NCBI GenBank assembly: GCA_965248105.1
Contig: CBDFIK010000005.1
Span: forward strand, 120,232-184,231
Length of the DNA: 64,000 nt
Reading direction: 5' to 3'
Source: Bryobacterales bacterium
Lineage (GTDB): Bacteria > Acidobacteriota > Terriglobia > Bryobacterales > UBA6623
In this document: positions 1-64,000 of the stretch, piece by piece
How positions within the stretch are numbered: the first letter of the stretch is position 1
Layout: each line of letters starts with the position of its first letter
Notes under the pieces: model-generated
The model's database searches: none
Seen by the model: only the letters and a program-made list of their open reading frames with translations
What the model was told of the DNA's origin: nothing
Position numbers and translations under genes: made by a program

Positions 1-579
1 CGACTGCAAGGCGGACGAGAGGTTGTAGCCCACCGAATAACGCTTCCATTGATTACTCGTGTCGAAGTCAACCTCGACCACCTGCGAAGCCGTGTCCCCG
101 ATTTGAAGTTTCGCGCCCGAGTCCGCCGTGCGAGCCCAAACGCTGCCTGCGTAACGGAACGACGCCGGGGCGCTTATCACCTGAGACACCGTCCCGACCA
201 GTCCTGGGTTTGTCAATTGTCCGGCCCCGCTTCCCCCGACTGGGTCGGGCTGACCGTCCAGCACCGAAACGCCCCCGCTCTTCTGCCACACGGCTTCGCT
301 GAACTGCTCGGACCACGCGAGCAGATTGGCGCCAGGCTCTAGGAACAGAAAAGTCTGCAGACGTCCTTCCACTTGGTTGTGCAAGTCCTCGATGCTTTGC
401 CACTCCTGATCACTAAGCTGGTGAACCGCGAGTTCCCAGGCCCGTTCGTGGTAGTCGACATCGGTAAAGCGGATCTCCGAGCCATCGGCGGCCTGATTCA
501 CTAAGGTTCGGAAGCGAAGCTCTTTGCGAAAAGGGAACTGCGCCACGGCGCCGCTTGATAATTGAGGGAATACAGTCAT
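1..579 (-). CDS. phage tail/host-specificity-like protein with a DUF2460 (TIGR02217)-like N-terminus; C-terminus lies beyond the left window edge
   Basis: Absent from the ORF track because it has no stop in the window. ATG at 579-577 (minus). Hand translation MTVFPQLSSGAVAQFPFRKELRFRTLVNQAADGSEIRFTDVDYHERAWELAVHQLSDQEW... stays open to position 1. The N-terminus is paralogous to the upstream 119-aa ORF, and the start overlaps that ORF's stop (TGATG). Confidence 0.6.
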   Translation of the reverse strand, partial: MTVFPQLSSGAVAQFPFRKELRFRTLVNQAADGSEIRFTDVDYHERAWELAVHQLSDQEWQSIEDLHNQVEGRLQTFLFLEPGANLLAWSEQFSEAVWQKSGGVSVLDGQPDPVGGSGAGQLTNPGLVGTVSQVISAPASFRYAGSVWARTADSGAKLQIGDTASQVVEVDFDTSNQWKRYSVGYNLSSALQS

Positions 580-938
580 CACGCCGCCGGTGCCACCACG
601 ATCAGCTGCGTACCATTGCCAAACTCGCCATCGACCCGGGATCCCATGTGATCCAGTGCAAGACGGCAACCCGTGACCACCGTGCCGTTCCACGGATCCT
701 CAAAGTCGAAGGTTCCAAATCGGCCCTGCCGCTGTTCGAAGAAGCCCGTCAGCTCAGCCAGTTCACTCTCATCCAGTTGTGAGAGCGAGATCACCCAACG
801 TCTTCGGCCCCCCCGCAGGTCACGATACCGCTGCTCGGATCCGTCCAGGAAGCTCTTGACCGATGTGGAGAAACGAAGCTCTCGAGTGGCCGGATACTGC
901 GCGACTACGCCCGTTCTCAGCTTCGGGAAATCACTCAT
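579..938 (-). CDS. DUF2460-like phage tail protein (short paralogue)
   Basis: 119-aa ORF. The pattern FP.L..G...Q.P ... L..FF..R.GR...F.F.DP resembles the GTA g12/DUF2460 family as I recall it. It sits in the tail module. Confidence 0.55.
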   Translation of the reverse strand: MSDFPKLRTGVVAQYPATRELRFSTSVKSFLDGSEQRYRDLRGGRRRWVISLSQLDESELAELTGFFEQRQGRFGTFDFEDPWNGTVVTGCRLALDHMGSRVDGEFGNGTQLIVVAPAA

Positions 939-947
939 GAGTCACTC

Positions 948-1199
948 TTACCTTGTAAGCTGTCCCAGACAAGACTTTCTGATCGTCCTGGCGGCGTGGT
1001 GCACGCTTTCGAGCCCGACATTTCCGAATCTATAGTGAACTCGTCTCCCGGACAGTCCACTAGCGAGACCCCAGTCCTTGGTTGGCCGGGACCAACCATA
1101 GTTGGATGCGCTACCGGTCGGCGCACAGGCCAGAACGTCGCCGCCGTAAGTTAGCCTGGCGGATGCACACCGACCGGAAGCGCTATGGCCACACGCCAA
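948..1199 (-). CDS. hypothetical phage protein
   Basis: 83-aa ORF that exactly fills the gap between neighbouring same-strand phage genes (stop 1208 upstream, start 938 downstream). No recognisable motif. Confidence 0.3.
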   Translation of the reverse strand: MACGHSASGRCASARLTYGGDVLACAPTGSASNYGWSRPTKDWGLASGLSGRRVHYRFGNVGLESVHHAARTIRKSCLGQLTR

Positions 1200-1207
1200 A
1201 AGCTCCC

Positions 1208-1546
1208 TTAGTCGAGAGTCCGAAACACAGGGATCAGCACGCGATCCGCCGTCTGATTCACAGCTACCCCGCCCGATTCCGACTTGAATTTCAGGTACGC
1301 CACTCCAACGAATTTCGTGAAATCCAGGGGCACAAACTGATCAGCGGCGGCCTGAGCCGTGAGCGGAGAACCGAACTCTGAAATATCCGAAAAGTTTGTG
1401 TTCTCGTAGCTCGCGCTAAACCCAATGTCCGCCGCGTCCCATGCGCTTGGCATGTAAACCCCAACAATCGTCTCGGAGACGAGCTCGAGGACGGAAGACT
1501 CGCTCTGGCCTGAGGAAATAACAACTTGTCCGGTTTTCGGCTGCAT
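1208..1546 (-). CDS. hypothetical phage tail-module protein
   Basis: 112-aa ORF. Its start abuts the stop of the upstream gene at 1546, and it is co-oriented within the tail module. Confidence 0.5.
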   Translation of the reverse strand: MQPKTGQVVISSGQSESSVLELVSETIVGVYMPSAWDAADIGFSASYENTNFSDISEFGSPLTAQAAADQFVPLDFTKFVGVAYLKFKSESGGVAVNQTADRVLIPVFRTLD

Positions 1547-2142
1547 TACGCCACCTCCTTCTCAATTTCTGTGTAGTCTGACCAAAGGTGCGGCGGTACA
1601 TAGGGGTGCCGCTTCTCCGACTCGATCCCATGGGCCACCAGACGTATCTGGTAGAGGGCCACCTCGTGATGGGGATAGTTCAGCGCTGCCCATGCTGTTG
1701 TCTCGAAGTCTCTCATTTGGGAATCCGGGAAACGGGCCATGTGTCCGTAACGGCCCTCGTAGAACTTAGGCGAGCCCATGTCCCAGCTCTGATAGATTCC
1801 TTCCGCTGCCCCTTGCTGCGACTCAGAAGCCCACTCCGGCAGGCCTACCCCCTTGAAGTACTTCAGATCCTGCTCCCACCGCAGCTCCACGGCTTTGAAT
1901 GCATCAAACGGTCGCGGGGTGTCCAAAAACTCGGCCGCCCTCGGACGCGATCCAAAAATCTCCAGAAACCCGGGTGGCAGTTTCGCCGATTCCCGTCGTT
2001 GCCGGTCTACTTTCCAAGGTGCGGACGTCGTAAACGGGTTCACGACCCACCACTCCCCGCCGAATTCCGGCGGTGCCTGACGGTAAGGACCCATCGGATA
2101 CTTCCAGTGGTCTGGAATCTCTTTGTAATGTGGTGCGCTCAT
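1546..2142 (-). CDS. hypothetical phage tail-module protein
   Basis: 198-aa ORF, tightly packed in the same-strand cluster downstream of the tape-measure-like gene. Confidence 0.55.
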   Translation of the reverse strand: MSAPHYKEIPDHWKYPMGPYRQAPPEFGGEWWVVNPFTTSAPWKVDRQRRESAKLPPGFLEIFGSRPRAAEFLDTPRPFDAFKAVELRWEQDLKYFKGVGLPEWASESQQGAAEGIYQSWDMGSPKFYEGRYGHMARFPDSQMRDFETTAWAALNYPHHEVALYQIRLVAHGIESEKRHPYVPPHLWSDYTEIEKEVA

Positions 2143-2171
2143 AGTTGTTCATCTCCAATTAGTTGTGCGAG

Positions 2172-2820
2172 CTAAACCTCGCCGATGAGGTCGTTCACGG
2201 GGTGCATGTGCAACATCGCGTCTCGAACAGCCCTCGCGATGTCGTTCGAGCGGTCCATAAACGACTGTGTGTCCATGGCATTGACATTAACAACGACCTG
2301 CGGCTGCACGGCTGGGGTCGCCTCGGGCTGAATCTCTCTCACTGCACCCCTCTGTCCCCGAGCTATTCGCGGAAATCCAGCCAAAATGTGGTCCGCGTTG
2401 TTGGCAACTTCAAGGGAGAGACTCGGCGGAAACTCAAAAGTGGAAAATACGGGCGGCGCTTTCTTCTTGCCAAACAGACCCGCGATCTTTACGCCTAGTC
2501 CGGCTAGCCCGAAACCACTCTTCAGAAATCCACCTAGTCCGCCCTGCCCCCGCAGACCACCTCCGAAGCCCGAAAACAGGCCCTTCAAGCTCGTAAAAGC
2601 CGAACTGCTCTTTTCTAGTGCCCTCGTGTTCGCAGTCAGTCCCGAGCCGAGATCCTGCACCGCTCTCGCCGTCCGGTTCAGGGCCTGTTCCACGCCGGAG
2701 GCTGAATGGCTCCCAACACCGAAACTTCTTGGCGCTTCTGGGACCCTTGGATCACCACCGGTTCGCAACGTCTTCGCCAAAGCTCCGGGCCGCCCTGCGC
2801 CTGTGAGAACGGCGCTGACA
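2172..2820 (-). pseudogene. tape-measure-like phage gene, C-terminal 216 codons, separated from its start by the IS21 insertion
   Basis: The frame of the 202-aa ORF (TTG at 2780) stays open upstream to 2820, the IS junction. Glycine-rich hydrophobic stretch GLFSGFGGGLRGQGGLGGFLKSGFGLAGLG. It lies directly after the G/GT chaperones. Joining 5472-5405 to 2820-2172 gives one 238-codon ORF. Confidence 0.55.
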
Positions 2821-2882
2821 AACTAGACCACATAGCGGCGGTGTGAAGGCTCCCAGAGGAGGCGGAGGACCAAGCCGCTGAT

Positions 2883-4427
2883 GTGGTCCGCAAGCATCCC
2901 CGAGGTGTTTTGTGGAACACCGGAGGGATGTATCGGGTGGAGCTATACGTTCAAGTACGACGAAGTGTCTGCGTCGAAGGGCTAAGCGAACGCGAAGCAG
3001 CACGGCGCTTTGGGATTGCTCGCGAGACCGTGCGCAAGATGTTGCGCTACCGGATTCCGCCGGGCTATCGGCGGAGCAAACCGGCGAGGCGTCCCAAACT
3101 GGAGGCCTTCACAGGGATCATCGATCAGATCCTGACCGACGATCGGGAGCGTCCGAGGAAACAACGCCACACCGCACAGCGCATCTTTGACCGCCTCCGC
3201 GACGAGTACGGGTTCACAGGCGGCTACACGACCGTCAAGGACTACGTACGCGAGAAGAAGCTGGGCGGACAAGAGATGTTCGTGCCGCTGACGCATCCGC
3301 CGGGTGACGCCCAGGCGGACTTCGGCGAAGCGGTCGTCGTCATCAACGGAGTGCAGCGCAAGGCGCACTTCTTGGTCGTCGATCTGCCGCATAGCGATGA
3401 CGCATTCGTGAAAGCGTTTCCGGCCGAGACGACGGAGGCATTCTGCGAGGGGCACAATGCGGCGTTTCGCTATTTTGGCGGCGTGCCGCGCAGCATCGTC
3501 TACGACAACACGAAGCTAGCGGTGGCGAGGATCCTGGGAGACGGCACACGCCAGAGGACCCGTGTCTTCTCCGAGCTGCAGTCACATTATCTGTTCGCCG
3601 ACCGTTTCGGGCGGCCGGGCAAGGGCAACGACAAAGGCAAAGTGGAAGGGTTGGTGGGCTATGCGCGGCGCAACTTTATGGTGCCGATCCCCAGGTTCTC
3701 AAGTTGGGAAGCCTTCAACGAACACCTCGAAGCGAAGTGCCGCAAGAACCGTGGACGGCGCTTGCGGCGACACTCGGAAACGATCGGTGAGCGTTTCGAG
3801 CGCGACCGCCAGGCGTTTCTGACGTTGCCTGCTGTCGGGTATGACGCTTGCGACAAGCGCACGACGCGGGTGACGTCGTTGTCGCTGGTGCGCTATCGGA
3901 CCAACGACTACTCGGTTCCGACGCGCTACGGCCACCGCGAAGTACTGCTGAGAGCTTACGTCGATGAGGTGGTCATCGGCTGCGGCAGCGAAGAGATCGC
4001 CCGGCATCGGCGCAGCTACGAACGCGAGGAGTTGATCTTCGATCCGCTGCATTACCTGGCCTTGCTGGAGCGCAAGACGAACGCGCTGGATCAAGCCGCG
4101 CCGCTCGTCGGTTGGCAGTTACCGCAAGATCTCGTGCGTTTGAGACGCTTGCTCGAAGTGCGGCTGGGTAAACCAGGCAAGCGCGAGTACGTGCAGGTGC
4201 TGCGTTTACTCGAAGACTTCCCGCTCACCGACGTCACCGCCGCCGCGCGGCAGGCCGTTGAGTTGGGAACGATCGGCTTCGACGCCGTCAAGCACCTCGT
4301 CCTGTGTCGGATCGAGCAACGGCCGCCCCGCTTGGACTTGACGCAGTATCCGCACTTACCCACAGCACAAGTCGAACAGACATCGACAACAGATTATTTG
4401 GTGCTGCTGGCACAGGGAGTGGACTGA
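2883..4427 (+). CDS. istA: IS21-family transposase IstA
   Basis: 514-aa ORF with an N-terminal HTH (GLSEREAARRFGIARETVRKML), a DDE integrase core, and a typical istA-istB arrangement. The start may instead be the ATG at 2928. Confidence 0.9.
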   Translation: MVRKHPRGVLWNTGGMYRVELYVQVRRSVCVEGLSEREAARRFGIARETVRKMLRYRIPPGYRRSKPARRPKLEAFTGIIDQILTDDRERPRKQRHTAQRIFDRLRDEYGFTGGYTTVKDYVREKKLGGQEMFVPLTHPPGDAQADFGEAVVVINGVQRKAHFLVVDLPHSDDAFVKAFPAETTEAFCEGHNAAFRYFGGVPRSIVYDNTKLAVARILGDGTRQRTRVFSELQSHYLFADRFGRPGKGNDKGKVEGLVGYARRNFMVPIPRFSSWEAFNEHLEAKCRKNRGRRLRRHSETIGERFERDRQAFLTLPAVGYDACDKRTTRVTSLSLVRYRTNDYSVPTRYGHREVLLRAYVDEVVIGCGSEEIARHRRSYEREELIFDPLHYLALLERKTNALDQAAPLVGWQLPQDLVRLRRLLEVRLGKPGKREYVQVLRLLEDFPLTDVTAAARQAVELGTIGFDAVKHLVLCRIEQRPPRLDLTQYPHLPTAQVEQTSTTDYLVLLAQGVD

Positions 4428-5188
4428 TGGCGAGATCCAAACTGCTGCTGGAAGCTCATCTGAAAGCACTGCGGCTGCCGACCTTCTTACGCGAGTACGA
4501 CAAGGTGGCACGGCAGTGCGCCACGGAGGGCTTGGATGCGAGACGCTTTCTGCTGCAACTGTCCGAGCTCGAACTGCTCGACCGTGAACGCCGAGCGACC
4601 GAGCGGCGCATCAAGGCCGCCAAGTTCCCGGTCACGAAAACCCTTGATACGTTCGACTTCCTGGCGTTACCCAAGTTGAACAAGAAGCTGGTGCTCGAGC
4701 TGGCACACGGAGAGTTCATCGACCGTCGCGAGAACGTGTTGGCTCTAGGAAACTCCGGCACGGGGAAAACGCATCTCGCTCTGGCGCTGGGACTGGCGGC
4801 CTGCCAGGGTGGCTATCGGGTTCGCTTCACTACCGCCGCAGCGCTGGTCAACGAGCTGCTGGAAGCCCGTGATGAGCGGCGCTTGCTGAGGGCCCAAAAG
4901 CAGCTCGCCAAGCGAGACCTGCTGATCGTCGATGAACTGGGCTACGTGCCGCTGTCGAAGACCGGAGCGGAGTTGCTGTTCGAAACCTTCTCACAGCGCT
5001 ACGAGCAGGGCTCCACGATGGTGACCTCGAACCTGCCGTTCAACGAGTGGACCGAAGTCCTCGGGTCCGAGCGCATGACCGGCGCCCTGCTGGATCGGCT
5101 CACTCACCACGTCCACATCCTGGAGATGAACGGCGATAGCTTCCGCCTCAAGCAGAGCAAGAAGCAACGCTCTCCGTCTTCGGATTGA
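4427..5188 (+). CDS. istB: IS21-family ATP-binding helper IstB
   Basis: MARSKLLLEAHLKALRLPTF... with Walker A GNSGTGKTHLA and Walker B LLIVDELG. The ATG overlaps the istA stop. Confidence 0.9.
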   Translation: MARSKLLLEAHLKALRLPTFLREYDKVARQCATEGLDARRFLLQLSELELLDRERRATERRIKAAKFPVTKTLDTFDFLALPKLNKKLVLELAHGEFIDRRENVLALGNSGTGKTHLALALGLAACQGGYRVRFTTAAALVNELLEARDERRLLRAQKQLAKRDLLIVDELGYVPLSKTGAELLFETFSQRYEQGSTMVTSNLPFNEWTEVLGSERMTGALLDRLTHHVHILEMNGDSFRLKQSKKQRSPSSD

Positions 5189-5316
5189 TCCCCGCCGGCT
5201 CGCCACAGTTTTTGTGAGCCGCCTTCCACTCCGCCTTCAGCCGCCCTAACGGGCGACCTCAGGCTGCGTTCCAGCCGTCCCACAAAAACTCGAACCAAAA
5301 CCCCGACTCCCCCCCC

Positions 5317-5397
5317 ACTGGTCTATTTTTGCTCCGCCGCTCTACCCCAAAACTGGTCTATTCTCCCTCCGCCGAACTGGTCTAATTTTGCTCCGCC
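5317..5397 (+). repeat. IS21 right-end subterminal direct repeats (3 copies)
   Basis: ACTGGTCTATTTTTGCTCCGCC (5317-5338), ACTGGTCTATTCTCCCTCCGCC (5352-5373) and ACTGGTCTAATTTTGCTCCGCC (5376-5397). These are typical multi-repeat IstA binding sites. Confidence 0.8.
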
Positions 5398-5404
5398 CTT
5401 GACA

Positions 5405-5472
5405 GTCAGCGTTTGCAGCGCCTTCGTTGTTTCACGTTGCGCTGCGGCCAGATCCTGGAAATCATTCGCCAC
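5405..5472 (-). pseudogene. tape-measure-like phage gene, first 22 codons (5' fragment cut off by IS21)
   Basis: GTG at 5472-5470 overlaps the stop of the upstream T-frame ORF and is preceded by GGAAGTGGGAGA. It translates to MANDFQDLAAAQRETTKALQTL and then runs into the IS end. Confidence 0.5.
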
Positions 5473-5827
5473 GTCGTTGGTTCTCCCACTTCCTCAATTC
5501 GCCGGACAACAACACAAAGGCGTCCACCCGCCGCGCGGGCCACTCTCCGAGGTCTGCTCCCCGGTCGAGCGCTCGGTGCGCGAGAAAATCCTCGACCCAC
5601 GCCGCGCTCTCGCCGCTAATGTAGCTGACCGGACACTCGTCAAGCGTCACTCGCGGCTCTCCCTGGATAGCGATCGAACTCACCCAGACAATTGACGAAG
5701 ATTGATCTCGGCTTCCTTCGATCCAGCCGCAGCGGCGCTTCTTTTCCAGGCCTACGCTCCGACAGTCGTCGCATTTCCACCGGGCCTGGTGTCCTTGCAA
5801 GAAGTGGAATGCGACTCGGAGTTTTTT
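5462..5827 (-). CDS. -1 frame extension of the tail assembly chaperone (gpT-like part of a G-T fusion)
   Basis: The -1 frame relative to the 144-aa ORF is open from the slippery site at 5827 to the stop at 5462 (..KKLRVAFHFLQGHQARWKCDDCRSVG..). It has no good independent start. Confidence 0.5.
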   Translation of the reverse strand, partial: KKLRVAFHFLQGHQARWKCDDCRSVGLEKKRRCGWIEGSRDQSSSIVWVSSIAIQGEPRVTLDECPVSYISGESAAWVEDFLAHRALDRGADLGEWPARRVDAFVLLSGELRKWENQRRGE

Positions 5828-6186
5828 GACTCTTCCTCGTTGAGTCCGGCTTCACGGCGAACAGCCTCCAAGACCTCGTGGACGAGCCCCTCGGGACCGC
5901 TTTCCAGCAAAGTCTCTGGAGTAGCCGCCTCGCCATCGATCTCCAGACCCTCCACAGCCACCAGTCCCCATCGGCCGTAGTGTCGGTCTATTTCGCCCGC
6001 CAGCAGCGCCGTTTCTGCTTCCTGGGTCGGCCCTTGCTCACCAGCTGCCATGAACTCCAGCCGGCCCAGCAACTCCTTGACCTGCCGTGTAAGATCCAAC
6101 CGACGACCGAACGACATCCGCCGAATCGTAAACCTTACACCGGGGAACTCTTTCGATTCGATCGCAACTACGCTCTCGTATTTCAT
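5752..6186 (-). CDS. tail assembly chaperone (gpG-like)
   Basis: 144-aa acidic ORF between the tail tube gene and the tape-measure-like gene. It carries an A_AAA_AAC slippery heptamer near its 3' end. Confidence 0.6.
   Translation of the reverse strand: MKYESVVAIESKEFPGVRFTIRRMSFGRRLDLTRQVKELLGRLEFMAAGEQGPTQEAETALLAGEIDRHYGRWGLVAVEGLEIDGEAATPETLLESGPEGLVHEVLEAVRREAGLNEEESKNSESHSTSCKDTRPGGNATTVGA
5821..5827 (-). promoter_or_regulatory. candidate -1 programmed ribosomal frameshift site A_AAA_AAC
   Basis: Codons TCA AAA AAC (S120 K121 N122) of the gpG-like ORF. Plus strand reads GTTTTTT at 5821-5827. The -1 frame downstream is open for about 120 codons. Confidence 0.5.
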
Positions 6187-6189
6187 CGC

Positions 6190-7362
6190 TTACCCAAATG
6201 CAACGACCATCTCATCTTCGGCAACACCCTGCGCTCGAGAATCCCGGAAGACCCATTGCAAGATCCTCTCGTCGTCGTTGAACTCCGGCAGTTGCGGGAC
6301 CACATTGGGCATGTAGGCTCCCATCAATTGCCCCGCTGCCTCGCCAAGCTGGAACATCACGCCAATGGGAGTTTCGCTGCGAGCTGCCGTGTACAGACTC
6401 CGTGTGACCGCGTCATCGACCTCGAACAACTCGAAATTCGCGATTACCCTTCGCACCCCGGCGGCGATGCACTGCGGCACCGACGTCCCGAACTCACGGT
6501 TGCGAAGGTCGATGTCGTTGTCCAATTCGACCACAGCGCTCGTCACCGTCAAGAATTTGTTCGTCGGACTGCCCAGCCAGGCCTGTCCCAGGTTTCCGGG
6601 TATCGGAAGACCCGTACTGCCGCTCACGGTAGGCTCACTGGGAAACGTGCTCAGTCCCCCTTGCCCTGATGTGAATGACTCACTGTCGATCACATCCTGT
6701 GCCTGCCCGGAAAACTCCATCTCGTGATAATCGCCATTGATCTTGATCTGAAATCGATCACAGGCAGCGCCCGATAAAACGCGGTCAATCGCTCCCGTTG
6801 GATCCCAGTAGTCGAAAACCGACGCACTGGGCAACTCTGCCGCCGGGAAGTAGCTTACTGCCGCTCCAAACGTCTCCCCGGAATTCGGAGCCGCCCCAAA
6901 AGGCGCATTGACGTCCACGGTCGTCGATGTGACTACACTCTCGACGAACCGCATCTCACCGTTGAAAACAAAAGCCTGACCCTGAGCCAATCCATGGCTG
7001 CCGCTGAAGACAATCTGCGTCGTTGTGGAGCCGCTGCCGGCTGTCCCGCCGGAGAACGTCAGTGGACTGGCCCCCAGAGCAGCCTGTACCAGGGGGCCTA
7101 CCACCGGCGGTGAGCTCGGTGTGGCGTTGTTAATTAGGTACGTCTGCAAGCTAAACTCTGTAACCTTTCGCCCCCCAGGGGAGACTCCAACGTAGGTTCG
7201 GCCCCCTGTTTTATCCCGCCGCTCGCGAAGCTCCAGCTCCTGCCGGATTCCCAACTTGAGTGCCGCGATTCGGTTCGCAGCCGTGATCGCCGGAACAGTC
7301 CCGTAACTCGGCTCCAGCTCCACGTAGAAGCGGTTTTGATTCGACAATACGCAGTTCGGCAT
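6190..7362 (-). CDS. major tail (tube) protein, putative
   Basis: 390-aa ORF that ends 3 nt before the gpG-like start. The call rests on position only. Confidence 0.5.
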   Translation of the reverse strand: MPNCVLSNQNRFYVELEPSYGTVPAITAANRIAALKLGIRQELELRERRDKTGGRTYVGVSPGGRKVTEFSLQTYLINNATPSSPPVVGPLVQAALGASPLTFSGGTAGSGSTTTQIVFSGSHGLAQGQAFVFNGEMRFVESVVTSTTVDVNAPFGAAPNSGETFGAAVSYFPAAELPSASVFDYWDPTGAIDRVLSGAACDRFQIKINGDYHEMEFSGQAQDVIDSESFTSGQGGLSTFPSEPTVSGSTGLPIPGNLGQAWLGSPTNKFLTVTSAVVELDNDIDLRNREFGTSVPQCIAAGVRRVIANFELFEVDDAVTRSLYTAARSETPIGVMFQLGEAAGQLMGAYMPNVVPQLPEFNDDERILQWVFRDSRAQGVAEDEMVVAFG

Positions 7363-7520
7363 CTTGCTTCCTTCCTGATCTCAGTTCAGGGTGCGCTTCC
7401 TTCCACCACCCGGAGCGGATTGTTTCCGCTCATCAAACGACAGAACTTCTCTTCGCCACCGCCACCGTGTCTCGCCATCAACGCACCAACCCGAATCCGT
7501 CCTGCCTCGCGCAAGCCGCA

Positions 7521-8015
7521 CTACGCGTGCGCCTGAATTTCAATCTCTACCCGCGCTGTTTGCAGAAAATTCTGCCCTCCCTGCTGGATCTGCTGAAACT
7601 TCACCCGGATTTCGCCGTTGTAGGCAAGATTGTCCGTCCATTGCCCCTGATGGTTCTCCAACACGGCCGTTAGCGCCTCGACATAACGGGCTAATTGTGG
7701 TTCCAGTCCCACGATCCGCTCTTCGGTAACGCGGACGTCGGCGACCACGAAGATCAGCCCGGAAAACTTGCTGAACTTCTCGATCAGCCGGTTGTCCAAC
7801 CGGTCGCTGTAAAGGTAGACCGCCGGATAGACCACCGGCTCATTGCTGTCCGCCAGGGCGGCCGGCACGTTCTGAAACAGAACCGTCTCATCCATCAACG
7901 GAGCCAGATACGACATGTTCCGGCCGCCAATCACCGCTAGCTCCGCGTTGATGCCGTCACTCGCCAGCAGAAATGTGCGCAGACTCTCTAGAGCCGCCAA
8001 ACAAAGATTAGCCAC
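7521..8015 (-). CDS. phage head-tail joining/tail completion protein, putative
   Basis: 164-aa ORF in the neck position between the head and tail modules. Confidence 0.45.
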   Translation of the reverse strand: MANLCLAALESLRTFLLASDGINAELAVIGGRNMSYLAPLMDETVLFQNVPAALADSNEPVVYPAVYLYSDRLDNRLIEKFSKFSGLIFVVADVRVTEERIVGLEPQLARYVEALTAVLENHQGQWTDNLAYNGEIRVKFQQIQQGGQNFLQTARVEIEIQAHA

Positions 8016-8078
8016 CCTGATTCCCCTCCGCTCCGTTCAAGAACCCCTCGTCGATTCCCGCCAGATCCAGCGGGATCC

Positions 8079-8876
8079 TCACCCGCGCGACAGGAACCGG
8101 GGCACCGTCTTAAATACCTCCGGATCCTGCCCGCTCCCGAGCAGCTCTCCAACGACCAATCCCGATCCCGGCATCGACCACGGCGTGCCCAAATCCAGCG
8201 GCTGAGAGTTTTGCCGGGTGGCCTTGCCACTCGCCTCGCCCACATACACGTTCCAGCCGGTTACGCCGCTCGGCGCGTTGGGCGGCGTCACGCGAAGTGC
8301 GTTCCCCGTGGGAACACTAATCGCCTGCTCGACGCTTCCCGCGCCTTCCGAGCTGTTGGCGCCAACCCATGTCGCGCGGGCGAATACCGCCATGGCGCCC
8401 AGAGTCGAGCTGACCCAATCCAGTGTCGGCAGCGGGGTCCGGGGGATCGGCGTCGTAGTAATCCCGATTCCGGTTTGGAACAGCAAGTCCGCCGCCCATC
8501 TCGCTAGCTCTTTGTACTCCTTCCACTTCGGCAAGTACTTGTCGTTGAGCTTGCGGTTATAGGCGTCGCGATACGCAATCGCTAGCGTTTGGAACGTGTG
8601 CCATAGCTTCAGCGGAGGGGTCACAACAATATTGCCGAGATCAATTCGTGATAGGTTCGTCTCGCCCCCGCTGGACTGCCACCCGGAGCCCTCCGTGAAG
8701 TAAACGTTCCCGGGACGCTGCGTCGCTGCCTCCAGCTCCGCTCCGACTTCCGTCTGGGCCAACTTCACCTTCGTCGCGAGGTCAATTCCTTCTGCTCCCG
8801 CAATCTCCGGCAGGTTCGCCTCATAGGCAATCAGATCGGAAATGTCGGACACGTTCTGGTCGGTGAATAGAGCCAT
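8079..8876 (-). CDS. hypothetical phage head-tail connector-region protein
   Basis: 265-aa ORF, co-oriented and packed tightly (4 nt) after the upstream gene. Confidence 0.5.
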   Translation of the reverse strand: MALFTDQNVSDISDLIAYEANLPEIAGAEGIDLATKVKLAQTEVGAELEAATQRPGNVYFTEGSGWQSSGGETNLSRIDLGNIVVTPPLKLWHTFQTLAIAYRDAYNRKLNDKYLPKWKEYKELARWAADLLFQTGIGITTTPIPRTPLPTLDWVSSTLGAMAVFARATWVGANSSEGAGSVEQAISVPTGNALRVTPPNAPSGVTGWNVYVGEASGKATRQNSQPLDLGTPWSMPGSGLVVGELLGSGQDPEVFKTVPRFLSRG

Positions 8877-8879
8877 GGC

Positions 8880-9212
8880 TCATCCTTCCTTGCGAGTCGC
8901 TCGCCCAGAGCGCTGCAGTGTCCGAACATCCGCCTCCGAGAGGACAGTGAACTGAATGCGAGAAGCTTTTTGCCGCTCCTCCTCTTGCTTGCGTGCCTCT
9001 TTGATTCGGGCCCTTAACGCCCGTGTTTCTTCCGGCGTGGCAAGCTCCACCATCCCATCCGTCAGCATTCTGGCGGCAGTCGCCCGAGACACTTCTGTGA
9101 GGTGGCCGTCCTTGCCCCCCTCTTCCGTGGCCAAGCTCCTTACGACAGGAAACTCCTCGTCGATCGCGGCCTCTGCCTCTCGAATTTTTCGATAATAAGC
9201 CCGTAAATCCAT
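8880..9212 (-). CDS. hypothetical phage protein (charged, helical)
   Basis: 110-aa ORF directly downstream of the coat gene. Confidence 0.45.
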   Translation of the reverse strand: MDLRAYYRKIREAEAAIDEEFPVVRSLATEEGGKDGHLTEVSRATAARMLTDGMVELATPEETRALRARIKEARKQEEERQKASRIQFTVLSEADVRTLQRSGRATRKEG

Positions 9213-9277
9213 TTCGTTGACCCGTTTTCTGCAAATGAGACCCCCACCGCCACCTTCGGCGGCGGGGGCCGTGAGAA

Positions 9278-10174
9278 TTACGATTCCACCTGGACGCCAA
9301 ACTCGTTCCGGATAACCGCCGTTCCGTAGAGAACGTCCACCGTGAACTGCTGCGCCAGTGTATTAGGCTGATAGCTCATCACCACGCGCATACCGAAGTT
9401 GCCCAACTCGGCGTACTCGGCGATGGCGCCTGTGCCCGGCAGAGGCTGTGGCAGCCTCCGGATCACCAGACCAATCGCATCGCGGCCAAAGGCCAGGTTA
9501 TGTGTCGTCACGGGTGCGCTCCCGGTCTTCGCCACGAACTGCGAGCGGAAGACCAGAAAATCTTTCAATCGGCCCACCGTGCCGCTGATGATCGCCGCTG
9601 CACCGGCTTCTCCCGCCGTCTGGAACTCACTGAACCGCGCAATCTGGCGGGGAGCTGAGTACGAGTCCGAGTCAACTACCAAGTACCGCGCTTGGGCCTG
9701 CGGAACCTTCGCCTGAAACAGAGTCGTCTCCGCGGAATCGACCACGGCTTCCGTGAGCGCCGTTCCGGGAGTTCCGACAGTTGTATTGGCCGTGAACGAA
9801 GCGTAGACACCCAAAAGATCGCTCTCGATCTTCTCAGCTAAGGCAACCACGGCCGGCTCCATGTAGACCCGCAACAGGTCAGGAACCGCCAAGATCTTCG
9901 TCACGTCTGGAATCTGGAAGGTCGCTTCGACGTGCGTGTTCAGCACGATTTGGGCGTTTCCCAGACTCGGGTTCTGCGTCGTCACCGTGCCGGCTTCGGC
10001 GATGTTGCTCGCCACCATGCTCGGCACGATCGGGATGTTGACCGTGTCACCGGCTTGCCCCAGCACCGGCTCATAATTCCGGTTCACCAGGTTGCCCATC
10101 AGGGCGGGCAGCGCGTCTGCCGCCACTAGTTTCACGATTGCTTGCGCAATATTCGCGGATGTAATTGCCGCCAT
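9278..10174 (-). CDS. major capsid protein, P22 coat-protein-like family
   Basis: 298 aa. The N-terminal pattern ...ALPALMGNLVNRNYEPVLGQAGDTVNIPIVP... matches my recollection of the P22_CoatProtein (PF11651) family. It follows a scaffold-like gene. Confidence 0.7.
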   Translation of the reverse strand: MAAITSANIAQAIVKLVAADALPALMGNLVNRNYEPVLGQAGDTVNIPIVPSMVASNIAEAGTVTTQNPSLGNAQIVLNTHVEATFQIPDVTKILAVPDLLRVYMEPAVVALAEKIESDLLGVYASFTANTTVGTPGTALTEAVVDSAETTLFQAKVPQAQARYLVVDSDSYSAPRQIARFSEFQTAGEAGAAAIISGTVGRLKDFLVFRSQFVAKTGSAPVTTHNLAFGRDAIGLVIRRLPQPLPGTGAIAEYAELGNFGMRVVMSYQPNTLAQQFTVDVLYGTAVIRNEFGVQVES

Positions 10175-10243
10175 TGTTATTCCTCCTTCTTGCTCGTTAC
10201 GTAGTAGGGCTTTCTCCCGCCCTGGTTTTTGAACATCGATTGG

Positions 10244-10906
10244 TTACCACTTGTTGCCACTCTGCCCGGCTAGGCGGGCAACTTCTTCCCACGCCTCAGC
10301 CGATTGCTCTTTGCTCATTCCTGGACGAATCTGGTCCAGGTCGAAACCCGTCCCTGAAAAGTCGCCGCGGTCAGCCGCTTGGGCGCCTGATCCTCCCGCT
10401 ATGCGCGGGGGCAGAAACTCCTGGTTCTCCGACACAAACCTCGCCAGGTACTCTCCGCACGGCACGGTTGCGCCGTCCGCGTGGGCGTAAAGCTCACCAT
10501 CCTCGCCACGATAGATGTCGTCCTTGAGCAGCCGAAAGGCGAGCTGCACCTTTCTGACGCCGAGATCCTGCAGCGCGCCTCGAATCTGCGAGTGCCGGTC
10601 CGACTGTTCGGCCTGCTGGCGGTTATGTCGGTTTTCCTCCGTCAACTCCTTGAGGCGCCTCTCGAGACCTTCCCTGCGGCGCTTCTCTTCCTCCAGCTTC
10701 GTCTTCAGGGCGGGCTGCTGTTGCTCGGCGGATTGCCGCATATACTCGCTAATGGCCTTCTGCACCACCGACTCCAACTCCCCTTTTCCCTCGGCCGACT
10801 CCGGTGATTTGTCTCCGAATTTCATCAGTCCCATGCGTCTGTCCCCAAAAAAAAAGCGCCGCATGTCGGACGCCCAGTTGGGCAAACCCACATTCGACGC
10901 CTGCAA
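10244..10906 (-). CDS. scaffolding protein, putative
   Basis: 220 aa with a long charged coiled-coil segment (KTKLEEEKRRREGLERRLKELTEENRHNRQQAEQ). It lies between the portal and coat genes. Confidence 0.55.
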   Translation of the reverse strand: MQASNVGLPNWASDMRRFFFGDRRMGLMKFGDKSPESAEGKGELESVVQKAISEYMRQSAEQQQPALKTKLEEEKRRREGLERRLKELTEENRHNRQQAEQSDRHSQIRGALQDLGVRKVQLAFRLLKDDIYRGEDGELYAHADGATVPCGEYLARFVSENQEFLPPRIAGGSGAQAADRGDFSGTGFDLDQIRPGMSKEQSAEAWEEVARLAGQSGNKW

Positions 10907-10929
10907 TGGATCGATTTCCGGTCTTGCGC

Positions 10930-12354
10930 CTATCCCGCCTCGATTTCCCTCAGAATCTCGTTCTTTGTTTCCTGACTTGCGTTTTCTAGATACTTCAACG
11001 CCACTCTTTTGCGAACTTCTTTCTCAAACCGTGACGACCCAATCCCTATTTCCTGCAATCCTCGCGCGTTCTTCAGCTCCTCGCCGAAGTCCGGCTCTTC
11101 GAACTGGTCCATGCCTGTAATCTCAATTTCCACGGGATCCTTTCGTGCCTGGGCCGTTAGTTGCAACACTCGCCCCAGAAAATCTTTCACTAGGTCCCCA
11201 TAAGCGCGTAGTACTTCCTGCGTCACGGCAAAGTCCCGGCGCTTGCTTACGCCCGATTGCCCTAGGTTGCGCGCTTCTCGGCCGCCGGCCTGCGTCATCA
11301 GGTAGCAGACCCGATAGATCTCATCTTTGAGTCGATCCAGGTTATCGGCGGCAATCTGGAATACGTGCCCCTCGGGCTCCGTCCAGCCGAAGCGGTCATT
11401 CGGAGCTAGCTGGATGTAATAGGCTTCGCCCACGATCTGCTGCCAGTCTCTCTCCGAGTAGATCACCGGCATCGCGAATAGACCCATGTGCAACGCCCAG
11501 GAAAGTGCGTTCGACTTGTTGAAGTGCTCCTGTTGCAGCAGCCCCACCTTGTTCGCCAACCACAGGCCGTCGGTAACGGACATCTTCACCAACGGGACCC
11601 GTCCAAGGCCCGCCAGGCCGTGCTGCCCCTCGTCCACCAGCTCAACACCCCCGCCGTCGGGTGAACTCGTCTCGGACACGCCGCTGTCAATCTTGTGACT
11701 GGCGAGCTTGTAGATCTGGAAGTTCTCTCGATCGTAGTACGACCAGCACTGTTCCCTGATGACGTCCGGAGAGTTCAGGTCCTCTTGATATGTCCTCTCG
11801 GTCCTCAGTACGACCCACTCGTAATCCCCATCCTTGTCAAGCTTCCAGTTAATGACCTGTTGCGGCGAATACGGAACCGCGTAGGCCCGGGATTTCCCAA
11901 CGGCGTCTTCCTCCGCTCGGGAGGCCACGTCGCCGGCCACCCGAGGAAAGTCGACCAGGAGAAAACTCTCCCGGAACACCAGCGTCTGAATGAAAACCTT
12001 GCGGGCCAACTCCAGCAACGGCGTGCCCCGACAATCGCAGTCCTCCAATAACTCCGTGTAGAAGTCTTGAACTGGCCGAATCGCTGTCCGCACCGTAATC
12101 ACCGGCCGAGTCCGGAACAGCGTGGCCGCGTACCAGTCGATGCACGAGCCCAGATAGTTCTCATAGAACACCCGGGCCAGGCGCTCGGCGTAAACATCGT
12201 TCGGCTCTTTCTGCCGCCGAACGAGGTAGAAACTGGCGTTCCTGCGGAGCTGCTCGCCACCTACATAGAAGTCCCAATACCGCTGCCACATCTCCTTGCG
12301 GTCGCGGTATTCTGGGTGCTCCCGGTTCAGTCGTTCAATCACAGCTCCTCCCAT
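10930..12354 (-). CDS. portal protein, putative
   Basis: 474 aa, immediately downstream of the large terminase. Size and position are typical for a portal. Confidence 0.65.
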   Translation of the reverse strand: MGGAVIERLNREHPEYRDRKEMWQRYWDFYVGGEQLRRNASFYLVRRQKEPNDVYAERLARVFYENYLGSCIDWYAATLFRTRPVITVRTAIRPVQDFYTELLEDCDCRGTPLLELARKVFIQTLVFRESFLLVDFPRVAGDVASRAEEDAVGKSRAYAVPYSPQQVINWKLDKDGDYEWVVLRTERTYQEDLNSPDVIREQCWSYYDRENFQIYKLASHKIDSGVSETSSPDGGGVELVDEGQHGLAGLGRVPLVKMSVTDGLWLANKVGLLQQEHFNKSNALSWALHMGLFAMPVIYSERDWQQIVGEAYYIQLAPNDRFGWTEPEGHVFQIAADNLDRLKDEIYRVCYLMTQAGGREARNLGQSGVSKRRDFAVTQEVLRAYGDLVKDFLGRVLQLTAQARKDPVEIEITGMDQFEEPDFGEELKNARGLQEIGIGSSRFEKEVRKRVALKYLENASQETKNEILREIEAG

Positions 12355-12373
12355 CAGCCCAGCCCTTCACGTC

Positions 12374-13675
12374 TCAAACGATTCGTCCGCTCCGCTCACC
12401 CACGCGGCTCAACGGACGAAACTCCTGCCACAGTAAATAGCCCAGCGCATCGGACAAGTGCGTCCGGCGGGCGTCTCGGTCCTTGTCGATCTGTCCGCTA
12501 TCGGGCTTGTAGCAAACTTGCTCCAAATCCTTGACCAGCTCACGGCACTTCTTGTTGATAAACAACCGCCGCTCGCCTTGCGCGTTTCGTAACCGACCAT
12601 TCACCGTGTTCACCCGATCCCGCACGGGCGGGTTCGCGCGGCCTACCAACAATTCACCCTGCAAACTCTTTCTCCGGCCCAGAAACTGGCGGATCAGATG
12701 GTAGTCCGAAGAGCCTGTCACCGTGTGCGCTCGCTCACCGCTCGCATCCCCATAGATGCGAACGCCTGCCCTGTGGTCGCCGTAGCGCCTCTCGAACTCC
12801 TCGCAAACTTCCGGCGTCGATGACGTCGGCAGGACGATTTCGTCCAGCACGTACACCGCGTCGCCCCGTAGTTGGCAAACCACCGAGCACATCGGATGAA
12901 CATTGAAATCCCACGACCAAAACAGCGGCTCCTTCCGATCAACCTCGAAACTTCCCACGTTCTCCTTCCGATCGAAGGCATAATAAACCTGCCCCGCCTG
13001 AAGATTCAGATACTTCCCAAGAACTTCTTGCTGAAAAAAATTCTCGCCGTAGCTCGCCTTCAGCCTGTCGTAATAGTCAGGCGTTTGAGCCAATATGTGC
13101 TCATTCTCAAAAGGCTTGGCCTCAATCAGCCTGTAGCCTCTTACCGGATTCTCACGAAACCTCCGGTAGACCCAATCAAAACCCTTCGGCGTCCACGCTC
13201 CGAAACCGCGCAGTTTCTTCGCCTTCGGATCCCGCAGCCGCGCTTCCAGACGGATCCAGGCTTGCTCGGACGTGTAGGTCATCTCGTCCACGCCGAACCA
13301 CGCTAGATTCGTTCCGCGAATCCGCTCGTATTCGTCCAAAGACCGCAAAAGAATCCGCGACCCGATGTCCTTCATGGTCAGGGTGTTCGTGGCCTTGTTT
13401 AACGAAAATGGCAGATCGTGCTGTTCGCATAGTGCATAAAATGACTCCATCGTGGCGTCCCGCAACATCGGGTACGTCGGCGCTCCAATCAGGCCCGTTC
13501 TCCCCTCGTTCTGGTACGACATCCTGATCGCCTCGTAGCAAAGCGCCTGACTTTTCCCCGAGCCAACAGGACCCGAAAACCCTTTGAACCTCGACCGCGA
13601 ACCAAGAAACACTTTCTGCGACGGCAGTGGTGAAAACCTTATTCGTCGGTGGTATCCCCGTTTATCTCCTCCCAT
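12374..13675 (-). CDS. terL: terminase large subunit
   Basis: 433 aa with Walker A GPVGSGKSQ near the N-terminus and a C-terminal nuclease-like half. It heads the head module. Confidence 0.85.
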   Translation of the reverse strand: MGGDKRGYHRRIRFSPLPSQKVFLGSRSRFKGFSGPVGSGKSQALCYEAIRMSYQNEGRTGLIGAPTYPMLRDATMESFYALCEQHDLPFSLNKATNTLTMKDIGSRILLRSLDEYERIRGTNLAWFGVDEMTYTSEQAWIRLEARLRDPKAKKLRGFGAWTPKGFDWVYRRFRENPVRGYRLIEAKPFENEHILAQTPDYYDRLKASYGENFFQQEVLGKYLNLQAGQVYYAFDRKENVGSFEVDRKEPLFWSWDFNVHPMCSVVCQLRGDAVYVLDEIVLPTSSTPEVCEEFERRYGDHRAGVRIYGDASGERAHTVTGSSDYHLIRQFLGRRKSLQGELLVGRANPPVRDRVNTVNGRLRNAQGERRLFINKKCRELVKDLEQVCYKPDSGQIDKDRDARRTHLSDALGYLLWQEFRPLSRVGERSGRIV

Positions 13676-14178
13676 AAGACCCTGATCTCTTTCACCACTT
13701 CCTCTTCGTCAAACAAGTCCCGGTCCAACTTCAGCAACTGAACCACATTCCCAATAATGCCTGGACTGAGATCCTTTTCGTTATCGAGCTTCTCTTTCAC
13801 CCGCGCAATGGCCTTTTCCAACAAGTCTTTCCGGGAGATCTTCTTTTTTTCACCCTCTTCACCGTCTGTCGGCCGCAACGTCGCTGCTGTGTCCTGCAGT
13901 CCACTTTCTGGGTCCGTCGCACTGCCCGCGTCGCCACTCAACCCCGTCACGGACCCCAAGGCGCCCTCGTCTGCGGCCCCGTTCGATTTCTCAGGGGCGA
14001 GCTTAGTCGCAGCCGCCCTCTTGCGAGTGCCTTTCTTCTTCCCCCCAACGACGTTCTTCTTCCTCGCTGCGCGGGATCGCTTCTTGCTGTTTCCGTTCTC
14101 TTCTGTCCCGCTAGCCATTCCCGTGCCCAGAAAGTCAAAAGCCTCCGCCGGCTGAATGCTTGCCGGAGAAGGCCTCAA
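13639..14178 (-). CDS. small-terminase-like/DNA-binding phage protein, putative
   Basis: 179-aa ORF with a basic N-terminal half (KKRSRAARKKNVVGGKKKGTRKR). It overlaps the TerL start. The true start may be Met21 (14118). Confidence 0.4.
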   Translation of the reverse strand: MRPSPASIQPAEAFDFLGTGMASGTEENGNSKKRSRAARKKNVVGGKKKGTRKRAAATKLAPEKSNGAADEGALGSVTGLSGDAGSATDPESGLQDTAATLRPTDGEEGEKKKISRKDLLEKAIARVKEKLDNEKDLSPGIIGNVVQLLKLDRDLFDEEEVVKEIRVLWEEINGDTTDE

Positions 14179-14501
14179 AGTCGCTTTCCCGTAATCGTTC
14201 TTCCTGCGCTCAGACTACCATCGTCAGTCGTCCATTTCGTGGCCCCAGTTTTTCAAGTTGCTGAAAAGAAAGCAATAAAAAACTCCAAACAAACGTGACG
14301 GCCCTGCGTCAAGAATTGGAGACTCCAACAAAACCTCGCGTTAGCCCCATCAAGGCCAGCCTCGTGACCCGTACGCTGTTCCCGCGCCAGTCTCACACTT
14401 AGTAGACCATTTCACAATTACGCTGACGCTTCGTGCGATTGCAGGCGGGCACAGCACGCCCTGCGCTGGCAGGTTGTGAGGAACGCTCACCTCTGAGTGC
14501 A

Positions 14502-14532
14502 GGGGCACGGCATGCCGCGGCATGCCGTGCCC
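14502..14532. repeat. REP-like GC-rich palindrome (type A, with internal duplication)
   Basis: GGGGCACGGCATGCCGCGGCATGCCGTGCCC, followed by the GAAGTTCC arm seen in the F2 elements. Confidence 0.8.
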
Positions 14533-15390
14533 GAAGTTCCTTAGCAACGAACGGAACCCGGAGCGACAAGCGACGGGCCAACAAACCCTTTCTAATAACC
14601 CCCGAGGCCCACGAAAAACGGTAGTGTCTCAGTTTAACCGGCGTCCGTGTAGCGACACGTTTGAAACCTCCCCAAGCGCGCGTCTTAGACCCGACTCTAC
14701 CCGAAAACAATCGAAACTCAGCCACTACCGAAAAAACCATTGTAGGCCCGACGGTACAAGCGTACAATAGTGTTGCGGCAACAGCAAAAATGGAAAAGTT
14801 GGTCAAAATCTCAACCAATAGCATAAGAACAATACCCAAAAGATCGTTCTTGAAGGACGCGGTGCGTGGCTTCGTGCTGATCGTCGTTTTGCCGGCGACC
14901 ATGCCTGCGGATCTGGTCACGGTCAGGCTTTTGGACCAAGACGCTGTCGAGCATACCCTTGGGCAGATCTGTGTTTCCGCGGCCGGCTGTACGGTCAGTG
15001 GCGGCACTCTGGACCTAACGATCGGCGTTACTCACACCTTTGCCCTTGTCCCTTCGGCTTCCAACTCGAGCCGGGTGAGCAGGTGTTCAACCCAGCGTTT
15101 CTGCATCGCATCGACACGCGTGTGGTGTTGGTGGGTGACAATGGCCAGTTCACCTGAGACCGGGCGCCTTTCTTGAAGCGAATAAAAGACGAACCCGATT
15201 GGCAAAACGAACCCAAACAAACCCATTTTGCACCCCACGTGTGCCCGCACACGAGAAGTCTGTTAAGACGCTGTTAAGACGGGACAGTCCCAGCTCGACC
15301 CTGCGGTGTTTCGGCTCTAGCCCTCCAGCGAGGCCGCTGCCACCCGCTGAACGTTCCTCGCCATACGGCAGCCGAAACCCAACCCCACCC

Positions 15391-16920
15391 CTACGCCCAA
15401 TACGTGCGGTCTAGACTGCGGTATTGCACCGCCTCGGCCAACTGCTTCACTCCTAGCTGGTCTTCACCGTTGAGGTCAGCTATCGTTCGGGACACCTTCA
15501 AGATCCGATCATGGGCCCTCGCCGACAGCCCCATCCGTTGCACCGCCATCTCCAGCGTCCGCTCTCCCGCCTCATCCAGCCGGCAATGCTCACGGATCAT
15601 CTTCGACGGCATCCGCGAGTTTGGATAACCCCGCTTCAGTTGAACCGCGCGTGCCCGCTCGACGCGTTCGCGAATGTCGGCCGAGCATTCCGCTTCCTTT
15701 TCCGACCTCAGTTCTCGGTACTTCACCGGCGGCACTTCCACATGAATGTCGATGCGATCGAGCAGCGGCCCGCTGATCTTGCCCACATATCTTTGGATCA
15801 TCAGCGGCGTGCAGCGGCACTCCCGGCTCTGGTCCCCAAAATACCCGCACGGGCAGGGATTCATGGCCGCTACCAGCATGAAAGAGGAGGGGAAGGTCAA
15901 GCTCATGTTGCAGCGGGCAATCGTGATGTCGCCGTCCTCGAGAGGCTGCCGTAACAGCTCCAAGACATTGCGGGGAAATTCGGGGAACTCGTCCAGAAAC
16001 AACACGCCGTTGTGGGCGAAACTCACTTCGCCGGGTCGCGGCATCCCGACGCCGCCACCTACAAGACCCGCGTTTGACACGCTCTGGTGCGGTGCCCGAA
16101 AGGGACGCTCCGCCACCAGACCTTGTTGCTCCCCGAGAATCCCGGCCACGCTGTGCACCTTCGTCGTCTCCAGCGCCTCTTCAAAGATCAGCTTCGGGAG
16201 GATCCCCGGCAGCCGCTTCGCCAGCATCGTTTTCCCTGACCCCGGAGGGCCGACCATCAACAGATTGTGGCCCCCGGCCGCCGCAATCTCAAGTGCGCGC
16301 TTGGCGGTCTCCTGACCCCTCACTTCTCGGAAGTCATACCTCGGCTTCAGCTCGGGAGCCTCCCACTTCTTTTTTGCTGTCCCGTTGATCGCCACACGAG
16401 TTCCGGAGTTCTCAATGAGCTGCACGACCTCCGTCAGGTGCCGCACACCATACACATTCACGCCTTCTACAACCGCGGCCTCGGCGACATTGTCCGTCGG
16501 GACGATCAGATTGGGAATTCCCGCCCCCTTGGCGCAGACCGCAACCGGTAGGGCGCCCCGCACCGCACGAAGCCCTCCGTCCAGCGAAAGCTCCCCAACC
16601 ACAAGAAAGTCCTCCATCGCGTTGGCGGGAATCGTTCCCATCGCGCCCATGATCCCGAGCGCCATCGGCAGGTCGAAGCCCGCCCCCTCCTTGCGAAGAT
16701 TCGCCGGAGCAAGATTGACCGTCACCGCTTTATTCGGATAGCCGAAGCCCGAGTTGATAAGCGACGACTTGATTCGTTCTCGACTTTCGCGGACCGCCGT
16801 GTCCGGAAGACCGACCGTCACAAAGTCCCTCGCCGACCCCAGGTACATGTCCACTTCCACATCGATGACCAGCGCGTCCACCCCGTAAATCGCAGCGCTC
16901 CGTGTCCTGAACAAAGGCAT
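15391..16920 (-). CDS. comM: YifB/ComM family Mg-chelatase-like AAA ATPase
   Basis: 509 aa with Walker A GPPGSGKTM and Walker B LFLDEFPEF, plus a Lon-like N-terminal domain and a Mg-chelatase C-terminal domain. Confidence 0.9.
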   Translation of the reverse strand: MPLFRTRSAAIYGVDALVIDVEVDMYLGSARDFVTVGLPDTAVRESRERIKSSLINSGFGYPNKAVTVNLAPANLRKEGAGFDLPMALGIMGAMGTIPANAMEDFLVVGELSLDGGLRAVRGALPVAVCAKGAGIPNLIVPTDNVAEAAVVEGVNVYGVRHLTEVVQLIENSGTRVAINGTAKKKWEAPELKPRYDFREVRGQETAKRALEIAAAGGHNLLMVGPPGSGKTMLAKRLPGILPKLIFEEALETTKVHSVAGILGEQQGLVAERPFRAPHQSVSNAGLVGGGVGMPRPGEVSFAHNGVLFLDEFPEFPRNVLELLRQPLEDGDITIARCNMSLTFPSSFMLVAAMNPCPCGYFGDQSRECRCTPLMIQRYVGKISGPLLDRIDIHVEVPPVKYRELRSEKEAECSADIRERVERARAVQLKRGYPNSRMPSKMIREHCRLDEAGERTLEMAVQRMGLSARAHDRILKVSRTIADLNGEDQLGVKQLAEAVQYRSLDRTYWA

Positions 16921-17318
16921 AGACTTCCTCCCGAACGATTACAGCCTCCACCTGGGCGCCTAAGCGGCCCACGCGTTCCGCTAAACCGAAACCCCGGGCA
17001 TCCCAGGTTTCTATCTCTTCGTAACCGACCGCCTGTAGTAAAGCGACCAGATCACTAACAAGCCAACCGCCAGCAACACCCCCACAATGCGTTCAAACAC
17101 AGCGGGTGCAGCCCCCTTTAGATTTGTTTTCTGGGAAAAAACGGGCCGCGACCGGACCCGAGGAAAGACTCACAGCAGAGCAACAATGCTGACATTATAC
17201 AGGAGTCAGACCCGGCCCAACACTTCTCAGGGTTATCGAGCCGGCCGGCAGGCACTGAGGTGCGCGAGGTCGGCCGGCGGTCTCGAGATGAGGCTGCTCC
17301 GCGTGGATGAGTGCAGAC

Positions 17319-17348
17319 GGGCACACAGCATGCTGTGTGCCCCTACAG
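17319..17348. repeat. REP-like palindrome (type A)
   Basis: GGGCACACAGCATGCTGTGTGCCC followed by CTACAG. Confidence 0.8.
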
Positions 17349-17369
17349 ATCTGTTGGGCGCCTGGAAAT

Positions 17370-17454
17370 GTAGGGGCACGGCATGCCGTGCCCGAAGTTC
17401 CCGATCGTCCACCTGGCTTCTAAATATACGTGGCTGCACTTATGAAACGGACTC
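17370..17454 (-). repeat. F2 repeat element (~85 nt, REP core plus conserved arm)
   Basis: The reverse complement reads GAGTCCGTTTCATAAGTGCAGCCACGTATATTTAGAAGCCAGGTGGACGATCGGGAACTTCGGGCACGGCATGCCGTGCCCCTAC, matching 37941-38021 and 44581-44711. Confidence 0.8.
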
Positions 17455-17496
17455 TCAACAGCAGATAGCAGGTACCGGGCTTTTGACGGGCGGGCT

Positions 17497-18273
17497 CTAA
17501 AGAGCTTCCTCCATCGTCTGACGTATCCGCTTCATCAAATCTCCTCGCGCCTCGGGGCGCAGTCCCTCCGTCGGCACAGGCGGATGGAACACTAGCGAGA
17601 TTTCGCCGGGTACTACGGTCAGGTTGCCCTTGGGCATGAGTTGGCGGGCGCCGTGAACTGTGACCGCAACGATCGGCGCTTGAGCCTCGATCGCAATCGT
17701 AAACGGACCCGGGCGGAAAGGTAGCAATTCCCCGTCTCGACTCCGCGTGCCTTCGGGGAAAATAATGACAGAGATTCCTTGGCGCAGCGTCGCCACCGCC
17801 TTTTCCTGAGCCAGTTTTCTCGAATTGCGGTCTTTGCGATTCACGTAAATGAACCCTCCTAGACCCATCACATACCCGAGCAAAGGAATGCGTTGCAACT
17901 CCTGCTTGAGCACGAAGGCCACGCGGGGCAACACCATGAAAAGAGCAGGAGGATCAAGGTTGCTGACATGGTTACTCACGTAGACACAGCTGCGATGTTC
18001 GAAGGCGTATTCCGGGTGCACCAGCTTCACCTTGACCCCTGAAAGCCACAAGCCCAATCGTACGCCTGTCCTCGCCACCCAATAGATCGCGCGGATGTCC
18101 CGTGTGAGCCATGTCAGCGGGACGAAAATCACGGTCCCCAACAAAACGTAGAGACACAAGAATGGATAGACCAGCAGGTAGACGCGCAGCATAAGGCCGA
18201 GTTGCCATTGTGGTATCTTACCGGCGGCAGCGCAACCCACTAGGGCACGGCACCTTCCAGCTCTACTCAACAC
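17497..18273 (-). CDS. plsC: 1-acyl-sn-glycerol-3-phosphate acyltransferase
   Basis: Acyltransferase motifs NHVSNLD (HX4D) and FPEGTRS. The start is more likely the ATG at 18192 (MLRVYLLVYPF...). Confidence 0.85.
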   Translation of the reverse strand: MLSRAGRCRALVGCAAAGKIPQWQLGLMLRVYLLVYPFLCLYVLLGTVIFVPLTWLTRDIRAIYWVARTGVRLGLWLSGVKVKLVHPEYAFEHRSCVYVSNHVSNLDPPALFMVLPRVAFVLKQELQRIPLLGYVMGLGGFIYVNRKDRNSRKLAQEKAVATLRQGISVIIFPEGTRSRDGELLPFRPGPFTIAIEAQAPIVAVTVHGARQLMPKGNLTVVPGEISLVFHPPVPTEGLRPEARGDLMKRIRQTMEEAL

Positions 18274-18288
18274 CTCCGGAGGCTAACG

Positions 18289-18510
18289 TTGGCCAAAACC
18301 AGAATCTCGCGCAGAACGTTCACGGCAACACTATCAGCAGCGGCCGCCGGCTCTGCTTCCGCTCAGCAGACCGGCCCCTCACCCAAGCGCGAACGCTCGA
18401 CTGACCCCGAACTTGCGTCCGCCTTAATGAGATTGGGCCGCCGCGTCAATACGCTGGGACGGTTCGAAGTCCCCTTCGACACCGAGCCTGCCTTCACGTT
18501 CCATCCTTGA
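18289..18510 (+). CDS. small protein with a twin-arginine (Tat) signal peptide
   Basis: TTG start 6 nt after GGAGG. N-terminus MAKTRISRRTFTATLSAAAAGSASAQ. The stop overlaps the amidase ATG (TGATG). Confidence 0.55.
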   Translation: MAKTRISRRTFTATLSAAAAGSASAQQTGPSPKRERSTDPELASALMRLGRRVNTLGRFEVPFDTEPAFTFHP

Positions 18511-19928
18511 TGGAGGCCGCCTTGTTCGAATCGATAACGGATCTAGCGTCCGGTCTCGCCAAGAAGGAATTCTCGTCGCGGGAGCTGACTCTGGCCTATC
18601 TCGACCGCCTACGTCGCTTCGGCCCGCGATATAACGCCTTGGCACACCTCTTCGAAGAGCCGGCCCTGCGGCAAGCCGATCAGGCGGACACGCTTTTTCG
18701 GGCTGGTCGCATCGAAAGCCCCCTGCAAGGTATTCCCTGCGGCGTGAAGGACCTTCTCGCGACAAAGGATACACCCACTTCGTGGGGCGCCGAGCCATAT
18801 CGCCGGCAGCAATTCGACTACGACGCCACGGTCATCCGGAAGTTGGCGGCGGCCGGGGCGGTCCTCATCGGCAAGTTGGCGATGGTTGAGCTGGCCGGCG
18901 CAGGCGGTTATCGCTACGCCACGGCATCGATGCACGGACCGGGCCTTAACCCCTGGAACACCGATCACTGGTCAGGCGGCTCGTCCAGCGGACCCGGCAG
19001 CGCCGTCGCGGCTGGCCTCGTCCCTTTCGCTATTGGCTCGGAGACTTGGGGATCCATCACCACCCCCTCTTCTTACTGCGGGATCACAGGCTTGCGACCC
19101 ACCTACGGACTGGTGAGCCGGCACGGGGCCATGCCTCTTTCCTGGACCATGGACAAGCTGGGGCCAATGTGCCGCTCCGCGGTCGACTGTGCGCTAGTGC
19201 TGGAGACAATAGCTGGAAACGACCCCCAAGACCCTTCTTCCGTAGCGCGCGGCTTCCACCATCGAAGCGAAGCGAAATCCTCTCTCGACACGCTGCGCGT
19301 AGGGTTCTCCGACATCGATTTCCGACATTGGGCACACCCGGCTTCCCGTCCCGGTTTCCAAGACGCGCTCGACGTGTTCCGGGAGATGAAGTTGCGCTTC
19401 AAGCCGATCTCTCTGCCCGAGATGCCCTACGGCGACGCGGCGGAAATCATTATCTCGGCGGAGGGTTCAAGCGTCTTTGAGCCGCTGATCCGCGGCGATA
19501 AGCTGGAAACTCTGGCCGACGAGCGGCAGAAGGCGGGGCTAAGAGCCGGCCTGGCAATCCCAGCATCCGAATACCTCCGAGCCATGCGGATTCGGCGCAT
19601 CGTCCAAGAGAAACTTCGCGATCTCTTTACACAGGTTGACCTCATCGTCTCGCCAACGACTCCAGAGACCGCCTCTCGCCTGGATGAACCATTGGATGTC
19701 GGCCGGCCTCCGCAACTTCCCGACGGCGAGCGGGGCAATATTGACCTATCGGCAGCCGGCAACCTCGCGGGCTTGCCCGCTCTCTCGCTACCTTGCGGAT
19801 TCGGAGCCAGCCGTCTGCCGCTCGGAATCCAACTCGTCGGGCGCCCCCACGAAGAACACACGCTGCTCCGGATAGGCGAAGAATTTCAGAAACGCACCGA
19901 TTGGCACCGCCGCAAACCGCCGATCTAA
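18510..19928 (+). CDS. amidase (amidase-signature family, Ser-cisSer-Lys)
   Basis: GVKDLLATKD and the GGSSSGPGSAVAAG signature. No signal peptide of its own. Confidence 0.9.
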   Translation: MEAALFESITDLASGLAKKEFSSRELTLAYLDRLRRFGPRYNALAHLFEEPALRQADQADTLFRAGRIESPLQGIPCGVKDLLATKDTPTSWGAEPYRRQQFDYDATVIRKLAAAGAVLIGKLAMVELAGAGGYRYATASMHGPGLNPWNTDHWSGGSSSGPGSAVAAGLVPFAIGSETWGSITTPSSYCGITGLRPTYGLVSRHGAMPLSWTMDKLGPMCRSAVDCALVLETIAGNDPQDPSSVARGFHHRSEAKSSLDTLRVGFSDIDFRHWAHPASRPGFQDALDVFREMKLRFKPISLPEMPYGDAAEIIISAEGSSVFEPLIRGDKLETLADERQKAGLRAGLAIPASEYLRAMRIRRIVQEKLRDLFTQVDLIVSPTTPETASRLDEPLDVGRPPQLPDGERGNIDLSAAGNLAGLPALSLPCGFGASRLPLGIQLVGRPHEEHTLLRIGEEFQKRTDWHRRKPPI

Positions 19929-20014
19929 TACCTGGAAGCAACACACCGAAGGCAACACTTCATGTCGGCGATCAACCCTATGATATGATGCGCCCTTGAA
20001 CGAGGCGAAAGACC

Positions 20015-20974
20015 TTGGCTGATTTTGCAATTGGCGTTGACCTTGGCGGCACGAATTTGCGCGCTGCGGCGATCACGCGTGACGGCGCCCTGCTCGAAGA
20101 CTTCCAAGTTGCCACCGAAGCCGCCGCCGGACGCGACAAAGTCACTTCAAACATCATCACGGGCATTCGGCAAGTGCAGGCTGGCCACGGCGGCGACAAG
20201 CTACTGGGCATTGGCATAGGCGTGCCGGGCTTGATTCGCCTAGAGGAGGGCGTCATCGTCGCCTCACCGAACCTGCCGGGGTGGGAAAACTTTCCCCTTA
20301 GAGACAAGCTGGAGGGTGAGCTTGGCTGCGCGGTCATTCTCGAGAACGACGCCAACGCGGCGGCACTGGGAGAAGTCTGGTTAGGCGCCGGCCGGGACGT
20401 TGACGACCTGGTCCTGCTGACGTTAGGGACCGGCATCGGCGGCGGCGTCATCAGCGGCGGCAAAGTGCTCCACGGCCAAGACGGGATGGCGGGCGAGCTG
20501 GGTCATATCACCGTCGAATCCCACGGGGGCGCGCTTTGTGGCTGTGGAAACTACGGCTGTGTCGAAGCCGAGGCCTCCGCCACGGCGGTGAGGCGCATGG
20601 CCGAAGAAGCGATCGCCGCGGGCTCGTCCCCCGCACTAGCCAAACTCGCGGAATCTCATGGAGAAATCAGTGCCCGCCTCGTCGACGCAGCCGCGCAAGA
20701 TGGGGACGCCGAAGCCATCCGTATCTACGAGCACATGGGCGAGGCGCTGGGACGCGCGCTCGCCAACCTCGTGAACATTTTCAACTTCCCTCTCTACCTA
20801 CTGGCCGGCGGAGTCTTAGCCGCGTGGGACCGCTTCGCTCCTGCAATGTTCCGAGAAGTCAAGAAGCGATCGTACACGTATCGTCAAACGAACACCCACA
20901 TCGAAAAAGCCCAATTAGGCAACAAGGCGGGACTTTATGGCGCCGCCTACCTCCCAATCCAGCAATCGCGCTAG
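20015..20974 (+). CDS. ROK-family glucokinase
   Basis: IGVDLGGTNLR ATP-binding motif and the ROK zinc motif CGCGNYGCVEA. Confidence 0.85.
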   Translation: MADFAIGVDLGGTNLRAAAITRDGALLEDFQVATEAAAGRDKVTSNIITGIRQVQAGHGGDKLLGIGIGVPGLIRLEEGVIVASPNLPGWENFPLRDKLEGELGCAVILENDANAAALGEVWLGAGRDVDDLVLLTLGTGIGGGVISGGKVLHGQDGMAGELGHITVESHGGALCGCGNYGCVEAEASATAVRRMAEEAIAAGSSPALAKLAESHGEISARLVDAAAQDGDAEAIRIYEHMGEALGRALANLVNIFNFPLYLLAGGVLAAWDRFAPAMFREVKKRSYTYRQTNTHIEKAQLGNKAGLYGAAYLPIQQSR

Positions 20975-21092
20975 TCCGGGCGTGCTGGATAGCCGCGAAT
21001 GAAGGCTGCAAGAGACCGCACGAACAGCCCGTGGCAACCGTCCGGGGGACAGGCATTTCTGCCCCTCCAGCCCGTGAAATCAAACGTCATCA

Positions 21093-21644
21093 TTAGTGAC
21101 CTAAAATCCGCCGGCTCTCGCCTGCTGTAAAGCGACTTTGCGAGAGGTCCTGGTCTGCATTTCTCACAAATGCGTTGTTGTCGTTTTTCTTTCCAGTTTT
21201 GCCATCCCGGGGCCTCACCGCTTCCGAGTTCGCTGTGGCAGAGCGAATGCGCTCCCCGGCCCAGCTCGGACTCGACTCAGATCTTACCGCCGTGGTGCTC
21301 CACCGCCTTTCGGCAGATCGCCAGGCCGATCCCCGAACCCCCGTACTCGCCTCGACCGTGCCCAAAGCTTCGTCACTCAGACCCGTCAGGACTACGACCG
21401 CAATGTCGGGAGCCTTAGCTCGAACAGCGTCCAGCGTCTGGAGCCCTTGGCTGTCCGGGAGCGAGAGGTCGAGAAGAACTCCCGAGAAGTTGCCGTTTTC
21501 CAGTTGCGAGAGCCCCTCGGAGAGCCGATCAGCCGCGTCAATCTCGAACAAACCACTCTTCACGTCAGACAGTTGCTCGCGGATCAGCCGAGCCTGAGCC
21601 CGGTTGTCTTCGATCAGCAGGATTCGAGTGCGTCCTCCGCTCAC
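21093..21644 (-). pseudogene. decayed response-regulator/histidine-kinase hybrid gene
   Basis: The first ~95 aa form a normal REC domain (ILLIEDN..., [20 protein letters not shown]). Another frame then reads [37 protein letters not shown], which is the G2 box and tail of HATPase_c with TGA where Trp is expected. HisKA and most of the ATPase domain are missing. Confidence 0.6.
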
Positions 21645-21809
21645 CGTTCTCCGTTGGTCGGCAGCTCGACTACCCAGCGTACGGGAAGAACCTAATCCGC
21701 CTATGGGGGAAGATCGGCACGCGTCCGGAACGCTTTAGCGGTATGTACTGTGTCGTATGGCGTCGTTCCACAGTTCAGCTGACAGGTCAACTCCGCTCCG
21801 CGCGATAGA

Positions 21810-22670
21810 ATGGGATATATGAAGGCGCCATTTGCCGACGCTGATCGAACCGCGGTAGTGGAAGGCGTGAACCTTCACCTCGCCCATCCCGACGAAATCC
21901 CCGTGCGCTGGGTCGGGCAGGAGGAGTTGATGCACCAGTTGCACGCGGCCTGGCTGACCATTCACGAACACGACGTGCCGATGACACCCCGTCTGCTGGG
22001 CAAACCCGGTGTCGGCAAAACGACGCTGGCGTATGCCGCGGGCAAAAGCCTAGGACGCGAAGTCTACATCACGCAGGCCACGCTCGACACCCGTCCCGAG
22101 GACCTGCTTATTACGCCTGTCATTGAAGGCGAAGGCCGCCTGCGCTATGTCGCCTCCCCTCTCGTGACGGCTATGCTCCGTGGCGGGGTGTCGATCCTCG
22201 ACGAGGGCAACCGGATGAATGAAAGAAGCTGGGCCTCGTTGGCTCCTCTCCTCGACGACAGACGCTACGTCGAGTCGATTGTCGCCGGGGTCAAGATTCA
22301 CGCCAGCCCGGACTTTCGTATGGTCGCCACCATGAATGACGACGCTTCCACGTTCGAGTTGCCGGAATACATCCACTCCCGCCTGCAGCCGCAAATCGTC
22401 ATTGATTTCCCCGAACGTGACGAAGAGCGCCAAATCCTGAAAGAAAATCTGCCTTTCGCCGACGACGAAGTGCTCGATTACGTCACCGATTTCCTGCAGG
22501 CGTCCCACGCGGCCGACGAACGTTACACCGCGCGTGATGGCATCAACATCGGACGCTTTGGGATGAAGCTGAGCGCAAACAGCAACAAGCCCGAAAAGAC
22601 CCAAGCTCTCGAAACCGCCATCGTCCAGACGTTGGGCCGCGAGGCGTTACGCTATGTCTCCCGGGGCTGA
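21810..22670 (+). CDS. MoxR/AAA_5-type AAA+ ATPase
   Basis: 286 aa with Walker A GKPGVGKTTLA and Walker B SILDEGNR. Single AAA+ module of the CbbQ/NorQ/MoxR style. Confidence 0.85.
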   Translation: MGYMKAPFADADRTAVVEGVNLHLAHPDEIPVRWVGQEELMHQLHAAWLTIHEHDVPMTPRLLGKPGVGKTTLAYAAGKSLGREVYITQATLDTRPEDLLITPVIEGEGRLRYVASPLVTAMLRGGVSILDEGNRMNERSWASLAPLLDDRRYVESIVAGVKIHASPDFRMVATMNDDASTFELPEYIHSRLQPQIVIDFPERDEERQILKENLPFADDEVLDYVTDFLQASHAADERYTARDGINIGRFGMKLSANSNKPEKTQALETAIVQTLGREALRYVSRG

Positions 22671-24570
22671 CTCAGCCTCCGTGCGCCGCGGCAACATCCG
22701 CTATTTCCCCGTCGTGCCCGGCTGCATGGAGTTCGCCGAACACCTGCGCCGAGGATTACTCGAGGAAAAACCGCAGGTCGTGGCGGTTGAGCTCCCCGTA
22801 ACTTTGGAGACGGCCTTCCAGCGAGCGGTGGACCGGCTGCCGGAACTTTCCGTCATCATCTACGAGGAAGATAAGAAGAAAGACCGCGCCGTCTACCTGC
22901 CCGTCGAGGTCAGCGACCCCTTTGTGGAAGCCTTGCGAACGGCTCGCGAAATCGGAGCGCAGAGCGCTTTTCTTGACCCCGACATCGCTGTACGGCCCCA
23001 TGTGGCGGAGATCTATCCCGACCCCTACGCTGTCGCGCGCCTGGGGCCGGCACGCTACATCGATTCCTACCGCGGGTGCCGTCGCACCCAGGTAGGCGAT
23101 TGGACCGTCCACGCCCAAGGGTTGGCCTCGAAGCTCCAGGCCATTGACCCAGGCGCTTCCACGTGGGTCGTCGTATCGCTGAACCTGCTCGACCCGTTGC
23201 TGAATGCCATGGAACACCCGCAGGTTCAGCCCTTGCGCAAGGTCCGCCGCCGAGGGATTCAAGTGCTCAACTTACACCCCGAGTGTTTGTCGGAGGTGCT
23301 GACCGACTTCCCGTTTCTACAAGCGGTGTATGAAAGCCGGCGAAATGGCGAAGCGCCGCCTCCGCCGCCCGACCCCACGACGAGGCAGGTGCGGGGTTTC
23401 TCTGTGATCGGCGGCCCGCGGGAAAATCCCAGCCTGGCGGCTATCCGGCGCGGGGCTCGAAACTCGCTGGAACGCCAGCGCTTGCACTTTCAGCTCTTCG
23501 CCGAAGCCGAACGTCAATACGAAAGAAATACCGGCGAGCGAATCACCCACTGGCAGCGACGGCTCTGGTCCCGCTACAGCCGCAACCTGGCTCTCATCCA
23601 ACAGCAACTCGTTGGCGGGCTGTTTGATCTAACCGCGGCGGCTCGCTCGGTCGTGGACGACAACTTTGCTTGGGAAATGTGGGAGATGGGAGGCTCCTAC
23701 CCCCAACAGAAGATCAAGACCGACCTGGCCACGGTGAAGGTTTCGGGCGACCAATTGTGGCTCAACACGCGTCGCATCCATATACGCCGCAGGCTTCCTA
23801 GAAAGAAGATGCGGCGGCGTCCGATCGGCCTGAAAGGGCGCAAGAAAGAGCGCTTTCCCGGCGAGTGGCAGATGCACTGGAAGGGCAACTCGATTTGTTC
23901 TTACCCGCCCGAGGATCTGGTGATCGAGAACTATGGCCTGTTCCTCAAAAAGAAGGGCAAGGGTATCCTTTCCGAGGAACGCTCCCACAGCGAGCCTTTC
24001 ACGACGTCTTTGCTGGATGGCATTGACTTGCGGGAAACCATGCGCAACTGGCATGAGAAAAAGATCTACGTCCGCTCCCTGCAACGCGTCTCGGGCGAGG
24101 TGGGCGCCGTGGTCCTCATCTTCGACGAAGACCGCGACAATCGCTACCCCTATTGCCTGACCTGGTTGGGCGAGCACCAGAACGAGTCGGACATGGCGTT
24201 CTACGCCACGAATCCCTACGAGAACACGGTTGGTCCCGGCATTGGGCGCGCCGAATATGGCGGCTTGTTGCTTACGCTGCCCTCTCAACGCATGATGGAT
24301 GTCTGGACAGACATCGACTACTCCTTCGCCGAGACCAAGCCGGAACGGCTGCTGATGGCCGCACTCGATTATTCGCTCGATCGCCTCGTCGTTTACGTCG
24401 CAAGCCGCCCACCGCGATCGATTTTCCGTACCATCGCCGGACGCCTAGGACGAAAGATCATCTACATTCCCCTCGGCCGGCTCTCCCCCGTCGCCTTGAA
24501 AAAGATCCGCGTGATGCACCTGCTCGATAGTCATGACACGCGCGCTGTCGCCAAAGACTACATTTGGTAA
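22654..24570 (+). CDS. uncharacterised 638-aa protein coupled to the AAA_5 ATPase
   Basis: The start overlaps the ATPase gene by 17 nt. No motif was recognised with certainty. The N-terminus (..IRYFPVVPGCMEFAEHLRRGLLEEKPQVVAVELP..) is reminiscent of the TraB/ChaN/DUF5682-type N-terminal layout. Confidence 0.75.
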   Translation: MSPGADSASVRRGNIRYFPVVPGCMEFAEHLRRGLLEEKPQVVAVELPVTLETAFQRAVDRLPELSVIIYEEDKKKDRAVYLPVEVSDPFVEALRTAREIGAQSAFLDPDIAVRPHVAEIYPDPYAVARLGPARYIDSYRGCRRTQVGDWTVHAQGLASKLQAIDPGASTWVVVSLNLLDPLLNAMEHPQVQPLRKVRRRGIQVLNLHPECLSEVLTDFPFLQAVYESRRNGEAPPPPPDPTTRQVRGFSVIGGPRENPSLAAIRRGARNSLERQRLHFQLFAEAERQYERNTGERITHWQRRLWSRYSRNLALIQQQLVGGLFDLTAAARSVVDDNFAWEMWEMGGSYPQQKIKTDLATVKVSGDQLWLNTRRIHIRRRLPRKKMRRRPIGLKGRKKERFPGEWQMHWKGNSICSYPPEDLVIENYGLFLKKKGKGILSEERSHSEPFTTSLLDGIDLRETMRNWHEKKIYVRSLQRVSGEVGAVVLIFDEDRDNRYPYCLTWLGEHQNESDMAFYATNPYENTVGPGIGRAEYGGLLLTLPSQRMMDVWTDIDYSFAETKPERLLMAALDYSLDRLVVYVASRPPRSIFRTIAGRLGRKIIYIPLGRLSPVALKKIRVMHLLDSHDTRAVAKDYIW

Positions 24571-24616
24571 CGAACGTTCTGTCGGAGGAGTTTCGCTCGA
24601 ATCTTTGGTATTGTGA

Positions 24617-27600
24617 GTGTCAGATAGCGGGCGCTCTTATTCCGTTGCTCCGGAGAGGCTTCGCACGTTGCCTATCAGAAGCAGGCCTGATTCGATTACA
24701 GTGAGCTTCCTCGGGACGTCCACCGCCCGCGAACTGGTTCTCCTTCTGTGCGGGGTCCTGCTGCTTTTGCTCCCGAGTCGACTTCCTGCCCAACCGACAA
24801 CCGAACAGATCGAGTTCTTCGAGTCGGCGATCCGTCCGCTCTTGGCGGAGCATTGCTACCAGTGTCACAGCCGGAAAGCGAATCCCGTCTTTGCGGGATT
24901 GCGGCTCGACAGCCGTTCGGATCTCGAAAAGGGAGCGGATTCGGGACCTGTCGTCATTCCAGGAAAACCGGAGGAGAGCCGGCTAGTCGAAGTCGTACGA
25001 GGCACGGGCGCACTTCAGATGCCGCCGGCTGGCAAGTTGTCCGCGGACAAGATTGCCGCCTTGGTCAAGTGGATCGAGATCGGAGCTCCCTGGCCCGACG
25101 AGAAAGCGCTGCTCAGTGCTAAACCGGGCAGCAAGTTCGACCTCGAAGCTCGCAGAAGCGAACACTGGGCTTGGCAGCCTGTTCGGGCAGTCGCGTCCCC
25201 GAGGGTGGAAAACGATGCTTGGGTGCGGAATGAAATTGACGCTTTCGTCTTGGCCAAGCTCGAGGAGAAGGGACTCCGACCGGCGAAACAGGCTGCCCCG
25301 GAAACGCTTCTACGGCGGCTGTATTTTGACTTGATCGGACTACCTCCATCGCCGCAAGAGGTTGAAGCGTTCATCGCCAATCCGTCTCAGAATGCCTACC
25401 AGGCAGTCGTCGACCGGCTTCTGGCGTCAGAGCGCTTCGGGGAACGCTGGGCGCGGCACTGGATGGACCTGGTCCGCTACAGCGAGTCGCACGGGATGGA
25501 AGGGGACCCGGATATCCCTAGTGCGTGGCAGTACCGCGACTACTTGATTCGCGCCTTCAACGCCGATCTACCCTACGACCAGCTCGTACGCGAGCATATC
25601 GCCGGCGACCTTTTAGAAACCCCTCGCTACAATCGGCGCGACGAGATTAACGAGTCGATCTTGGGACCGGCCCACTTCCGAATGGTGGAGCACGCCTACC
25701 TCCCCTTGGACCCGTTGGAGGACCGCGTCAAATACATCGACAACCAGATCGACGTTTTTTCAAAGGCCTTTCAGGGCTTGACCGTATCTTGCGCGCGCTG
25801 CCACGACCACAAATTCGACGCCATCAGCCAAAAAGACTTCTATGCGCTGTTCGGGATCTTCGCCGGCGGCAGGCCGGCGCAGATCACGATCGACGCCCCG
25901 CGGCGGCAAAGCACACACCGCGAACGTCTTGCCGAGCTGAAGCGCCGGATCAAACAGGGCCTGGTGGAAGCGTGGCTTGAGGCGGCAGAGAGTCTCTCTC
26001 AGACCCTACTCTCGGGTGAGTGGACGGACCGCGCGTCGGACGAGACATACTGCGATGACACCAGCCCTTTGCATGCCTGGTTCACTCTCTCAAAAAGGGA
26101 GGGTGAAAAGTTCCGAACGGGCTGGGACCGGCTTGCAGCTTATTGGGATAAGGAGTTAGAGCGCCGCCGATCGTTCAATGCCGAAGGAAACAAGAGTGTC
26201 TGGAAGCTTGACTCCGACGGTTATCGCGGTTGGCTGCGCCAGGGTCCTGGTTTGGGCGACAAGCCTTCCGCGGGTGGTGAGTTCTCCCTAGTCCCCGAAG
26301 GCAAGCGAATCATCAGTGGAATCTATCCCCGTGGGGTCTACACGCATCTGCTCAGCCGGAAGCACGGGGGCGTTCTCTCTTCGCCGCGCTTCACCATCGA
26401 CACCGACTACATCAGCTTTCGGATCTTAGGGGGAAACTTCAGCTTCGCCCGGCTGATCGTAGAAAACTATCCCCTGCCGCGAGCCATCATCTACGACTTC
26501 AGATTCAGCCCCAAACAGGACCGGATGCAGCGGGCGGGTTGGGATATCAGTTATTGGAAGGGGTCTCGCGCCTACCTCGAGTTTGCCACGCTCGACGATC
26601 TGACGAATTTTGAGTTGGATCCGCTCGATAAGCTGAAGGACCCGAAGCCCGAGCCCCGGCGCGACGGACGGTCTTACTTCGGTGTAAGCCAAGTGGTTTT
26701 CCACGACGATAAGCAACCGCCCGCCGAAGAAATCGTACCGATTCAGCATCTGCTCGGGGGGGAGGCGCCTGGGGGACCGGAAGAACTTGCTGCTCGGATC
26801 GGCCTCCGATTGCAGGATGCGATCGGGGCTTGGCGGGACGGCGGGCTGACCGACCAACAGGCAGCGTTCCTCGACGATTTCGTTCGCAAAGGACTGCTGC
26901 CCAACTCGCTCGCGGAACTTGCCGCCATCCGCTCTCTGGTCGCCGAGTATCGGAAACTGGAGGCGGACATCCCCGTGCCCCGCCGCGCCCCAGGGCTGAT
27001 GGAAGAAATCACCGCGGATCAACCGCTTTTGATTCGCGGGAACCACGAGAACCCTGGCGACCCGGTCCAACGCCGATACCTGGAGGCACTTAACGGCAAA
27101 CCCTACGACGACCCCCGAAAGGTTCGGCTGCGCCTGGCCGACGAGGTGGCGAGTCCCCGAAACCCTCTGACTGCCCGCGTGATGGTCAATCGGATCTGGC
27201 ACTACCTGTTTGGGCGGGGGATTGTCGAGACGGTGGACAACTTCGGAAAGCAGGGGCGAAGGCCGACGCACGCCGCGTTGCTGGACTATCTCGCGAGCAG
27301 GTTTGTGGACAGCGGCTGGTCGATAAAGGACGTGATTCGGTCAGTGGCGATTTCGCGCACGTACCAAATGAGCAGCCGGCCCTCGAAGACGGCTCGACGG
27401 ATCGACCCTTCGAACCGCTGGTTGCAGCACGCCAATGTCCGCCGGCTCGGGGCCGAGGCGATTCGCGACTCGATCCTGGCGGTGTCCGGGGGCCTTGACA
27501 CGACCATGTATGGCCCCTCGATCCCCGTCTACTATGCGCGCGAAACCGGAAAGGCGCTCCTCGACAGGCCGAAGGGACCGCTCGACGGGAACGGGCGGCG

Positions 27601-28003
27601 GAGCGTCTATCTCGAAGTGCGTCGCAACATTCACAATCCCTTCCTCGAAGTTTTTGACGCCCCGAAACCATCTACCACCCGGGGAAAGCGGGACATCACG
27701 AATGTTCCCGCCCAGTCGTTGACTCTCATGAACGATCCCTTCGTCATCGAACAATCGGCGCATTGGGCGAAGCGGCTGGTGGCCCAGGGAAGGGCGTCAT
27801 CCCGTGAGCGGATCGGGCGGATGTTTCTGGAAGCACTGGGGCGGAGACCGTCAGCTGTCGAAGTGCGAAAATCGAAGAGATTCTTGGCCGACCTCCGAAA
27901 ACAGCATCAGCTCGCCGCGAGGGACTGGCGAAACCAACCCCGGATCTGGCAAGATTTAGCTCAGGCGATGTTCAATTTGAAAGAGTTTATTTACCTTCAG
28001 TGA
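24617..28003 (+). CDS. PSCyt1 + DUF1549 (PSCyt2) + DUF1553 (PSD1) domain protein
   Basis: 1128 aa with an N-terminal TM/signal segment, the heme motif CYQCH, NEIDAFVLAKLEEKGL...LIGLPPSPQEV (DUF1549) and CARCHDHKFD (DUF1553). Confidence 0.9.
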   Translation: MSDSGRSYSVAPERLRTLPIRSRPDSITVSFLGTSTARELVLLLCGVLLLLLPSRLPAQPTTEQIEFFESAIRPLLAEHCYQCHSRKANPVFAGLRLDSRSDLEKGADSGPVVIPGKPEESRLVEVVRGTGALQMPPAGKLSADKIAALVKWIEIGAPWPDEKALLSAKPGSKFDLEARRSEHWAWQPVRAVASPRVENDAWVRNEIDAFVLAKLEEKGLRPAKQAAPETLLRRLYFDLIGLPPSPQEVEAFIANPSQNAYQAVVDRLLASERFGERWARHWMDLVRYSESHGMEGDPDIPSAWQYRDYLIRAFNADLPYDQLVREHIAGDLLETPRYNRRDEINESILGPAHFRMVEHAYLPLDPLEDRVKYIDNQIDVFSKAFQGLTVSCARCHDHKFDAISQKDFYALFGIFAGGRPAQITIDAPRRQSTHRERLAELKRRIKQGLVEAWLEAAESLSQTLLSGEWTDRASDETYCDDTSPLHAWFTLSKREGEKFRTGWDRLAAYWDKELERRRSFNAEGNKSVWKLDSDGYRGWLRQGPGLGDKPSAGGEFSLVPEGKRIISGIYPRGVYTHLLSRKHGGVLSSPRFTIDTDYISFRILGGNFSFARLIVENYPLPRAIIYDFRFSPKQDRMQRAGWDISYWKGSRAYLEFATLDDLTNFELDPLDKLKDPKPEPRRDGRSYFGVSQVVFHDDKQPPAEEIVPIQHLLGGEAPGGPEELAARIGLRLQDAIGAWRDGGLTDQQAAFLDDFVRKGLLPNSLAELAAIRSLVAEYRKLEADIPVPRRAPGLMEEITADQPLLIRGNHENPGDPVQRRYLEALNGKPYDDPRKVRLRLADEVASPRNPLTARVMVNRIWHYLFGRGIVETVDNFGKQGRRPTHAALLDYLASRFVDSGWSIKDVIRSVAISRTYQMSSRPSKTARRIDPSNRWLQHANVRRLGAEAIRDSILAVSGGLDTTMYGPSIPVYYARETGKALLDRPKGPLDGNGRRSVYLEVRRNIHNPFLEVFDAPKPSTTRGKRDITNVPAQSLTLMNDPFVIEQSAHWAKRLVAQGRASSRERIGRMFLEALGRRPSAVEVRKSKRFLADLRKQHQLAARDWRNQPRIWQDLAQAMFNLKEFIYLQ

Positions 28004-29478
28004 GAATGGCCGTGAACCGCCCCCGGAACAACCCCCACCAGGCGAGGACGCGCGGGATGAGCCGCCGCGAAATACTGGAGCGCTGCTCGCTCGGTTTCGG
28101 CATGGTCGCCCTGGCCGGCGTGCTGGCGGACGACGATGCCTATGCGGGCGCGACGGACTCCCCGGACAGCCCCCTGGCCTCGCAGGTCCCCCACTTCGCG
28201 CCGAAGGTAAAGCACGTCATCCTTTGTTACATGGCCGGAGGTGTTTCCCAGGTTGACTCCTTCGATCCCAAGCCCAGGCTGACGAAAGAACATGGCCAAC
28301 CGCCGCCCATGAAGGTCGAGAAGACCATGTTCAACCAAAACGGTACACTGCTAAAAAGCCCCTGGGAGTTCAAAAGTTACGGCGAAAGCGGCATCCCGAT
28401 AAGCGATCTGTTTCCTCACATCGGATCGTGTGCGGACGAGTTGGCGGTGATTCGTTCGATGACGGCCAAGTTCACCGCGCACGCCCAGGCGAACGTTTTC
28501 TTCCACACCGGCCAACCCTTCAACGGCTTTCCCAGCCTCGGCGCTTGGACGACGTACGGATTGGGGAGCGAAACTAGGGAACTGCCCGGATACGTTGTCC
28601 TTGGCGGGGGCGGAATTCCCGTCGGGGGAATCAACATGTTTGGGAACGGCTTTCTCCCCGCCGTGCACCAAGGATCTCTCATCTACCCAGGCCGGTCAGA
28701 GCCGCTGAATAACATCCGTCCGAAGGAACCGGATTCGATTCAGCGCCGGCGCCTGAGCTTCATCGACGACATCGACCGCGGCTTTCTTGAAGCGGTCGAT
28801 CATCACGCTCCGGTGGAGGCGGCCATCCGGAATTACGAAACGGCCTATCGGATGCAGGCGGCCGTTCCCGAATTGGTTGACCTAAGCGGGGAGACTGAGG
28901 CCACGAAAAAGCTCTATGGCCTCGATAGCGACATCCCCCAAAAACAACAGTATGCCCAGCAATGTTTGCTGGCCCGGCGGCTGGTCGAAAGAGGTGTACG
29001 TTTCGTCGAGCTGACCGTGCGGCACACCAAAGACGTGGCGATGAACGTCGGCAGTCCTTGGGATCAGCACAGCAAGCTCAAAGAAGGGCATGAAGTCAAC
29101 GCCTTTCAGGTCGATCAGCCGATTGCAGGTCTCATCAAGGATCTCAAGGCGCGCGGGTTGCTCGACGAGACATTGATCATCTGGTCGGGCGAGTTCGGCC
29201 GAACCCCGTTTGTGCAGCGCATCGACGGACGCGACCATAACCCATTCGGCTTCAGCATGTGGCTGGCCGGGGGTGGAATCAAGGGCGGCACGATTTACGG
29301 TGCGACCGACGAGTATGGCTATCACGCGGTCGAGAACATCCTCACTCTCCACGACCTGCACGCGACCGTCCTGCATCTGCTGGGGCTCGACCACGAGCGG
29401 TTGACCTACCACTTCGGCGGCCGCGACTTCCGCCTGACGGACGTGCACGGGAAAGTTATCCAAGGGGTTTTAGCGTAA
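28000..29478 (+). CDS. DUF1501 domain protein (sulfatase-like fold) with a Tat signal
   Basis: MSRREILERCSLGFGMVALAGVLA (probable true start at 28057). It is the canonical partner of DUF1549/DUF1553 proteins, and its ORF overlaps the stop of the upstream gene. Confidence 0.9.
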   Translation: MRMAVNRPRNNPHQARTRGMSRREILERCSLGFGMVALAGVLADDDAYAGATDSPDSPLASQVPHFAPKVKHVILCYMAGGVSQVDSFDPKPRLTKEHGQPPPMKVEKTMFNQNGTLLKSPWEFKSYGESGIPISDLFPHIGSCADELAVIRSMTAKFTAHAQANVFFHTGQPFNGFPSLGAWTTYGLGSETRELPGYVVLGGGGIPVGGINMFGNGFLPAVHQGSLIYPGRSEPLNNIRPKEPDSIQRRRLSFIDDIDRGFLEAVDHHAPVEAAIRNYETAYRMQAAVPELVDLSGETEATKKLYGLDSDIPQKQQYAQQCLLARRLVERGVRFVELTVRHTKDVAMNVGSPWDQHSKLKEGHEVNAFQVDQPIAGLIKDLKARGLLDETLIIWSGEFGRTPFVQRIDGRDHNPFGFSMWLAGGGIKGGTIYGATDEYGYHAVENILTLHDLHATVLHLLGLDHERLTYHFGGRDFRLTDVHGKVIQGVLA

Positions 29479-29519
29479 CTTCTGTTCTCGGGAAACCGAA
29501 AAGGGGCAAGCCGGGACAC

Positions 29520-29542
29520 GTGGCGCGACATGTCGCGCCCAC
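29520..29542. repeat. REP-like palindrome (type B)
   Basis: GTGGCGCGACATGTCGCGCCCAC. Confidence 0.8.
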
Positions 29543-29559
29543 AGCCGCACGCGGAAGGG

Positions 29560-29860
29560 TGCGGTCAAGGCAGTACGTTGCAGTACGCTTGCGGCGCCTA
29601 CGTGAGGAGCTTGCGCCGCCAGCAAGCGATCCCCAGCATGAGTCGGCCGGCGAACCCCTACGACAATGCCAGTTGTGAGAGCTTCATCAAGACGCTCAAG
29701 CGGGAGGAGATCTACGCCAACGATTATCAGGATCTCGACCACCTGCGCGCGAACATCGAGGACTTCATCGAGCGCTACTACAACCGCTGCCGTCTGCATT
29801 CGGCGCTGGGCTATCGGCCCCCCGAGGAGTTCGAGCGGGCCGCCGAGACGAAGGCAGCTT
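29560..29860 (+). pseudogene. IS3-family transposase remnant (C-terminal rve fragment only)
   Basis: ..QYACGAYVRSLRRQQAIPSMSRPANPYDNASCESFIKTLKREEIYANDYQDLDHLRANIEDFIERYYNRCRLHSALGYRPPEEFE matches the end of the IS3 OrfB integrase core. No OrfA and no N-terminal two-thirds of OrfB are present. Confidence 0.75.
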
Positions 29861-30299
29861 GCGCCGGAGCGACGATGAGTTTTTTTAGGCAGCAGGAGAT
29901 CTATCGATCCGATGGGAAGGGGTTGCTGAACGAGAAGCCGACCGCAGCCGGCTCCCCGGACCATCGTTTCGATGAGTCTCCGGCCAGCTATTCCTCGGCG
30001 GGTTGGTCTCCACCAGAGCCCGCCTCCGCTTCACCAGCCGAGGACCATGCTAGAACAGAAGAGGCTATGGGGAGAAGGAAAAACCATTGAACGGCGAGTG
30101 TCGCTATCACGACTGTCTCAGCGGAGGGGTTCACCCCACAGTGGTGTCGCCATTCCTGGCGACATCGAGCTCGTGTGCCCGGCCCCCTCCCCGGACGAAA
30201 AGAGATTTCTCACCGCCCAGCGGGCTGGGCCGCCGTTTGGCCCAGACCTGCGGCCTTTTCTCACCGTAAAACCGGGGACAGTTTGCTACTTCGATGGCG

Positions 30300-30452
30300 T
30301 GGGATGTTCATCGCCCAACGGAGACACTTGACACGCGCGCTATCCTCAGGAGGGAGGGCCCCCAGCGACCGGCATCACGGTCGAAGAACGACAAAAAAAA
30401 AAGCGAAACAAAGCCAATTTCGCATAGCCCACTTGTAATCAATGGCTTGCGG
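30300..30452 (-). repeat. F3 dispersed repeat (core + tail part)
   Basis: The reverse complement reads CCATTGATTACAAGTGGGCTATGCGAAATTGGCTTTGTTTCGC...GTGATGCCGGTCGC...GAGGATAGCGCGCGTGTCAAGTGTCTCCGTTGGGCGATGAAC, which aligns with 60066-60198 and 37828-37940. Confidence 0.75.
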
Positions 30453-30576
30453 CGAAGTCCTAGGCCCCCGCGCGTCCGGCCGAGGGGGATCATACGCGAT
30501 GCGCTTTTCGCTTACCACCGAAAAGCGTTGTCGAAAAACGCGGCCAGTAGTTCGTCGCCTGGAGTAGACACAAGAG

Positions 30577-31077
30577 ATGAAGGTGCAAAACCAACCCGTA
30601 TTCTTGCTGGCTTTGGTGACTCTTCTGGCGCAACTCCCTATTTACGGTCAGTCATCGCTCTCGTCCGCGCCGCCTGAGCCACCTAAGGCGGACGTACCCT
30701 ACCTGGTCCACGCTAACAACCTGATAGAGACCGAACAGTCGCAGGCCGTCAAGCAGAGCAGCAAGAAAGAACAGACCTACTACGTTCCCGGCGCTACCTC
30801 CGGAGTCCAGACGCCGATGGCGGGCCCGGAGTTCTTGCTGAAAGTGGAGAATCTCGACCCTGATCGGCTGCAGCTCCATCGCTTCGAGTCGCGTAACGGC
30901 CGGCGCGAAATTCTGATTCGCAAGAAGAAAAAGATCGTTGCCAAACCCTACTACACCTCGACAACAAGGGTCGCCCCCGGCGTCTTCCGAATCCGGACCG
31001 ACCAGTTCCTGGAAAACGGTGAGTACTGCCTGACTCCGAGCGGATCCGACGCGGTGTTTTGTTTCACGGTGCATTAG
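30577..31077 (+). CDS. secreted hypothetical protein
   Basis: 166 aa with the signal peptide MKVQNQPVFLLALVTLLAQLPIYGQ. No recognised domain. Confidence 0.6.
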   Translation: MKVQNQPVFLLALVTLLAQLPIYGQSSLSSAPPEPPKADVPYLVHANNLIETEQSQAVKQSSKKEQTYYVPGATSGVQTPMAGPEFLLKVENLDPDRLQLHRFESRNGRREILIRKKKKIVAKPYYTSTTRVAPGVFRIRTDQFLENGEYCLTPSGSDAVFCFTVH

Positions 31078-31233
31078 GCCGCTCGGCCCCACCGAGAATT
31101 CGCCTTACGAGTCAGGGGCAGTTCCGACTTCGCAACATGGCCCGTCACGAATCCTTTCCGTCCCAACAGTAAGCGGGTAGGATAGAATCCAAGTTTCCAC
31201 GGCAATTTCGTTTTTGACGTAAGGAGTCTCCCT

Positions 31234-31620
31234 ATGCTCGAAAGAATCACAGCACCCGGCGGGCCCGTGCCCCTGGGTCCCTACTCTCATGCCGTCAGAG
31301 CAGGTGATCTCGTGTTTGTCTCCGGACAAGCCGCTCTGAACCCCGAAACAAATCAGCTCGAGGCCGGCGCGGCGGCCGCCCAGACCCGTCGCGTGCTCGA
31401 GAATATCCGCACGATCCTCCAAGCAGCCGGGGCGGACCTGAGCGATGTCGTCAAGTGCTGTGTTTTTCTGGCCGACATCCAAGAATTCTCGGAAATGAAC
31501 CAAGTGTATGCAGAGTGCTTCGGCGAGTCGAAGCCCGCGCGTACGACGGCTGAAGTGGGACTGCCTCACAAAGACATGAAGGTCCTCATCGACTGTGTCG
31601 CCTATAAGCCGGTGTCGTGA
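31234..31620 (+). CDS. ridA: RidA/YjgF family reactive-intermediate deaminase
   Basis: 128 aa. GPYSHAVRAGDLVFVSGQ...ARTTAEVGLP... is typical of the YjgF/L-PSP family. Confidence 0.9.
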   Translation: MLERITAPGGPVPLGPYSHAVRAGDLVFVSGQAALNPETNQLEAGAAAAQTRRVLENIRTILQAAGADLSDVVKCCVFLADIQEFSEMNQVYAECFGESKPARTTAEVGLPHKDMKVLIDCVAYKPVS

Positions 31621-31760
31621 ATCCTCCCGGGGACGTTGTTCACCCTTCCCCCACCGCATTGCCGCTAGAATGTTAGAAATACTTGCCTCCTCGGACGCTG
31701 AGGTGTCTGCCGGCTGCGTGTGAGGAACGCGAACAGGCCGATTCATGGGCCGCTATCACG

Positions 31761-32270
31761 ATGCAGAAGCGAAACAACAAGTTTCGAGACATCGAAGGCG
31801 AGCTCAGCGGGCGCGGACTTCGCTTCGGCCTGGTCGTCAGCCGCTTCAACAGCTTCATTACCGAGCGGCTCTTAGGCGGCGCCATGAATGCCCTTGAGCG
31901 AACAGGCGCCGGCGCGGACTCCATCGACGTCGTTCGTGTTCCTGGCTCGCTGGAAATACCCGTCGCGGCGCGGGAGATGGGCCGCAGCGGCCGCTACGAC
32001 GCCATCATCTGCCTGGGAGCGGTTATCCGAGGCGAGACGGCTCACTTTGACTACGTCGCCGCGGAAGCCGCTCGGGGCATCGCGGACGTGGGGCGTGAGA
32101 CGGGCGTACCTACCATCTTCGGCGTCTTGACCTGCGACACACTCGAACAGGCCATTGACCGGGCCGGCGTCAAGGGCGGCAATAAAGGCTTCGAGGCGGG
32201 CATGGCGGCTCTCGAGATGGCGACATTGATGAAGGAGTTGCGCGATACCGCGCCCCCCGCCGACGACTAG
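31761..32270 (+). CDS. ribH: 6,7-dimethyl-8-ribityllumazine synthase
   Basis: [38 protein letters not shown]... followed by nusB, a conserved pair. ATG at 31761 was chosen over the upstream ORF start at 31683. Confidence 0.9.
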
Positions 32271-32271
32271 C

Positions 32272-32706
32272 ATGCCCTCGCGACATCGCTCTCGAGAAAG
32301 AGCCTTACAGTTGGTCTTTCAATGGGACCTCAACCGGGCCTCGACCGAACAAGTCAAGCAAGGCTATTGGGAAAGTCTTTCTCCGGACAACCCGCCGGAA
32401 GGCGACCCCTTCGCCGAGCAGCTTTTCCAGGGCGTCACCGCGCGGGTTGACGAGATCGACTCACTGATCTGCGGGAATTCCTCGAACTGGAAACTCGAGC
32501 GCATGTCCACAGTCGATCGCAACATCCTTAGGACAGCCATTTTTGAGATGCTGGAGGAAACTGCCGCCCCGGCAGTGATCATCAACGAAGCCATCGAGAT
32601 CGCACGGCGTTTTTCCGGAGACGAGTCCGGCCCTTTCATCAACGGCATCCTGGATGCCGTTCGGCGGGCTTTGGTAACCGCCAAGGCCCCGTCAGGGGAG
32701 GGTTAA
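32272..32706 (+). CDS. nusB: transcription antitermination factor NusB
   Basis: 144 aa. SRERALQLVFQWDL... and the ribH-nusB synteny. Confidence 0.9.
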   Translation: MPSRHRSRERALQLVFQWDLNRASTEQVKQGYWESLSPDNPPEGDPFAEQLFQGVTARVDEIDSLICGNSSNWKLERMSTVDRNILRTAIFEMLEETAAPAVIINEAIEIARRFSGDESGPFINGILDAVRRALVTAKAPSGEG

Positions 32707-32926
32707 CTGGCTTCTTGTCCCGAGTGCCCGCCGGATCCGCAGCTTTTGCTTTTATGACGCACGCTCTCAGCGTGCCGAGTCGAGACTCTCTCCCGAAAAT
32801 AGCCTCTAAATGTAAAGTGGCTAACAGTTGAGCGGCGTTTTCATCGACCGTTGTGCGCCGCAGGCGCATGCTTATTCATCTCGACGCCTGACCTCGCTCA
32901 CGCGGATGGTTGCGACGAGCGAATCG

Positions 32927-32990
32927 GAGCCGCGAGCGCAAGCGAGCGGTCATGGGTTCCCCGCTTCCCAAGGGGATGCAACCCGTGGGG
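32927..32990 (+). repeat. F4-related repeat (25-nt GAGCCGCGA..GAGCGGTC motif plus hairpin)
   Basis: GAGCCGCGAGCGCAAGCGAGCGGTC followed by CCCCGCTTCCCAAGGGGATGCAACCCGTGGGG. It lies in a convergent intergenic region. Confidence 0.6.
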
Positions 32991-33007
32991 TTTTCGACCG
33001 AACGAGC

Positions 33008-33307
33008 CTACTGGACGGCGCCCACTTGCGCTGCGTTGGGGTCAAGTTTGATCTCTCCGAAAGCGCTCTCGTACTGGGCGATGTTTTGGTGTAAGACACC
33101 GAGCAAGGCTTTAGCTTGTTGCGGGCTGAGATAGATCCCCTGAAAGCTCTTAATCTCGACTTCTTCTTGGGTCTTTTGGTGGATCGTGCCGAACTGCAAA
33201 AAGAAGTCCCAGACGTTCACCCGGATCTGGACGCTGTTGGAGTAGCTTTCGCGGTAGTCCGGTCCACTGGTCAGATTCACTTTCGGTTGTTTTGGCTGCT
33301 CGTTCAT
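33008..33307 (-). CDS. DUF3467 domain protein
   Basis: 99 aa. ..YSNSVQIRVNVWDFFLQFG.. is the family pattern as I recall it. Confidence 0.75.
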   Translation of the reverse strand: MNEQPKQPKVNLTSGPDYRESYSNSVQIRVNVWDFFLQFGTIHQKTQEEVEIKSFQGIYLSPQQAKALLGVLHQNIAQYESAFGEIKLDPNAAQVGAVQ

Positions 33308-33529
33308 GGCTATTCATGCTGACGCAGGTCGAGGGGCGGCGTCAACGGTCAGAGAAACGAGGACTCATGGGCATCGCCTCACTTTCCACCCAAAGCGCCG
33401 CCTACCCGGCTGTTGGCTGGCCGTAGGCCCACCCCACGTCCACGTTGGCAGAGTCCTGCTGTCTTCCTAGGCGGACCGCAAGCCTTCGCCGGCCGGCCCC
33501 CGCGCCGGCGAGTCTACAATAGGGCTTCC

Positions 33530-33695
33530 GTGGCTGACTAGCCAAGGGTTGTACCCTTGATATTCCAGACCGTCGAGCACCGAGCCGCGACGGTGACGGA
33601 GCGGTCCAGAGATGACACCGCTCGGCAGGGGTGAATTCGCGTGTACCTCAACGCCACCACGTGAAACGAGAACGAAATTCTCGTTCCGACGCGCA
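33530..33695 (-). repeat. F4 structured repeat element, copy A
   Basis: Read on the minus strand: hairpin GGAACGAGAATTTCGTTCTCGTT, then GCCGAGCGGTGTCATCTCTGGACCGCTCCGTCACCGTCGCGGCTC, then hairpin CAAGGGTACAACCCTTGGCTAGT. It aligns with 53689-53948. Confidence 0.75.
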
Positions 33696-33711
33696 TGAGC
33701 GGCTCACCAGC

Positions 33712-35628
33712 ATGCCGACATCAGATAGCCCGCCTCACCAACCTACAGTCGAACTTTCCTGGCGAGCGGTCATTCTCGGCCTCATCATCGGGCTGGTGAT
33801 GACGGCTGCCAATACCTACCTTGGCCTCTACGCCGGCATGACCGTGTCAGCGAGCATCCCGGCGGCGATCGTCTCCATGGGAGTTCTCCGCGCCCTCCTG
33901 CGCCGGGGCACGATCCTCGAGAACAACATCGTGCAAACCATGGCCTCGGCCGGAGAGTCCGTGGCCGCGGGCATCATCTTCACGGTACCGGCACTTGTGA
34001 TCGCTCAGGTGTGGACGGGCTTCCCCTATTGGGAGGTCACCATGATCGGCCTACTCGGAGGCGTCCTGGGCGTCTTATTCATGATCCCGCTGCGAAGAAC
34101 GTTGATCGTCGAGGACAAGGAGTTGATCTACCCCGAGGGCGTCGCTTGCGCCCAGGTTCTCGAAGCGGGCCAGAAAGGCGGCCGGTCGTTGAGGGACATC
34201 GTGGCGGCCGTCGTGGGAGGGGCGCTGTTCAAGTCCTTTATCGGAGTGGTCGGCTTATTGCGCGGAGTCGTGGAGGGAGCTCTCCGCGTAGGCGGAACTC
34301 TCTTCTACTTCGGTACGGACATCTCCGTGGCCCTGCTCGGCGTCGGCGTCATCGTCGGACTGGAAGTTGCCGCGCTCGTTTTCATGGGAGGGGCGGTCGG
34401 CTGGGTAGTTTCGATCCCGCTTTACTACCTCTCGAATCCCGTCCCTGAAGGACATGCCCTTGACGCCGCGTGGGACGCTTGGAGCGGGCACATCCGCTAC
34501 ATGGGTGTGGGAGCGATGATCGTCGGCGGCCTGTGGTCCATGTTCAGCGTGCGGCAAGGAATCGCCAAAGGAATCCGGGAAGCGGTTCAAGGCTTCGGCA
34601 GGCGAGCGGGCGCCCCGAAACAACGCACCGAAGAGGATCTCCCCACCTCCCGTACGTTTGTCATTTTGGTGTTGGCCGTGATCGCGACAATCATTCTCTA
34701 CCGGGCCATCACGGGATCCATTGGTGTCGCAATCACGGCAGGCGTGGTGATGGTCATCGCCTCGTTCTTCTTCGTTGCCGTCTCGAGCTACATCGTTGGA
34801 CTCGTGGGCAGCTCCAATAACCCGATTTCGGGCATGACCATCTGCGCGCTGATCTTTGCCTCCGTCGTCTTGCTGCTCCTGGGTATGAGCGGGACGGTGG
34901 GGATCGTAGGAGCGCTGGGCGTCGCCGGCGTCGTCTGTTGTGCGGCTGCCACCGCCGGCGATACCTCGCAGGACCTAAAAACCGGTTTCCTCGTCAAGGC
35001 AACTCCCTGGAAGCAGCAAGTTGCGCAATTCATCGGCATCTTGATTCCCGCCTTTATCATTGCGCCCGTTTTATCCCTGCTTCACGAAGGCTACGGCATC
35101 GGCACCGGCGGCGAACAGGCCTTGAGAGCACCCCAGGCAACCCTATTCGCTAGCATCGCTAAAGCCCTGTTCGAAGGCACGGGACTGCCGTGGACCATGG
35201 TCAGCATCGGCGTGGGCGTCGCTGTGGGACTGATCGTCCTCGACGAGTCACTAAAGAGAGCCGGTCGTCGCTTCCGGACCCATGTCATGCCGGTGGCCGT
35301 TGGTATCTATCTGCCGTTGAGCTTGTCCGTGCCGATTTTCGCGGGGGGACTGCTAAGCTACCTCTTGCTTAGAACAAGGTCAAGCGTAAGAAGGGCCGCC
35401 GCGGAGGCTCGCCGCCACACCGCCGTTCTGATCAGTTCCGGGCTTATCGCCGGCGAGGCGATCGCCGGCATCCTCATCGCGGTCCCGCGCACGGCGGGAG
35501 TGGAACTGCCGATACCGGTGATCGACAGTGCTTTATTCACGCTCGCCGCGTTCGGAGCCGTGGTAGCCCTCATCTACTACGCGTCCGTACGCGAGAGCGG
35601 CGCCACGGCCGGTGAACACGCCGCGTAG
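33712..35628 (+). CDS. OPT-family oligopeptide transporter
   Basis: Polytopic membrane protein. The N-terminus ..LSWRAVILGLIIGLVMTAANTYLGLYAGMTVSASIPAA.. is typical of the OPT superfamily. The ATG at 33712 is preferred over the ORF start at 33631. Confidence 0.85.
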   Translation: MPTSDSPPHQPTVELSWRAVILGLIIGLVMTAANTYLGLYAGMTVSASIPAAIVSMGVLRALLRRGTILENNIVQTMASAGESVAAGIIFTVPALVIAQVWTGFPYWEVTMIGLLGGVLGVLFMIPLRRTLIVEDKELIYPEGVACAQVLEAGQKGGRSLRDIVAAVVGGALFKSFIGVVGLLRGVVEGALRVGGTLFYFGTDISVALLGVGVIVGLEVAALVFMGGAVGWVVSIPLYYLSNPVPEGHALDAAWDAWSGHIRYMGVGAMIVGGLWSMFSVRQGIAKGIREAVQGFGRRAGAPKQRTEEDLPTSRTFVILVLAVIATIILYRAITGSIGVAITAGVVMVIASFFFVAVSSYIVGLVGSSNNPISGMTICALIFASVVLLLLGMSGTVGIVGALGVAGVVCCAAATAGDTSQDLKTGFLVKATPWKQQVAQFIGILIPAFIIAPVLSLLHEGYGIGTGGEQALRAPQATLFASIAKALFEGTGLPWTMVSIGVGVAVGLIVLDESLKRAGRRFRTHVMPVAVGIYLPLSLSVPIFAGGLLSYLLLRTRSSVRRAAAEARRHTAVLISSGLIAGEAIAGILIAVPRTAGVELPIPVIDSALFTLAAFGAVVALIYYASVRESGATAGEHAA

Positions 35629-35658
35629 AGACCCCTGGCGGCCCATCGTTATCCCGGT

Positions 35659-35667
35659 TGCTACAAT
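35659..35667 (+). promoter_or_regulatory. candidate extended -10 promoter element for rnpB (TGcTACAAT)
   Basis: TGCTACAAT ends 7 nt before the predicted RNase P RNA 5' end. No convincing -35 element was found. Confidence 0.4.
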
Positions 35668-35673
35668 CATCGT

Positions 35674-36094
35674 TGGGCCTGTCGGACGGGCAGTCGCCGC
35701 GCCTTTTTCAGGCGGGGAGGAAAGTCCGGTCTCCGCAGGGCAGCGTGCCGGCTAACGGCCGGGGGGCCACTCTCAAAGGGTGGCCCACGGAAAGTGCCAC
35801 AGAAAACATACCGCCCCGGGGTTTCCTCGGGGTAAGGGTGAAAAGGTGCGGTAAGAGCGCACCGCGTCTCGAGCAATCGCGACGGCAGGGCAAACCCCAC
35901 GCGGAGCAAGACCAAATAGGGGACCAGCGGTGGCCCGCCGCACCAACGGCGGTCGGCTTGCCCTTCGGGGTCGAGCCGGCAGCTGAAGTCCCGGGTAGGT
36001 CGCTTGAGTCCGGCAGCGATGCTCGACCTAGACGAATGGCTGCCGCCCGGGCTCAGCCCGGGTACAGAAACCGGCTTATAGTTCGACAGGCCTC
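35674..36094 (+). ncRNA. rnpB: RNase P RNA, bacterial type A
   Basis: Universal blocks are present: GAGGAAAGTCCGG, ACAGAAAACATACCGCC, GGTAAGGGTGAAAAGGTGCGGTAAGAGCGCACCG, AGCAAGACCAAATAGGG and ACAGAAACCGGCTTAT. P1 pairing is GGCCTGTCG / CGACAGGCC. The ends are accurate to about 5 nt. Confidence 0.92.
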
Positions 36095-36254
36095 TCGCCC
36101 TCATGTTGCTTCGCCGAATCCACGCTATGGACGACCATCGCTCGGGAAGGGTGATTGTCACTGCCACGACCCCGACGGTTGTGGCGTGTTCGACACGCCG
36201 GCTGCGGTATGACAGCAACGCATTCTCCCAGAAACAACCTCGCGGGTGCTTATT

Positions 36255-36350
36255 GAGGCTCGCGAAATACAGTGACTTTGGAACCCGGGCACAGCATGCT
36301 GTGCCCCTACAGTCTGAACACGAGCCATGTCACCATAATTTGCGAGGCTC
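36255..36350 (+). repeat. MITE-like ~95-bp element with terminal inverted repeats and a REP core
   Basis: GAGGCTCGCGAAATACAGTGAC...GGGCACAGCATGCTGTGCCC...GTCACCATAATTTGCGAGGCTC. A second copy lies inverted at 47174-47266. Confidence 0.8.
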
Positions 36351-36383
36351 GGTAGGAAGCCGCCTTCCCGGGGGTGCCGCACT

Positions 36384-37586
36384 GTGAGGCGAGCGTCCGC
36401 TCTTTCCGTTGTCCTTTTGCTCGCGGCGCTGTCCGCGTGGGGCGCCGACGAAGCTGCTCGGTCCGCCGAATATCTGCTTCGCCAAACAGAGACGACGTAC
36501 AACAGCCTCACCAGCTTCCACTTCGCCGCCAAGGAAGTGACCGAAACGCGATCCGGAGGCGCACAGCGCCGGACTTCCGCTCACTACGTAACCGCCCTTG
36601 ACGCCAAGGGACGTTCGCGAGTCGAGATCCGTGACGAATCGAGAAACGGTCTGGCCGTCTTTGACGGTCACAGCAACTGGGTCTATTTGCCCGGCATCAA
36701 ACAGTACACGCGGCAATCTCCGGGCTCGATCCCCGGGTCCCCATCGGCGCCGCGCATCTTCGACGGGGTGAACTTCACGAGGTACGTCGAACGCTATCCG
36801 GCGCGCTACCAGGCCCTCTCCCGCAACCTGGTTAGCGCAACCATCTTGCGCCGCGAGGCGTTGGACGGGGAAGCTCGGGCAGGCACTTACGCTGTAGTCG
36901 AAGCCCGGTACAAACTGCCCTCGGGCACCCCTGTGGGCCAATCAAAACGAACTTTCTGGATCGATGAGAAAGGCTTTCTGATCGCTCGCGAGGTTTCTCG
37001 TGCCACCGCCAAACCGCCGGGCCTCGAACACCCAGTCGAGATCATCCAAACCATCTCGTTTGCTACCGCTCAGGCCAACGAAGAATCGCCGGACTCGCTC
37101 TTTGTTTTCGTTCCGCCTGAGGACGCCGAGCAGGTGGATACCTTCAATCGTCTGGCACGGCGTTCCGCCAAGTTTCTCGGGCGGCGTGCGCAGGACTTTA
37201 ACCTCCACGATCTGAAAGGAAGAACATTCCGCCTCCGAGACCTGCGTGGCAAGATCGTCTTGTTAGACTTCTGGGCCAGCTGGTGCACGCCCTGCCGCAT
37301 CGACCTTCCCCATATCGAGGCTTTGTACAAAGAGTACGCTCGGGAGGAACTCGTGGTGCTCGGCGTCAATGGCGAGTCAGAAACAGCGGCTCGGTCGTTT
37401 ATGGAACAGCAGGGCTACAGCTTCCCATCCTTGGTTGACGAGGGTTACGAGGTTTCCCGCCAGTATCAGGCCACGTCCTTCCCGACCGTCGTGATTGTGG
37501 ACGAGGAAGGCAATATCGCCGCCTATCTAGTCGGCCTGCAGAGCGAAAGCGCTTTGCGCCGGGCGCTCGCCAAGGCAGGCCTCTAG
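36384..37586 (+). CDS. TlpA-like thiol:disulfide oxidoreductase with an N-terminal LolA-like/unknown domain
   Basis: 400 aa with a signal peptide and the thioredoxin motif FWASWCTPC in the C-terminal redoxin domain. Confidence 0.8.
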   Translation: MRRASALSVVLLLAALSAWGADEAARSAEYLLRQTETTYNSLTSFHFAAKEVTETRSGGAQRRTSAHYVTALDAKGRSRVEIRDESRNGLAVFDGHSNWVYLPGIKQYTRQSPGSIPGSPSAPRIFDGVNFTRYVERYPARYQALSRNLVSATILRREALDGEARAGTYAVVEARYKLPSGTPVGQSKRTFWIDEKGFLIAREVSRATAKPPGLEHPVEIIQTISFATAQANEESPDSLFVFVPPEDAEQVDTFNRLARRSAKFLGRRAQDFNLHDLKGRTFRLRDLRGKIVLLDFWASWCTPCRIDLPHIEALYKEYAREELVVLGVNGESETAARSFMEQQGYSFPSLVDEGYEVSRQYQATSFPTVVIVDEEGNIAAYLVGLQSESALRRALAKAGL

Positions 37587-37605
37587 TAGACGACATGGGT
37601 TCCGT

Positions 37606-37940
37606 AACCCATTGATTGCAAGCTGGTTGCGCGAAATTGGGTTTGTTTGGTCATTTCTCTGCTCCCATTGCTGCGCTCCAGTGGTTCGGTGCTCCGATAG
37701 TTCGTTGCCCCGTTTCTGTTCCTCGGTACCACCCGGTCTGAGTTCGATGTCTCCTCGTATCCCCGTGAAGCGATCGGTCAGGTCTCGCTGAGTCGGACCG
37801 TCCAGCCGCACCGGAAACCAATCGCAACCCATTGATTGCAAGCTGGTTGTGCGAAATTGGGTTTGTTTGGTCATTTTTCTCGCTCGTCGAAGGTCGTGCC
37901 GGTCTCCGCAGTCTCCCCCCTTCAGAATCGCGAGCTAAGT
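37606..37940 (+). repeat. F3 dispersed repeat, full copy (core - ~190 bp - core - tail)
   Basis: The core CCCATTGATTGCAAGCTGGTTG(C/T)GCGAAATTGGGTTTGTTTGGTCATTT occurs at 37608-37657 and 37828-37877. The whole unit aligns with 59868-60200. Confidence 0.8.
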
Positions 37941-38021
37941 AGTCCGTTTCATAAAGTTCGGTCACGTATATTTAGAAGCCCGGTGGACGATCGGGAACTT
38001 CGGGCACAGCATGCTGTGCCC
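37941..38021 (+). repeat. F2 repeat element
   Basis: AGTCCGTTTCATAAAGTTCGGTCACGTATATTTAGAAGCCCGGTGGACGATCGGGAACTTCGGGCACAGCATGCTGTGCCC. Confidence 0.8.
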
Positions 38022-39255
38022 GCCTGCACTCGCCCGCCTAGATCCGCCCTACAGGCTTCTTTTGCCCTCGGGAAATGGGTTCGTTCGGTCATTTTTTTTC
38101 ATTCGATCCTGCACTGCTCTCGGGGCTCGACGGAAGCCCATCCGACGCTGATGGCCACCGGAAGTAGGCCCGACCACGCGGTCAACTCTACCGGAGGCTG
38201 ACCGGAGGTCGGCCCAGCGGGCCGGGAGGCCTGCGCCACATCGAGAGCCTGCATCGGCATCCGCAGCCGAAGTGTCTGAAAAGCGCTTTTCGTCAGCCGA
38301 TCGGTACGTGTTTTGGGGGCTAGCGGGTGCTTTTCGCAGGACTAGTCGTAGGGGGCAGAGGGGTGTAGGGCGGTCCTGCCAGTTCTTCTAGCAATCCAAG
38401 TGATTGGATTTGCAAGACATAGCGACCTTTTGAGCGGAGGCCCGAACGCCCCATGGCAGTAAATGGCAGAAATAGAAGAATTTTTTCCTCTGGGATCTCC
38501 GCTTTTTGCCTCCGGTTCTATCATAAGTCGCGGTTGGAGGGTCCGGAGCCAGCCCCAGGACTAAGTGATTGAAACCAGGAGGACGAAAAACTTGAAAATC
38601 GCGTGACCGCCTGGAAGGTGCAAGGGATAACAGGCGAAAAACGAGGCAGGAAGCGCCGTTTTTCCGCGGATAAAACCGCCAAAGGCCACAAGTTTCGAAG
38701 GTTCAGCGAGCTGCGGTGCGGAATAGGAGCTGTCTCACGAACACCGATAGAAGCGCAATAGCAGGATAGGCGGATTGCGGACCTTAACCGTACTCCGCAA
38801 ACTCCACGTGGTTGGTGGGGCCGATAGGTAAACGCTACGCCGTTAGGCAGGATTTGGCCCCTTCAAGCGGACCGAGTGGCGTCCGACAATCCCAAATCGC
38901 GGAAGTAACTTGGACGGGGCGGGACCGCATCTACACCCTTTCTTGACACAACCCCTGGAGGCAGGAGGTCGCCTAGATCCAATCCATGGAAATACGCCGC
39001 GATGCGGTGTACGGACTCGTGCATCTGGCCGAAGGCGGCCACAGTGCGCTGCCTGCTGGCGCTGCGGCGGTCGAGCTGCTACGATGAACTTACTACTTCG
39101 TTGGCCGCCGTCTCGCGGCCCGCGGCGCACAACAGGACTCCTTCCAGGATCGCGCCGTTTCTATTCGTCTCTGCCTGTCACTGTTGTATAGGTTCGAATG
39201 ATCGCGGTGCACGCGTATGTGTTTCGTGCATCCGCAGGAGGAATTCCTTCTTTTT

Positions 39256-40599
39256 ATGTCACCGAAAAATTTTAGCCCCGCCGCCGGGTTCCCCCAATTT
39301 TCTCTGGCGCCCCTGGTGCAGCGAGGCATTGCCGAGGCCGGTTTTTCCGAGCCGTGGCCAATTCAAACAGGGACTATCCCGGCGGCGCTGGCGGGCTCCG
39401 ATATTCTCGGCCTGGCACAGACCGGAACCGGCAAAACCGCCGCGTTCGCACTGCCGATTATCGAGCGGTTGCTCTCCGAGCGACGACCCGGTCCGCGCGC
39501 TCTCATCCTTGCTCCCACTCGGGAACTTGCCACGCAGATCCACAGCGATTTCGAAAAGCTAGCCAAGTTCACTCGCCTTAAGGCCGTCACGGTCTTTGGA
39601 GGTGTGTCCGAGCGCCAGCAAGTCCGCGCCCTGCGTAATCAACCGGATATCGTCATTGCCTGCCCCGGCCGGCTGCTCGACCTACTGCGGCAGGGTAAGG
39701 CGATGTTGGGGCAGATCAAGATCCTCGTTCTCGATGAAGCCGACCAGATGTTCGACATGGGCTTCCTCCCCGACATCCGGAGCATCCTATCAACGCTGCC
39801 GGACAGGCGCCAGAACCTTTTGTTCGCAGCCACTATGCCGGACGAAATCCGCGTATTGGTCAATCAGCTCTTAGAGCGACCCCATGTCGTCGAACTGGCG
39901 CACTCGACGCCGGCTTCCACGATCGAACACGCCCTTTATCTCATCGCGGCGGATCAGAAGATCGACTTGCTCAAGCACTTGCTGGCTAACGACGGGTTCA
40001 CTTCCGCTATTGTCTTTCTGCGAACCAAGCACCGCGCGCGGCGGCTGAGTGTCCAACTCATCAGGATGGGCCATAATGCCGTTGCACTGCAGGGAAACAT
40101 GTCTCAGGGGCAGCGGGACCGCGCCATGGGCGGTTTTCGAGAAGGACGCTTCAACATTCTCGTGGCGACCGATCTTGCGTCCCGGGGCATTGATGTCCCC
40201 GGGGTCTCGCACGTCATTAATTTCGACGTTCCGAACACGCCCGAAGCCTACACACACCGCATCGGGCGCACTGGCCGTGCCGAACGGAGCGGCCGGGCCT
40301 ACACGTTCGTCTCGAGGGAGGACGCCGGAGCTGTGCGAGCCATCGAGCGCAGTCTGGGCTCGGCCATCACTCGACGCCGGATGCCCGGATTCGACACGGT
40401 AACCGTTCTTCCCACGGAACCGCGCCGGCGCCCTTCCCGCAGACGGCGTTCGGCCGGCGGTAGTGTGAAGGGTTCTGGAAAAGGAGAAAGGCATCCCAGC
40501 CCGCGCGGTACCCGGAGACCCAAGGGTCCGGAGTCAACAGGGACGGATCCCGGTGGCCGGGGCGGGTCACCGCACGGCAGGTCGCGACGATCTTCCTAA
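39256..40599 (+). CDS. DEAD-box ATP-dependent RNA helicase
   Basis: Q motif, AQTGTGKT, VLDEADQM (DEAD), HRIGRTGRA, and an Arg/Gly-rich C-terminal tail. The ATG at 39256 is preferred over 39217. Confidence 0.9.
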   Translation: MSPKNFSPAAGFPQFSLAPLVQRGIAEAGFSEPWPIQTGTIPAALAGSDILGLAQTGTGKTAAFALPIIERLLSERRPGPRALILAPTRELATQIHSDFEKLAKFTRLKAVTVFGGVSERQQVRALRNQPDIVIACPGRLLDLLRQGKAMLGQIKILVLDEADQMFDMGFLPDIRSILSTLPDRRQNLLFAATMPDEIRVLVNQLLERPHVVELAHSTPASTIEHALYLIAADQKIDLLKHLLANDGFTSAIVFLRTKHRARRLSVQLIRMGHNAVALQGNMSQGQRDRAMGGFREGRFNILVATDLASRGIDVPGVSHVINFDVPNTPEAYTHRIGRTGRAERSGRAYTFVSREDAGAVRAIERSLGSAITRRRMPGFDTVTVLPTEPRRRPSRRRRSAGGSVKGSGKGERHPSPRGTRRPKGPESTGTDPGGRGGSPHGRSRRSS

Positions 40600-40933
40600 A
40601 CGCTTTCCGGGGTACGGGGGGTGCCCAGCGGGCCGGGCCCAAAATCACGTACTTGGAGGAGCTGAATCCTCCCTTGTCGGCTAGGATTTACCTATCCTGC
40701 TTGCAAGTCCCGTAGGACCCCGCTAGCCCGTCGGGAGCCGAGCGCCACAACGGAGGCGAGCATTCTCACACTTACTGGAGGGTGTGCAGCACTGGAGGTG
40801 TGGTTTTGTTTCCGTTAGTTTCGGCCGGGGGTGAGAAATGCGGGGCAAGTGTCGATACCGTTCGCCTAAATAGCGGCTACGGGTGCTCGAATTGCACCCT
40901 GGGATTGCGAGCTCGACGCAAGGGTTGTAGGGA

Positions 40934-41740
40934 GGCATTGTCACGTTAATCGTGTTGGGCCGCAAAGGCCCGCATGGATTCCCTTTCAGGCGGCCGCACT
41001 CGCAGTTTCCCATACATTGAATGCGTCTTTCCGAAATCGTTTGAACGTGAGTCTATTGCATAAATGACGTTGGAGGTAAAAGGTATTGTAAACGGCGGCT
41101 TGGATGTTCAGGAAGCGTTGGGCCGAACCCGGTGATTTGAAACGCTGCTGTTTTCGTTCTCGACGCCGGACGGGCTGATGCGAATTCTCGGCACGATTAT
41201 TCGCACGCTTATTGTCGATGTGTTGAGCCGTTAGGCCGAGGATTCGAATGGCGACGTGATAGGACCTGAGTTTATCGGTTGTGATCCGGGTGGGTGTCCA
41301 GCCTTGTTTCTTCAGCAGTTTGCGCATCAACTTCAAGGCTGCTTTGGCGTTCCGCTTCGATTGCACGAGGAAATCCAAGACCTCGCCTCCATTGTCGATC
41401 GCGCGCCATAACCAATAACGCTGCCCACGAATCACGATGACCATCTCATCAAGATGCCAATAGCCGTTGGGAATGGGTCGCATGTGGCGCAGGTTTTGGG
41501 CAATCGGCGTACCAAACTTGAGGAACCAGCGCCGTACGCTCTCGTAGGAAATATCCAGGCCTCGCTCCGCAAGAAGATCCTCCACATCCCGATAGCTCAG
41601 AGTGAACCTGGCATAGAGCCAAACGGCGCGTCGAATGATTTCCGGTGGAAAGCGGTGACGTTTGAAGGAGATGGTGTCCATCCCCAAAGGCTACACCGAA
41701 ATCACCAGATCGAGATTAGAGCACTTAACGTGACAATGCC
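40934..41740 (-). mobile_element. IS6-family insertion sequence, copy 1 (807 bp)
   Basis: Terminal inverted repeats GGCATTGTCACGTTAA at both ends and a single 233-aa transposase gene. Near-identical to 47394-48200. Confidence 0.9.
40986..41687 (-). CDS. IS6-family DDE transposase
   Basis: FKRHRFPPEIIRRAVWLYARFTLSYRDVEDLLAERGLDISYESVRRWFLKFG... is the typical IS6/IS26-family N-terminus. The size also fits. Confidence 0.9.
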   Translation of the reverse strand: MGMDTISFKRHRFPPEIIRRAVWLYARFTLSYRDVEDLLAERGLDISYESVRRWFLKFGTPIAQNLRHMRPIPNGYWHLDEMVIVIRGQRYWLWRAIDNGGEVLDFLVQSKRNAKAALKLMRKLLKKQGWTPTRITTDKLRSYHVAIRILGLTAQHIDNKRANNRAENSHQPVRRRERKQQRFKSPGSAQRFLNIQAAVYNTFYLQRHLCNRLTFKRFRKDAFNVWETASAAA

Positions 41741-41766
41741 GCCAGCTGACGGTCGAAGCACGTGAC

Positions 41767-41792
41767 GTACGGGCACGACATGTCGCGCCCGC
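41767..41792. repeat. REP-like palindrome (A/B hybrid)
   Basis: GTACGGGCACGACATGTCGCGCCCGC, 27 bp from the inner end of IS6 copy 1. Confidence 0.75.
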
Positions 41793-42064
41793 GCCGAGAC
41801 GAGTGTCGACGCGGCAGACGTAGGCGTCTGCGCCACAACATCAGACACCGAAGTCCAACGTTGCAGCTCTGCGCGTAAGGCAACAACCACCCTTGTGGCG
41901 CAGGTCCCCAGACCTGCCGTGTCGGTACTCCTACCGACACCGCCCGCTGGGCGCGGCAAACTATATTGGGACTTTTGGGGCTGCAGGACGCGTCAGGGAA
42001 AGCGGAACAGGAAGCGCCTTTCGCTGACCGAAACGTGTCGGCTGACGACTGGCGGGAGCCGGTC

Positions 42065-42553
42065 CTACATCTTGTACTGCCCGAGGTCTTCGTCGGAGAG
42101 GTTTTCGAGCCAACGCCGTAGCTCTTCGCTATTGGTTTTATCGCTGAAGACGCCACTGACTTTCGACGACTTCAGTACGTCTTCCTCGACGTAGATGGGG
42201 CAATCGAGACGCAAGGCGACGGCCAGGGCGTCGCTAGGGCGGGAGTCGATCGCGATCAAGTCGCCGTTATGTTCCACCCAGATTACGGCGTAGAACGTGT
42301 CGTCCTGTAGGTCGCTGACGACGACCTTGCGAACCCCGGTCGTGAGTCCTAGAAACACGTTCTTGATCAAATCGTGTGTCATCGGTCGGGGGGTGGCGAC
42401 CTTTTCGATCTCCAAGGCGATGGCGTTGGCCTCATAGACACCGACCCAGATGGGCAGCACGGACTTGCCATCCAAGTCTTTGAGGATGACGATCGGCATG
42501 TTGGTCACCGGGTCCATCATCAGACCCCTAATCTTCATTTCAACTTCCATCAC
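42065..42553 (-). CDS. bifunctional nuclease (BFN/DUF151) family protein
   Basis: ..PIVILKDLDGKSVLPIWVGVYEANAIALEIE...RPMTHDL...DSRPSDALAVALR is the family pattern. Confidence 0.85.
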   Translation of the reverse strand: MMEVEMKIRGLMMDPVTNMPIVILKDLDGKSVLPIWVGVYEANAIALEIEKVATPRPMTHDLIKNVFLGLTTGVRKVVVSDLQDDTFYAVIWVEHNGDLIAIDSRPSDALAVALRLDCPIYVEEDVLKSSKVSGVFSDKTNSEELRRWLENLSDEDLGQYKM

Positions 42554-42573
42554 CTACCCCCTCTGGTTTCTCA

Positions 42574-44253
42574 CTACTGAAGGATCCTAAAGCCATGAAA
42601 AGTCGAAGTGGCCGGTTTAGCGACAAGTTCTCCGACCAAGGAGTTGGGACCGGAGCCGGTAACACGAACCCGGCAATAGCCGCCCCGAAGGTCCTCTCCC
42701 AAGCTGAGGCCGCTGGGATCGGCGAAGTTGAGGACTCGATTCCGCGTCGTGCGGCCGATCCACTGTTGAAACTTCTCACGACGGCCCTCGACAAGCACTT
42801 CTTCTTCCCTGCCAATGAGATCGGCGTTGCGCCGGATTTGGATATGACGTTGTTTCTCCTGCAGAACCGACAGCCGCTGGGACTTTACGTCCTCCGGCAC
42901 CTGTTCGTTATAGGAAATCGCCGCTGTGCTGGCACGCGGTGAGTACTTAAACGAGAAAACGGAGTCGTAGTGGACCTCGTCGAGTAGCGACAGCGTCTGC
43001 TCGAAGTCGTCTTCCGTCTCGCCCGGGAATCCCACGATGATGTCGGTGCTGAGGGAGATATCGCGACGAGATACGCGGACGCTTTCGATCCTTCTTAAGT
43101 ACTCCTCGCGGGTGTAGTCTCTCCGCATGCGCGCCAGTATGCGAGTGGAGCCGGACTGCACTGGCAAATGAACATGGTCGCACAGCGCAGGATTCTCGTC
43201 GATCGCCTCGACAATGTCAGGAGTGAAGTCGCGAGGGTGGGAGGTCGTAAAGCGAACCCGCCTGACGCCGGGAATGCGGCCGACCGCCGCCAACATCTGG
43301 GCGAAGTTCCAGCTCTGGTGGGAAGGGTCGCGATAGCTGTTAACGTTTTGCCCCAGTAGCTGAATCTCACTGTACCCACTCGCCGCTAGCCGCCGGGCCT
43401 CATCCAGGACGCTCGAGCTGGTGCGGCTCCGTTCGGGTCCGCGGGTGAACGGTACCACGCAGTAGGCGCAGCTCTTGTCGCAGCCCTCGATGATCGTGAT
43501 GAATGCCTTGTAGGGATTGTCGCGCCGGGTGAGCGGCGTCTCGAAGGTTTCGTCGGTATCGAGGGCCAGCCCGGTGACGCGGGCTTCGCCGGCTTCTACG
43601 CGTTGGAGCAACTGGGCAAGCTGGTTGTAGCTCGCGGAGCCGCAGACGAGATGAACATGAGGCGCCTGGTCGAAAACCCGTTCGCCTAGATGCTGCGCGA
43701 CACAACCGAGAACCCCGAAGATCTTGCCCTCGGACTTGGTCTTTTTGAAGTTAGCAAGCCGCGAAAAGACCTTCTGCTCGGCCTTATCGCGGATGCTGCA
43801 GGTGTTGTAAAGCACGAGCTGGGCATCTTCGGGTCGCTCGACCTGGTGATAGTCCTGAGCGATGAGCGTGCCGCGGACCTTTTCGCTGTCGTGGACGTTC
43901 ATCTGACAGCCAAACGTCTCGATGTAGAAGGTTTTCCCCACGACTCGGCCCAACTCGTTCTCAGTATAGCAATCGGGAATCAGGCGCCCGCCGCTCGCGT
44001 CTTGCCGTGAAAAATTAGTCGACACCCCGAGGGCGTCGTTGCCTGGCAGCCGAGCATTCTTGCCCATCAACATCATCTCGACGCTGGCCTGTCGGCTCAA
44101 CGGTGCGGATCTTGCACCCCCGAGGCGAGTATCGACCAGCCGTTTTTTCGATGCCCTCATTCGAAACCCCGGCATTCCTGGTCGATAAGAATCACAGCCA
44201 AGGAGTGCGCTTTTGAAACCCCGCGAGGAGCGCCGCCAGAGCGCTCGGCACAT
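42574..44253 (-). CDS. miaB: tRNA-2-methylthio-N6-dimethylallyladenosine synthase MiaB
   Basis: UPF0004 domain FYIETFGCQMN, radical-SAM motif CDKSCAYCVVP and a C-terminal TRAM domain. The real start is probably internal (Met32 at 44160 or Met63 at 44067). Confidence 0.9.
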   Translation of the reverse strand: MCRALWRRSSRGFKSALLGCDSYRPGMPGFRMRASKKRLVDTRLGGARSAPLSRQASVEMMLMGKNARLPGNDALGVSTNFSRQDASGGRLIPDCYTENELGRVVGKTFYIETFGCQMNVHDSEKVRGTLIAQDYHQVERPEDAQLVLYNTCSIRDKAEQKVFSRLANFKKTKSEGKIFGVLGCVAQHLGERVFDQAPHVHLVCGSASYNQLAQLLQRVEAGEARVTGLALDTDETFETPLTRRDNPYKAFITIIEGCDKSCAYCVVPFTRGPERSRTSSSVLDEARRLAASGYSEIQLLGQNVNSYRDPSHQSWNFAQMLAAVGRIPGVRRVRFTTSHPRDFTPDIVEAIDENPALCDHVHLPVQSGSTRILARMRRDYTREEYLRRIESVRVSRRDISLSTDIIVGFPGETEDDFEQTLSLLDEVHYDSVFSFKYSPRASTAAISYNEQVPEDVKSQRLSVLQEKQRHIQIRRNADLIGREEEVLVEGRREKFQQWIGRTTRNRVLNFADPSGLSLGEDLRGGYCRVRVTGSGPNSLVGELVAKPATSTFHGFRILQ

Positions 44254-44320
44254 GTGTTCGGAGTTTGTTCAGGTCTCGTTTTGAGACGAGCGGGGCCGGG
44301 AGATTTCGGAAATCGGCGTC

Positions 44321-44551
44321 TTGGAAGACGTTAGCCTGAGAGGAGTCTCCATCAGCTTGAACATCCCCATTCCAGTAGGAACCAGCGCCCGGATTCACGC
44401 CCGGGACTTCGACGGCCAAGTGGAAGTGCGCTACTCGGAGCCAGGCGACTACGGGTATTTGGTCGGGGTCGAGTTTGCCGATGGCTACCGCTGGGACGAG
44501 GGGAAATGGGCGCCCGAGCATCTGCTGGCTGTTCCCGATGGCGAGTGGTAG
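44321..44551 (+). CDS. small PilZ-like/hypothetical protein
   Basis: 76-aa ORF with a TTG start. EDVSLRGVSISL resembles the D.S..G half of a PilZ motif, but no RxxxR is present. Confidence 0.3.
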   Translation: MEDVSLRGVSISLNIPIPVGTSARIHARDFDGQVEVRYSEPGDYGYLVGVEFADGYRWDEGKWAPEHLLAVPDGEW

Positions 44552-44580
44552 TTGCCTTCGAAACGTCAACCGTCCTTCGT

Positions 44581-44711
44581 ACTCCGTTTCATAAGTTCGG
44601 TCACACACATCAGAAGCCAAGGGGATGATAGGGAACTTCGCCGACTGCATGCCGATCCCCTAAATTGTCGGGTGCCCCGGTAAATCCGTAGGGGCACAGC
44701 ATGCTGTGCCC
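44581..44711 (+). repeat. F2 repeat element (extended, with one degenerate and one intact REP)
   Basis: ACTCCGTTTCATAAGTTCGGTCACACACATCAGAAGCC...GGGAACTTCGCCGACTGCATGCCGATCCCC...GTAGGGGCACAGCATGCTGTGCCC. Confidence 0.75.
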
Positions 44712-44831
44712 ACCTTCATTCGCCGAAAGTGTGCTTATTTCCGTTAGATCCGGCTTCGACCCGAGCGTTGGTTTCCACCTTCGATCCTGTCACTATAGGA
44801 TTGATAGGTCCCGCCGTCGAACGAACATTCC

Positions 44832-45818
44832 ATGAAGCCACGCATCTTTTCGGGCATGCAGCCCTCCGGCAATCTTCATATTGGAAACTACTTAGGTGCT
44901 CTGAAGACGTGGGCGGACATTCAGCATCAGTACGAGCCGATATTCTGCATCGTCGACCAGCACGCCATTACCCTCTACCAGGAGCCCCGGCAGCTTCAGC
45001 AGAAGATCGAAGAGGTGGCGGCGCTTTACGTGGCCGCGGGCATTGATCCTGCCCACTCGGCAATTTTCGTCCAGTCGGCGGTTCCGGCGCATGTGGAGTT
45101 GGCGTGGGTGTTTACTTGCGTTACCCCCATGGGCTGGCTGAGCCGTATGACGCAGTTCAAGGCGAAGGCCGAGACCCAGGAATCGGTGGGAACGGGACTA
45201 TTTGTTTATCCGGCGCTGATGGCGGCGGACATCCTTCTCTACCAAGCCTCGATCGTCCCGGTGGGCGAAGATCAGGCCCAGCATTTGGAGTTGACCCGCG
45301 ACATCGCCCAACGCTTCAATTCGCTCTACGGGGAGACCTTCGTGGTTCCCGAGACCCAACTGCCGGCCGTGGGCGCTCGCATCATGGGCTTGGATAACCC
45401 GGCGGAAAAAATGAGCAAGTCTACGCCGGGAACCAGCCATGCCGTCGATGTGCTCGATCCGCCGTCGCGCATCAAGAAACTTATCATGCGAGCGGTGACT
45501 GACTCCAAACCGGCTGTCGATTTCGACGAGATCGGGCCGGGAGTCGCAAACCTACTGACCATCTTTCAAGCTTTCAGTGGCTGGAGCGACGATCAGTTGC
45601 GATCCCACTTTGACGGTAAGCAGTACGGCGGTCTGAAGAAGGACGTCGCGGAAATGGTGGTGGCGAAACTGGAGCCGATCCAGAAGAAGTATCAAGAACT
45701 GATGGCTGAGCCGGGTGCTATTCGGAAAATCCTCACCGCCGGCGCCGAACGCGTCTCACCCATCGCCGAGTCGACGATGAAGTTGGTGCGGGAGCGCACC
45801 GGATTGTACCGCCTGTAG
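44832..45818 (+). CDS. trpS: tryptophan--tRNA ligase
   Basis: 328 aa with the class I motifs GNLHIGNYLG (HIGH) and KMSKS. Confidence 0.95.
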   Translation: MKPRIFSGMQPSGNLHIGNYLGALKTWADIQHQYEPIFCIVDQHAITLYQEPRQLQQKIEEVAALYVAAGIDPAHSAIFVQSAVPAHVELAWVFTCVTPMGWLSRMTQFKAKAETQESVGTGLFVYPALMAADILLYQASIVPVGEDQAQHLELTRDIAQRFNSLYGETFVVPETQLPAVGARIMGLDNPAEKMSKSTPGTSHAVDVLDPPSRIKKLIMRAVTDSKPAVDFDEIGPGVANLLTIFQAFSGWSDDQLRSHFDGKQYGGLKKDVAEMVVAKLEPIQKKYQELMAEPGAIRKILTAGAERVSPIAESTMKLVRERTGLYRL

Positions 45819-45844
45819 TTGCGTGGTCGTTTTCCCGAAATACC

Positions 45845-47146
45845 GTGTCGAGTTCTCGTGTCCGTCCCGCGCATAGCTTGTCTCTAGCCGGATACTACCG
45901 GCTCCTTCGCGACAATCTGAATTTTCGCCGGCTTTGGCTCGCCCAGCTCATCAGCGGCCTAGGCGACTGGTTCTATTCGGTCGCCATCTATGGGCTGCTG
46001 CTTGAGTTGACGGGATCGGCCGAAGCGGTAGCCTGGGCGGTCGTGCTGCAGATTCTGCCGTTCTTCCTCGCCAGCCCCACCGCCGGCGCGGTGAATGACC
46101 GGGTCAGTCGGCGGCGGGTGATGATCGCCACCGACGTGCTGAGATCCCTGGTCGTGCTGGGGATGCTCTTCATCGAACGAGAGGAGCAGATCGGGCTACT
46201 CTATCTGCTGCTGGGGGTCGAAGTCGTGACCGCCGCATTTTTTGAGTCTGCTCGAAGCGCGGCGATCCCGAACGTTGTGGACAGTCACCAGATCGCGACT
46301 GCCAATGCGGTGTCGTCTACGACTTGGTCGGCTACGGTTACGGTCGGAGCGGGCCTGGGTGGGCTGGCGGTTGCCTTTCTGGGCCGGCTGCCGGCGTTTG
46401 TGATCAACTCTGCTTCGTTCCTCCTCTCCGCCTGGTTTATTGCTAGGGCACGATTCGGCGAGCCGCACCTCGAGCTCTACCCCAACCTGAAATGGCGTGA
46501 GATCTTGGGCTTTGGCCCGATCGCGGAGGGCTTTCGGTACGTGGCCCGCGACTGGCGTCTGGTGGCCCTGATGGCCGCCAAGCTCGGGTTGGGCATCTTG
46601 GGTGCGCGGGCGGTTCTGGTTTCCATCCTAGGTCGCCAGGACATGCGGATCGGCGGCCACCCGACCCTTGGAATGACAACGCTGTTCATGTTTCAGGGAC
46701 TAGGGTCGGTTATGGGCCCATTGCTGGCCGGCCCGTTGGTGGGAGAACAGCAGCGGCGAATGCGCTGGTCGGTTCTGGTCGGATACCTGGCGGCGGGGTC
46801 TTTTTACATGGCCTTCAGCGGCGCTCAGAGCTTGGCGTTGGCCTGGATGAGTATGGTCGTGGCCCATGCCGGGGGTGCGATCGTTTGGGTGTTCTCGAAC
46901 ATGCTTCTCTACTCGAACACGGAAGACCGCTTCCGGGGCCGCGTGTTCGCCGCCGATCTTGGTATGTTCACGGTCACCGCTTCGATTGCCAGCTACGTTT
47001 GCGGGAGAGCGATCGACTTAGGCGTAACGGCCCGGGCCGCCACGTTCGCTGTGGGAGCGGCGATGTTACTGCCGGCCCTCGCTTGGGCCGTCAGCATGCG
47101 CAGCTTGTGGGACTCCGGCGACCAGGTTTCCGGACAACGAACCTAA
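45845..47146 (+). CDS. MFS transporter
   Basis: 433 aa with about 12 predicted hydrophobic spans. The N-terminus ..FRRLWLAQLISGLGDWF.. is typical of the enterobactin-exporter-like MFS group. Confidence 0.8.
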   Translation: MSSSRVRPAHSLSLAGYYRLLRDNLNFRRLWLAQLISGLGDWFYSVAIYGLLLELTGSAEAVAWAVVLQILPFFLASPTAGAVNDRVSRRRVMIATDVLRSLVVLGMLFIEREEQIGLLYLLLGVEVVTAAFFESARSAAIPNVVDSHQIATANAVSSTTWSATVTVGAGLGGLAVAFLGRLPAFVINSASFLLSAWFIARARFGEPHLELYPNLKWREILGFGPIAEGFRYVARDWRLVALMAAKLGLGILGARAVLVSILGRQDMRIGGHPTLGMTTLFMFQGLGSVMGPLLAGPLVGEQQRRMRWSVLVGYLAAGSFYMAFSGAQSLALAWMSMVVAHAGGAIVWVFSNMLLYSNTEDRFRGRVFAADLGMFTVTASIASYVCGRAIDLGVTARAATFAVGAAMLLPALAWAVSMRSLWDSGDQVSGQRT

Positions 47147-47173
47147 CACTTGCTCCGACACCGTTCACTTACT

Positions 47174-47266
47174 GAGTCTCGCGAATTGTCGTGACATGAC
47201 CCATGTTCAGATCGTAGGGGCACGGCATGCCGTGCCCGTCTTCCAAGGTCACTGTATTTTGCGAGC
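47174..47266 (-). repeat. MITE-like ~95-bp element, second copy (inverted relative to 36255-36350)
   Basis: GAGTCTCGCGAATTGTCGTGAC...GTAGGGGCACGGCATGCCGTGCCC...GTCACTGTATTTTGCGAGC. Confidence 0.8.
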
Positions 47267-47321
47267 TTTAATAATCTGTGATGGAAAACCAACGAGTCTT
47301 CCCCGCATTGAACCGGTTGTC

Positions 47322-47352
47322 GTGTAGGGGCGCGACATGTCGCGCCCTGGGG
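47322..47352. repeat. REP-like palindrome (type B)
   Basis: GTGTAGGGGCGCGACATGTCGCGCCCTGGGG, 47 bp from the inner end of IS6 copy 2. Confidence 0.8.
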
Positions 47353-47393
47353 ACCACCTGTTGCCACCTTCCGCCACCTTCCGTGTCCCTACA

Positions 47394-48200
47394 GGCATTG
47401 TCACGTTAAGTGCTCTAATCTCGATCTGGTGATTTCGGTGTAGCCTTTGGGGATGGACACCATCTCCTTCAAGCGTCACCGCTTTCCACCGGAAATCATT
47501 CGACGCGCCGTTTGGCTCTATGCCAGGTTCACTCTGCGCTATCGGGATGTGGAGGATCTTCTTGCGGAGCGAGGCCTGGATATTTCCTACGAGAGCGTAC
47601 GGCGCTGGTTCCTCAAGTTTGGTACGCCGATTGCCCAAAACCTGCGCCACATGCGACCCATTCCCAACGGCTATTGGCATCTTGATGAGATGGTCATCGT
47701 GATTCGTGGGCAGCGTTATTGGTTATGGCGCGCGATCGACAATGGAGGCGAGGTCTTGGATTTCCTCGTGCAATCGAAGCGGAACGCCAAAGCAGCCTTG
47801 AAGTTGATGCGCAAACTGCTGAAGAAACAAGGCTGGACACCCACCCGGATCACAACCGATAAACTCAGGTCCTATCACGTCGCCATTCGAATCCTCGGCC
47901 TAACGGCTCAACACATCGACAATAAGCGTGCGAATAATCGTGCCGAGAATTCGCATCAGCCCGTCCGGCGTCGAGAACGAAAACAGCAGCGTTTCAAATC
48001 ACCGGGTTCGGCCCAACGCTTCCTGAACATCCAAGCCGCCGTTTACAATACCTTTTACCTCCAACGTCATTTATGCAATAGACTCACGTTCAAACGATTT
48101 CGGAAAGACGCATTCAATGTATGGGAAACTGCGAGTGCGGCCGCCTGAAAGGGAATCCATGCGGGCCTTTGCGGCCCAACACGATTAACGTGACAATGCC
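47394..48200 (+). mobile_element. IS6-family insertion sequence, copy 2 (807 bp)
   Basis: Same terminal inverted repeats and the same transposase as copy 1 (1 aa and at least 2 nt differences seen), in the opposite orientation. Confidence 0.9.
47447..48148 (+). CDS. IS6-family DDE transposase
   Basis: 233 aa, identical to 40986-41687 except for Ser/Arg at residue 30 (RFTLSY versus RFTLRY). Confidence 0.9.
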   Translation: MGMDTISFKRHRFPPEIIRRAVWLYARFTLRYRDVEDLLAERGLDISYESVRRWFLKFGTPIAQNLRHMRPIPNGYWHLDEMVIVIRGQRYWLWRAIDNGGEVLDFLVQSKRNAKAALKLMRKLLKKQGWTPTRITTDKLRSYHVAIRILGLTAQHIDNKRANNRAENSHQPVRRRERKQQRFKSPGSAQRFLNIQAAVYNTFYLQRHLCNRLTFKRFRKDAFNVWETASAAA

Positions 48201-48209
48201 CCCAAAACC

Positions 48210-49292
48210 GTGTTTTCAAACCGCCGGGTCGAAAACATCCTCGTCATCGGCGGAGCCGGCTACATCGGCAGCGTCCTGGTGAGACAGTTGCTCGCCCGCG
48301 GCTACCGAGTTCGGGTTCTCGATCGGTTGATGTTCGGCCGCGAGCCGATCCTCGATTTATCCTTGTTGCCGGGTTTTGAATTGCTCCAGGGGGACTTCCG
48401 GAACGCCCATATCCTCGCGAAAGCAGCGCAGCAGATGGACGCGGTCATCCACCTGGGTGCGATCGTCGGAGACCCTGCCTGTGCTCTCGACGAGCGAGCG
48501 GCCTTGGAAACCAACTATGAAGCCACGGCGCTGGTCACACAGATTGCGAAGGATCTGGGCCTATCGAGGGTGGTTTTCGCTTCCACCTGTAGCGTCTACG
48601 GAGCGAGCAGCCACACCGTTGATGAGACGGCGATCCCGCGACCGGTTTCACTGTACGGGGCGACCAAGGCCGATTCCGAAAAGATCTTGCTGGCTTCCGC
48701 GAGCGACAGCCTCCATCCCACGGTGCTACGAATTGGAACCGCGTTCGGGTGGTCCCATCGCCCTCGCTTTGACCTGGCCGTGAATCTACTGACAGCAAAG
48801 GCGCAGATCGAAGGCAAGATCGTTGTCTATAACCCGGACCAGTGGCGACCCTTCGTTCACGTGCGCGATATTGGCTCCGCGTTTTGCCGGGTGCTGGAAG
48901 CACCCTTGTGGAAAGTGAGCGGCCAGATCTTTAACGTGGGATCCAACGAAACCAACCACCAACTCATCGATGTAGCCCGAACGATCGGTCGTCTCCTCCC
49001 CGAGGTCTCCGTCGTCTACGAAACCAACTCGGACCGAAGAGACTATCGCGTCAGCTTCGACAAAATCCGTAGTGTTTTGGGATTCGAGTGCCGGACGTCG
49101 CTGCTCCAAGGCATTCAGGAAGTTTCTCTTGCGCTCCGCCGCGGAGCTGTTGGAGACTACACCGAACCGATCTACCACAACCACCGAAGAGCCGCACTTA
49201 ATGGTGCCGCCGGGTCAGCCGCACAGCGGCGACCGATCCCAGCCGCGCTACCGGCCATGTCAAGCCGAGCCGCCAGAGCGCGAACACTCTAG
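48210..49292 (+). CDS. NAD-dependent epimerase/dehydratase (extended SDR)
   Basis: Rossmann motif VIGGAGYIGS and a catalytic Y..K (YGATKAD). The GTG start lies only 10 bp after the IS6 end. Confidence 0.85.
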   Translation: MFSNRRVENILVIGGAGYIGSVLVRQLLARGYRVRVLDRLMFGREPILDLSLLPGFELLQGDFRNAHILAKAAQQMDAVIHLGAIVGDPACALDERAALETNYEATALVTQIAKDLGLSRVVFASTCSVYGASSHTVDETAIPRPVSLYGATKADSEKILLASASDSLHPTVLRIGTAFGWSHRPRFDLAVNLLTAKAQIEGKIVVYNPDQWRPFVHVRDIGSAFCRVLEAPLWKVSGQIFNVGSNETNHQLIDVARTIGRLLPEVSVVYETNSDRRDYRVSFDKIRSVLGFECRTSLLQGIQEVSLALRRGAVGDYTEPIYHNHRRAALNGAAGSAAQRRPIPAALPAMSSRAARARTL

Positions 49293-49345
49293 CCCGCTTT
49301 CCTCTACAGGTGGCGAGGCGAACCGCGTGAGAGGTTCGTCAGTAC

Positions 49346-50356
49346 GTGTCGCGCACCCCAATTCTCTTGTTGCTTGCTAACGGTAAGGCATATCATGTGA
49401 GCAGGGGGAGTCTTTTGCGTCTCGCTGGTCTACTCACGCGCGTCGTCGGTATGGTCACGGTTTGTTTCGCGACCGTAGCCGCCCAAACGCCTCCTGAGCC
49501 GAACAAATACATCGGCAGCCAAGTCTGCCAGACCTGCCATCCCGACCTGTGGCACGGCTTCAACCGCAACCCCCACTTCAAATCGATCGCACTAGCGAAA
49601 GCGCCGCCTGAGGAAACCGGCTGCGAGGGTTGCCACGGCCCTGGCGAGCTCCACGTCAAAGGGATGGGCGACAAGTCCAAGATCATCCGCTTTCCGTATC
49701 TTCCGTCCAACCAGGTTCTCGACCATTGTCTCTCTTGCCACGCCAAAGACATCGGGAAAATGCACATCCGCCGGTCTTCGCATTCCACGGGTGAGGTGAG
49801 CTGTATCAGTTGCCATTCCATCCATCACTCGAACCAGATCAGACACCTGCTGGCCGACGAGCAACGAGAGGTCTGTTACGAATGTCATCTCGACATTCGA
49901 GCCCGCTTTGAGCTGCCTTACAAGCATCGCGTGAACGAAGGCGCCATCGATTGCACCGATTGTCACAATCCGCACGGAGCACCTATGGCGACCTGGAAGA
50001 CGGCTCAGTCCCCGCGGATGGTGTCACACGCCTTCGGCAACGACATGGCGTGCTTGAAGTGTCACACGGATAAGCGGGGTCCGTTCGTCCACGAGCATCC
50101 ACCGGTGCGGGTGGAGGGCTGCCAGACGTGCCACAATCCGCACGGCAGCGTGAACCCCAGGCTGCTCACCCGTCCGGCGGTCTTCACGATGTGTTTGGAG
50201 TGCCATAACAACGTCATGGGATTCGGACCGCGGGGAGGAGGGATTCCGGCTCCCGGTACATCGCTACACAACCTGGCCAACCCGCAGTTTCAGAACTGCC
50301 TCACGTGTCACCCACGGATACACGGTTCGAACAGCGATTCCCTGTTTCGTCGATGA
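49346..50356 (+). CDS. periplasmic decaheme c-type cytochrome, MtrA/DmsE/PioA-like
   Basis: Ten CxxCH motifs counted (CQTCH, CEGCH, CLSCH, CISCH, CYECH, CTDCH, CLKCH, CQTCH, CLECH, CLTCH) in about 300 mature residues, plus a signal peptide. The start may be the GTG at 49397. Confidence 0.85.
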   Translation: MSRTPILLLLANGKAYHVSRGSLLRLAGLLTRVVGMVTVCFATVAAQTPPEPNKYIGSQVCQTCHPDLWHGFNRNPHFKSIALAKAPPEETGCEGCHGPGELHVKGMGDKSKIIRFPYLPSNQVLDHCLSCHAKDIGKMHIRRSSHSTGEVSCISCHSIHHSNQIRHLLADEQREVCYECHLDIRARFELPYKHRVNEGAIDCTDCHNPHGAPMATWKTAQSPRMVSHAFGNDMACLKCHTDKRGPFVHEHPPVRVEGCQTCHNPHGSVNPRLLTRPAVFTMCLECHNNVMGFGPRGGGIPAPGTSLHNLANPQFQNCLTCHPRIHGSNSDSLFRR

Positions 50357-52377
50357 AGATGCCGACCACCATCCGGCTGGCGACAGCTTTCGTGCTGGCG
50401 AGCTTAGTCCTCGCAGCCGAGCCGGTCGTAACGCCGACGCCGGATCGGCCTGACGATATCGAAAAGGCGGGCGTCTACACTATCTCGAATTCTTTCGAAA
50501 TGGGCTATCGGTTCAGCGACGTCAGCGGGAACCGCGACGTCTATCGCAGCAGCGTCAACTTCGGCAACGGGTTGCGGCTATTCGAGGGACAACTGAGGAT
50601 CAATACCCAAGAAGGAACGGGATCGCTTTTCGACGAATTTGCATTCAATACTGTCGGCGCGGGAAATGATCCTTACCAATCCAGCATCCTACGAATGGAA
50701 AAGAACGCCCTCTACCGTTACGACATGCAGTTCCGTATCGTGAATTACTTCAACCGGCTGCCGTCGCTGTGGAACGGCGAACACGGCGTGGATTCCGAGC
50801 GGGTCTTCCAGAACCACGACTTGACTTTGTTTCCCGGCACGCGGTTCGAGGTTCTACTGGGCTACGACCGCTACAACCACACCGGTCCAGGTTTTTCTTC
50901 CGAGGGCGTCAGCAACGTGGGGGCGTTTCAGAAAGACCAGTTCATCCGGCTGACCAACAACCTCAGGCGGCTCAACAATCAGTATCGGGTGGGGGTGAAC
51001 GTCCGGGCCGCCGGTTTGGCTATCACGTTCGTCCAAGCGTTCGACAACTACAAAGAGGACACAGAATACGGTGACGGTTCCATCTTTCCGACCCAAGCGA
51101 CCAACGTGCAGCCGGTTGAAAGCTTGAGACGTGATGAGCCCATTCACGGGAATACGCCGGTAACAAGCATCGCGATACGCACCGAGAACGAGCATCTGGT
51201 CGGCTTTCACGGCCGCTATGTGTATGCCTCGGGCAGCCGCAACTTTGTGCTGAGCGAAGACGTGACGGCGCTCGACCCAGCCCGTGGTCTTTCTACGCTT
51301 CGCCAAACCGTAATCTTGGGTGAAGGCCGCCGCAAACAGGGATCGGGGGATTTCACCGTAACCGTGATGCCATCGGACGCATGGACCATCACGAATACAA
51401 CATCGATCAACAATTCGCGGATCGCAGGGGACGCGGCTCTATTCGAGATGAGCCTATTTACGACCGAGTCCATGCGCCTGGAGGAACTGGGCGTTCGCCA
51501 CATCTCGAACGCCACGGAAGTGAACTTTCGCCCGGTCCCCAAGTTCGGCCTCTACGGCGCCTACCGATTCAGTACACGTCGCATCCGAACACGGGAGTTT
51601 TTTCAGTTCCCCGGATCTGACTTCGAGGTTCCGACCGCCGACCAAGAGAACGACATCCACTCCGGGGTGGGAGGTTTTCGCTGGCGCCCCATCCGCGGAC
51701 TTCGCATTTCGTTCGACGCCGAAGTGGGCCGCGCCGATCGGCCGCTAACCCCGATCAGCGAACGCGAATTTCACAACGAAACGGCGCGCGTGCAGTGGCG
51801 CAAGAAGGCATTCGTCTTCGGGGCTAGCTTCAAGAGCGCCGTCAACGATAATTCCGCTTCACTGATCAACCACAGCTACACCAGCCGGCAGTTTGGCGTC
51901 AACGCGTCGTGGACACAGAAGGACGGCCGCTTCACGATTGACGCCAACTATACGAAGCTGGACCTCAACACCGCATCGGGAATCTTCAATTTCTTACAGG
52001 CGACGGAACCCGGCGTGGAACGGCACAACTTCTATACCAGCAACTTGCATACCTTTTACTTCGGTTCGCGGATCCAGGCGCGTCCGCGGCTAACTTTTTA
52101 CCTCGGTTACAGCTTGGCCAAAGACACCGGCGACGGTCGTAGGCCCTCGTACAGCTCGGGCGTCGTCCCCAACTACCCCAACTTCAGCTTCGACGGGGAC
52201 TTCTATAACAGCTTTCCTCTCACCTACCAGTCGCCGCTGGCGCGACTGTCGGTTCAACTGAACGAGGTCCTCTCGTGGAACTTCGGCTGGCAGTTCTACC
52301 ACTACAGCGAGCAGTTTATCGGACAGCAAAACTACCACGCCCACGTCGGCTATTCCAGCTTCCGCTGGACGTTTTGA
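50353..52377 (+). CDS. outer-membrane beta-barrel protein, MtrB/PioB-like
   Basis: The ATG overlaps the cytochrome stop (ATGA). Signal peptide MKMPTTIRLATAFVLASLVLA. About 670 aa rich in alternating aromatic/polar beta-strand patterns. The C-terminus ends ...SSFRWTF (terminal Phe). Confidence 0.7.
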   Translation: MKMPTTIRLATAFVLASLVLAAEPVVTPTPDRPDDIEKAGVYTISNSFEMGYRFSDVSGNRDVYRSSVNFGNGLRLFEGQLRINTQEGTGSLFDEFAFNTVGAGNDPYQSSILRMEKNALYRYDMQFRIVNYFNRLPSLWNGEHGVDSERVFQNHDLTLFPGTRFEVLLGYDRYNHTGPGFSSEGVSNVGAFQKDQFIRLTNNLRRLNNQYRVGVNVRAAGLAITFVQAFDNYKEDTEYGDGSIFPTQATNVQPVESLRRDEPIHGNTPVTSIAIRTENEHLVGFHGRYVYASGSRNFVLSEDVTALDPARGLSTLRQTVILGEGRRKQGSGDFTVTVMPSDAWTITNTTSINNSRIAGDAALFEMSLFTTESMRLEELGVRHISNATEVNFRPVPKFGLYGAYRFSTRRIRTREFFQFPGSDFEVPTADQENDIHSGVGGFRWRPIRGLRISFDAEVGRADRPLTPISEREFHNETARVQWRKKAFVFGASFKSAVNDNSASLINHSYTSRQFGVNASWTQKDGRFTIDANYTKLDLNTASGIFNFLQATEPGVERHNFYTSNLHTFYFGSRIQARPRLTFYLGYSLAKDTGDGRRPSYSSGVVPNYPNFSFDGDFYNSFPLTYQSPLARLSVQLNEVLSWNFGWQFYHYSEQFIGQQNYHAHVGYSSFRWTF

Positions 52378-52638
52378 GGCAGGGTCGGCAACGATGGTGC
52401 CACTCGGGCCAGCTAGTGACAGCCGGCACTCGTGCCGCTCAATTGCTGCCTACGAGATGAGCGAACCACGTGACCGGCACGCCTGCCGGTTAGTCGCCAC
52501 GCAAGCAGTGACGATAGCCGCAAGTCGCGACCCAAGAGTCGCTTGGGGTGTTTTCTTACGTACTGGAACCCGATTTTTCTTGACCTGAGCGGGCCACAAG
52601 ACTATACTCTATGGTAGGAGAATAAAAGGCGAAGAAAG

Positions 52639-53625
52639 GTGTCCTTGCCAACGAACATCCGGGTCGGTCCGGCGGGTTGGTCTTACGACGACTGGAAGGG
52701 AGTAGTCTACCCGCGGAACCAGCCACGCGGTTTCCACCAGGCGGCCTATCTGTCGCAATACTTTCCGGTCATCGAGATCAACACGTCTTTTTACAGGCCC
52801 TTGCGACCCGAGCTGTCGCTCGTTTGGGTGAAGAAGGTCGAGAGCTTGCCCTGCTTCGAGTTTACGGCGAAGCTTTATCGCGGATTCACCCATGAGCAGC
52901 ACCTCAACAAAGAAGAGGTGAGACGCTTCTCTGACGGACTCGCCCCTTTGGTGGACTACGGGCGGCTAGCTTGCGTGCTGATGCAGTTTCCCTGGGCGTT
53001 TAGATACAACGCCGAGAACAGGAGATATCTTCTCAGGCTCCAGCGAGCTTTCCGGCAGTATCCACTGGTTGCTGAAATGCGGCACGCCAGTTGGAATTCC
53101 GAAGAAGCTCTGAAGCTTTTCATCGAGCACGAAATCGGTTTTTGCAACATCGACCAGCCACAGCTACACCAGTGTCTTCCTCCCACTTCTCATGTGACGT
53201 CGCCAGTCGGCTACGTACGGCTGCACGGTCGAAACTACCAAGAATGGTTCAACTTCGAAGAGCGCGATCCGAATCGGGGCGGGCTCAGCGCTGTTCAAGC
53301 GCGGTACAACTACCTCTACACGAAACCGCAGCTGGAAAAGTGGAAAGACCGCATCGAGCGGATCGCCGGCCAAAGCCGAACGACCTATGTGATCACGAAC
53401 AACCACTTCCGAGGGCAGGCGGTCGTGAACGCCCTGCAATTGACGGAGATGATCTCGGGCGAGCCGGTCGACGTCCCTCTTCAACTACTCGACCACTACC
53501 CCGAACTATCACCGATCGCTAAGAACACGCCTGCTCAGGGGTCGCTGTTTGTGATGCCGGCCCCGCGGACGAGCGGTAGGAGTTCCCCAGCGAAAAAGGA
53601 CAAAAAGCCGAATACGGCAGCGTAG
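52639..53625 (+). CDS. DUF72 (YecE-like) family protein
   Basis: N-terminus IRVGPAGWSYDDWKGVVYP and overall length are typical of DUF72. Confidence 0.85.
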   Translation: MSLPTNIRVGPAGWSYDDWKGVVYPRNQPRGFHQAAYLSQYFPVIEINTSFYRPLRPELSLVWVKKVESLPCFEFTAKLYRGFTHEQHLNKEEVRRFSDGLAPLVDYGRLACVLMQFPWAFRYNAENRRYLLRLQRAFRQYPLVAEMRHASWNSEEALKLFIEHEIGFCNIDQPQLHQCLPPTSHVTSPVGYVRLHGRNYQEWFNFEERDPNRGGLSAVQARYNYLYTKPQLEKWKDRIERIAGQSRTTYVITNNHFRGQAVVNALQLTEMISGEPVDVPLQLLDHYPELSPIAKNTPAQGSLFVMPAPRTSGRSSPAKKDKKPNTAA

Positions 53626-53688
53626 GATTTGCGGCGCTACTGACGTCCGAACTGCCACGGTCAGACCTGCTTAGGCGGTTGTGCGCAC

Positions 53689-53948
53689 TGGAACGAGAAC
53701 TTTGTCTCGTTAGGCGGGTGTTGGACGGACGCGGACTCATCCATGCCCAGCGGCCTCATCTCTGGACCGCTCCGTTACCGTCGCGGCTCTGATTCGCTCG
53801 TCCCGAGGGTGTGCGAGGGCAAGGAACTGAGCCTGGAACGCTAGTGACAGGCCAGGTATCCGCAACGACCGTGGGCGCCATGGCCGCTCGCTCACACTCG
53901 CGCCTCCGTGCTCTGGGATATCAAGGGCGGAGCCCTTGGCTAGTTAGA
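53689..53948 (+). repeat. F4 structured repeat element, copy B (with a ~115-nt internal insertion)
   Basis: Hairpin GGAACGAGAACTTTGTCTCGTT, then GCCCAGCGGCCTCATCTCTGGACCGCTCCGTTACCGTCGCGGCTC, then hairpin CAAGGGCGGAGCCCTTGGCTAGT. Confidence 0.75.
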
Positions 53949-54073
53949 GACGTCGCGGTAGCACCGGCAATCTTGGCTGCGGGCGTTTGCTCTGGGCCCA
54001 CCTATTCAACAACCACCGGGCCGCCGCTGAGCCGCTTGTGACCGTCAAGGATTTTCCTACGCGAACGAACCTC

Positions 54074-54886
54074 TTAGTCGTCCGCCCGCAGCAGAAGATT
54101 GATGGCGGCGACAAAGACGTGGAACAGGCCGGCGAACAGCATCAAAGCCCCCGGGATAGGGCTGTCGATCTCGGGGTTATTCAGGACGTCGCTCGTGGCG
54201 TACACCAGAATGAAGACGCCGAATATCCCGATAACACCGGCGATCAGCATCCCCAGGAATCCGATTTGTAAGAAGGCATTCAGGACTAGCACACCGATGA
54301 TGCTGAAGAAGATGCCCGTCATCAGGCCGCGTGGCGCGGAGAAGGTTTTCCGCGTCGTCATGACGTAGAACGTGACGGCGCAAAAAACGGTGGCCGTTAG
54401 AATCATCGCGCTCTGTACGATGTCGGGCGAAATCACGCTAGCGAGATGCAGAACGGGCGCCAGCACCAAACCCGCGACGAAGCCGTCGCCGACCAGGGCC
54501 GTGACACCGAGCACCGGGTTGTGCCGAACTGCTATCGCAATGCGGGGTACCACGTTTAGCACGACCATGGCGAGGATCCAACCCATCCAGCCGGAGAACA
54601 GCTCGACCATCATGGTTGAGCTCGCGCCCACCATGCCCCCGGCGATGCCCGCTGTTACAGCCAGCCCCAACAGAAGATAGGTTTTCTTGATGACTTCGGC
54701 TCGATTACCCTCGAGCGCCGTCTGGCCCCACAGCTTTTCGCCGACCGTCAAAGAAGGGCCGACGTGCTCCGTTGCCAAATCGCTCGTGAGATACGACCGC
54801 TTAACGGATTGCGAAGCGAAATCGTAACCGCAGTCGCAGCGCTCGGCGCCGGCGGGGACGAGCAACCTGCAATTCGGGCAAACCAT
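54074..54886 (-). CDS. Bax inhibitor-1/YccA family membrane protein with an N-terminal zinc ribbon
   Basis: MVCPNCRLLVPAGAERCDCGYDF followed by 7 hydrophobic spans of the BI-1 type. Confidence 0.8.
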   Translation of the reverse strand: MVCPNCRLLVPAGAERCDCGYDFASQSVKRSYLTSDLATEHVGPSLTVGEKLWGQTALEGNRAEVIKKTYLLLGLAVTAGIAGGMVGASSTMMVELFSGWMGWILAMVVLNVVPRIAIAVRHNPVLGVTALVGDGFVAGLVLAPVLHLASVISPDIVQSAMILTATVFCAVTFYVMTTRKTFSAPRGLMTGIFFSIIGVLVLNAFLQIGFLGMLIAGVIGIFGVFILVYATSDVLNNPEIDSPIPGALMLFAGLFHVFVAAINLLLRADD

Positions 54887-55003
54887 GTGTCACCTCTCTG
54901 TACATTTTACTGATGTTCACAGCATAGTAGTGATGGTCCCCTTTTCGGCAGTTTCGGCAGACCACCGCGCATTCACAACGCGGATGAACGACAGCGTTTG
55001 TTT

Positions 55004-55030
55004 GTACGGGCGCGACATGTCGCGCCCTTT
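55004..55030. repeat. REP-like palindrome (type B)
   Basis: GTACGGGCGCGACATGTCGCGCCCTTT. Confidence 0.8.
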
Positions 55031-55081
55031 CCAGCATGTTTGGCTGGTGTTGGTCAGTATATTTTGTCGAATATTAGTAAG

Positions 55082-55675
55082 TTAGATGTCCAGCAAATAC
55101 CCTGCCTTGCCCACGTTTCTTGCGCGCGTCTTCCCAAAACTCACTGATTTGCCGGCCGCCTCGTGGATGTGGCCGCAGAAGAAGTATTCCGGCCGGTGCT
55201 GTTCGATGAACTTGCGGACAGCCCGGCTGCCGGCGTGCAGGCCCGTCTGAACCTCATCAAGGGCCGTTTCGAAGGGTGGAGCATGGCAGATGAGAACGAG
55301 CGGTGAAAGGCTGGTGAAGGCTTCCAGCTTAGCGGCGATCTCTTCTTCGCTGTATTCGCCCGGCGTGTCGAAGGGCGTCGGGTTGGAATAGCCGAGGCCC
55401 GCCAGGTGGTAGCCCGCAGCTTCGAAAGTCCGTCCGTGGAAATCCTGAAACCCGAACTCCTCGCAAAAGGAAGCAATCTGCTCGGCTGACTCATGGTTGC
55501 CCGGCAGGACCCAGAGTTTCCCGCCCAGCGGGCGTAAGATCTCGCCGCACTCGGGAAGTCCGCGTGACCAGCTCACAAGATCGCCCGCCGAGATATAGAT
55601 GTCGCCCTCAACAGACGCTACTCGCTCCAGCGATCGGAGATCATTGTGGATGTCAGAGAAGATCTGAACTTTCAT
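55082..55675 (-). CDS. metallophosphoesterase
   Basis: MKVQIFSDIHND, AGDL, LPGNHES and GHIH motifs. The internal Met (55675) was chosen over the ORF start at 55735. Confidence 0.8.
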   Translation of the reverse strand: MKVQIFSDIHNDLRSLERVASVEGDIYISAGDLVSWSRGLPECGEILRPLGGKLWVLPGNHESAEQIASFCEEFGFQDFHGRTFEAAGYHLAGLGYSNPTPFDTPGEYSEEEIAAKLEAFTSLSPLVLICHAPPFETALDEVQTGLHAGSRAVRKFIEQHRPEYFFCGHIHEAAGKSVSFGKTRARNVGKAGYLLDI

Positions 55676-55800
55676 CCGTGCCTTCTCGCGTCCTGCAATC
55701 CCGCGAATCCCAGTGTATGACAAGCGAAGGGCCAATCGCCGCCGAGACTTCGGCGAAGGGGCATAAGTCGGCCAATAAGGTCGTTTGATACGATTGCGAT

Positions 55801-57795
55801 TTGAAGATCGATCTCGTCAAACGCTACGAAATCACGATCCTGACGATCTGCATGATCCTGCTGGCAGCGGCTGCCGGCTGGCTTCTGCTCACTCGCCCCG
55901 CCTATCGCATCGAAGGAGACTTTCTCCAAAGAGAAGATAGGCGCCACGCCGACGCGTGGCTGGCCGAGCAGATGCAGTCGCCGATCGCCGAGCACCGCGC
56001 CCGGGCCTGCCTGGCTCTGGGACGCATCGGCGACGCCGCAACGCTCGATCTGCTGATCTCGGCTGTCAAAGACTCCATTCCAAGAGTACGAGCCGCCGCG
56101 GCGTTCGCCATCGGCGAAATGGAAGACGAAGCAACGCTGGCTGAGTTGGGCCTTGAACCCGAGGGGCGTGCCGCGCAGGCGCTGCTCGAGACGCTCCACG
56201 ATGACGAACGCAAGGTTGTCGCCAACGCCGTCGAGGCCCTAGGAAAGTTGGGCTGGCGGACAGCTCTCGATTCCATTACACGGACTCCCGCGCCCCTCCC
56301 GGTTACGCTCGCGGCCTTGCTCCGCATGAGAGGAGTGGAACTAGCGCCTTGGATCGGAGATTGGATGAAGTCCGACGATCAGGACATTCGCTGGGCGGCC
56401 GCAGTTGCCTTGGCGGAGTTGGGCGTGCCCGTTGACTCGGAAACGACTCGTTCGCTCATCAACCTGACGAGGGACACCAATCCCTTCGTCCGTGCCGCGG
56501 CGGCGCGAGGGCTTGCCGGAGCTGAACCCACGACGGAGATCGTTGATTCCCTGGCCAAGCTGGGTAGTGACCACGACCCGAAGGTGCGGATCGAGGCCAT
56601 GCGATCGATTGGGGAAGTTCAGACAAAGGGGTCTCTAGAAATGCTGGCCGCAGCATTGGGTGACGCCAACGAGAACGTACGCATCGCCGCGGTTGAGGCG
56701 ATGGCAACGCTCGGCGACCACCGAGCCATTTCATTGCTCCAGTCGCTTCGATTCAGGAACTCGCCTGTAGCCTGGGCCGCCGAGCAAACGCTAGCCGTCC
56801 TCACTACCAGCGACGCGCACTTTTTCACGGGATTCAGGAGCGTCCCACCCATCTACAGGAACCCGGCAGGCATGGAAGCATTCGTCCAGGCGCTAGGGAA
56901 ACTGTGTTCGGAGCGCGCCACTGAGTTGCTGGCCGAGTTGTGGGAGAGCGGGGAGGAGCATGTCGAGCCGGTTCGGTCGTTGGTCTTGCACACCTTGGCA
57001 GCACAAGGGATTGCTGATTTGCGGTCGTACCTAGCAGCGGCAGTCGAGGATCCCCATTGGACGGTTCGTCGGACTGCCCTGGAGCTGATGCCGAGCCCCC
57101 GGGTCGAAACCTGCCTTGCCGCCTACCGGCGGGCCATTGCTCCGCCGGCCACCGCCGTTCGTATTGCTGCGTTGGACGCCGCTTCCCGAGCTCTGAGGAG
57201 TCCTGAGCAAAGGAAGTTTTTCCTCGAAGCACTTGCCGACCCCGACCGGCTTGTTCGGATTCGTGCCGCCAAACACTTGCGAATGCTGCACGACGAGGAC
57301 CACCGGGAACAGATCGGCTTGGCACACACACGCCATGCGCGGGAAGACTACCAACGGATCGCACGCACTTTGAACCGGAGGCTCAAGATAGATACCAGCG
57401 ACGGCGTGCTCGACGTGCTTCTCGACTACGAGCACGCTCCACTCACGGCTGAGAACTTCTTCGAACTCGCCCGCCGCGGCTACTTCAACAGGCAGCGGTT
57501 CGTCACCGTAGTTCCGAACCAGTTTGTTAAAGCAGGTGACCCGCGGGGGGGCGGGCAAGGCGGGCCGGGATACACGATCCGATGCGAGGTGAACACCCGA
57601 CCGTTCTTGCGCGGAAGCTTGGGAATGGCCGTGGAAGAGAAAGACTCCGGCGACAGCCAGTTTTTCATCTGCTTGTCGCCGCAACTACTCTTCGACGGGC
57701 GCTACACAAATTTCGGCCGGCTGATATCTGGAGATGACGTGATCGATCGCATCACCAGCGAAACTCGAATTTTAGGGGTGATTGTGTCCGAGTGA
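55801..57795 (+). CDS. HEAT-repeat protein fused to a cyclophilin-type peptidyl-prolyl isomerase
   Basis: N-terminal TM segment, many HEAT/PBS-lyase-like repeats (..RVRAAAAFALGE.. pattern), and a C-terminal cyclophilin domain (APLTAENFFELARRGYFN...GSLGMA...DSQFFI). Confidence 0.8.
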   Translation: MKIDLVKRYEITILTICMILLAAAAGWLLLTRPAYRIEGDFLQREDRRHADAWLAEQMQSPIAEHRARACLALGRIGDAATLDLLISAVKDSIPRVRAAAAFAIGEMEDEATLAELGLEPEGRAAQALLETLHDDERKVVANAVEALGKLGWRTALDSITRTPAPLPVTLAALLRMRGVELAPWIGDWMKSDDQDIRWAAAVALAELGVPVDSETTRSLINLTRDTNPFVRAAAARGLAGAEPTTEIVDSLAKLGSDHDPKVRIEAMRSIGEVQTKGSLEMLAAALGDANENVRIAAVEAMATLGDHRAISLLQSLRFRNSPVAWAAEQTLAVLTTSDAHFFTGFRSVPPIYRNPAGMEAFVQALGKLCSERATELLAELWESGEEHVEPVRSLVLHTLAAQGIADLRSYLAAAVEDPHWTVRRTALELMPSPRVETCLAAYRRAIAPPATAVRIAALDAASRALRSPEQRKFFLEALADPDRLVRIRAAKHLRMLHDEDHREQIGLAHTRHAREDYQRIARTLNRRLKIDTSDGVLDVLLDYEHAPLTAENFFELARRGYFNRQRFVTVVPNQFVKAGDPRGGGQGGPGYTIRCEVNTRPFLRGSLGMAVEEKDSGDSQFFICLSPQLLFDGRYTNFGRLISGDDVIDRITSETRILGVIVSE

Positions 57796-57881
57796 CCGGG
57801 CGGTTGAGACGATGTCAGTACGCTGACGCATCGGGCGATTGCCGGTGAGCACGACAGGGTGTGCCCCAGGAGCTTTCAAGG

Positions 57882-59834
57882 TCACTCCGCAAAGAAATTG
57901 GCTACATCCTGGATCGAGGTAGTGAACGTGTAGTCGGGTAAACTCTGCTGAAAGACTTTTCCGTATGGTCGCTTGAGGATGCGGTTGTCAAGCAGCGCTA
58001 ATACACCTCGGTCCTGGCTGTTGCGAATCAGCCGGCCGAAGCCTTGCTTAAGAGAGATGACGGCCTGTGGGATCTGGTATTCGACAAAGGGGTCTTGGCC
58101 TGCCTGGCGCAGGCTTCTGATTCGAGCCTCGACCACCGGGTCGGACGGCACAGCAAACGGCAGCTTGTCGATAATGACGGAGCTTAGCTGCTCGCCCGGC
58201 ACGTCCACGCCCTGCCAAAAGCTTGCGGTCGCGAACAGCACGCAATGAGGCGTGTTGCGAAACTGATCGAGCAAGGCCGAGTTCGGAGCCGAGCCTTGCA
58301 ACAAGATCGGGTACTCGATGGCAAACGAAACGAACTCGTGAACCGCTCGCATCTGTTGATAGCTAGTGAACAGAACAAAGGCGCGTCCCCCGCTGCTGCG
58401 CAACAGCCGGACGATCTCGTCGGACGCCGCCTTGACGAACTGGTCCGAACGCGGATCGGGCAGCGAGGGAGGAACGTAGAACAGCACCTGCTGTTGAAAA
58501 TCGAAATGGGGTGGGACGACCAGTTCACGGGCCGAGTCGAAGCCGAGACGGCTTCGAATGTAGTCGAACTTGCCCTCGACAGCCAGCGTGGCCGAGGTGA
58601 GAACAATGGTATTGACCTCGTTGAACAGCCGCTCGTTCAGAAGTTCCGACACATCGATAGGAGTAGCCTGCAGGAAGACGCCGCGCCCGCGCCTCTCCAC
58701 CCAATAGACGAACCGCTCGTCATCGCCTTCGATCAGGAACCGTAACTCCTTGTCCAGTTCTGCTACCCGCCGCTCAAGCGGGATGATTTCGTCCGTCTGT
58801 TTCTTGCCGCCTTTCAACTGTGTTCCCAGCATCTCGAGCGCGTTGAGCAGCGGGGTGTATTCATCGCTGTGCTGCTCGGCGAATTTGCTCCGGTCGCGAA
58901 AGCTGGAGCGGCCCTCGCGGCCATCGAAGAGGGTGAAAAACGTGTCCGAGCGATTGCGGAAAGCGTTCAAGGCCCGGTCAAGCGGCTTCGATCCGAACGC
59001 CTTGCGAAAGGCGGCGTCCTGCACATCGCGGGCGAGCTCGCTGAAGCGGTAGTTGCTGACCTGGATACCGAAGTGTTGGCCGGCTACCTCCTCGATCTCG
59101 TGAGCTTCGTCGAAAATCACCGCTTGATAGTCGGGGATAATCGGGGCGTAGTCGCTTTCGCGCAACGCAAGGTCAGCGAAAAACAGGTGGTGGTTGACGA
59201 TGATGATGTCGGCCTCGGCCGCCCGCTGGTGCATGCGAGTAATGAAGCAACGCTCGAACTGCTCGCACTTCTGGCCGGAGCAGAGTTCGCGGCGGGCGTC
59301 GAGCTTGTACCAGAGTTTGCTGTCCTCCGGTAAGGTTTTGAGTTCCGCTCGATCGCCGCTTTGTGTGTGTTTCTCCCAGTCGTGGATGATTCGGAATTCA
59401 TCGATCTCGGCCAACCCATCGAGGATAGGCCGTCCCTCTGCCTCATAAACTTTCTGCCGGCACAAGTAGTTATTGCGCCCTTTCATGTAGGCGACTCTGA
59501 CCGGGCGGCCGATGTGTTTTTGAAGGAACGGAAGGTCTTTGTGGTAGAGCTGCTCCTGGAGATTCTTGGTGCCGGTCGAAATGATGACCCGCTTGCCGCT
59601 CGCAATAACAGGAACCAAGTAGGCGAGCGTCTTTCCGGTTCCCGTCCCTGCTTCGACAATCAGGTGCCGCTGCTCGGAAAGCGCGGCTTCAACCTCTTCG
59701 GCCATGGCGAGTTGGCCGGGCCGAAACTCGTACTGCGGGTGCCGGCGCGACAGCAGCCCATGGCGCGAAAAGAAGTCACGGGCGCGTGTTGGCTCTCGGC
59801 GCGGTTGAGTGCTGGTTTGACTGACTTTGTTCAT
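57882..59834 (-). CDS. dinG: DinG/XPD-family ATP-dependent DNA helicase
   Basis: AGTGTGKTLAYL Walker A, DEAHEIEE box, and a four-Cys cluster region (C..C..C..C around CSGQKCEQFERC) consistent with an Fe-S domain. Confidence 0.85.
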   Translation of the reverse strand: MNKVSQTSTQPRREPTRARDFFSRHGLLSRRHPQYEFRPGQLAMAEEVEAALSEQRHLIVEAGTGTGKTLAYLVPVIASGKRVIISTGTKNLQEQLYHKDLPFLQKHIGRPVRVAYMKGRNNYLCRQKVYEAEGRPILDGLAEIDEFRIIHDWEKHTQSGDRAELKTLPEDSKLWYKLDARRELCSGQKCEQFERCFITRMHQRAAEADIIIVNHHLFFADLALRESDYAPIIPDYQAVIFDEAHEIEEVAGQHFGIQVSNYRFSELARDVQDAAFRKAFGSKPLDRALNAFRNRSDTFFTLFDGREGRSSFRDRSKFAEQHSDEYTPLLNALEMLGTQLKGGKKQTDEIIPLERRVAELDKELRFLIEGDDERFVYWVERRGRGVFLQATPIDVSELLNERLFNEVNTIVLTSATLAVEGKFDYIRSRLGFDSARELVVPPHFDFQQQVLFYVPPSLPDPRSDQFVKAASDEIVRLLRSSGGRAFVLFTSYQQMRAVHEFVSFAIEYPILLQGSAPNSALLDQFRNTPHCVLFATASFWQGVDVPGEQLSSVIIDKLPFAVPSDPVVEARIRSLRQAGQDPFVEYQIPQAVISLKQGFGRLIRNSQDRGVLALLDNRILKRPYGKVFQQSLPDYTFTTSIQDVANFFAE

Positions 59835-59867
59835 GCGGATGTAGTATCGTAAGTTGCTGTATTAAAA

Positions 59868-60200
59868 GGGGCTATTAGAAATTGGCTTTGTTTCGCTGCT
59901 CGGGTTGCTCTGCTACTCCGGTCGTTCACTGATTCGATAGTTCGCTGTTGCCTTGTTGCTGTCCCTCGGGGCCGCCTGCCCCCAGGTCTGGCTCTCCTCG
60001 TATCCCGGTTGAGTGGTCGGTTTGCCGAGCCGGCCGCCCAGCCGCACTGGAAACTAGCCCTAACTCATTGAGTGCAAGCGGGTTCCGCGAAATTGGGTTT
60101 GTTTCGTTCTTTTCTCGCTGGTCGAGCGTGATGCCGGTGTCCATGGCCTCCCCATTCAGGATAGCGAGCCTGTCAAGTGTCCCCCTTGGGCGATGAACGA
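59868..60200 (+). repeat. F3 dispersed repeat, full copy
   Basis: Aligns along its length with 37606-37940 (for example GATAGTTCG, CTCCTCGTATCCC, CAGCCGCACTGGAAAC, CATTGAGTGCAAGCGGGTT, GCGAAATTGGGTTTGTTT, TTTTCTCGCTGGTCGA). Confidence 0.8.
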
Positions 60201-60296
60201 TTGGCTTCGACTCGGGCCGGGAAAAGGGAGTGCCCCTCTTGCGCTATTTGCCCGGGTATCCGGTCAGAAAAACCGCGGGTCTCTGCAGTGGCGCGC

Positions 60297-60560
60297 CTAA
60301 TGCTTCGGTAGTGTGGGATCCTGGAAGCCGTTCCGGTGGCGGTAGGTGAACCAAGCGATGCCGCCGATAATGGCTGCCGGGGGGATCGCCAGCAGAATGA
60401 TCCCGGCGTTGAGGGCGCGAATGGCCTTCATTTGCTGGCTCCCCGCGGCCCTACGGCACATGGCGCACTGAGCCCATAGGGGAGAAGAGACGACAGCCAG
60501 CAGTAGGCCCAATACGAAGAGGCGGGCCAGCCGTTCGGTTGCTCGGAAAAGCCGTAGCAT
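60297..60560 (-). CDS. small membrane protein downstream of the cox genes
   Basis: 87 aa with two hydrophobic segments and a CAMC motif. Co-oriented, 8 nt after the subunit IV gene. Confidence 0.45.
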   Translation of the reverse strand: MLRLFRATERLARLFVLGLLLAVVSSPLWAQCAMCRRAAGSQQMKAIRALNAGIILLAIPPAAIIGGIAWFTYRHRNGFQDPTLPKH

Positions 60561-60567
60561 CGTTTGT

Positions 60568-60876
60568 CTATTTCGTGCCGATCTCGAGGATCAAGAAACT
60601 GTCCGGGAAGAAGTATCCGACCATAATGAGCAGACAAGCCACTAGGGGAGGCACCAGCGTCCAACTCAGGCTGGGCTCGTCGTATCTGAGGTGCATGAAG
60701 TAGGCCATGATCAGGCCCGCTTTGACGATCGAAAGACTCATCAGCACTGTCAGCATGGCTACGGCGCCGAACTGGATGTAGGCCAGCAGGATCTCGATCA
60801 GCGTGATGACCAGCAGCCAAATCCAAACTTTTACGAACATTCTTCCGTGTGATTGCGTCTCCGCTGCGTCACTCAT
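60568..60876 (-). CDS. cytochrome c oxidase subunit IV (prokaryotic COX4 family)
   Basis: 102 aa with three TM segments, directly after subunit III. Confidence 0.7.
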   Translation of the reverse strand: MSDAAETQSHGRMFVKVWIWLLVITLIEILLAYIQFGAVAMLTVLMSLSIVKAGLIMAYFMHLRYDEPSLSWTLVPPLVACLLIMVGYFFPDSFLILEIGTK

Positions 60877-60888
60877 CGCTTCGCTCCG

Positions 60889-61515
60889 TTATGAAACTTT
60901 CGTGGACATCAAATAGACCATGGGGAAGATGAACATCCAGACCAAATCGACAAAGTGCCAATAGAGGCCGCTGACCTCGACGTCCTCTCCGTCGTACTTT
61001 CCTTTGCCGAAACCCCAGGCAACGACGCCTAGGTAAATCACCCCGATCGCGACGTGGGTCATATGGAGTCCGGTCAAAACGAAGAACGTTCCGCCAAAGA
61101 GCGGCGTCCCCCAAGGGTTGCTGAGCGGCGTCACGCCTTCGTGGATCAAGTGCATCCACTCATTCGCGTGCAGGACGATAAAGATGATGCCCCCGAGCAT
61201 CGTCGCCCAAATCCACTTCTTGGCGGCCTGCCGGTCGCCGGCGTGTCCCGCAGCGACACCGAAGACCATCGTCAGGCTGCTTGAGAGCAGCACCAGCGTC
61301 ATCACCGACGAAAAGATAATCGCCGGATAGAAGTCGAACGGCATCGGCCATTCGTTGGCCACGCGCACGTAACTATAGGCAACGATCAGAGCGGCGAAGG
61401 TCAACGCGTCGGAGACGATGAAGAGCCACATCCCCAACTTCTTGTCGCCGACCGCATAGGGCGACGCGCCCCCGTTCCAAGTCGCTTCGCCGGCCGCGCC
61501 GTGAGCTTCTGACAT
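60889..61515 (-). CDS. ctaE: cytochrome c oxidase subunit III
   Basis: 208 aa with a heme-copper oxidase subunit III pattern (..FFVLTGLHMTHVAIG.., ..LYWHFVDLVW..). Confidence 0.85.
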   Translation of the reverse strand: MSEAHGAAGEATWNGGASPYAVGDKKLGMWLFIVSDALTFAALIVAYSYVRVANEWPMPFDFYPAIIFSSVMTLVLLSSSLTMVFGVAAGHAGDRQAAKKWIWATMLGGIIFIVLHANEWMHLIHEGVTPLSNPWGTPLFGGTFFVLTGLHMTHVAIGVIYLGVVAWGFGKGKYDGEDVEVSGLYWHFVDLVWMFIFPMVYLMSTKVS

Positions 61516-61521
61516 GTGCAG

Positions 61522-62211
61522 CTACCTCCCCACCAAGATCAAAGCAAACAAGTAGATCCAAAGGCCGTCCATCAGGTGCCAGTAAAGGGCCGCGCCTTCG
61601 ACGGCGGCTTCACGGGTGGCCCAGATCCGAGAACGCCAAACGCGCCAGACCACGTAGGTCATGGCCATCAGGCCGCCCAACAAGTGCACCCCGTGCGCTG
61701 CGGTGAGCAAGTAATAAAACGAGCTGCTGGGATTCGAACTCACGTAGACTCCCTGCGAGGAAAGCTCGCTCCAGCCTGCGTACTGCGCAGCTAGAAAAGC
61801 CGCCCCCAGCAACGCCGTCGCCCCCAGCCAGTGCCGCAAACCCCTCTCCAGACCAGCCCGCATCGCTCTCCTGGCCTTTTCGACGGTCACGCTACTGGCA
61901 AGCAGTATCAGCGTGCTGAGCCAGAGGATCCCAGGTAACTCGAAGGCTTTCCAGTCGTCGCCCAAGCCCTTGCGCACTACAAGGGCACTCGTAAAAGCAG
62001 CGAAAATCATCACAATCCCGCCGAAGCCGATCCAAATGCCGAGTTTATAACGCTGAACTGCGAGCACGCCGGGATCGGGTTGACCCGGTTCCCCGCCGCC
62101 ACCGCCGTTCTGGGGGGGGAGGTCGCCGAATCCGCCCCCTCCGATCGACGGGCGCTTTTGTTCCCTCTCGATCGCCGGCTCGGATTTTGGCGGCAGGACA
62201 GTGCTGGCCAT
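61522..62211 (-). CDS. cytochrome c oxidase subunit III-like protein (second copy)
   Basis: The ATG at 62211 lies 1 nt after the subunit I stop. ..YLLTAAHGVHLLGG.. and ..LYWHLMDGLW.. are subunit III hallmarks. The N-terminal region is Gly/Pro-rich. Confidence 0.7.
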   Translation of the reverse strand: MASTVLPPKSEPAIEREQKRPSIGGGGFGDLPPQNGGGGGEPGQPDPGVLAVQRYKLGIWIGFGGIVMIFAAFTSALVVRKGLGDDWKAFELPGILWLSTLILLASSVTVEKARRAMRAGLERGLRHWLGATALLGAAFLAAQYAGWSELSSQGVYVSSNPSSSFYYLLTAAHGVHLLGGLMAMTYVVWRVWRSRIWATREAAVEGAALYWHLMDGLWIYLFALILVGR

Positions 62212-62212
62212 A

Positions 62213-64000
62213 CTAGTCGCCCGACGGTTTTTCGAACGCCATCTCGTCGGAGTTGCACTGCATGATGAAGTCTCGCTTGGCGCCCGGAACGGCGAACTCG
62301 TAGGGCCCGCGATACACCGTCGGAATCTTGCCTTCAAAGTTGTCATGCGGCGGGGGCGTGGGGACCGCCCACTCGAGCGTTGTCGCTTCCCAGGGGTTTT
62401 GCTCCGTGGTTTTCTTGCCTCTGAAGAGACTCCAGATCGCGTTGAACAACCAGAGAAACTGCGCCGTAGCGGTGATCATCGCGGCGATCGTAATAAAGTA
62501 ATGGATCTCGGCCGCGCCCGAGCTCTGGAGATAGTCCACCCCGGTTAGCTCGGCGTAGCGGCGCGGATGGGCGAGTACGCCCAGATAGTGCATGGGGCTG
62601 AAAATCGCGTACACCCCAATGAAGGTAATCCAGAAGTGGACCTTGCCCATCCCCTCGCTCATCATGCGGCCGAACATTTTGGGGAACCAGAAACTCACTC
62701 CCGCAAACATCCCGAAAATAGCCGCCACCCCCATGACCATGTGGAAGTGAGCTACCACGAAGTACGTATCGTGGAAGTAGAGATCCACCGTAGGCTGGCC
62801 CAGAAAGATCCCGCTGATGCCGCCGGTGACGAAAAGGGAGACGAACCCGATGGAGTAAAGCATCGGCGTCGTGAAACGAATCTTCGCCCCCCACAACGTT
62901 CCGATCCAGTTGAAAGTCTTGATCGCCGAGGGCACGCCAATGACCATCGTCAATATAGAAAAGACGAACGCCGAATAAGGGCTCATCCCGCTGATGAACA
63001 TGTGATGACCCCAGACAGCAAATCCTAGGATTCCAATCCCGCAAAGCGCATAAACCATCGCCCGGTAGCCGAAGACCGCTTTGCGGGCGAAGGTCGAGAG
63101 GATGTGTGAGGTCACACCCATGCCGGGCAGGATGGCGATATAGACCTCCGGATGGCCGAAGAACCAGAACAGATGCTGCCACAAGATCGGCGAACCGCCG
63201 GTGTGATCTATAATCTGGTCGCTGACGATCAGCCCACCGGGTATGAAGAAGCTCGTGCCCACCAAGCGGTCCATCAGCAGCAAGACACCGGCGGAAAGCA
63301 GCACGCCGAACGCCAGCAAACCCAAAACGGCGGTGACAAACCAAGCCCAGACGGTCAGCGGAAGCCGCATCATGGTCAGCCCTTTCGACCGCAAATGCAG
63401 CGTCGTGACGATAAAGTTCAAGGCGCCGAGCAGGGAGCCGATACAGAAAAGCGCAATGCTGAGGATCCAGAAATCCTGTCCGTGGCCGCCGAGTTGCGCC
63501 GACGGGATGGCGCTCAAGGGCGGGTAGGCGGTCCAGCCCGAAATCGGTGCGCCTCCTTCGACGAAAAAGGCTGTCACCAAAGCGAGGAATGAAAGGAAAA
63601 TGGTCCAGAAGGAGAGCATGTTCAGTCGGGGGAAGGCCATGTCGGCCGCCCCGATCTGAATCGGAAGCACGTAATTCCCAAAGCCCCCCTGGGGCGCCGT
63701 CGTCAGAACCATGAAGACCATGATCGTTCCATGCATGGTGAGCATGGCCAAGTAAAACTCCGGGGTCATCACGCCGTCGGGCGCTCCTTCGGGAAACAAG
63801 CTGCCAAGCAACGCAAAAGATTTCTCGGGCCAAACCAGACGTAGGCGCACCAGCAAACTCAGGCCCATGCCCAAGAAGACGGCCACAATGGCCAGCAGGA
63901 TGTACTGGATGCCGATGACCTTATGGTCGAGGCTGAAGATGTATTTCCAAACGAAGCCCTTCGCCTCAGGGTGCCGATGAACTTCGACATGCTCCGCGAC
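62213..64000 (-). CDS. ctaD: cytochrome c oxidase subunit I (5' end beyond the right window edge)
   Basis: WFFGHPEVYI and other heme-copper subunit I motifs. Hand translation of 64000-63887 (..KYIFSLDHKVIGIQYILLAIVAVFLG) is in frame, so the gene continues past the edge. Confidence 0.95.
   Translation of the reverse strand, partial: VAEHVEVHRHPEAKGFVWKYIFSLDHKVIGIQYILLAIVAVFLGMGLSLLVRLRLVWPEKSFALLGSLFPEGAPDGVMTPEFYLAMLTMHGTIMVFMVLTTAPQGGFGNYVLPIQIGAADMAFPRLNMLSFWTIFLSFLALVTAFFVEGGAPISGWTAYPPLSAIPSAQLGGHGQDFWILSIALFCIGSLLGALNFIVTTLHLRSKGLTMMRLPLTVWAWFVTAVLGLLAFGVLLSAGVLLLMDRLVGTSFFIPGGLIVSDQIIDHTGGSPILWQHLFWFFGHPEVYIAILPGMGVTSHILSTFARKAVFGYRAMVYALCGIGILGFAVWGHHMFISGMSPYSAFVFSILTMVIGVPSAIKTFNWIGTLWGAKIRFTTPMLYSIGFVSLFVTGGISGIFLGQPTVDLYFHDTYFVVAHFHMVMGVAAIFGMFAGVSFWFPKMFGRMMSEGMGKVHFWITFIGVYAIFSPMHYLGVLAHPRRYAELTGVDYLQSSGAAEIHYFITIAAMITATAQFLWLFNAIWSLFRGKKTTEQNPWEATTLEWAVPTPPPHDNFEGKIPTVYRGPYEFAVPGAKRDFIMQCNSDEMAFEKPSGD

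Follow-up and report, generated by a model that had tools for sequence, protein, structure and literature searches.

An inverted pair of IS6-family copies encloses an inverted trpS-miaB block next to a 3,659-bp deletion in an uncultured Bryobacterales chromosome

In the 64,000-nucleotide stretch of Bryobacterales DNA analysed here (the window), two inverted copies of one IS6-family element enclose a 5.65-kb block containing trpS and miaB. From the comparison with IS-free relatives, which supply the structure before the event, it is clear that this block has been inverted, that a single-copy target has been duplicated over 8 bp, and that a neighbouring segment has been deleted. We consider it probable (about 0.6) that the arrangement arose through a replicative IS6-family history, in which one IS would have produced a deletion in cis and an inversion in trans; from the end product we infer transposase-catalysed replicative steps rather than homologous recombination, as well as the order of the steps. 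The locus is a textbook IS26-type signature and a clean example of it in an uncultured acidobacterium, not a new mechanism, and inversion plus deletion by an IS pair, an event type already well known, opens no long-standing question. It documents, down to the base pair and against natural "before" alleles, that the chromosomes of uncultured Acidobacteriota are remodelled by IS6-family elements as resistance plasmids are by IS26. Deletions are hard to identify unless the before and after replicons are both available (He et al., PMC4471558), and at the trpS-miaB locus both alleles are in hand. The locus can serve as a worked example and can help to annotate the lineage, with its IS hot spots, its loss of glycan genes and a pseudogene.

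Copy 1 occupies 40934-41740 on the minus strand (IRR 40934-40949, IRL 41725-41740; transposase gene 40986-41681) and copy 2 occupies 47394-48200 on the plus strand (IRL 47394-47409, IRR 48185-48200; transposase gene 47453-48148). Both are 807 bp long with terminal inverted repeats, as the first-pass annotation had recognized, and these repeats are perfect over 16 bp (GGCATTGTCACGTTAA). Its description of the copies as facing each other has to be corrected, since the two transposase genes point away from each other, leftward in copy 1 and rightward in copy 2, which places the two IRL ends inside the pair. The element is a member of the IS6 (IS26) family, for which one DDE transposase of some 213-254 aa with a match to the family models was required: that of the window has 231 aa and scores 222 bits (copy 1) and 217.5 bits (copy 2) against NCBIfam NF033587 transpos_IS6 (cut-off 125 bits) and 113.9 bits (E 8e-33) against Pfam PF13610 DDE_Tnp_IS240 (cut-off 27 bits). 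The 807-bp length and the perfect 16-bp repeats also agree with the published description of the family, about 700-890 bp with short, generally perfect inverted repeats (PMC7986276). Among the plasmid-borne IS6 transposases of PLSDB, identity to that of the window does not exceed 63-65%, and an exact-protein look-up with the copy-2 transposase (231 aa, ATG start) returned no record. A match to GACAATGCC at 29662 was considered as a solo IS6 end and rejected, lying as it does within an unrelated IS3-type integrase fragment.

The two copies, previously said to differ by at least 2 nt, differ by exactly 2 nt over the 807 bp. At IS position 80 (window 41661 in copy 1), copy 1 has A and copy 2 has G, a synonymous difference (AAA/AAG, Lys); at IS position 144, copy 1 has A (Ser29) and copy 2 has C (Arg29). 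This S29R change (window 47537) is private to copy 2, and 117 of 118 homologues have Ser at the residue concerned. G80 and A144 are ancestral, as found in two other loci (L084 and L085) and in 117/118 homologues, and each window copy thus carries one private derived change (A80 in copy 1, C144 in copy 2), so that both copies trace to one identical sequence. Their divergence is 0.25%, compared with 0.09% between the window and the IS-free relative L001 in the flanks. The two differences seen, against about 0.7 expected by our estimate, are not a significant excess, but neither does the copy divergence speak in favour of a very recent duplication.

The empty allele was taken from an 897-kb contig (L001/L002, ENA ERZ26694896) that is 99.9% identical to the window; a contig from an independent sample (L003, ERZ25067264) and contigs from other Bryobacterales species (L004 and L009) were also used. 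By blastn, L001 1-11717 aligns with window 29216-40933, and L001 11710-17362 aligns in reverse with window 47393-41741 (99.91%, 5,653 bp); the 8-bp overlap of these two segments, at L001 11710-11717, is a single TGTAGGGA. The ancestral order is helicase(+), TGTAGGGA, MFS(-), trpS(-), PilZ-like(-), miaB(+) and BFN(+), followed by epimerase-325, methyltransferase, GT4 glycosyltransferase, epimerase-384 and then the cytochromes. With respect to the helicase, the trpS-miaB block of the IS-free relatives runs the other way round than in the window, in line with the inversion first proposed for this locus, and the uninterrupted site that had been predicted, CCGTG TCCCTACA ACCCTTGCG, is present in them. 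When the 120-bp empty site was rebuilt from the window, it matched 120/120 in L001/L002 and in L003, with identities of 99.2% in L004, 97.5% in L088, 91.7% in L086 and 89.9% in L009. The outgroups L004 and L009 have the L001 arrangement. Outgroup tblastn showed that trpS-MFS is widely conserved and that the helicase gene is without an MFS neighbour in other species, and the outgroup test was therefore done on the ~260 bp of common intergenic DNA. When the helicase look-up was repeated with a short flank, its result could not be told apart from the ancestral arrangement; this suggests one more contig of the ancestral type.

Read along the IS, copy 1 lies between CAGCTGGC and TCCCTACA, and copy 2 between TCCCTACA and CCCAAAAC. 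The octamer TGTAGGGA at 40926-40933 (+), outside copy 1 at its IRR, is the exact reverse complement of TCCCTACA at 47386-47393 (+), inside the IS pair at the IRL of copy 2; flank comparison bears out this relationship, already spotted in the first-pass annotation, and likewise the lack of an own direct repeat at either copy. The target is thus duplicated in inverted form with one octamer per IS, one outside the pair and one inside. The empty allele has one TGTAGGGA and the window two, each abutting an IS end, and it is only this empty-site comparison that reveals the 8-bp target-site duplication, because the single IS copies examined have no direct repeats around them. The octamer is rare, with two occurrences of TGTAGGGA and one of TCCCTACA within the 64 kb, and by our own arithmetic a chance match in the expected configuration has a probability of about 2 x 4^-8. 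An 8-bp direct repeat was also absent from three other loci with the same IS (96.5-99.1% identity), which is what frequent replicative intramolecular events would lead one to expect.

There is no such match in the second flank pair. On the inner side of copy 1, GCCAGCTG at 41741-41748 (+), which is the reverse complement of CAGCTGGC, corresponds to L001 17355-17362, and the outer flank of copy 2, CCCAAAAC at 48201-48208 (+), corresponds to L001 21022-21029; CAGCTGGC and CCCAAAAC are different, so the split direct repeat that a trans inversion would leave is not seen here. Judged from the flanks, the signature of a one-step inversion is therefore incomplete, with only one of the two pairs matching. 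The other event that had been suspected behind this mismatch turns out to be a deletion of 3,659 bp next to the IS, between these two points of the empty allele. The missing segment, L001 17363-21021, has its left endpoint at 41741-41748, which is intergenic and downstream of BFN, and its right endpoint at 48201-48208, inside codons 22-24 of the 384-aa epimerase gene. It contains an epimerase, a methyltransferase and a GT4 glycosyltransferase gene plus the first 21 codons of the second epimerase, and is present in L001, L086 and L088 and nowhere in the 64-kb window. The cost to the cell is three glycan-synthesis genes and the native 5' end of a fourth.

What is left of that fourth gene is a 5'-truncated NAD-dependent epimerase/dehydratase at 48210-49292 on the plus strand (Pfam Epimerase, E 2e-42). 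L001, L086 and L088 have the 384-aa gene, with an N-terminal region that is identical across the three relatives; relative to it, the gene in the window has lost its native upstream region and first 21 codons and has kept the Rossmann motif, at residues 12-18 of the remaining ORF. Translation might now start at the GTG at 48210. A promoter and terminator scan across the structure found no outward promoter from an IS end, with counts equal to the shuffled expectation, and the idea of an IS-borne hybrid promoter driving the truncated epimerase was dropped for want of support. An exact-protein look-up with the truncated 360-aa epimerase also gave no record, and neither this nor the copy-2 transposase look-up retrieved a second carrier of the derived allele.

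The inverted segment itself, 41741-47385, contains whole genes for BFN, miaB, a PilZ-like ORF, trpS and MFS. Pfam and NCBIfam confirmed the earlier assignments of the BFN nuclease (42065-42550, minus; BFN_dom), MiaB (42574-44253, minus; TIGR01574, 467 bits), TrpS (44832-45818, plus; TIGR00233, 344 bits) and the MFS transporter (45845-47146, plus); for the small PilZ-like ORF (44213-44551, plus), a relative gave a weak PilZ match. The miaB coordinate 44253 is the longest-ORF start, and the 528-aa gene call of the relatives corresponds to about 44160. The PilZ-like ORF is broken in the window by a private TGG>TGA stop at 44284. Both breakpoints of the inverted block are intergenic, and trpS, miaB, BFN and MFS are therefore intact.

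In the replicative history that we favour, one IS copy would first have entered the interval from BFN to epimerase-384. An intramolecular replicative transposition in cis could then have deleted the 3,659 bp from the BFN-downstream site (CAGCTGGC) to codon 21 of epimerase-384, leaving the IS without a direct repeat. A second intramolecular replicative event, this time in trans, would have had as its target the octamer TGTAGGGA between the convergent helicase and MFS genes. It would have created the second, inverted IS copy, turned round the 5.65 kb between the copies and left the octamer duplicated in inverted form, one outside copy 1 and one inside copy 2; one private point mutation in each copy would have followed. 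The mirror order, namely insertion at TGTAGGGA, trans inversion into CAGCTGGC and then cis deletion, would give the same product, and no intermediate allele (for example, IS plus deletion without inversion) was found among the relatives. The IS6 family has been described as moving only through cointegrates (PMC7986276), and the structures seen are compatible with this mode of transposition. It would follow that an IS on the chromosome cannot give rise to a further copy there without inversion or deletion of the DNA in between. A cis deletion without a direct repeat is a published outcome (PMC4471558; PMC7986276), and the two inverted IS copies bracket a segment that is inverted with respect to the pre-event arrangement, as a trans inversion demands.

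For plasmids of the Enterobacteriaceae, He et al. (2015, mBio, PMC4471558) reconstructed trans inversion and cis deletion by IS26, and IS26 intramolecular transposition has been reviewed by Varani et al. 2021 (Mobile DNA, PMC7986276). The window resembles those cases in the IS family, the similar size and simple organisation of the element, the inverted segment between two inverted copies, the inverted octamer duplication with one octamer per IS, the lack of an own direct repeat at either copy, and the adjacent deletion that stops exactly at an IS terminus. It differs from them in that the host is an uncultured Bryobacterales (Acidobacteriota) chromosome instead of an enterobacterial resistance plasmid, that the cargo is housekeeping (trpS, miaB) rather than resistance genes, that the before and after alleles both come from natural populations, and that the replicative mechanism is deduced from sequence and not demonstrated.

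A different route to the same structure, which we regard as possible but doubtful, would be independent insertion of two or three IS copies, each with an 8-bp direct repeat, followed by homologous recombination: one copy would have landed at TGTAGGGA and one or two beside the glycan genes, RecA-dependent exchange between inverted copies would have turned the 5.65-kb block, and recombination between direct copies or another process would have removed the 3.66 kb. Its end product is the same as the replicative one, and the sequence does not tell the two routes apart; the deletion could equally be explained by recombination between two direct copies. At 99.75% identity, the two 807-bp repeats lend themselves well to recombination and, as in IS- or rRNA-mediated chromosomal inversions, could flip the intervening DNA reversibly, and other IS families have inserted in the same two intergenic regions in L086 and L088, making repeated independent insertions plausible. 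Unlike such inversions, however, the window has an 8-bp target duplication, which recombination alone does not make, and at least one transposition into TGTAGGGA is therefore required. The recombination route is also the longer one, calling for three insertions plus two recombinations where the replicative history has three transpositions, and in a cointegrate-only family each simple insertion calls for an outside donor replicon and resolution (PMC7986276). The derivation of both copies from one identical ancestral sequence counts against it as well, and no direct-repeat-flanked copy was found at the site in about seven related contigs.

It is quite unlikely that the orientation is an artefact or reflects a mixed population, with the block ancestral in the genome or in most cells and its flanks misjoined across the 807-bp inverted repeats, in which case copy 1 would be a simple insertion between direct TGTAGGGA repeats. 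The two isomers do have all four IS-flank junctions in common and differ only in the pairing across the IS, and both copy-distinguishing SNPs lie within 144 bp of IRL, so that short reads could not phase them with the IRR junctions. However, long reads are suggested by a 64-kb contig that passes through two near-identical 807-bp repeats and resolves the copy SNPs, and also by the contig names of the closest relatives, which we take to be in a long-read assembler style; the insertions, target duplication and deletion would be real even with the orientation wrong. A live flip-flop in a symbiont population, with both trpS-miaB orientations coexisting and with the IS-driven loss of three surface-glycan genes and the read-through from the transposase gene into the remaining epimerase being selected surface variation rather than neutral decay, is an unlikely prospect too; if true, the locus would be a naturally occurring case, open to phasing, of a chromosome remodelled by IS6 away from clinical plasmids. 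Coincidental insertion of the copies beside REP-flank motifs, or an ancestral window orientation, can hardly be credited. GTAGGG/CCCTAC motifs do flank REP-like palindromes in the window, with the target 45 bp from one of them, but the IS-free alleles, which led us to reject both ideas, have the two left flanks contiguous around one TGTAGGGA, perfectly in two samples and with conservation in two other species, and the duplicated target and truncated gene mark the IS-bearing allele as the derived state. Neither of the two findings named beforehand as speaking against an inversion was thus made: the present orientation is not ancestral, and the octamer is a single site rather than two REP flanks.

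The suggestion that the structure is a composite-transposon-like unit is weak, and we reject it. Like the IS6 pseudo-compound transposons Tn4352, Tn610, Tn4003 and Tn2680, it has two IS6 copies around passenger genes, but the IS6 compound transposons require direct flanking copies, with an inverted pair stalling at the cointegrate stage (PMC7986276), and the window copies are inverted. The whole unit is without an 8-bp direct repeat of its own, its outer flanks being TGTAGGGA and CCCAAAAC. Also unlike those transposons, the passenger block is confined to its native chromosomal locus in every relative: among the matches listed, none of the 80 loci has a transposase beside trpS-MFS, and the pair lies in its native context in about 70 of these 80 Bryobacterales/Acidobacteriota loci.

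From the repeat scan and the reading of the sequence, it is clear that the two 807-bp IS copies (copy 1, minus strand, 40934-41740; copy 2, plus strand, 47394-48200) lie inverted relative to each other, as the first-pass annotation had described, each with perfect 16-bp terminal inverted repeats GGCATTGTCACGTTAA. That annotation gave a Ser/Arg change and at least 2 nt between them; direct comparison finds exactly two differences, at IS position 80 (A in copy 1, G in copy 2, synonymous) and position 144 (A and Ser29 in copy 1, C and Arg29 in copy 2). The copies had also been said to face each other, but the transposase genes in fact diverge, with both left terminal repeats (IRL) inside the pair. 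In IS orientation the flanks read CAGCTGGC-copy 1-TCCCTACA and TCCCTACA-copy 2-CCCAAAAC. Thus 40926-40933 is the reverse complement of 47386-47393 and the remaining flank pair is unmatched, both as first noted; the target octamer occurs only three times in the 64-kb window, both strands counted.

Between the copies lie a BFN-domain nuclease and an MFS transporter (both profile matches), MiaB (TIGR01574, 467 bits), TrpS (TIGR00233, 344 bits) and a small ORF whose relative gives a weak PilZ match. A DEAD-box helicase stands to the left; to the right come an NAD-dependent epimerase and then multihaem cytochromes. In a scan with one genome per species, this locus was found in Bryobacterales (Acidobacteriota) MAGs. 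Six relatives, one of them a species at ~89% nucleotide identity, have the PilZ-like ORF (44213-44551, plus strand, 112 aa) intact; in the window it looks like a fresh pseudogene, since a private TGG>TGA change at 44284 turns Trp24 into a stop.

Exact-protein look-ups with the helicase and the MFS transporter led to contigs without the IS. One of these, L001 (ENA ERZ26694896, 897 kb), aligns to the window by blastn in three segments: 1-11717 with 29216-40933 (99.92%, same orientation), 11710-17362 with 47393-41741 (99.91%, reversed) and 21018-21383 with 48197-48562 (99.73%, same orientation). The first two overlap by 8 bp, and this overlap (11710-11717) is a single TGTAGGGA. The junction is likewise contiguous in contig L003 of a different sample (ERZ25067264). 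We have also rebuilt a 120-bp empty site from the window: both IS copies were taken out, the block was turned back and a single octamer was left. This site agrees with L001/L002 and L003 at 120/120 positions, and with the related contigs L004, L088, L086 and L009 at 99.2%, 97.5%, 91.7% and 89.9%, L004 and L009 being different species (~96% and ~90% nucleotide identity). The L001 alignment and these matches show that the IS-free order is ancestral and the window arrangement derived, and that the octamer represents one duplicated site rather than two REP flanks. The rebuilt site rules out both a chance or REP coincidence of the 8-mer and an ancestral window orientation. The comparison with relatives that the first-pass annotation proposed thus bears out its inversion reading: IS-free contigs hold the uninterrupted site, with the trpS-miaB block reversed relative to the window.

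The annotation further supposed another event behind the unmatched flanks, and this can be identified as a deletion of 3,659 bp, since L001 17363-21021 has no counterpart anywhere in the 64-kb window. The interval, present in L001, L086 and L088, encodes an epimerase/dehydratase (325 aa), a SAM methyltransferase (350 aa), a GT4 glycosyltransferase (399 aa) and the beginning of an epimerase (384 aa). The left endpoint, between CAGCTGGC and ACCCTCC, is intergenic, downstream of BFN; the right endpoint, between ACTGCT and CCCAAAAC, follows codon 21 of the epimerase of 384 aa. Both coincide exactly with the two unmatched IS flanks, so the mismatch is explained by a deletion ending at an IS terminus. 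What is left of the epimerase ORF (48210-49292) retains the Rossmann motif, but the native 5′ end and the sequence upstream of it are gone; scanning for consensus promoters gave nothing above shuffled expectation. Three glycan-synthesis genes, and a fourth in its 5′ part, are missing from the derived genome. The inverted block breaks at two intergenic positions, one in the convergent helicase/MFS spacer and the other in the BFN-epimerase spacer, and trpS, miaB, BFN and MFS are therefore intact.

Intramolecular replicative transposition of IS26 in cis deletes the intervening DNA and leaves the IS without a direct repeat (PMC4471558; PMC7986276). Working from the IS flanks and the geometry of the empty allele, we find two three-step histories that fit. 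In one, the IS would arrive in the BFN-to-epimerase interval, cause a cis deletion, and then invert the block in trans into TGTAGGGA; in the other, it would arrive at TGTAGGGA, invert in trans into CAGCTGGC, and then delete in cis from copy 2. Both yield the observed structure and the sequence favours neither order. The same end product would result if the IS had inserted at TGTAGGGA in the ordinary way and the inverted copies had then undergone RecA-dependent recombination, but this route requires more events and, in a family that moves through cointegrates, an outside donor replicon for each simple insertion; we regard it as rather unlikely.

Two further IS copies, in contigs L084 and L085, and 118 homologous proteins served to polarise the two SNPs. 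They give G80 and A144 (Ser29) as ancestral, leaving one private derived change in each window copy, so that both copies trace to one identical sequence. This is as duplication predicts, and a common outside source would look alike. The same SNPs bear on whether the assembly picked the block orientation arbitrarily. All four junctions are common to both isomers and both SNPs lie within 144 bp of the IRL, so a short-read assembly could have done so; however, that one 64-kb contig spans both copies and keeps their specific SNPs apart points to long reads, and we consider such an artefact very improbable. The event is a textbook IS26-type rearrangement, a clean example of modest novelty in a new host.

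The composite-transposon-like unit suggested earlier is not supported. In compound transposons of the IS6 family the IS copies are direct repeats; a pair in inverted orientation would not get past the cointegrate stage (PMC7986276). Here the copies are inverted, no direct repeat belongs to the bracketed unit as a whole, and ~70 of 80 related loci have the trpS-MFS pair in its native place, with no transposase match among these loci. Re-inversion through recombination between the copies is plausible.

The transposase (231 aa counted from ATG) matches Pfam DDE_Tnp_IS240 and scores 217-222 bits against NCBIfam NF033587 "IS6 family transposase" (cut-off 125). Its nearest annotated plasmid-borne relatives are alphaproteobacterial IS6-family transposases (53-65% identity), and more than 100 metagenomic homologues reach 82-98%; the element is a new IS6 family member in a new host. 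Of 118 homologues, 117 have Ser at residue 29, in the N-terminal region, and the S29R change (window 47537, codon 29) may therefore impair the copy 2 transposase.

Other copies of this IS (96.5-99.1% identity), at L084/L085 2442-3248, L093 1442-2248 and L091/L092 1442-2246, lack an 8-bp direct repeat at all three loci, resembling what was reported for IS26 (He et al.). The L084/L085 copy, with flanks CTCAGGAC / GTCCAGAG (a 7-of-8 inverted repeat), adjoins AbiEii/DUF6088, type I restriction HsdR, a resolvase and an IS21 helper gene, surroundings that resemble those of a mobile element. An IS3-type integrase fragment (rve_2/rve_3; motif NPYDNA..ESF..TLK) occupies window ~29530-30090 and, in the IS-free L001, 315-875; it contains the GACAATGCC match at 29662, which has nothing to do with the IS6 ends.

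In closely related contigs, other ISs with DDE_5 and DDE_Tnp_1 transposases (L088 3491-5310 and 10612-12347; L086 10612-12446) occupy the same two intergenic regions as the IS6 element, one ~150 bp from TGTAGGGA and a second in place of a 150-bp stretch directly upstream of the endpoint at CAGCTGGC; the two spacers appear to be IS landing zones. In L004, of the 96%-identical species, synteny of 1-8133 with the window breaks at 44049, within the miaB 5′ end, and methylmalonyl-CoA mutase, DUF480 and B12-binding genes stand in place of miaB-BFN, so this locus has undergone a different rearrangement in another species. A family of GC-rich, REP-like palindromes (GGGCGCGACATGTCGCGCCC and its variants), intergenic and often flanked by GTAGGG...CCCTAC, includes 29530-29545, 41767-41790, 44688-44711, 47214-47237 and 47324-47347; one such palindrome is 45 bp away from the IS target TGTAGGGA, which adjoins two tandem copies of CGGAAGGTGG.
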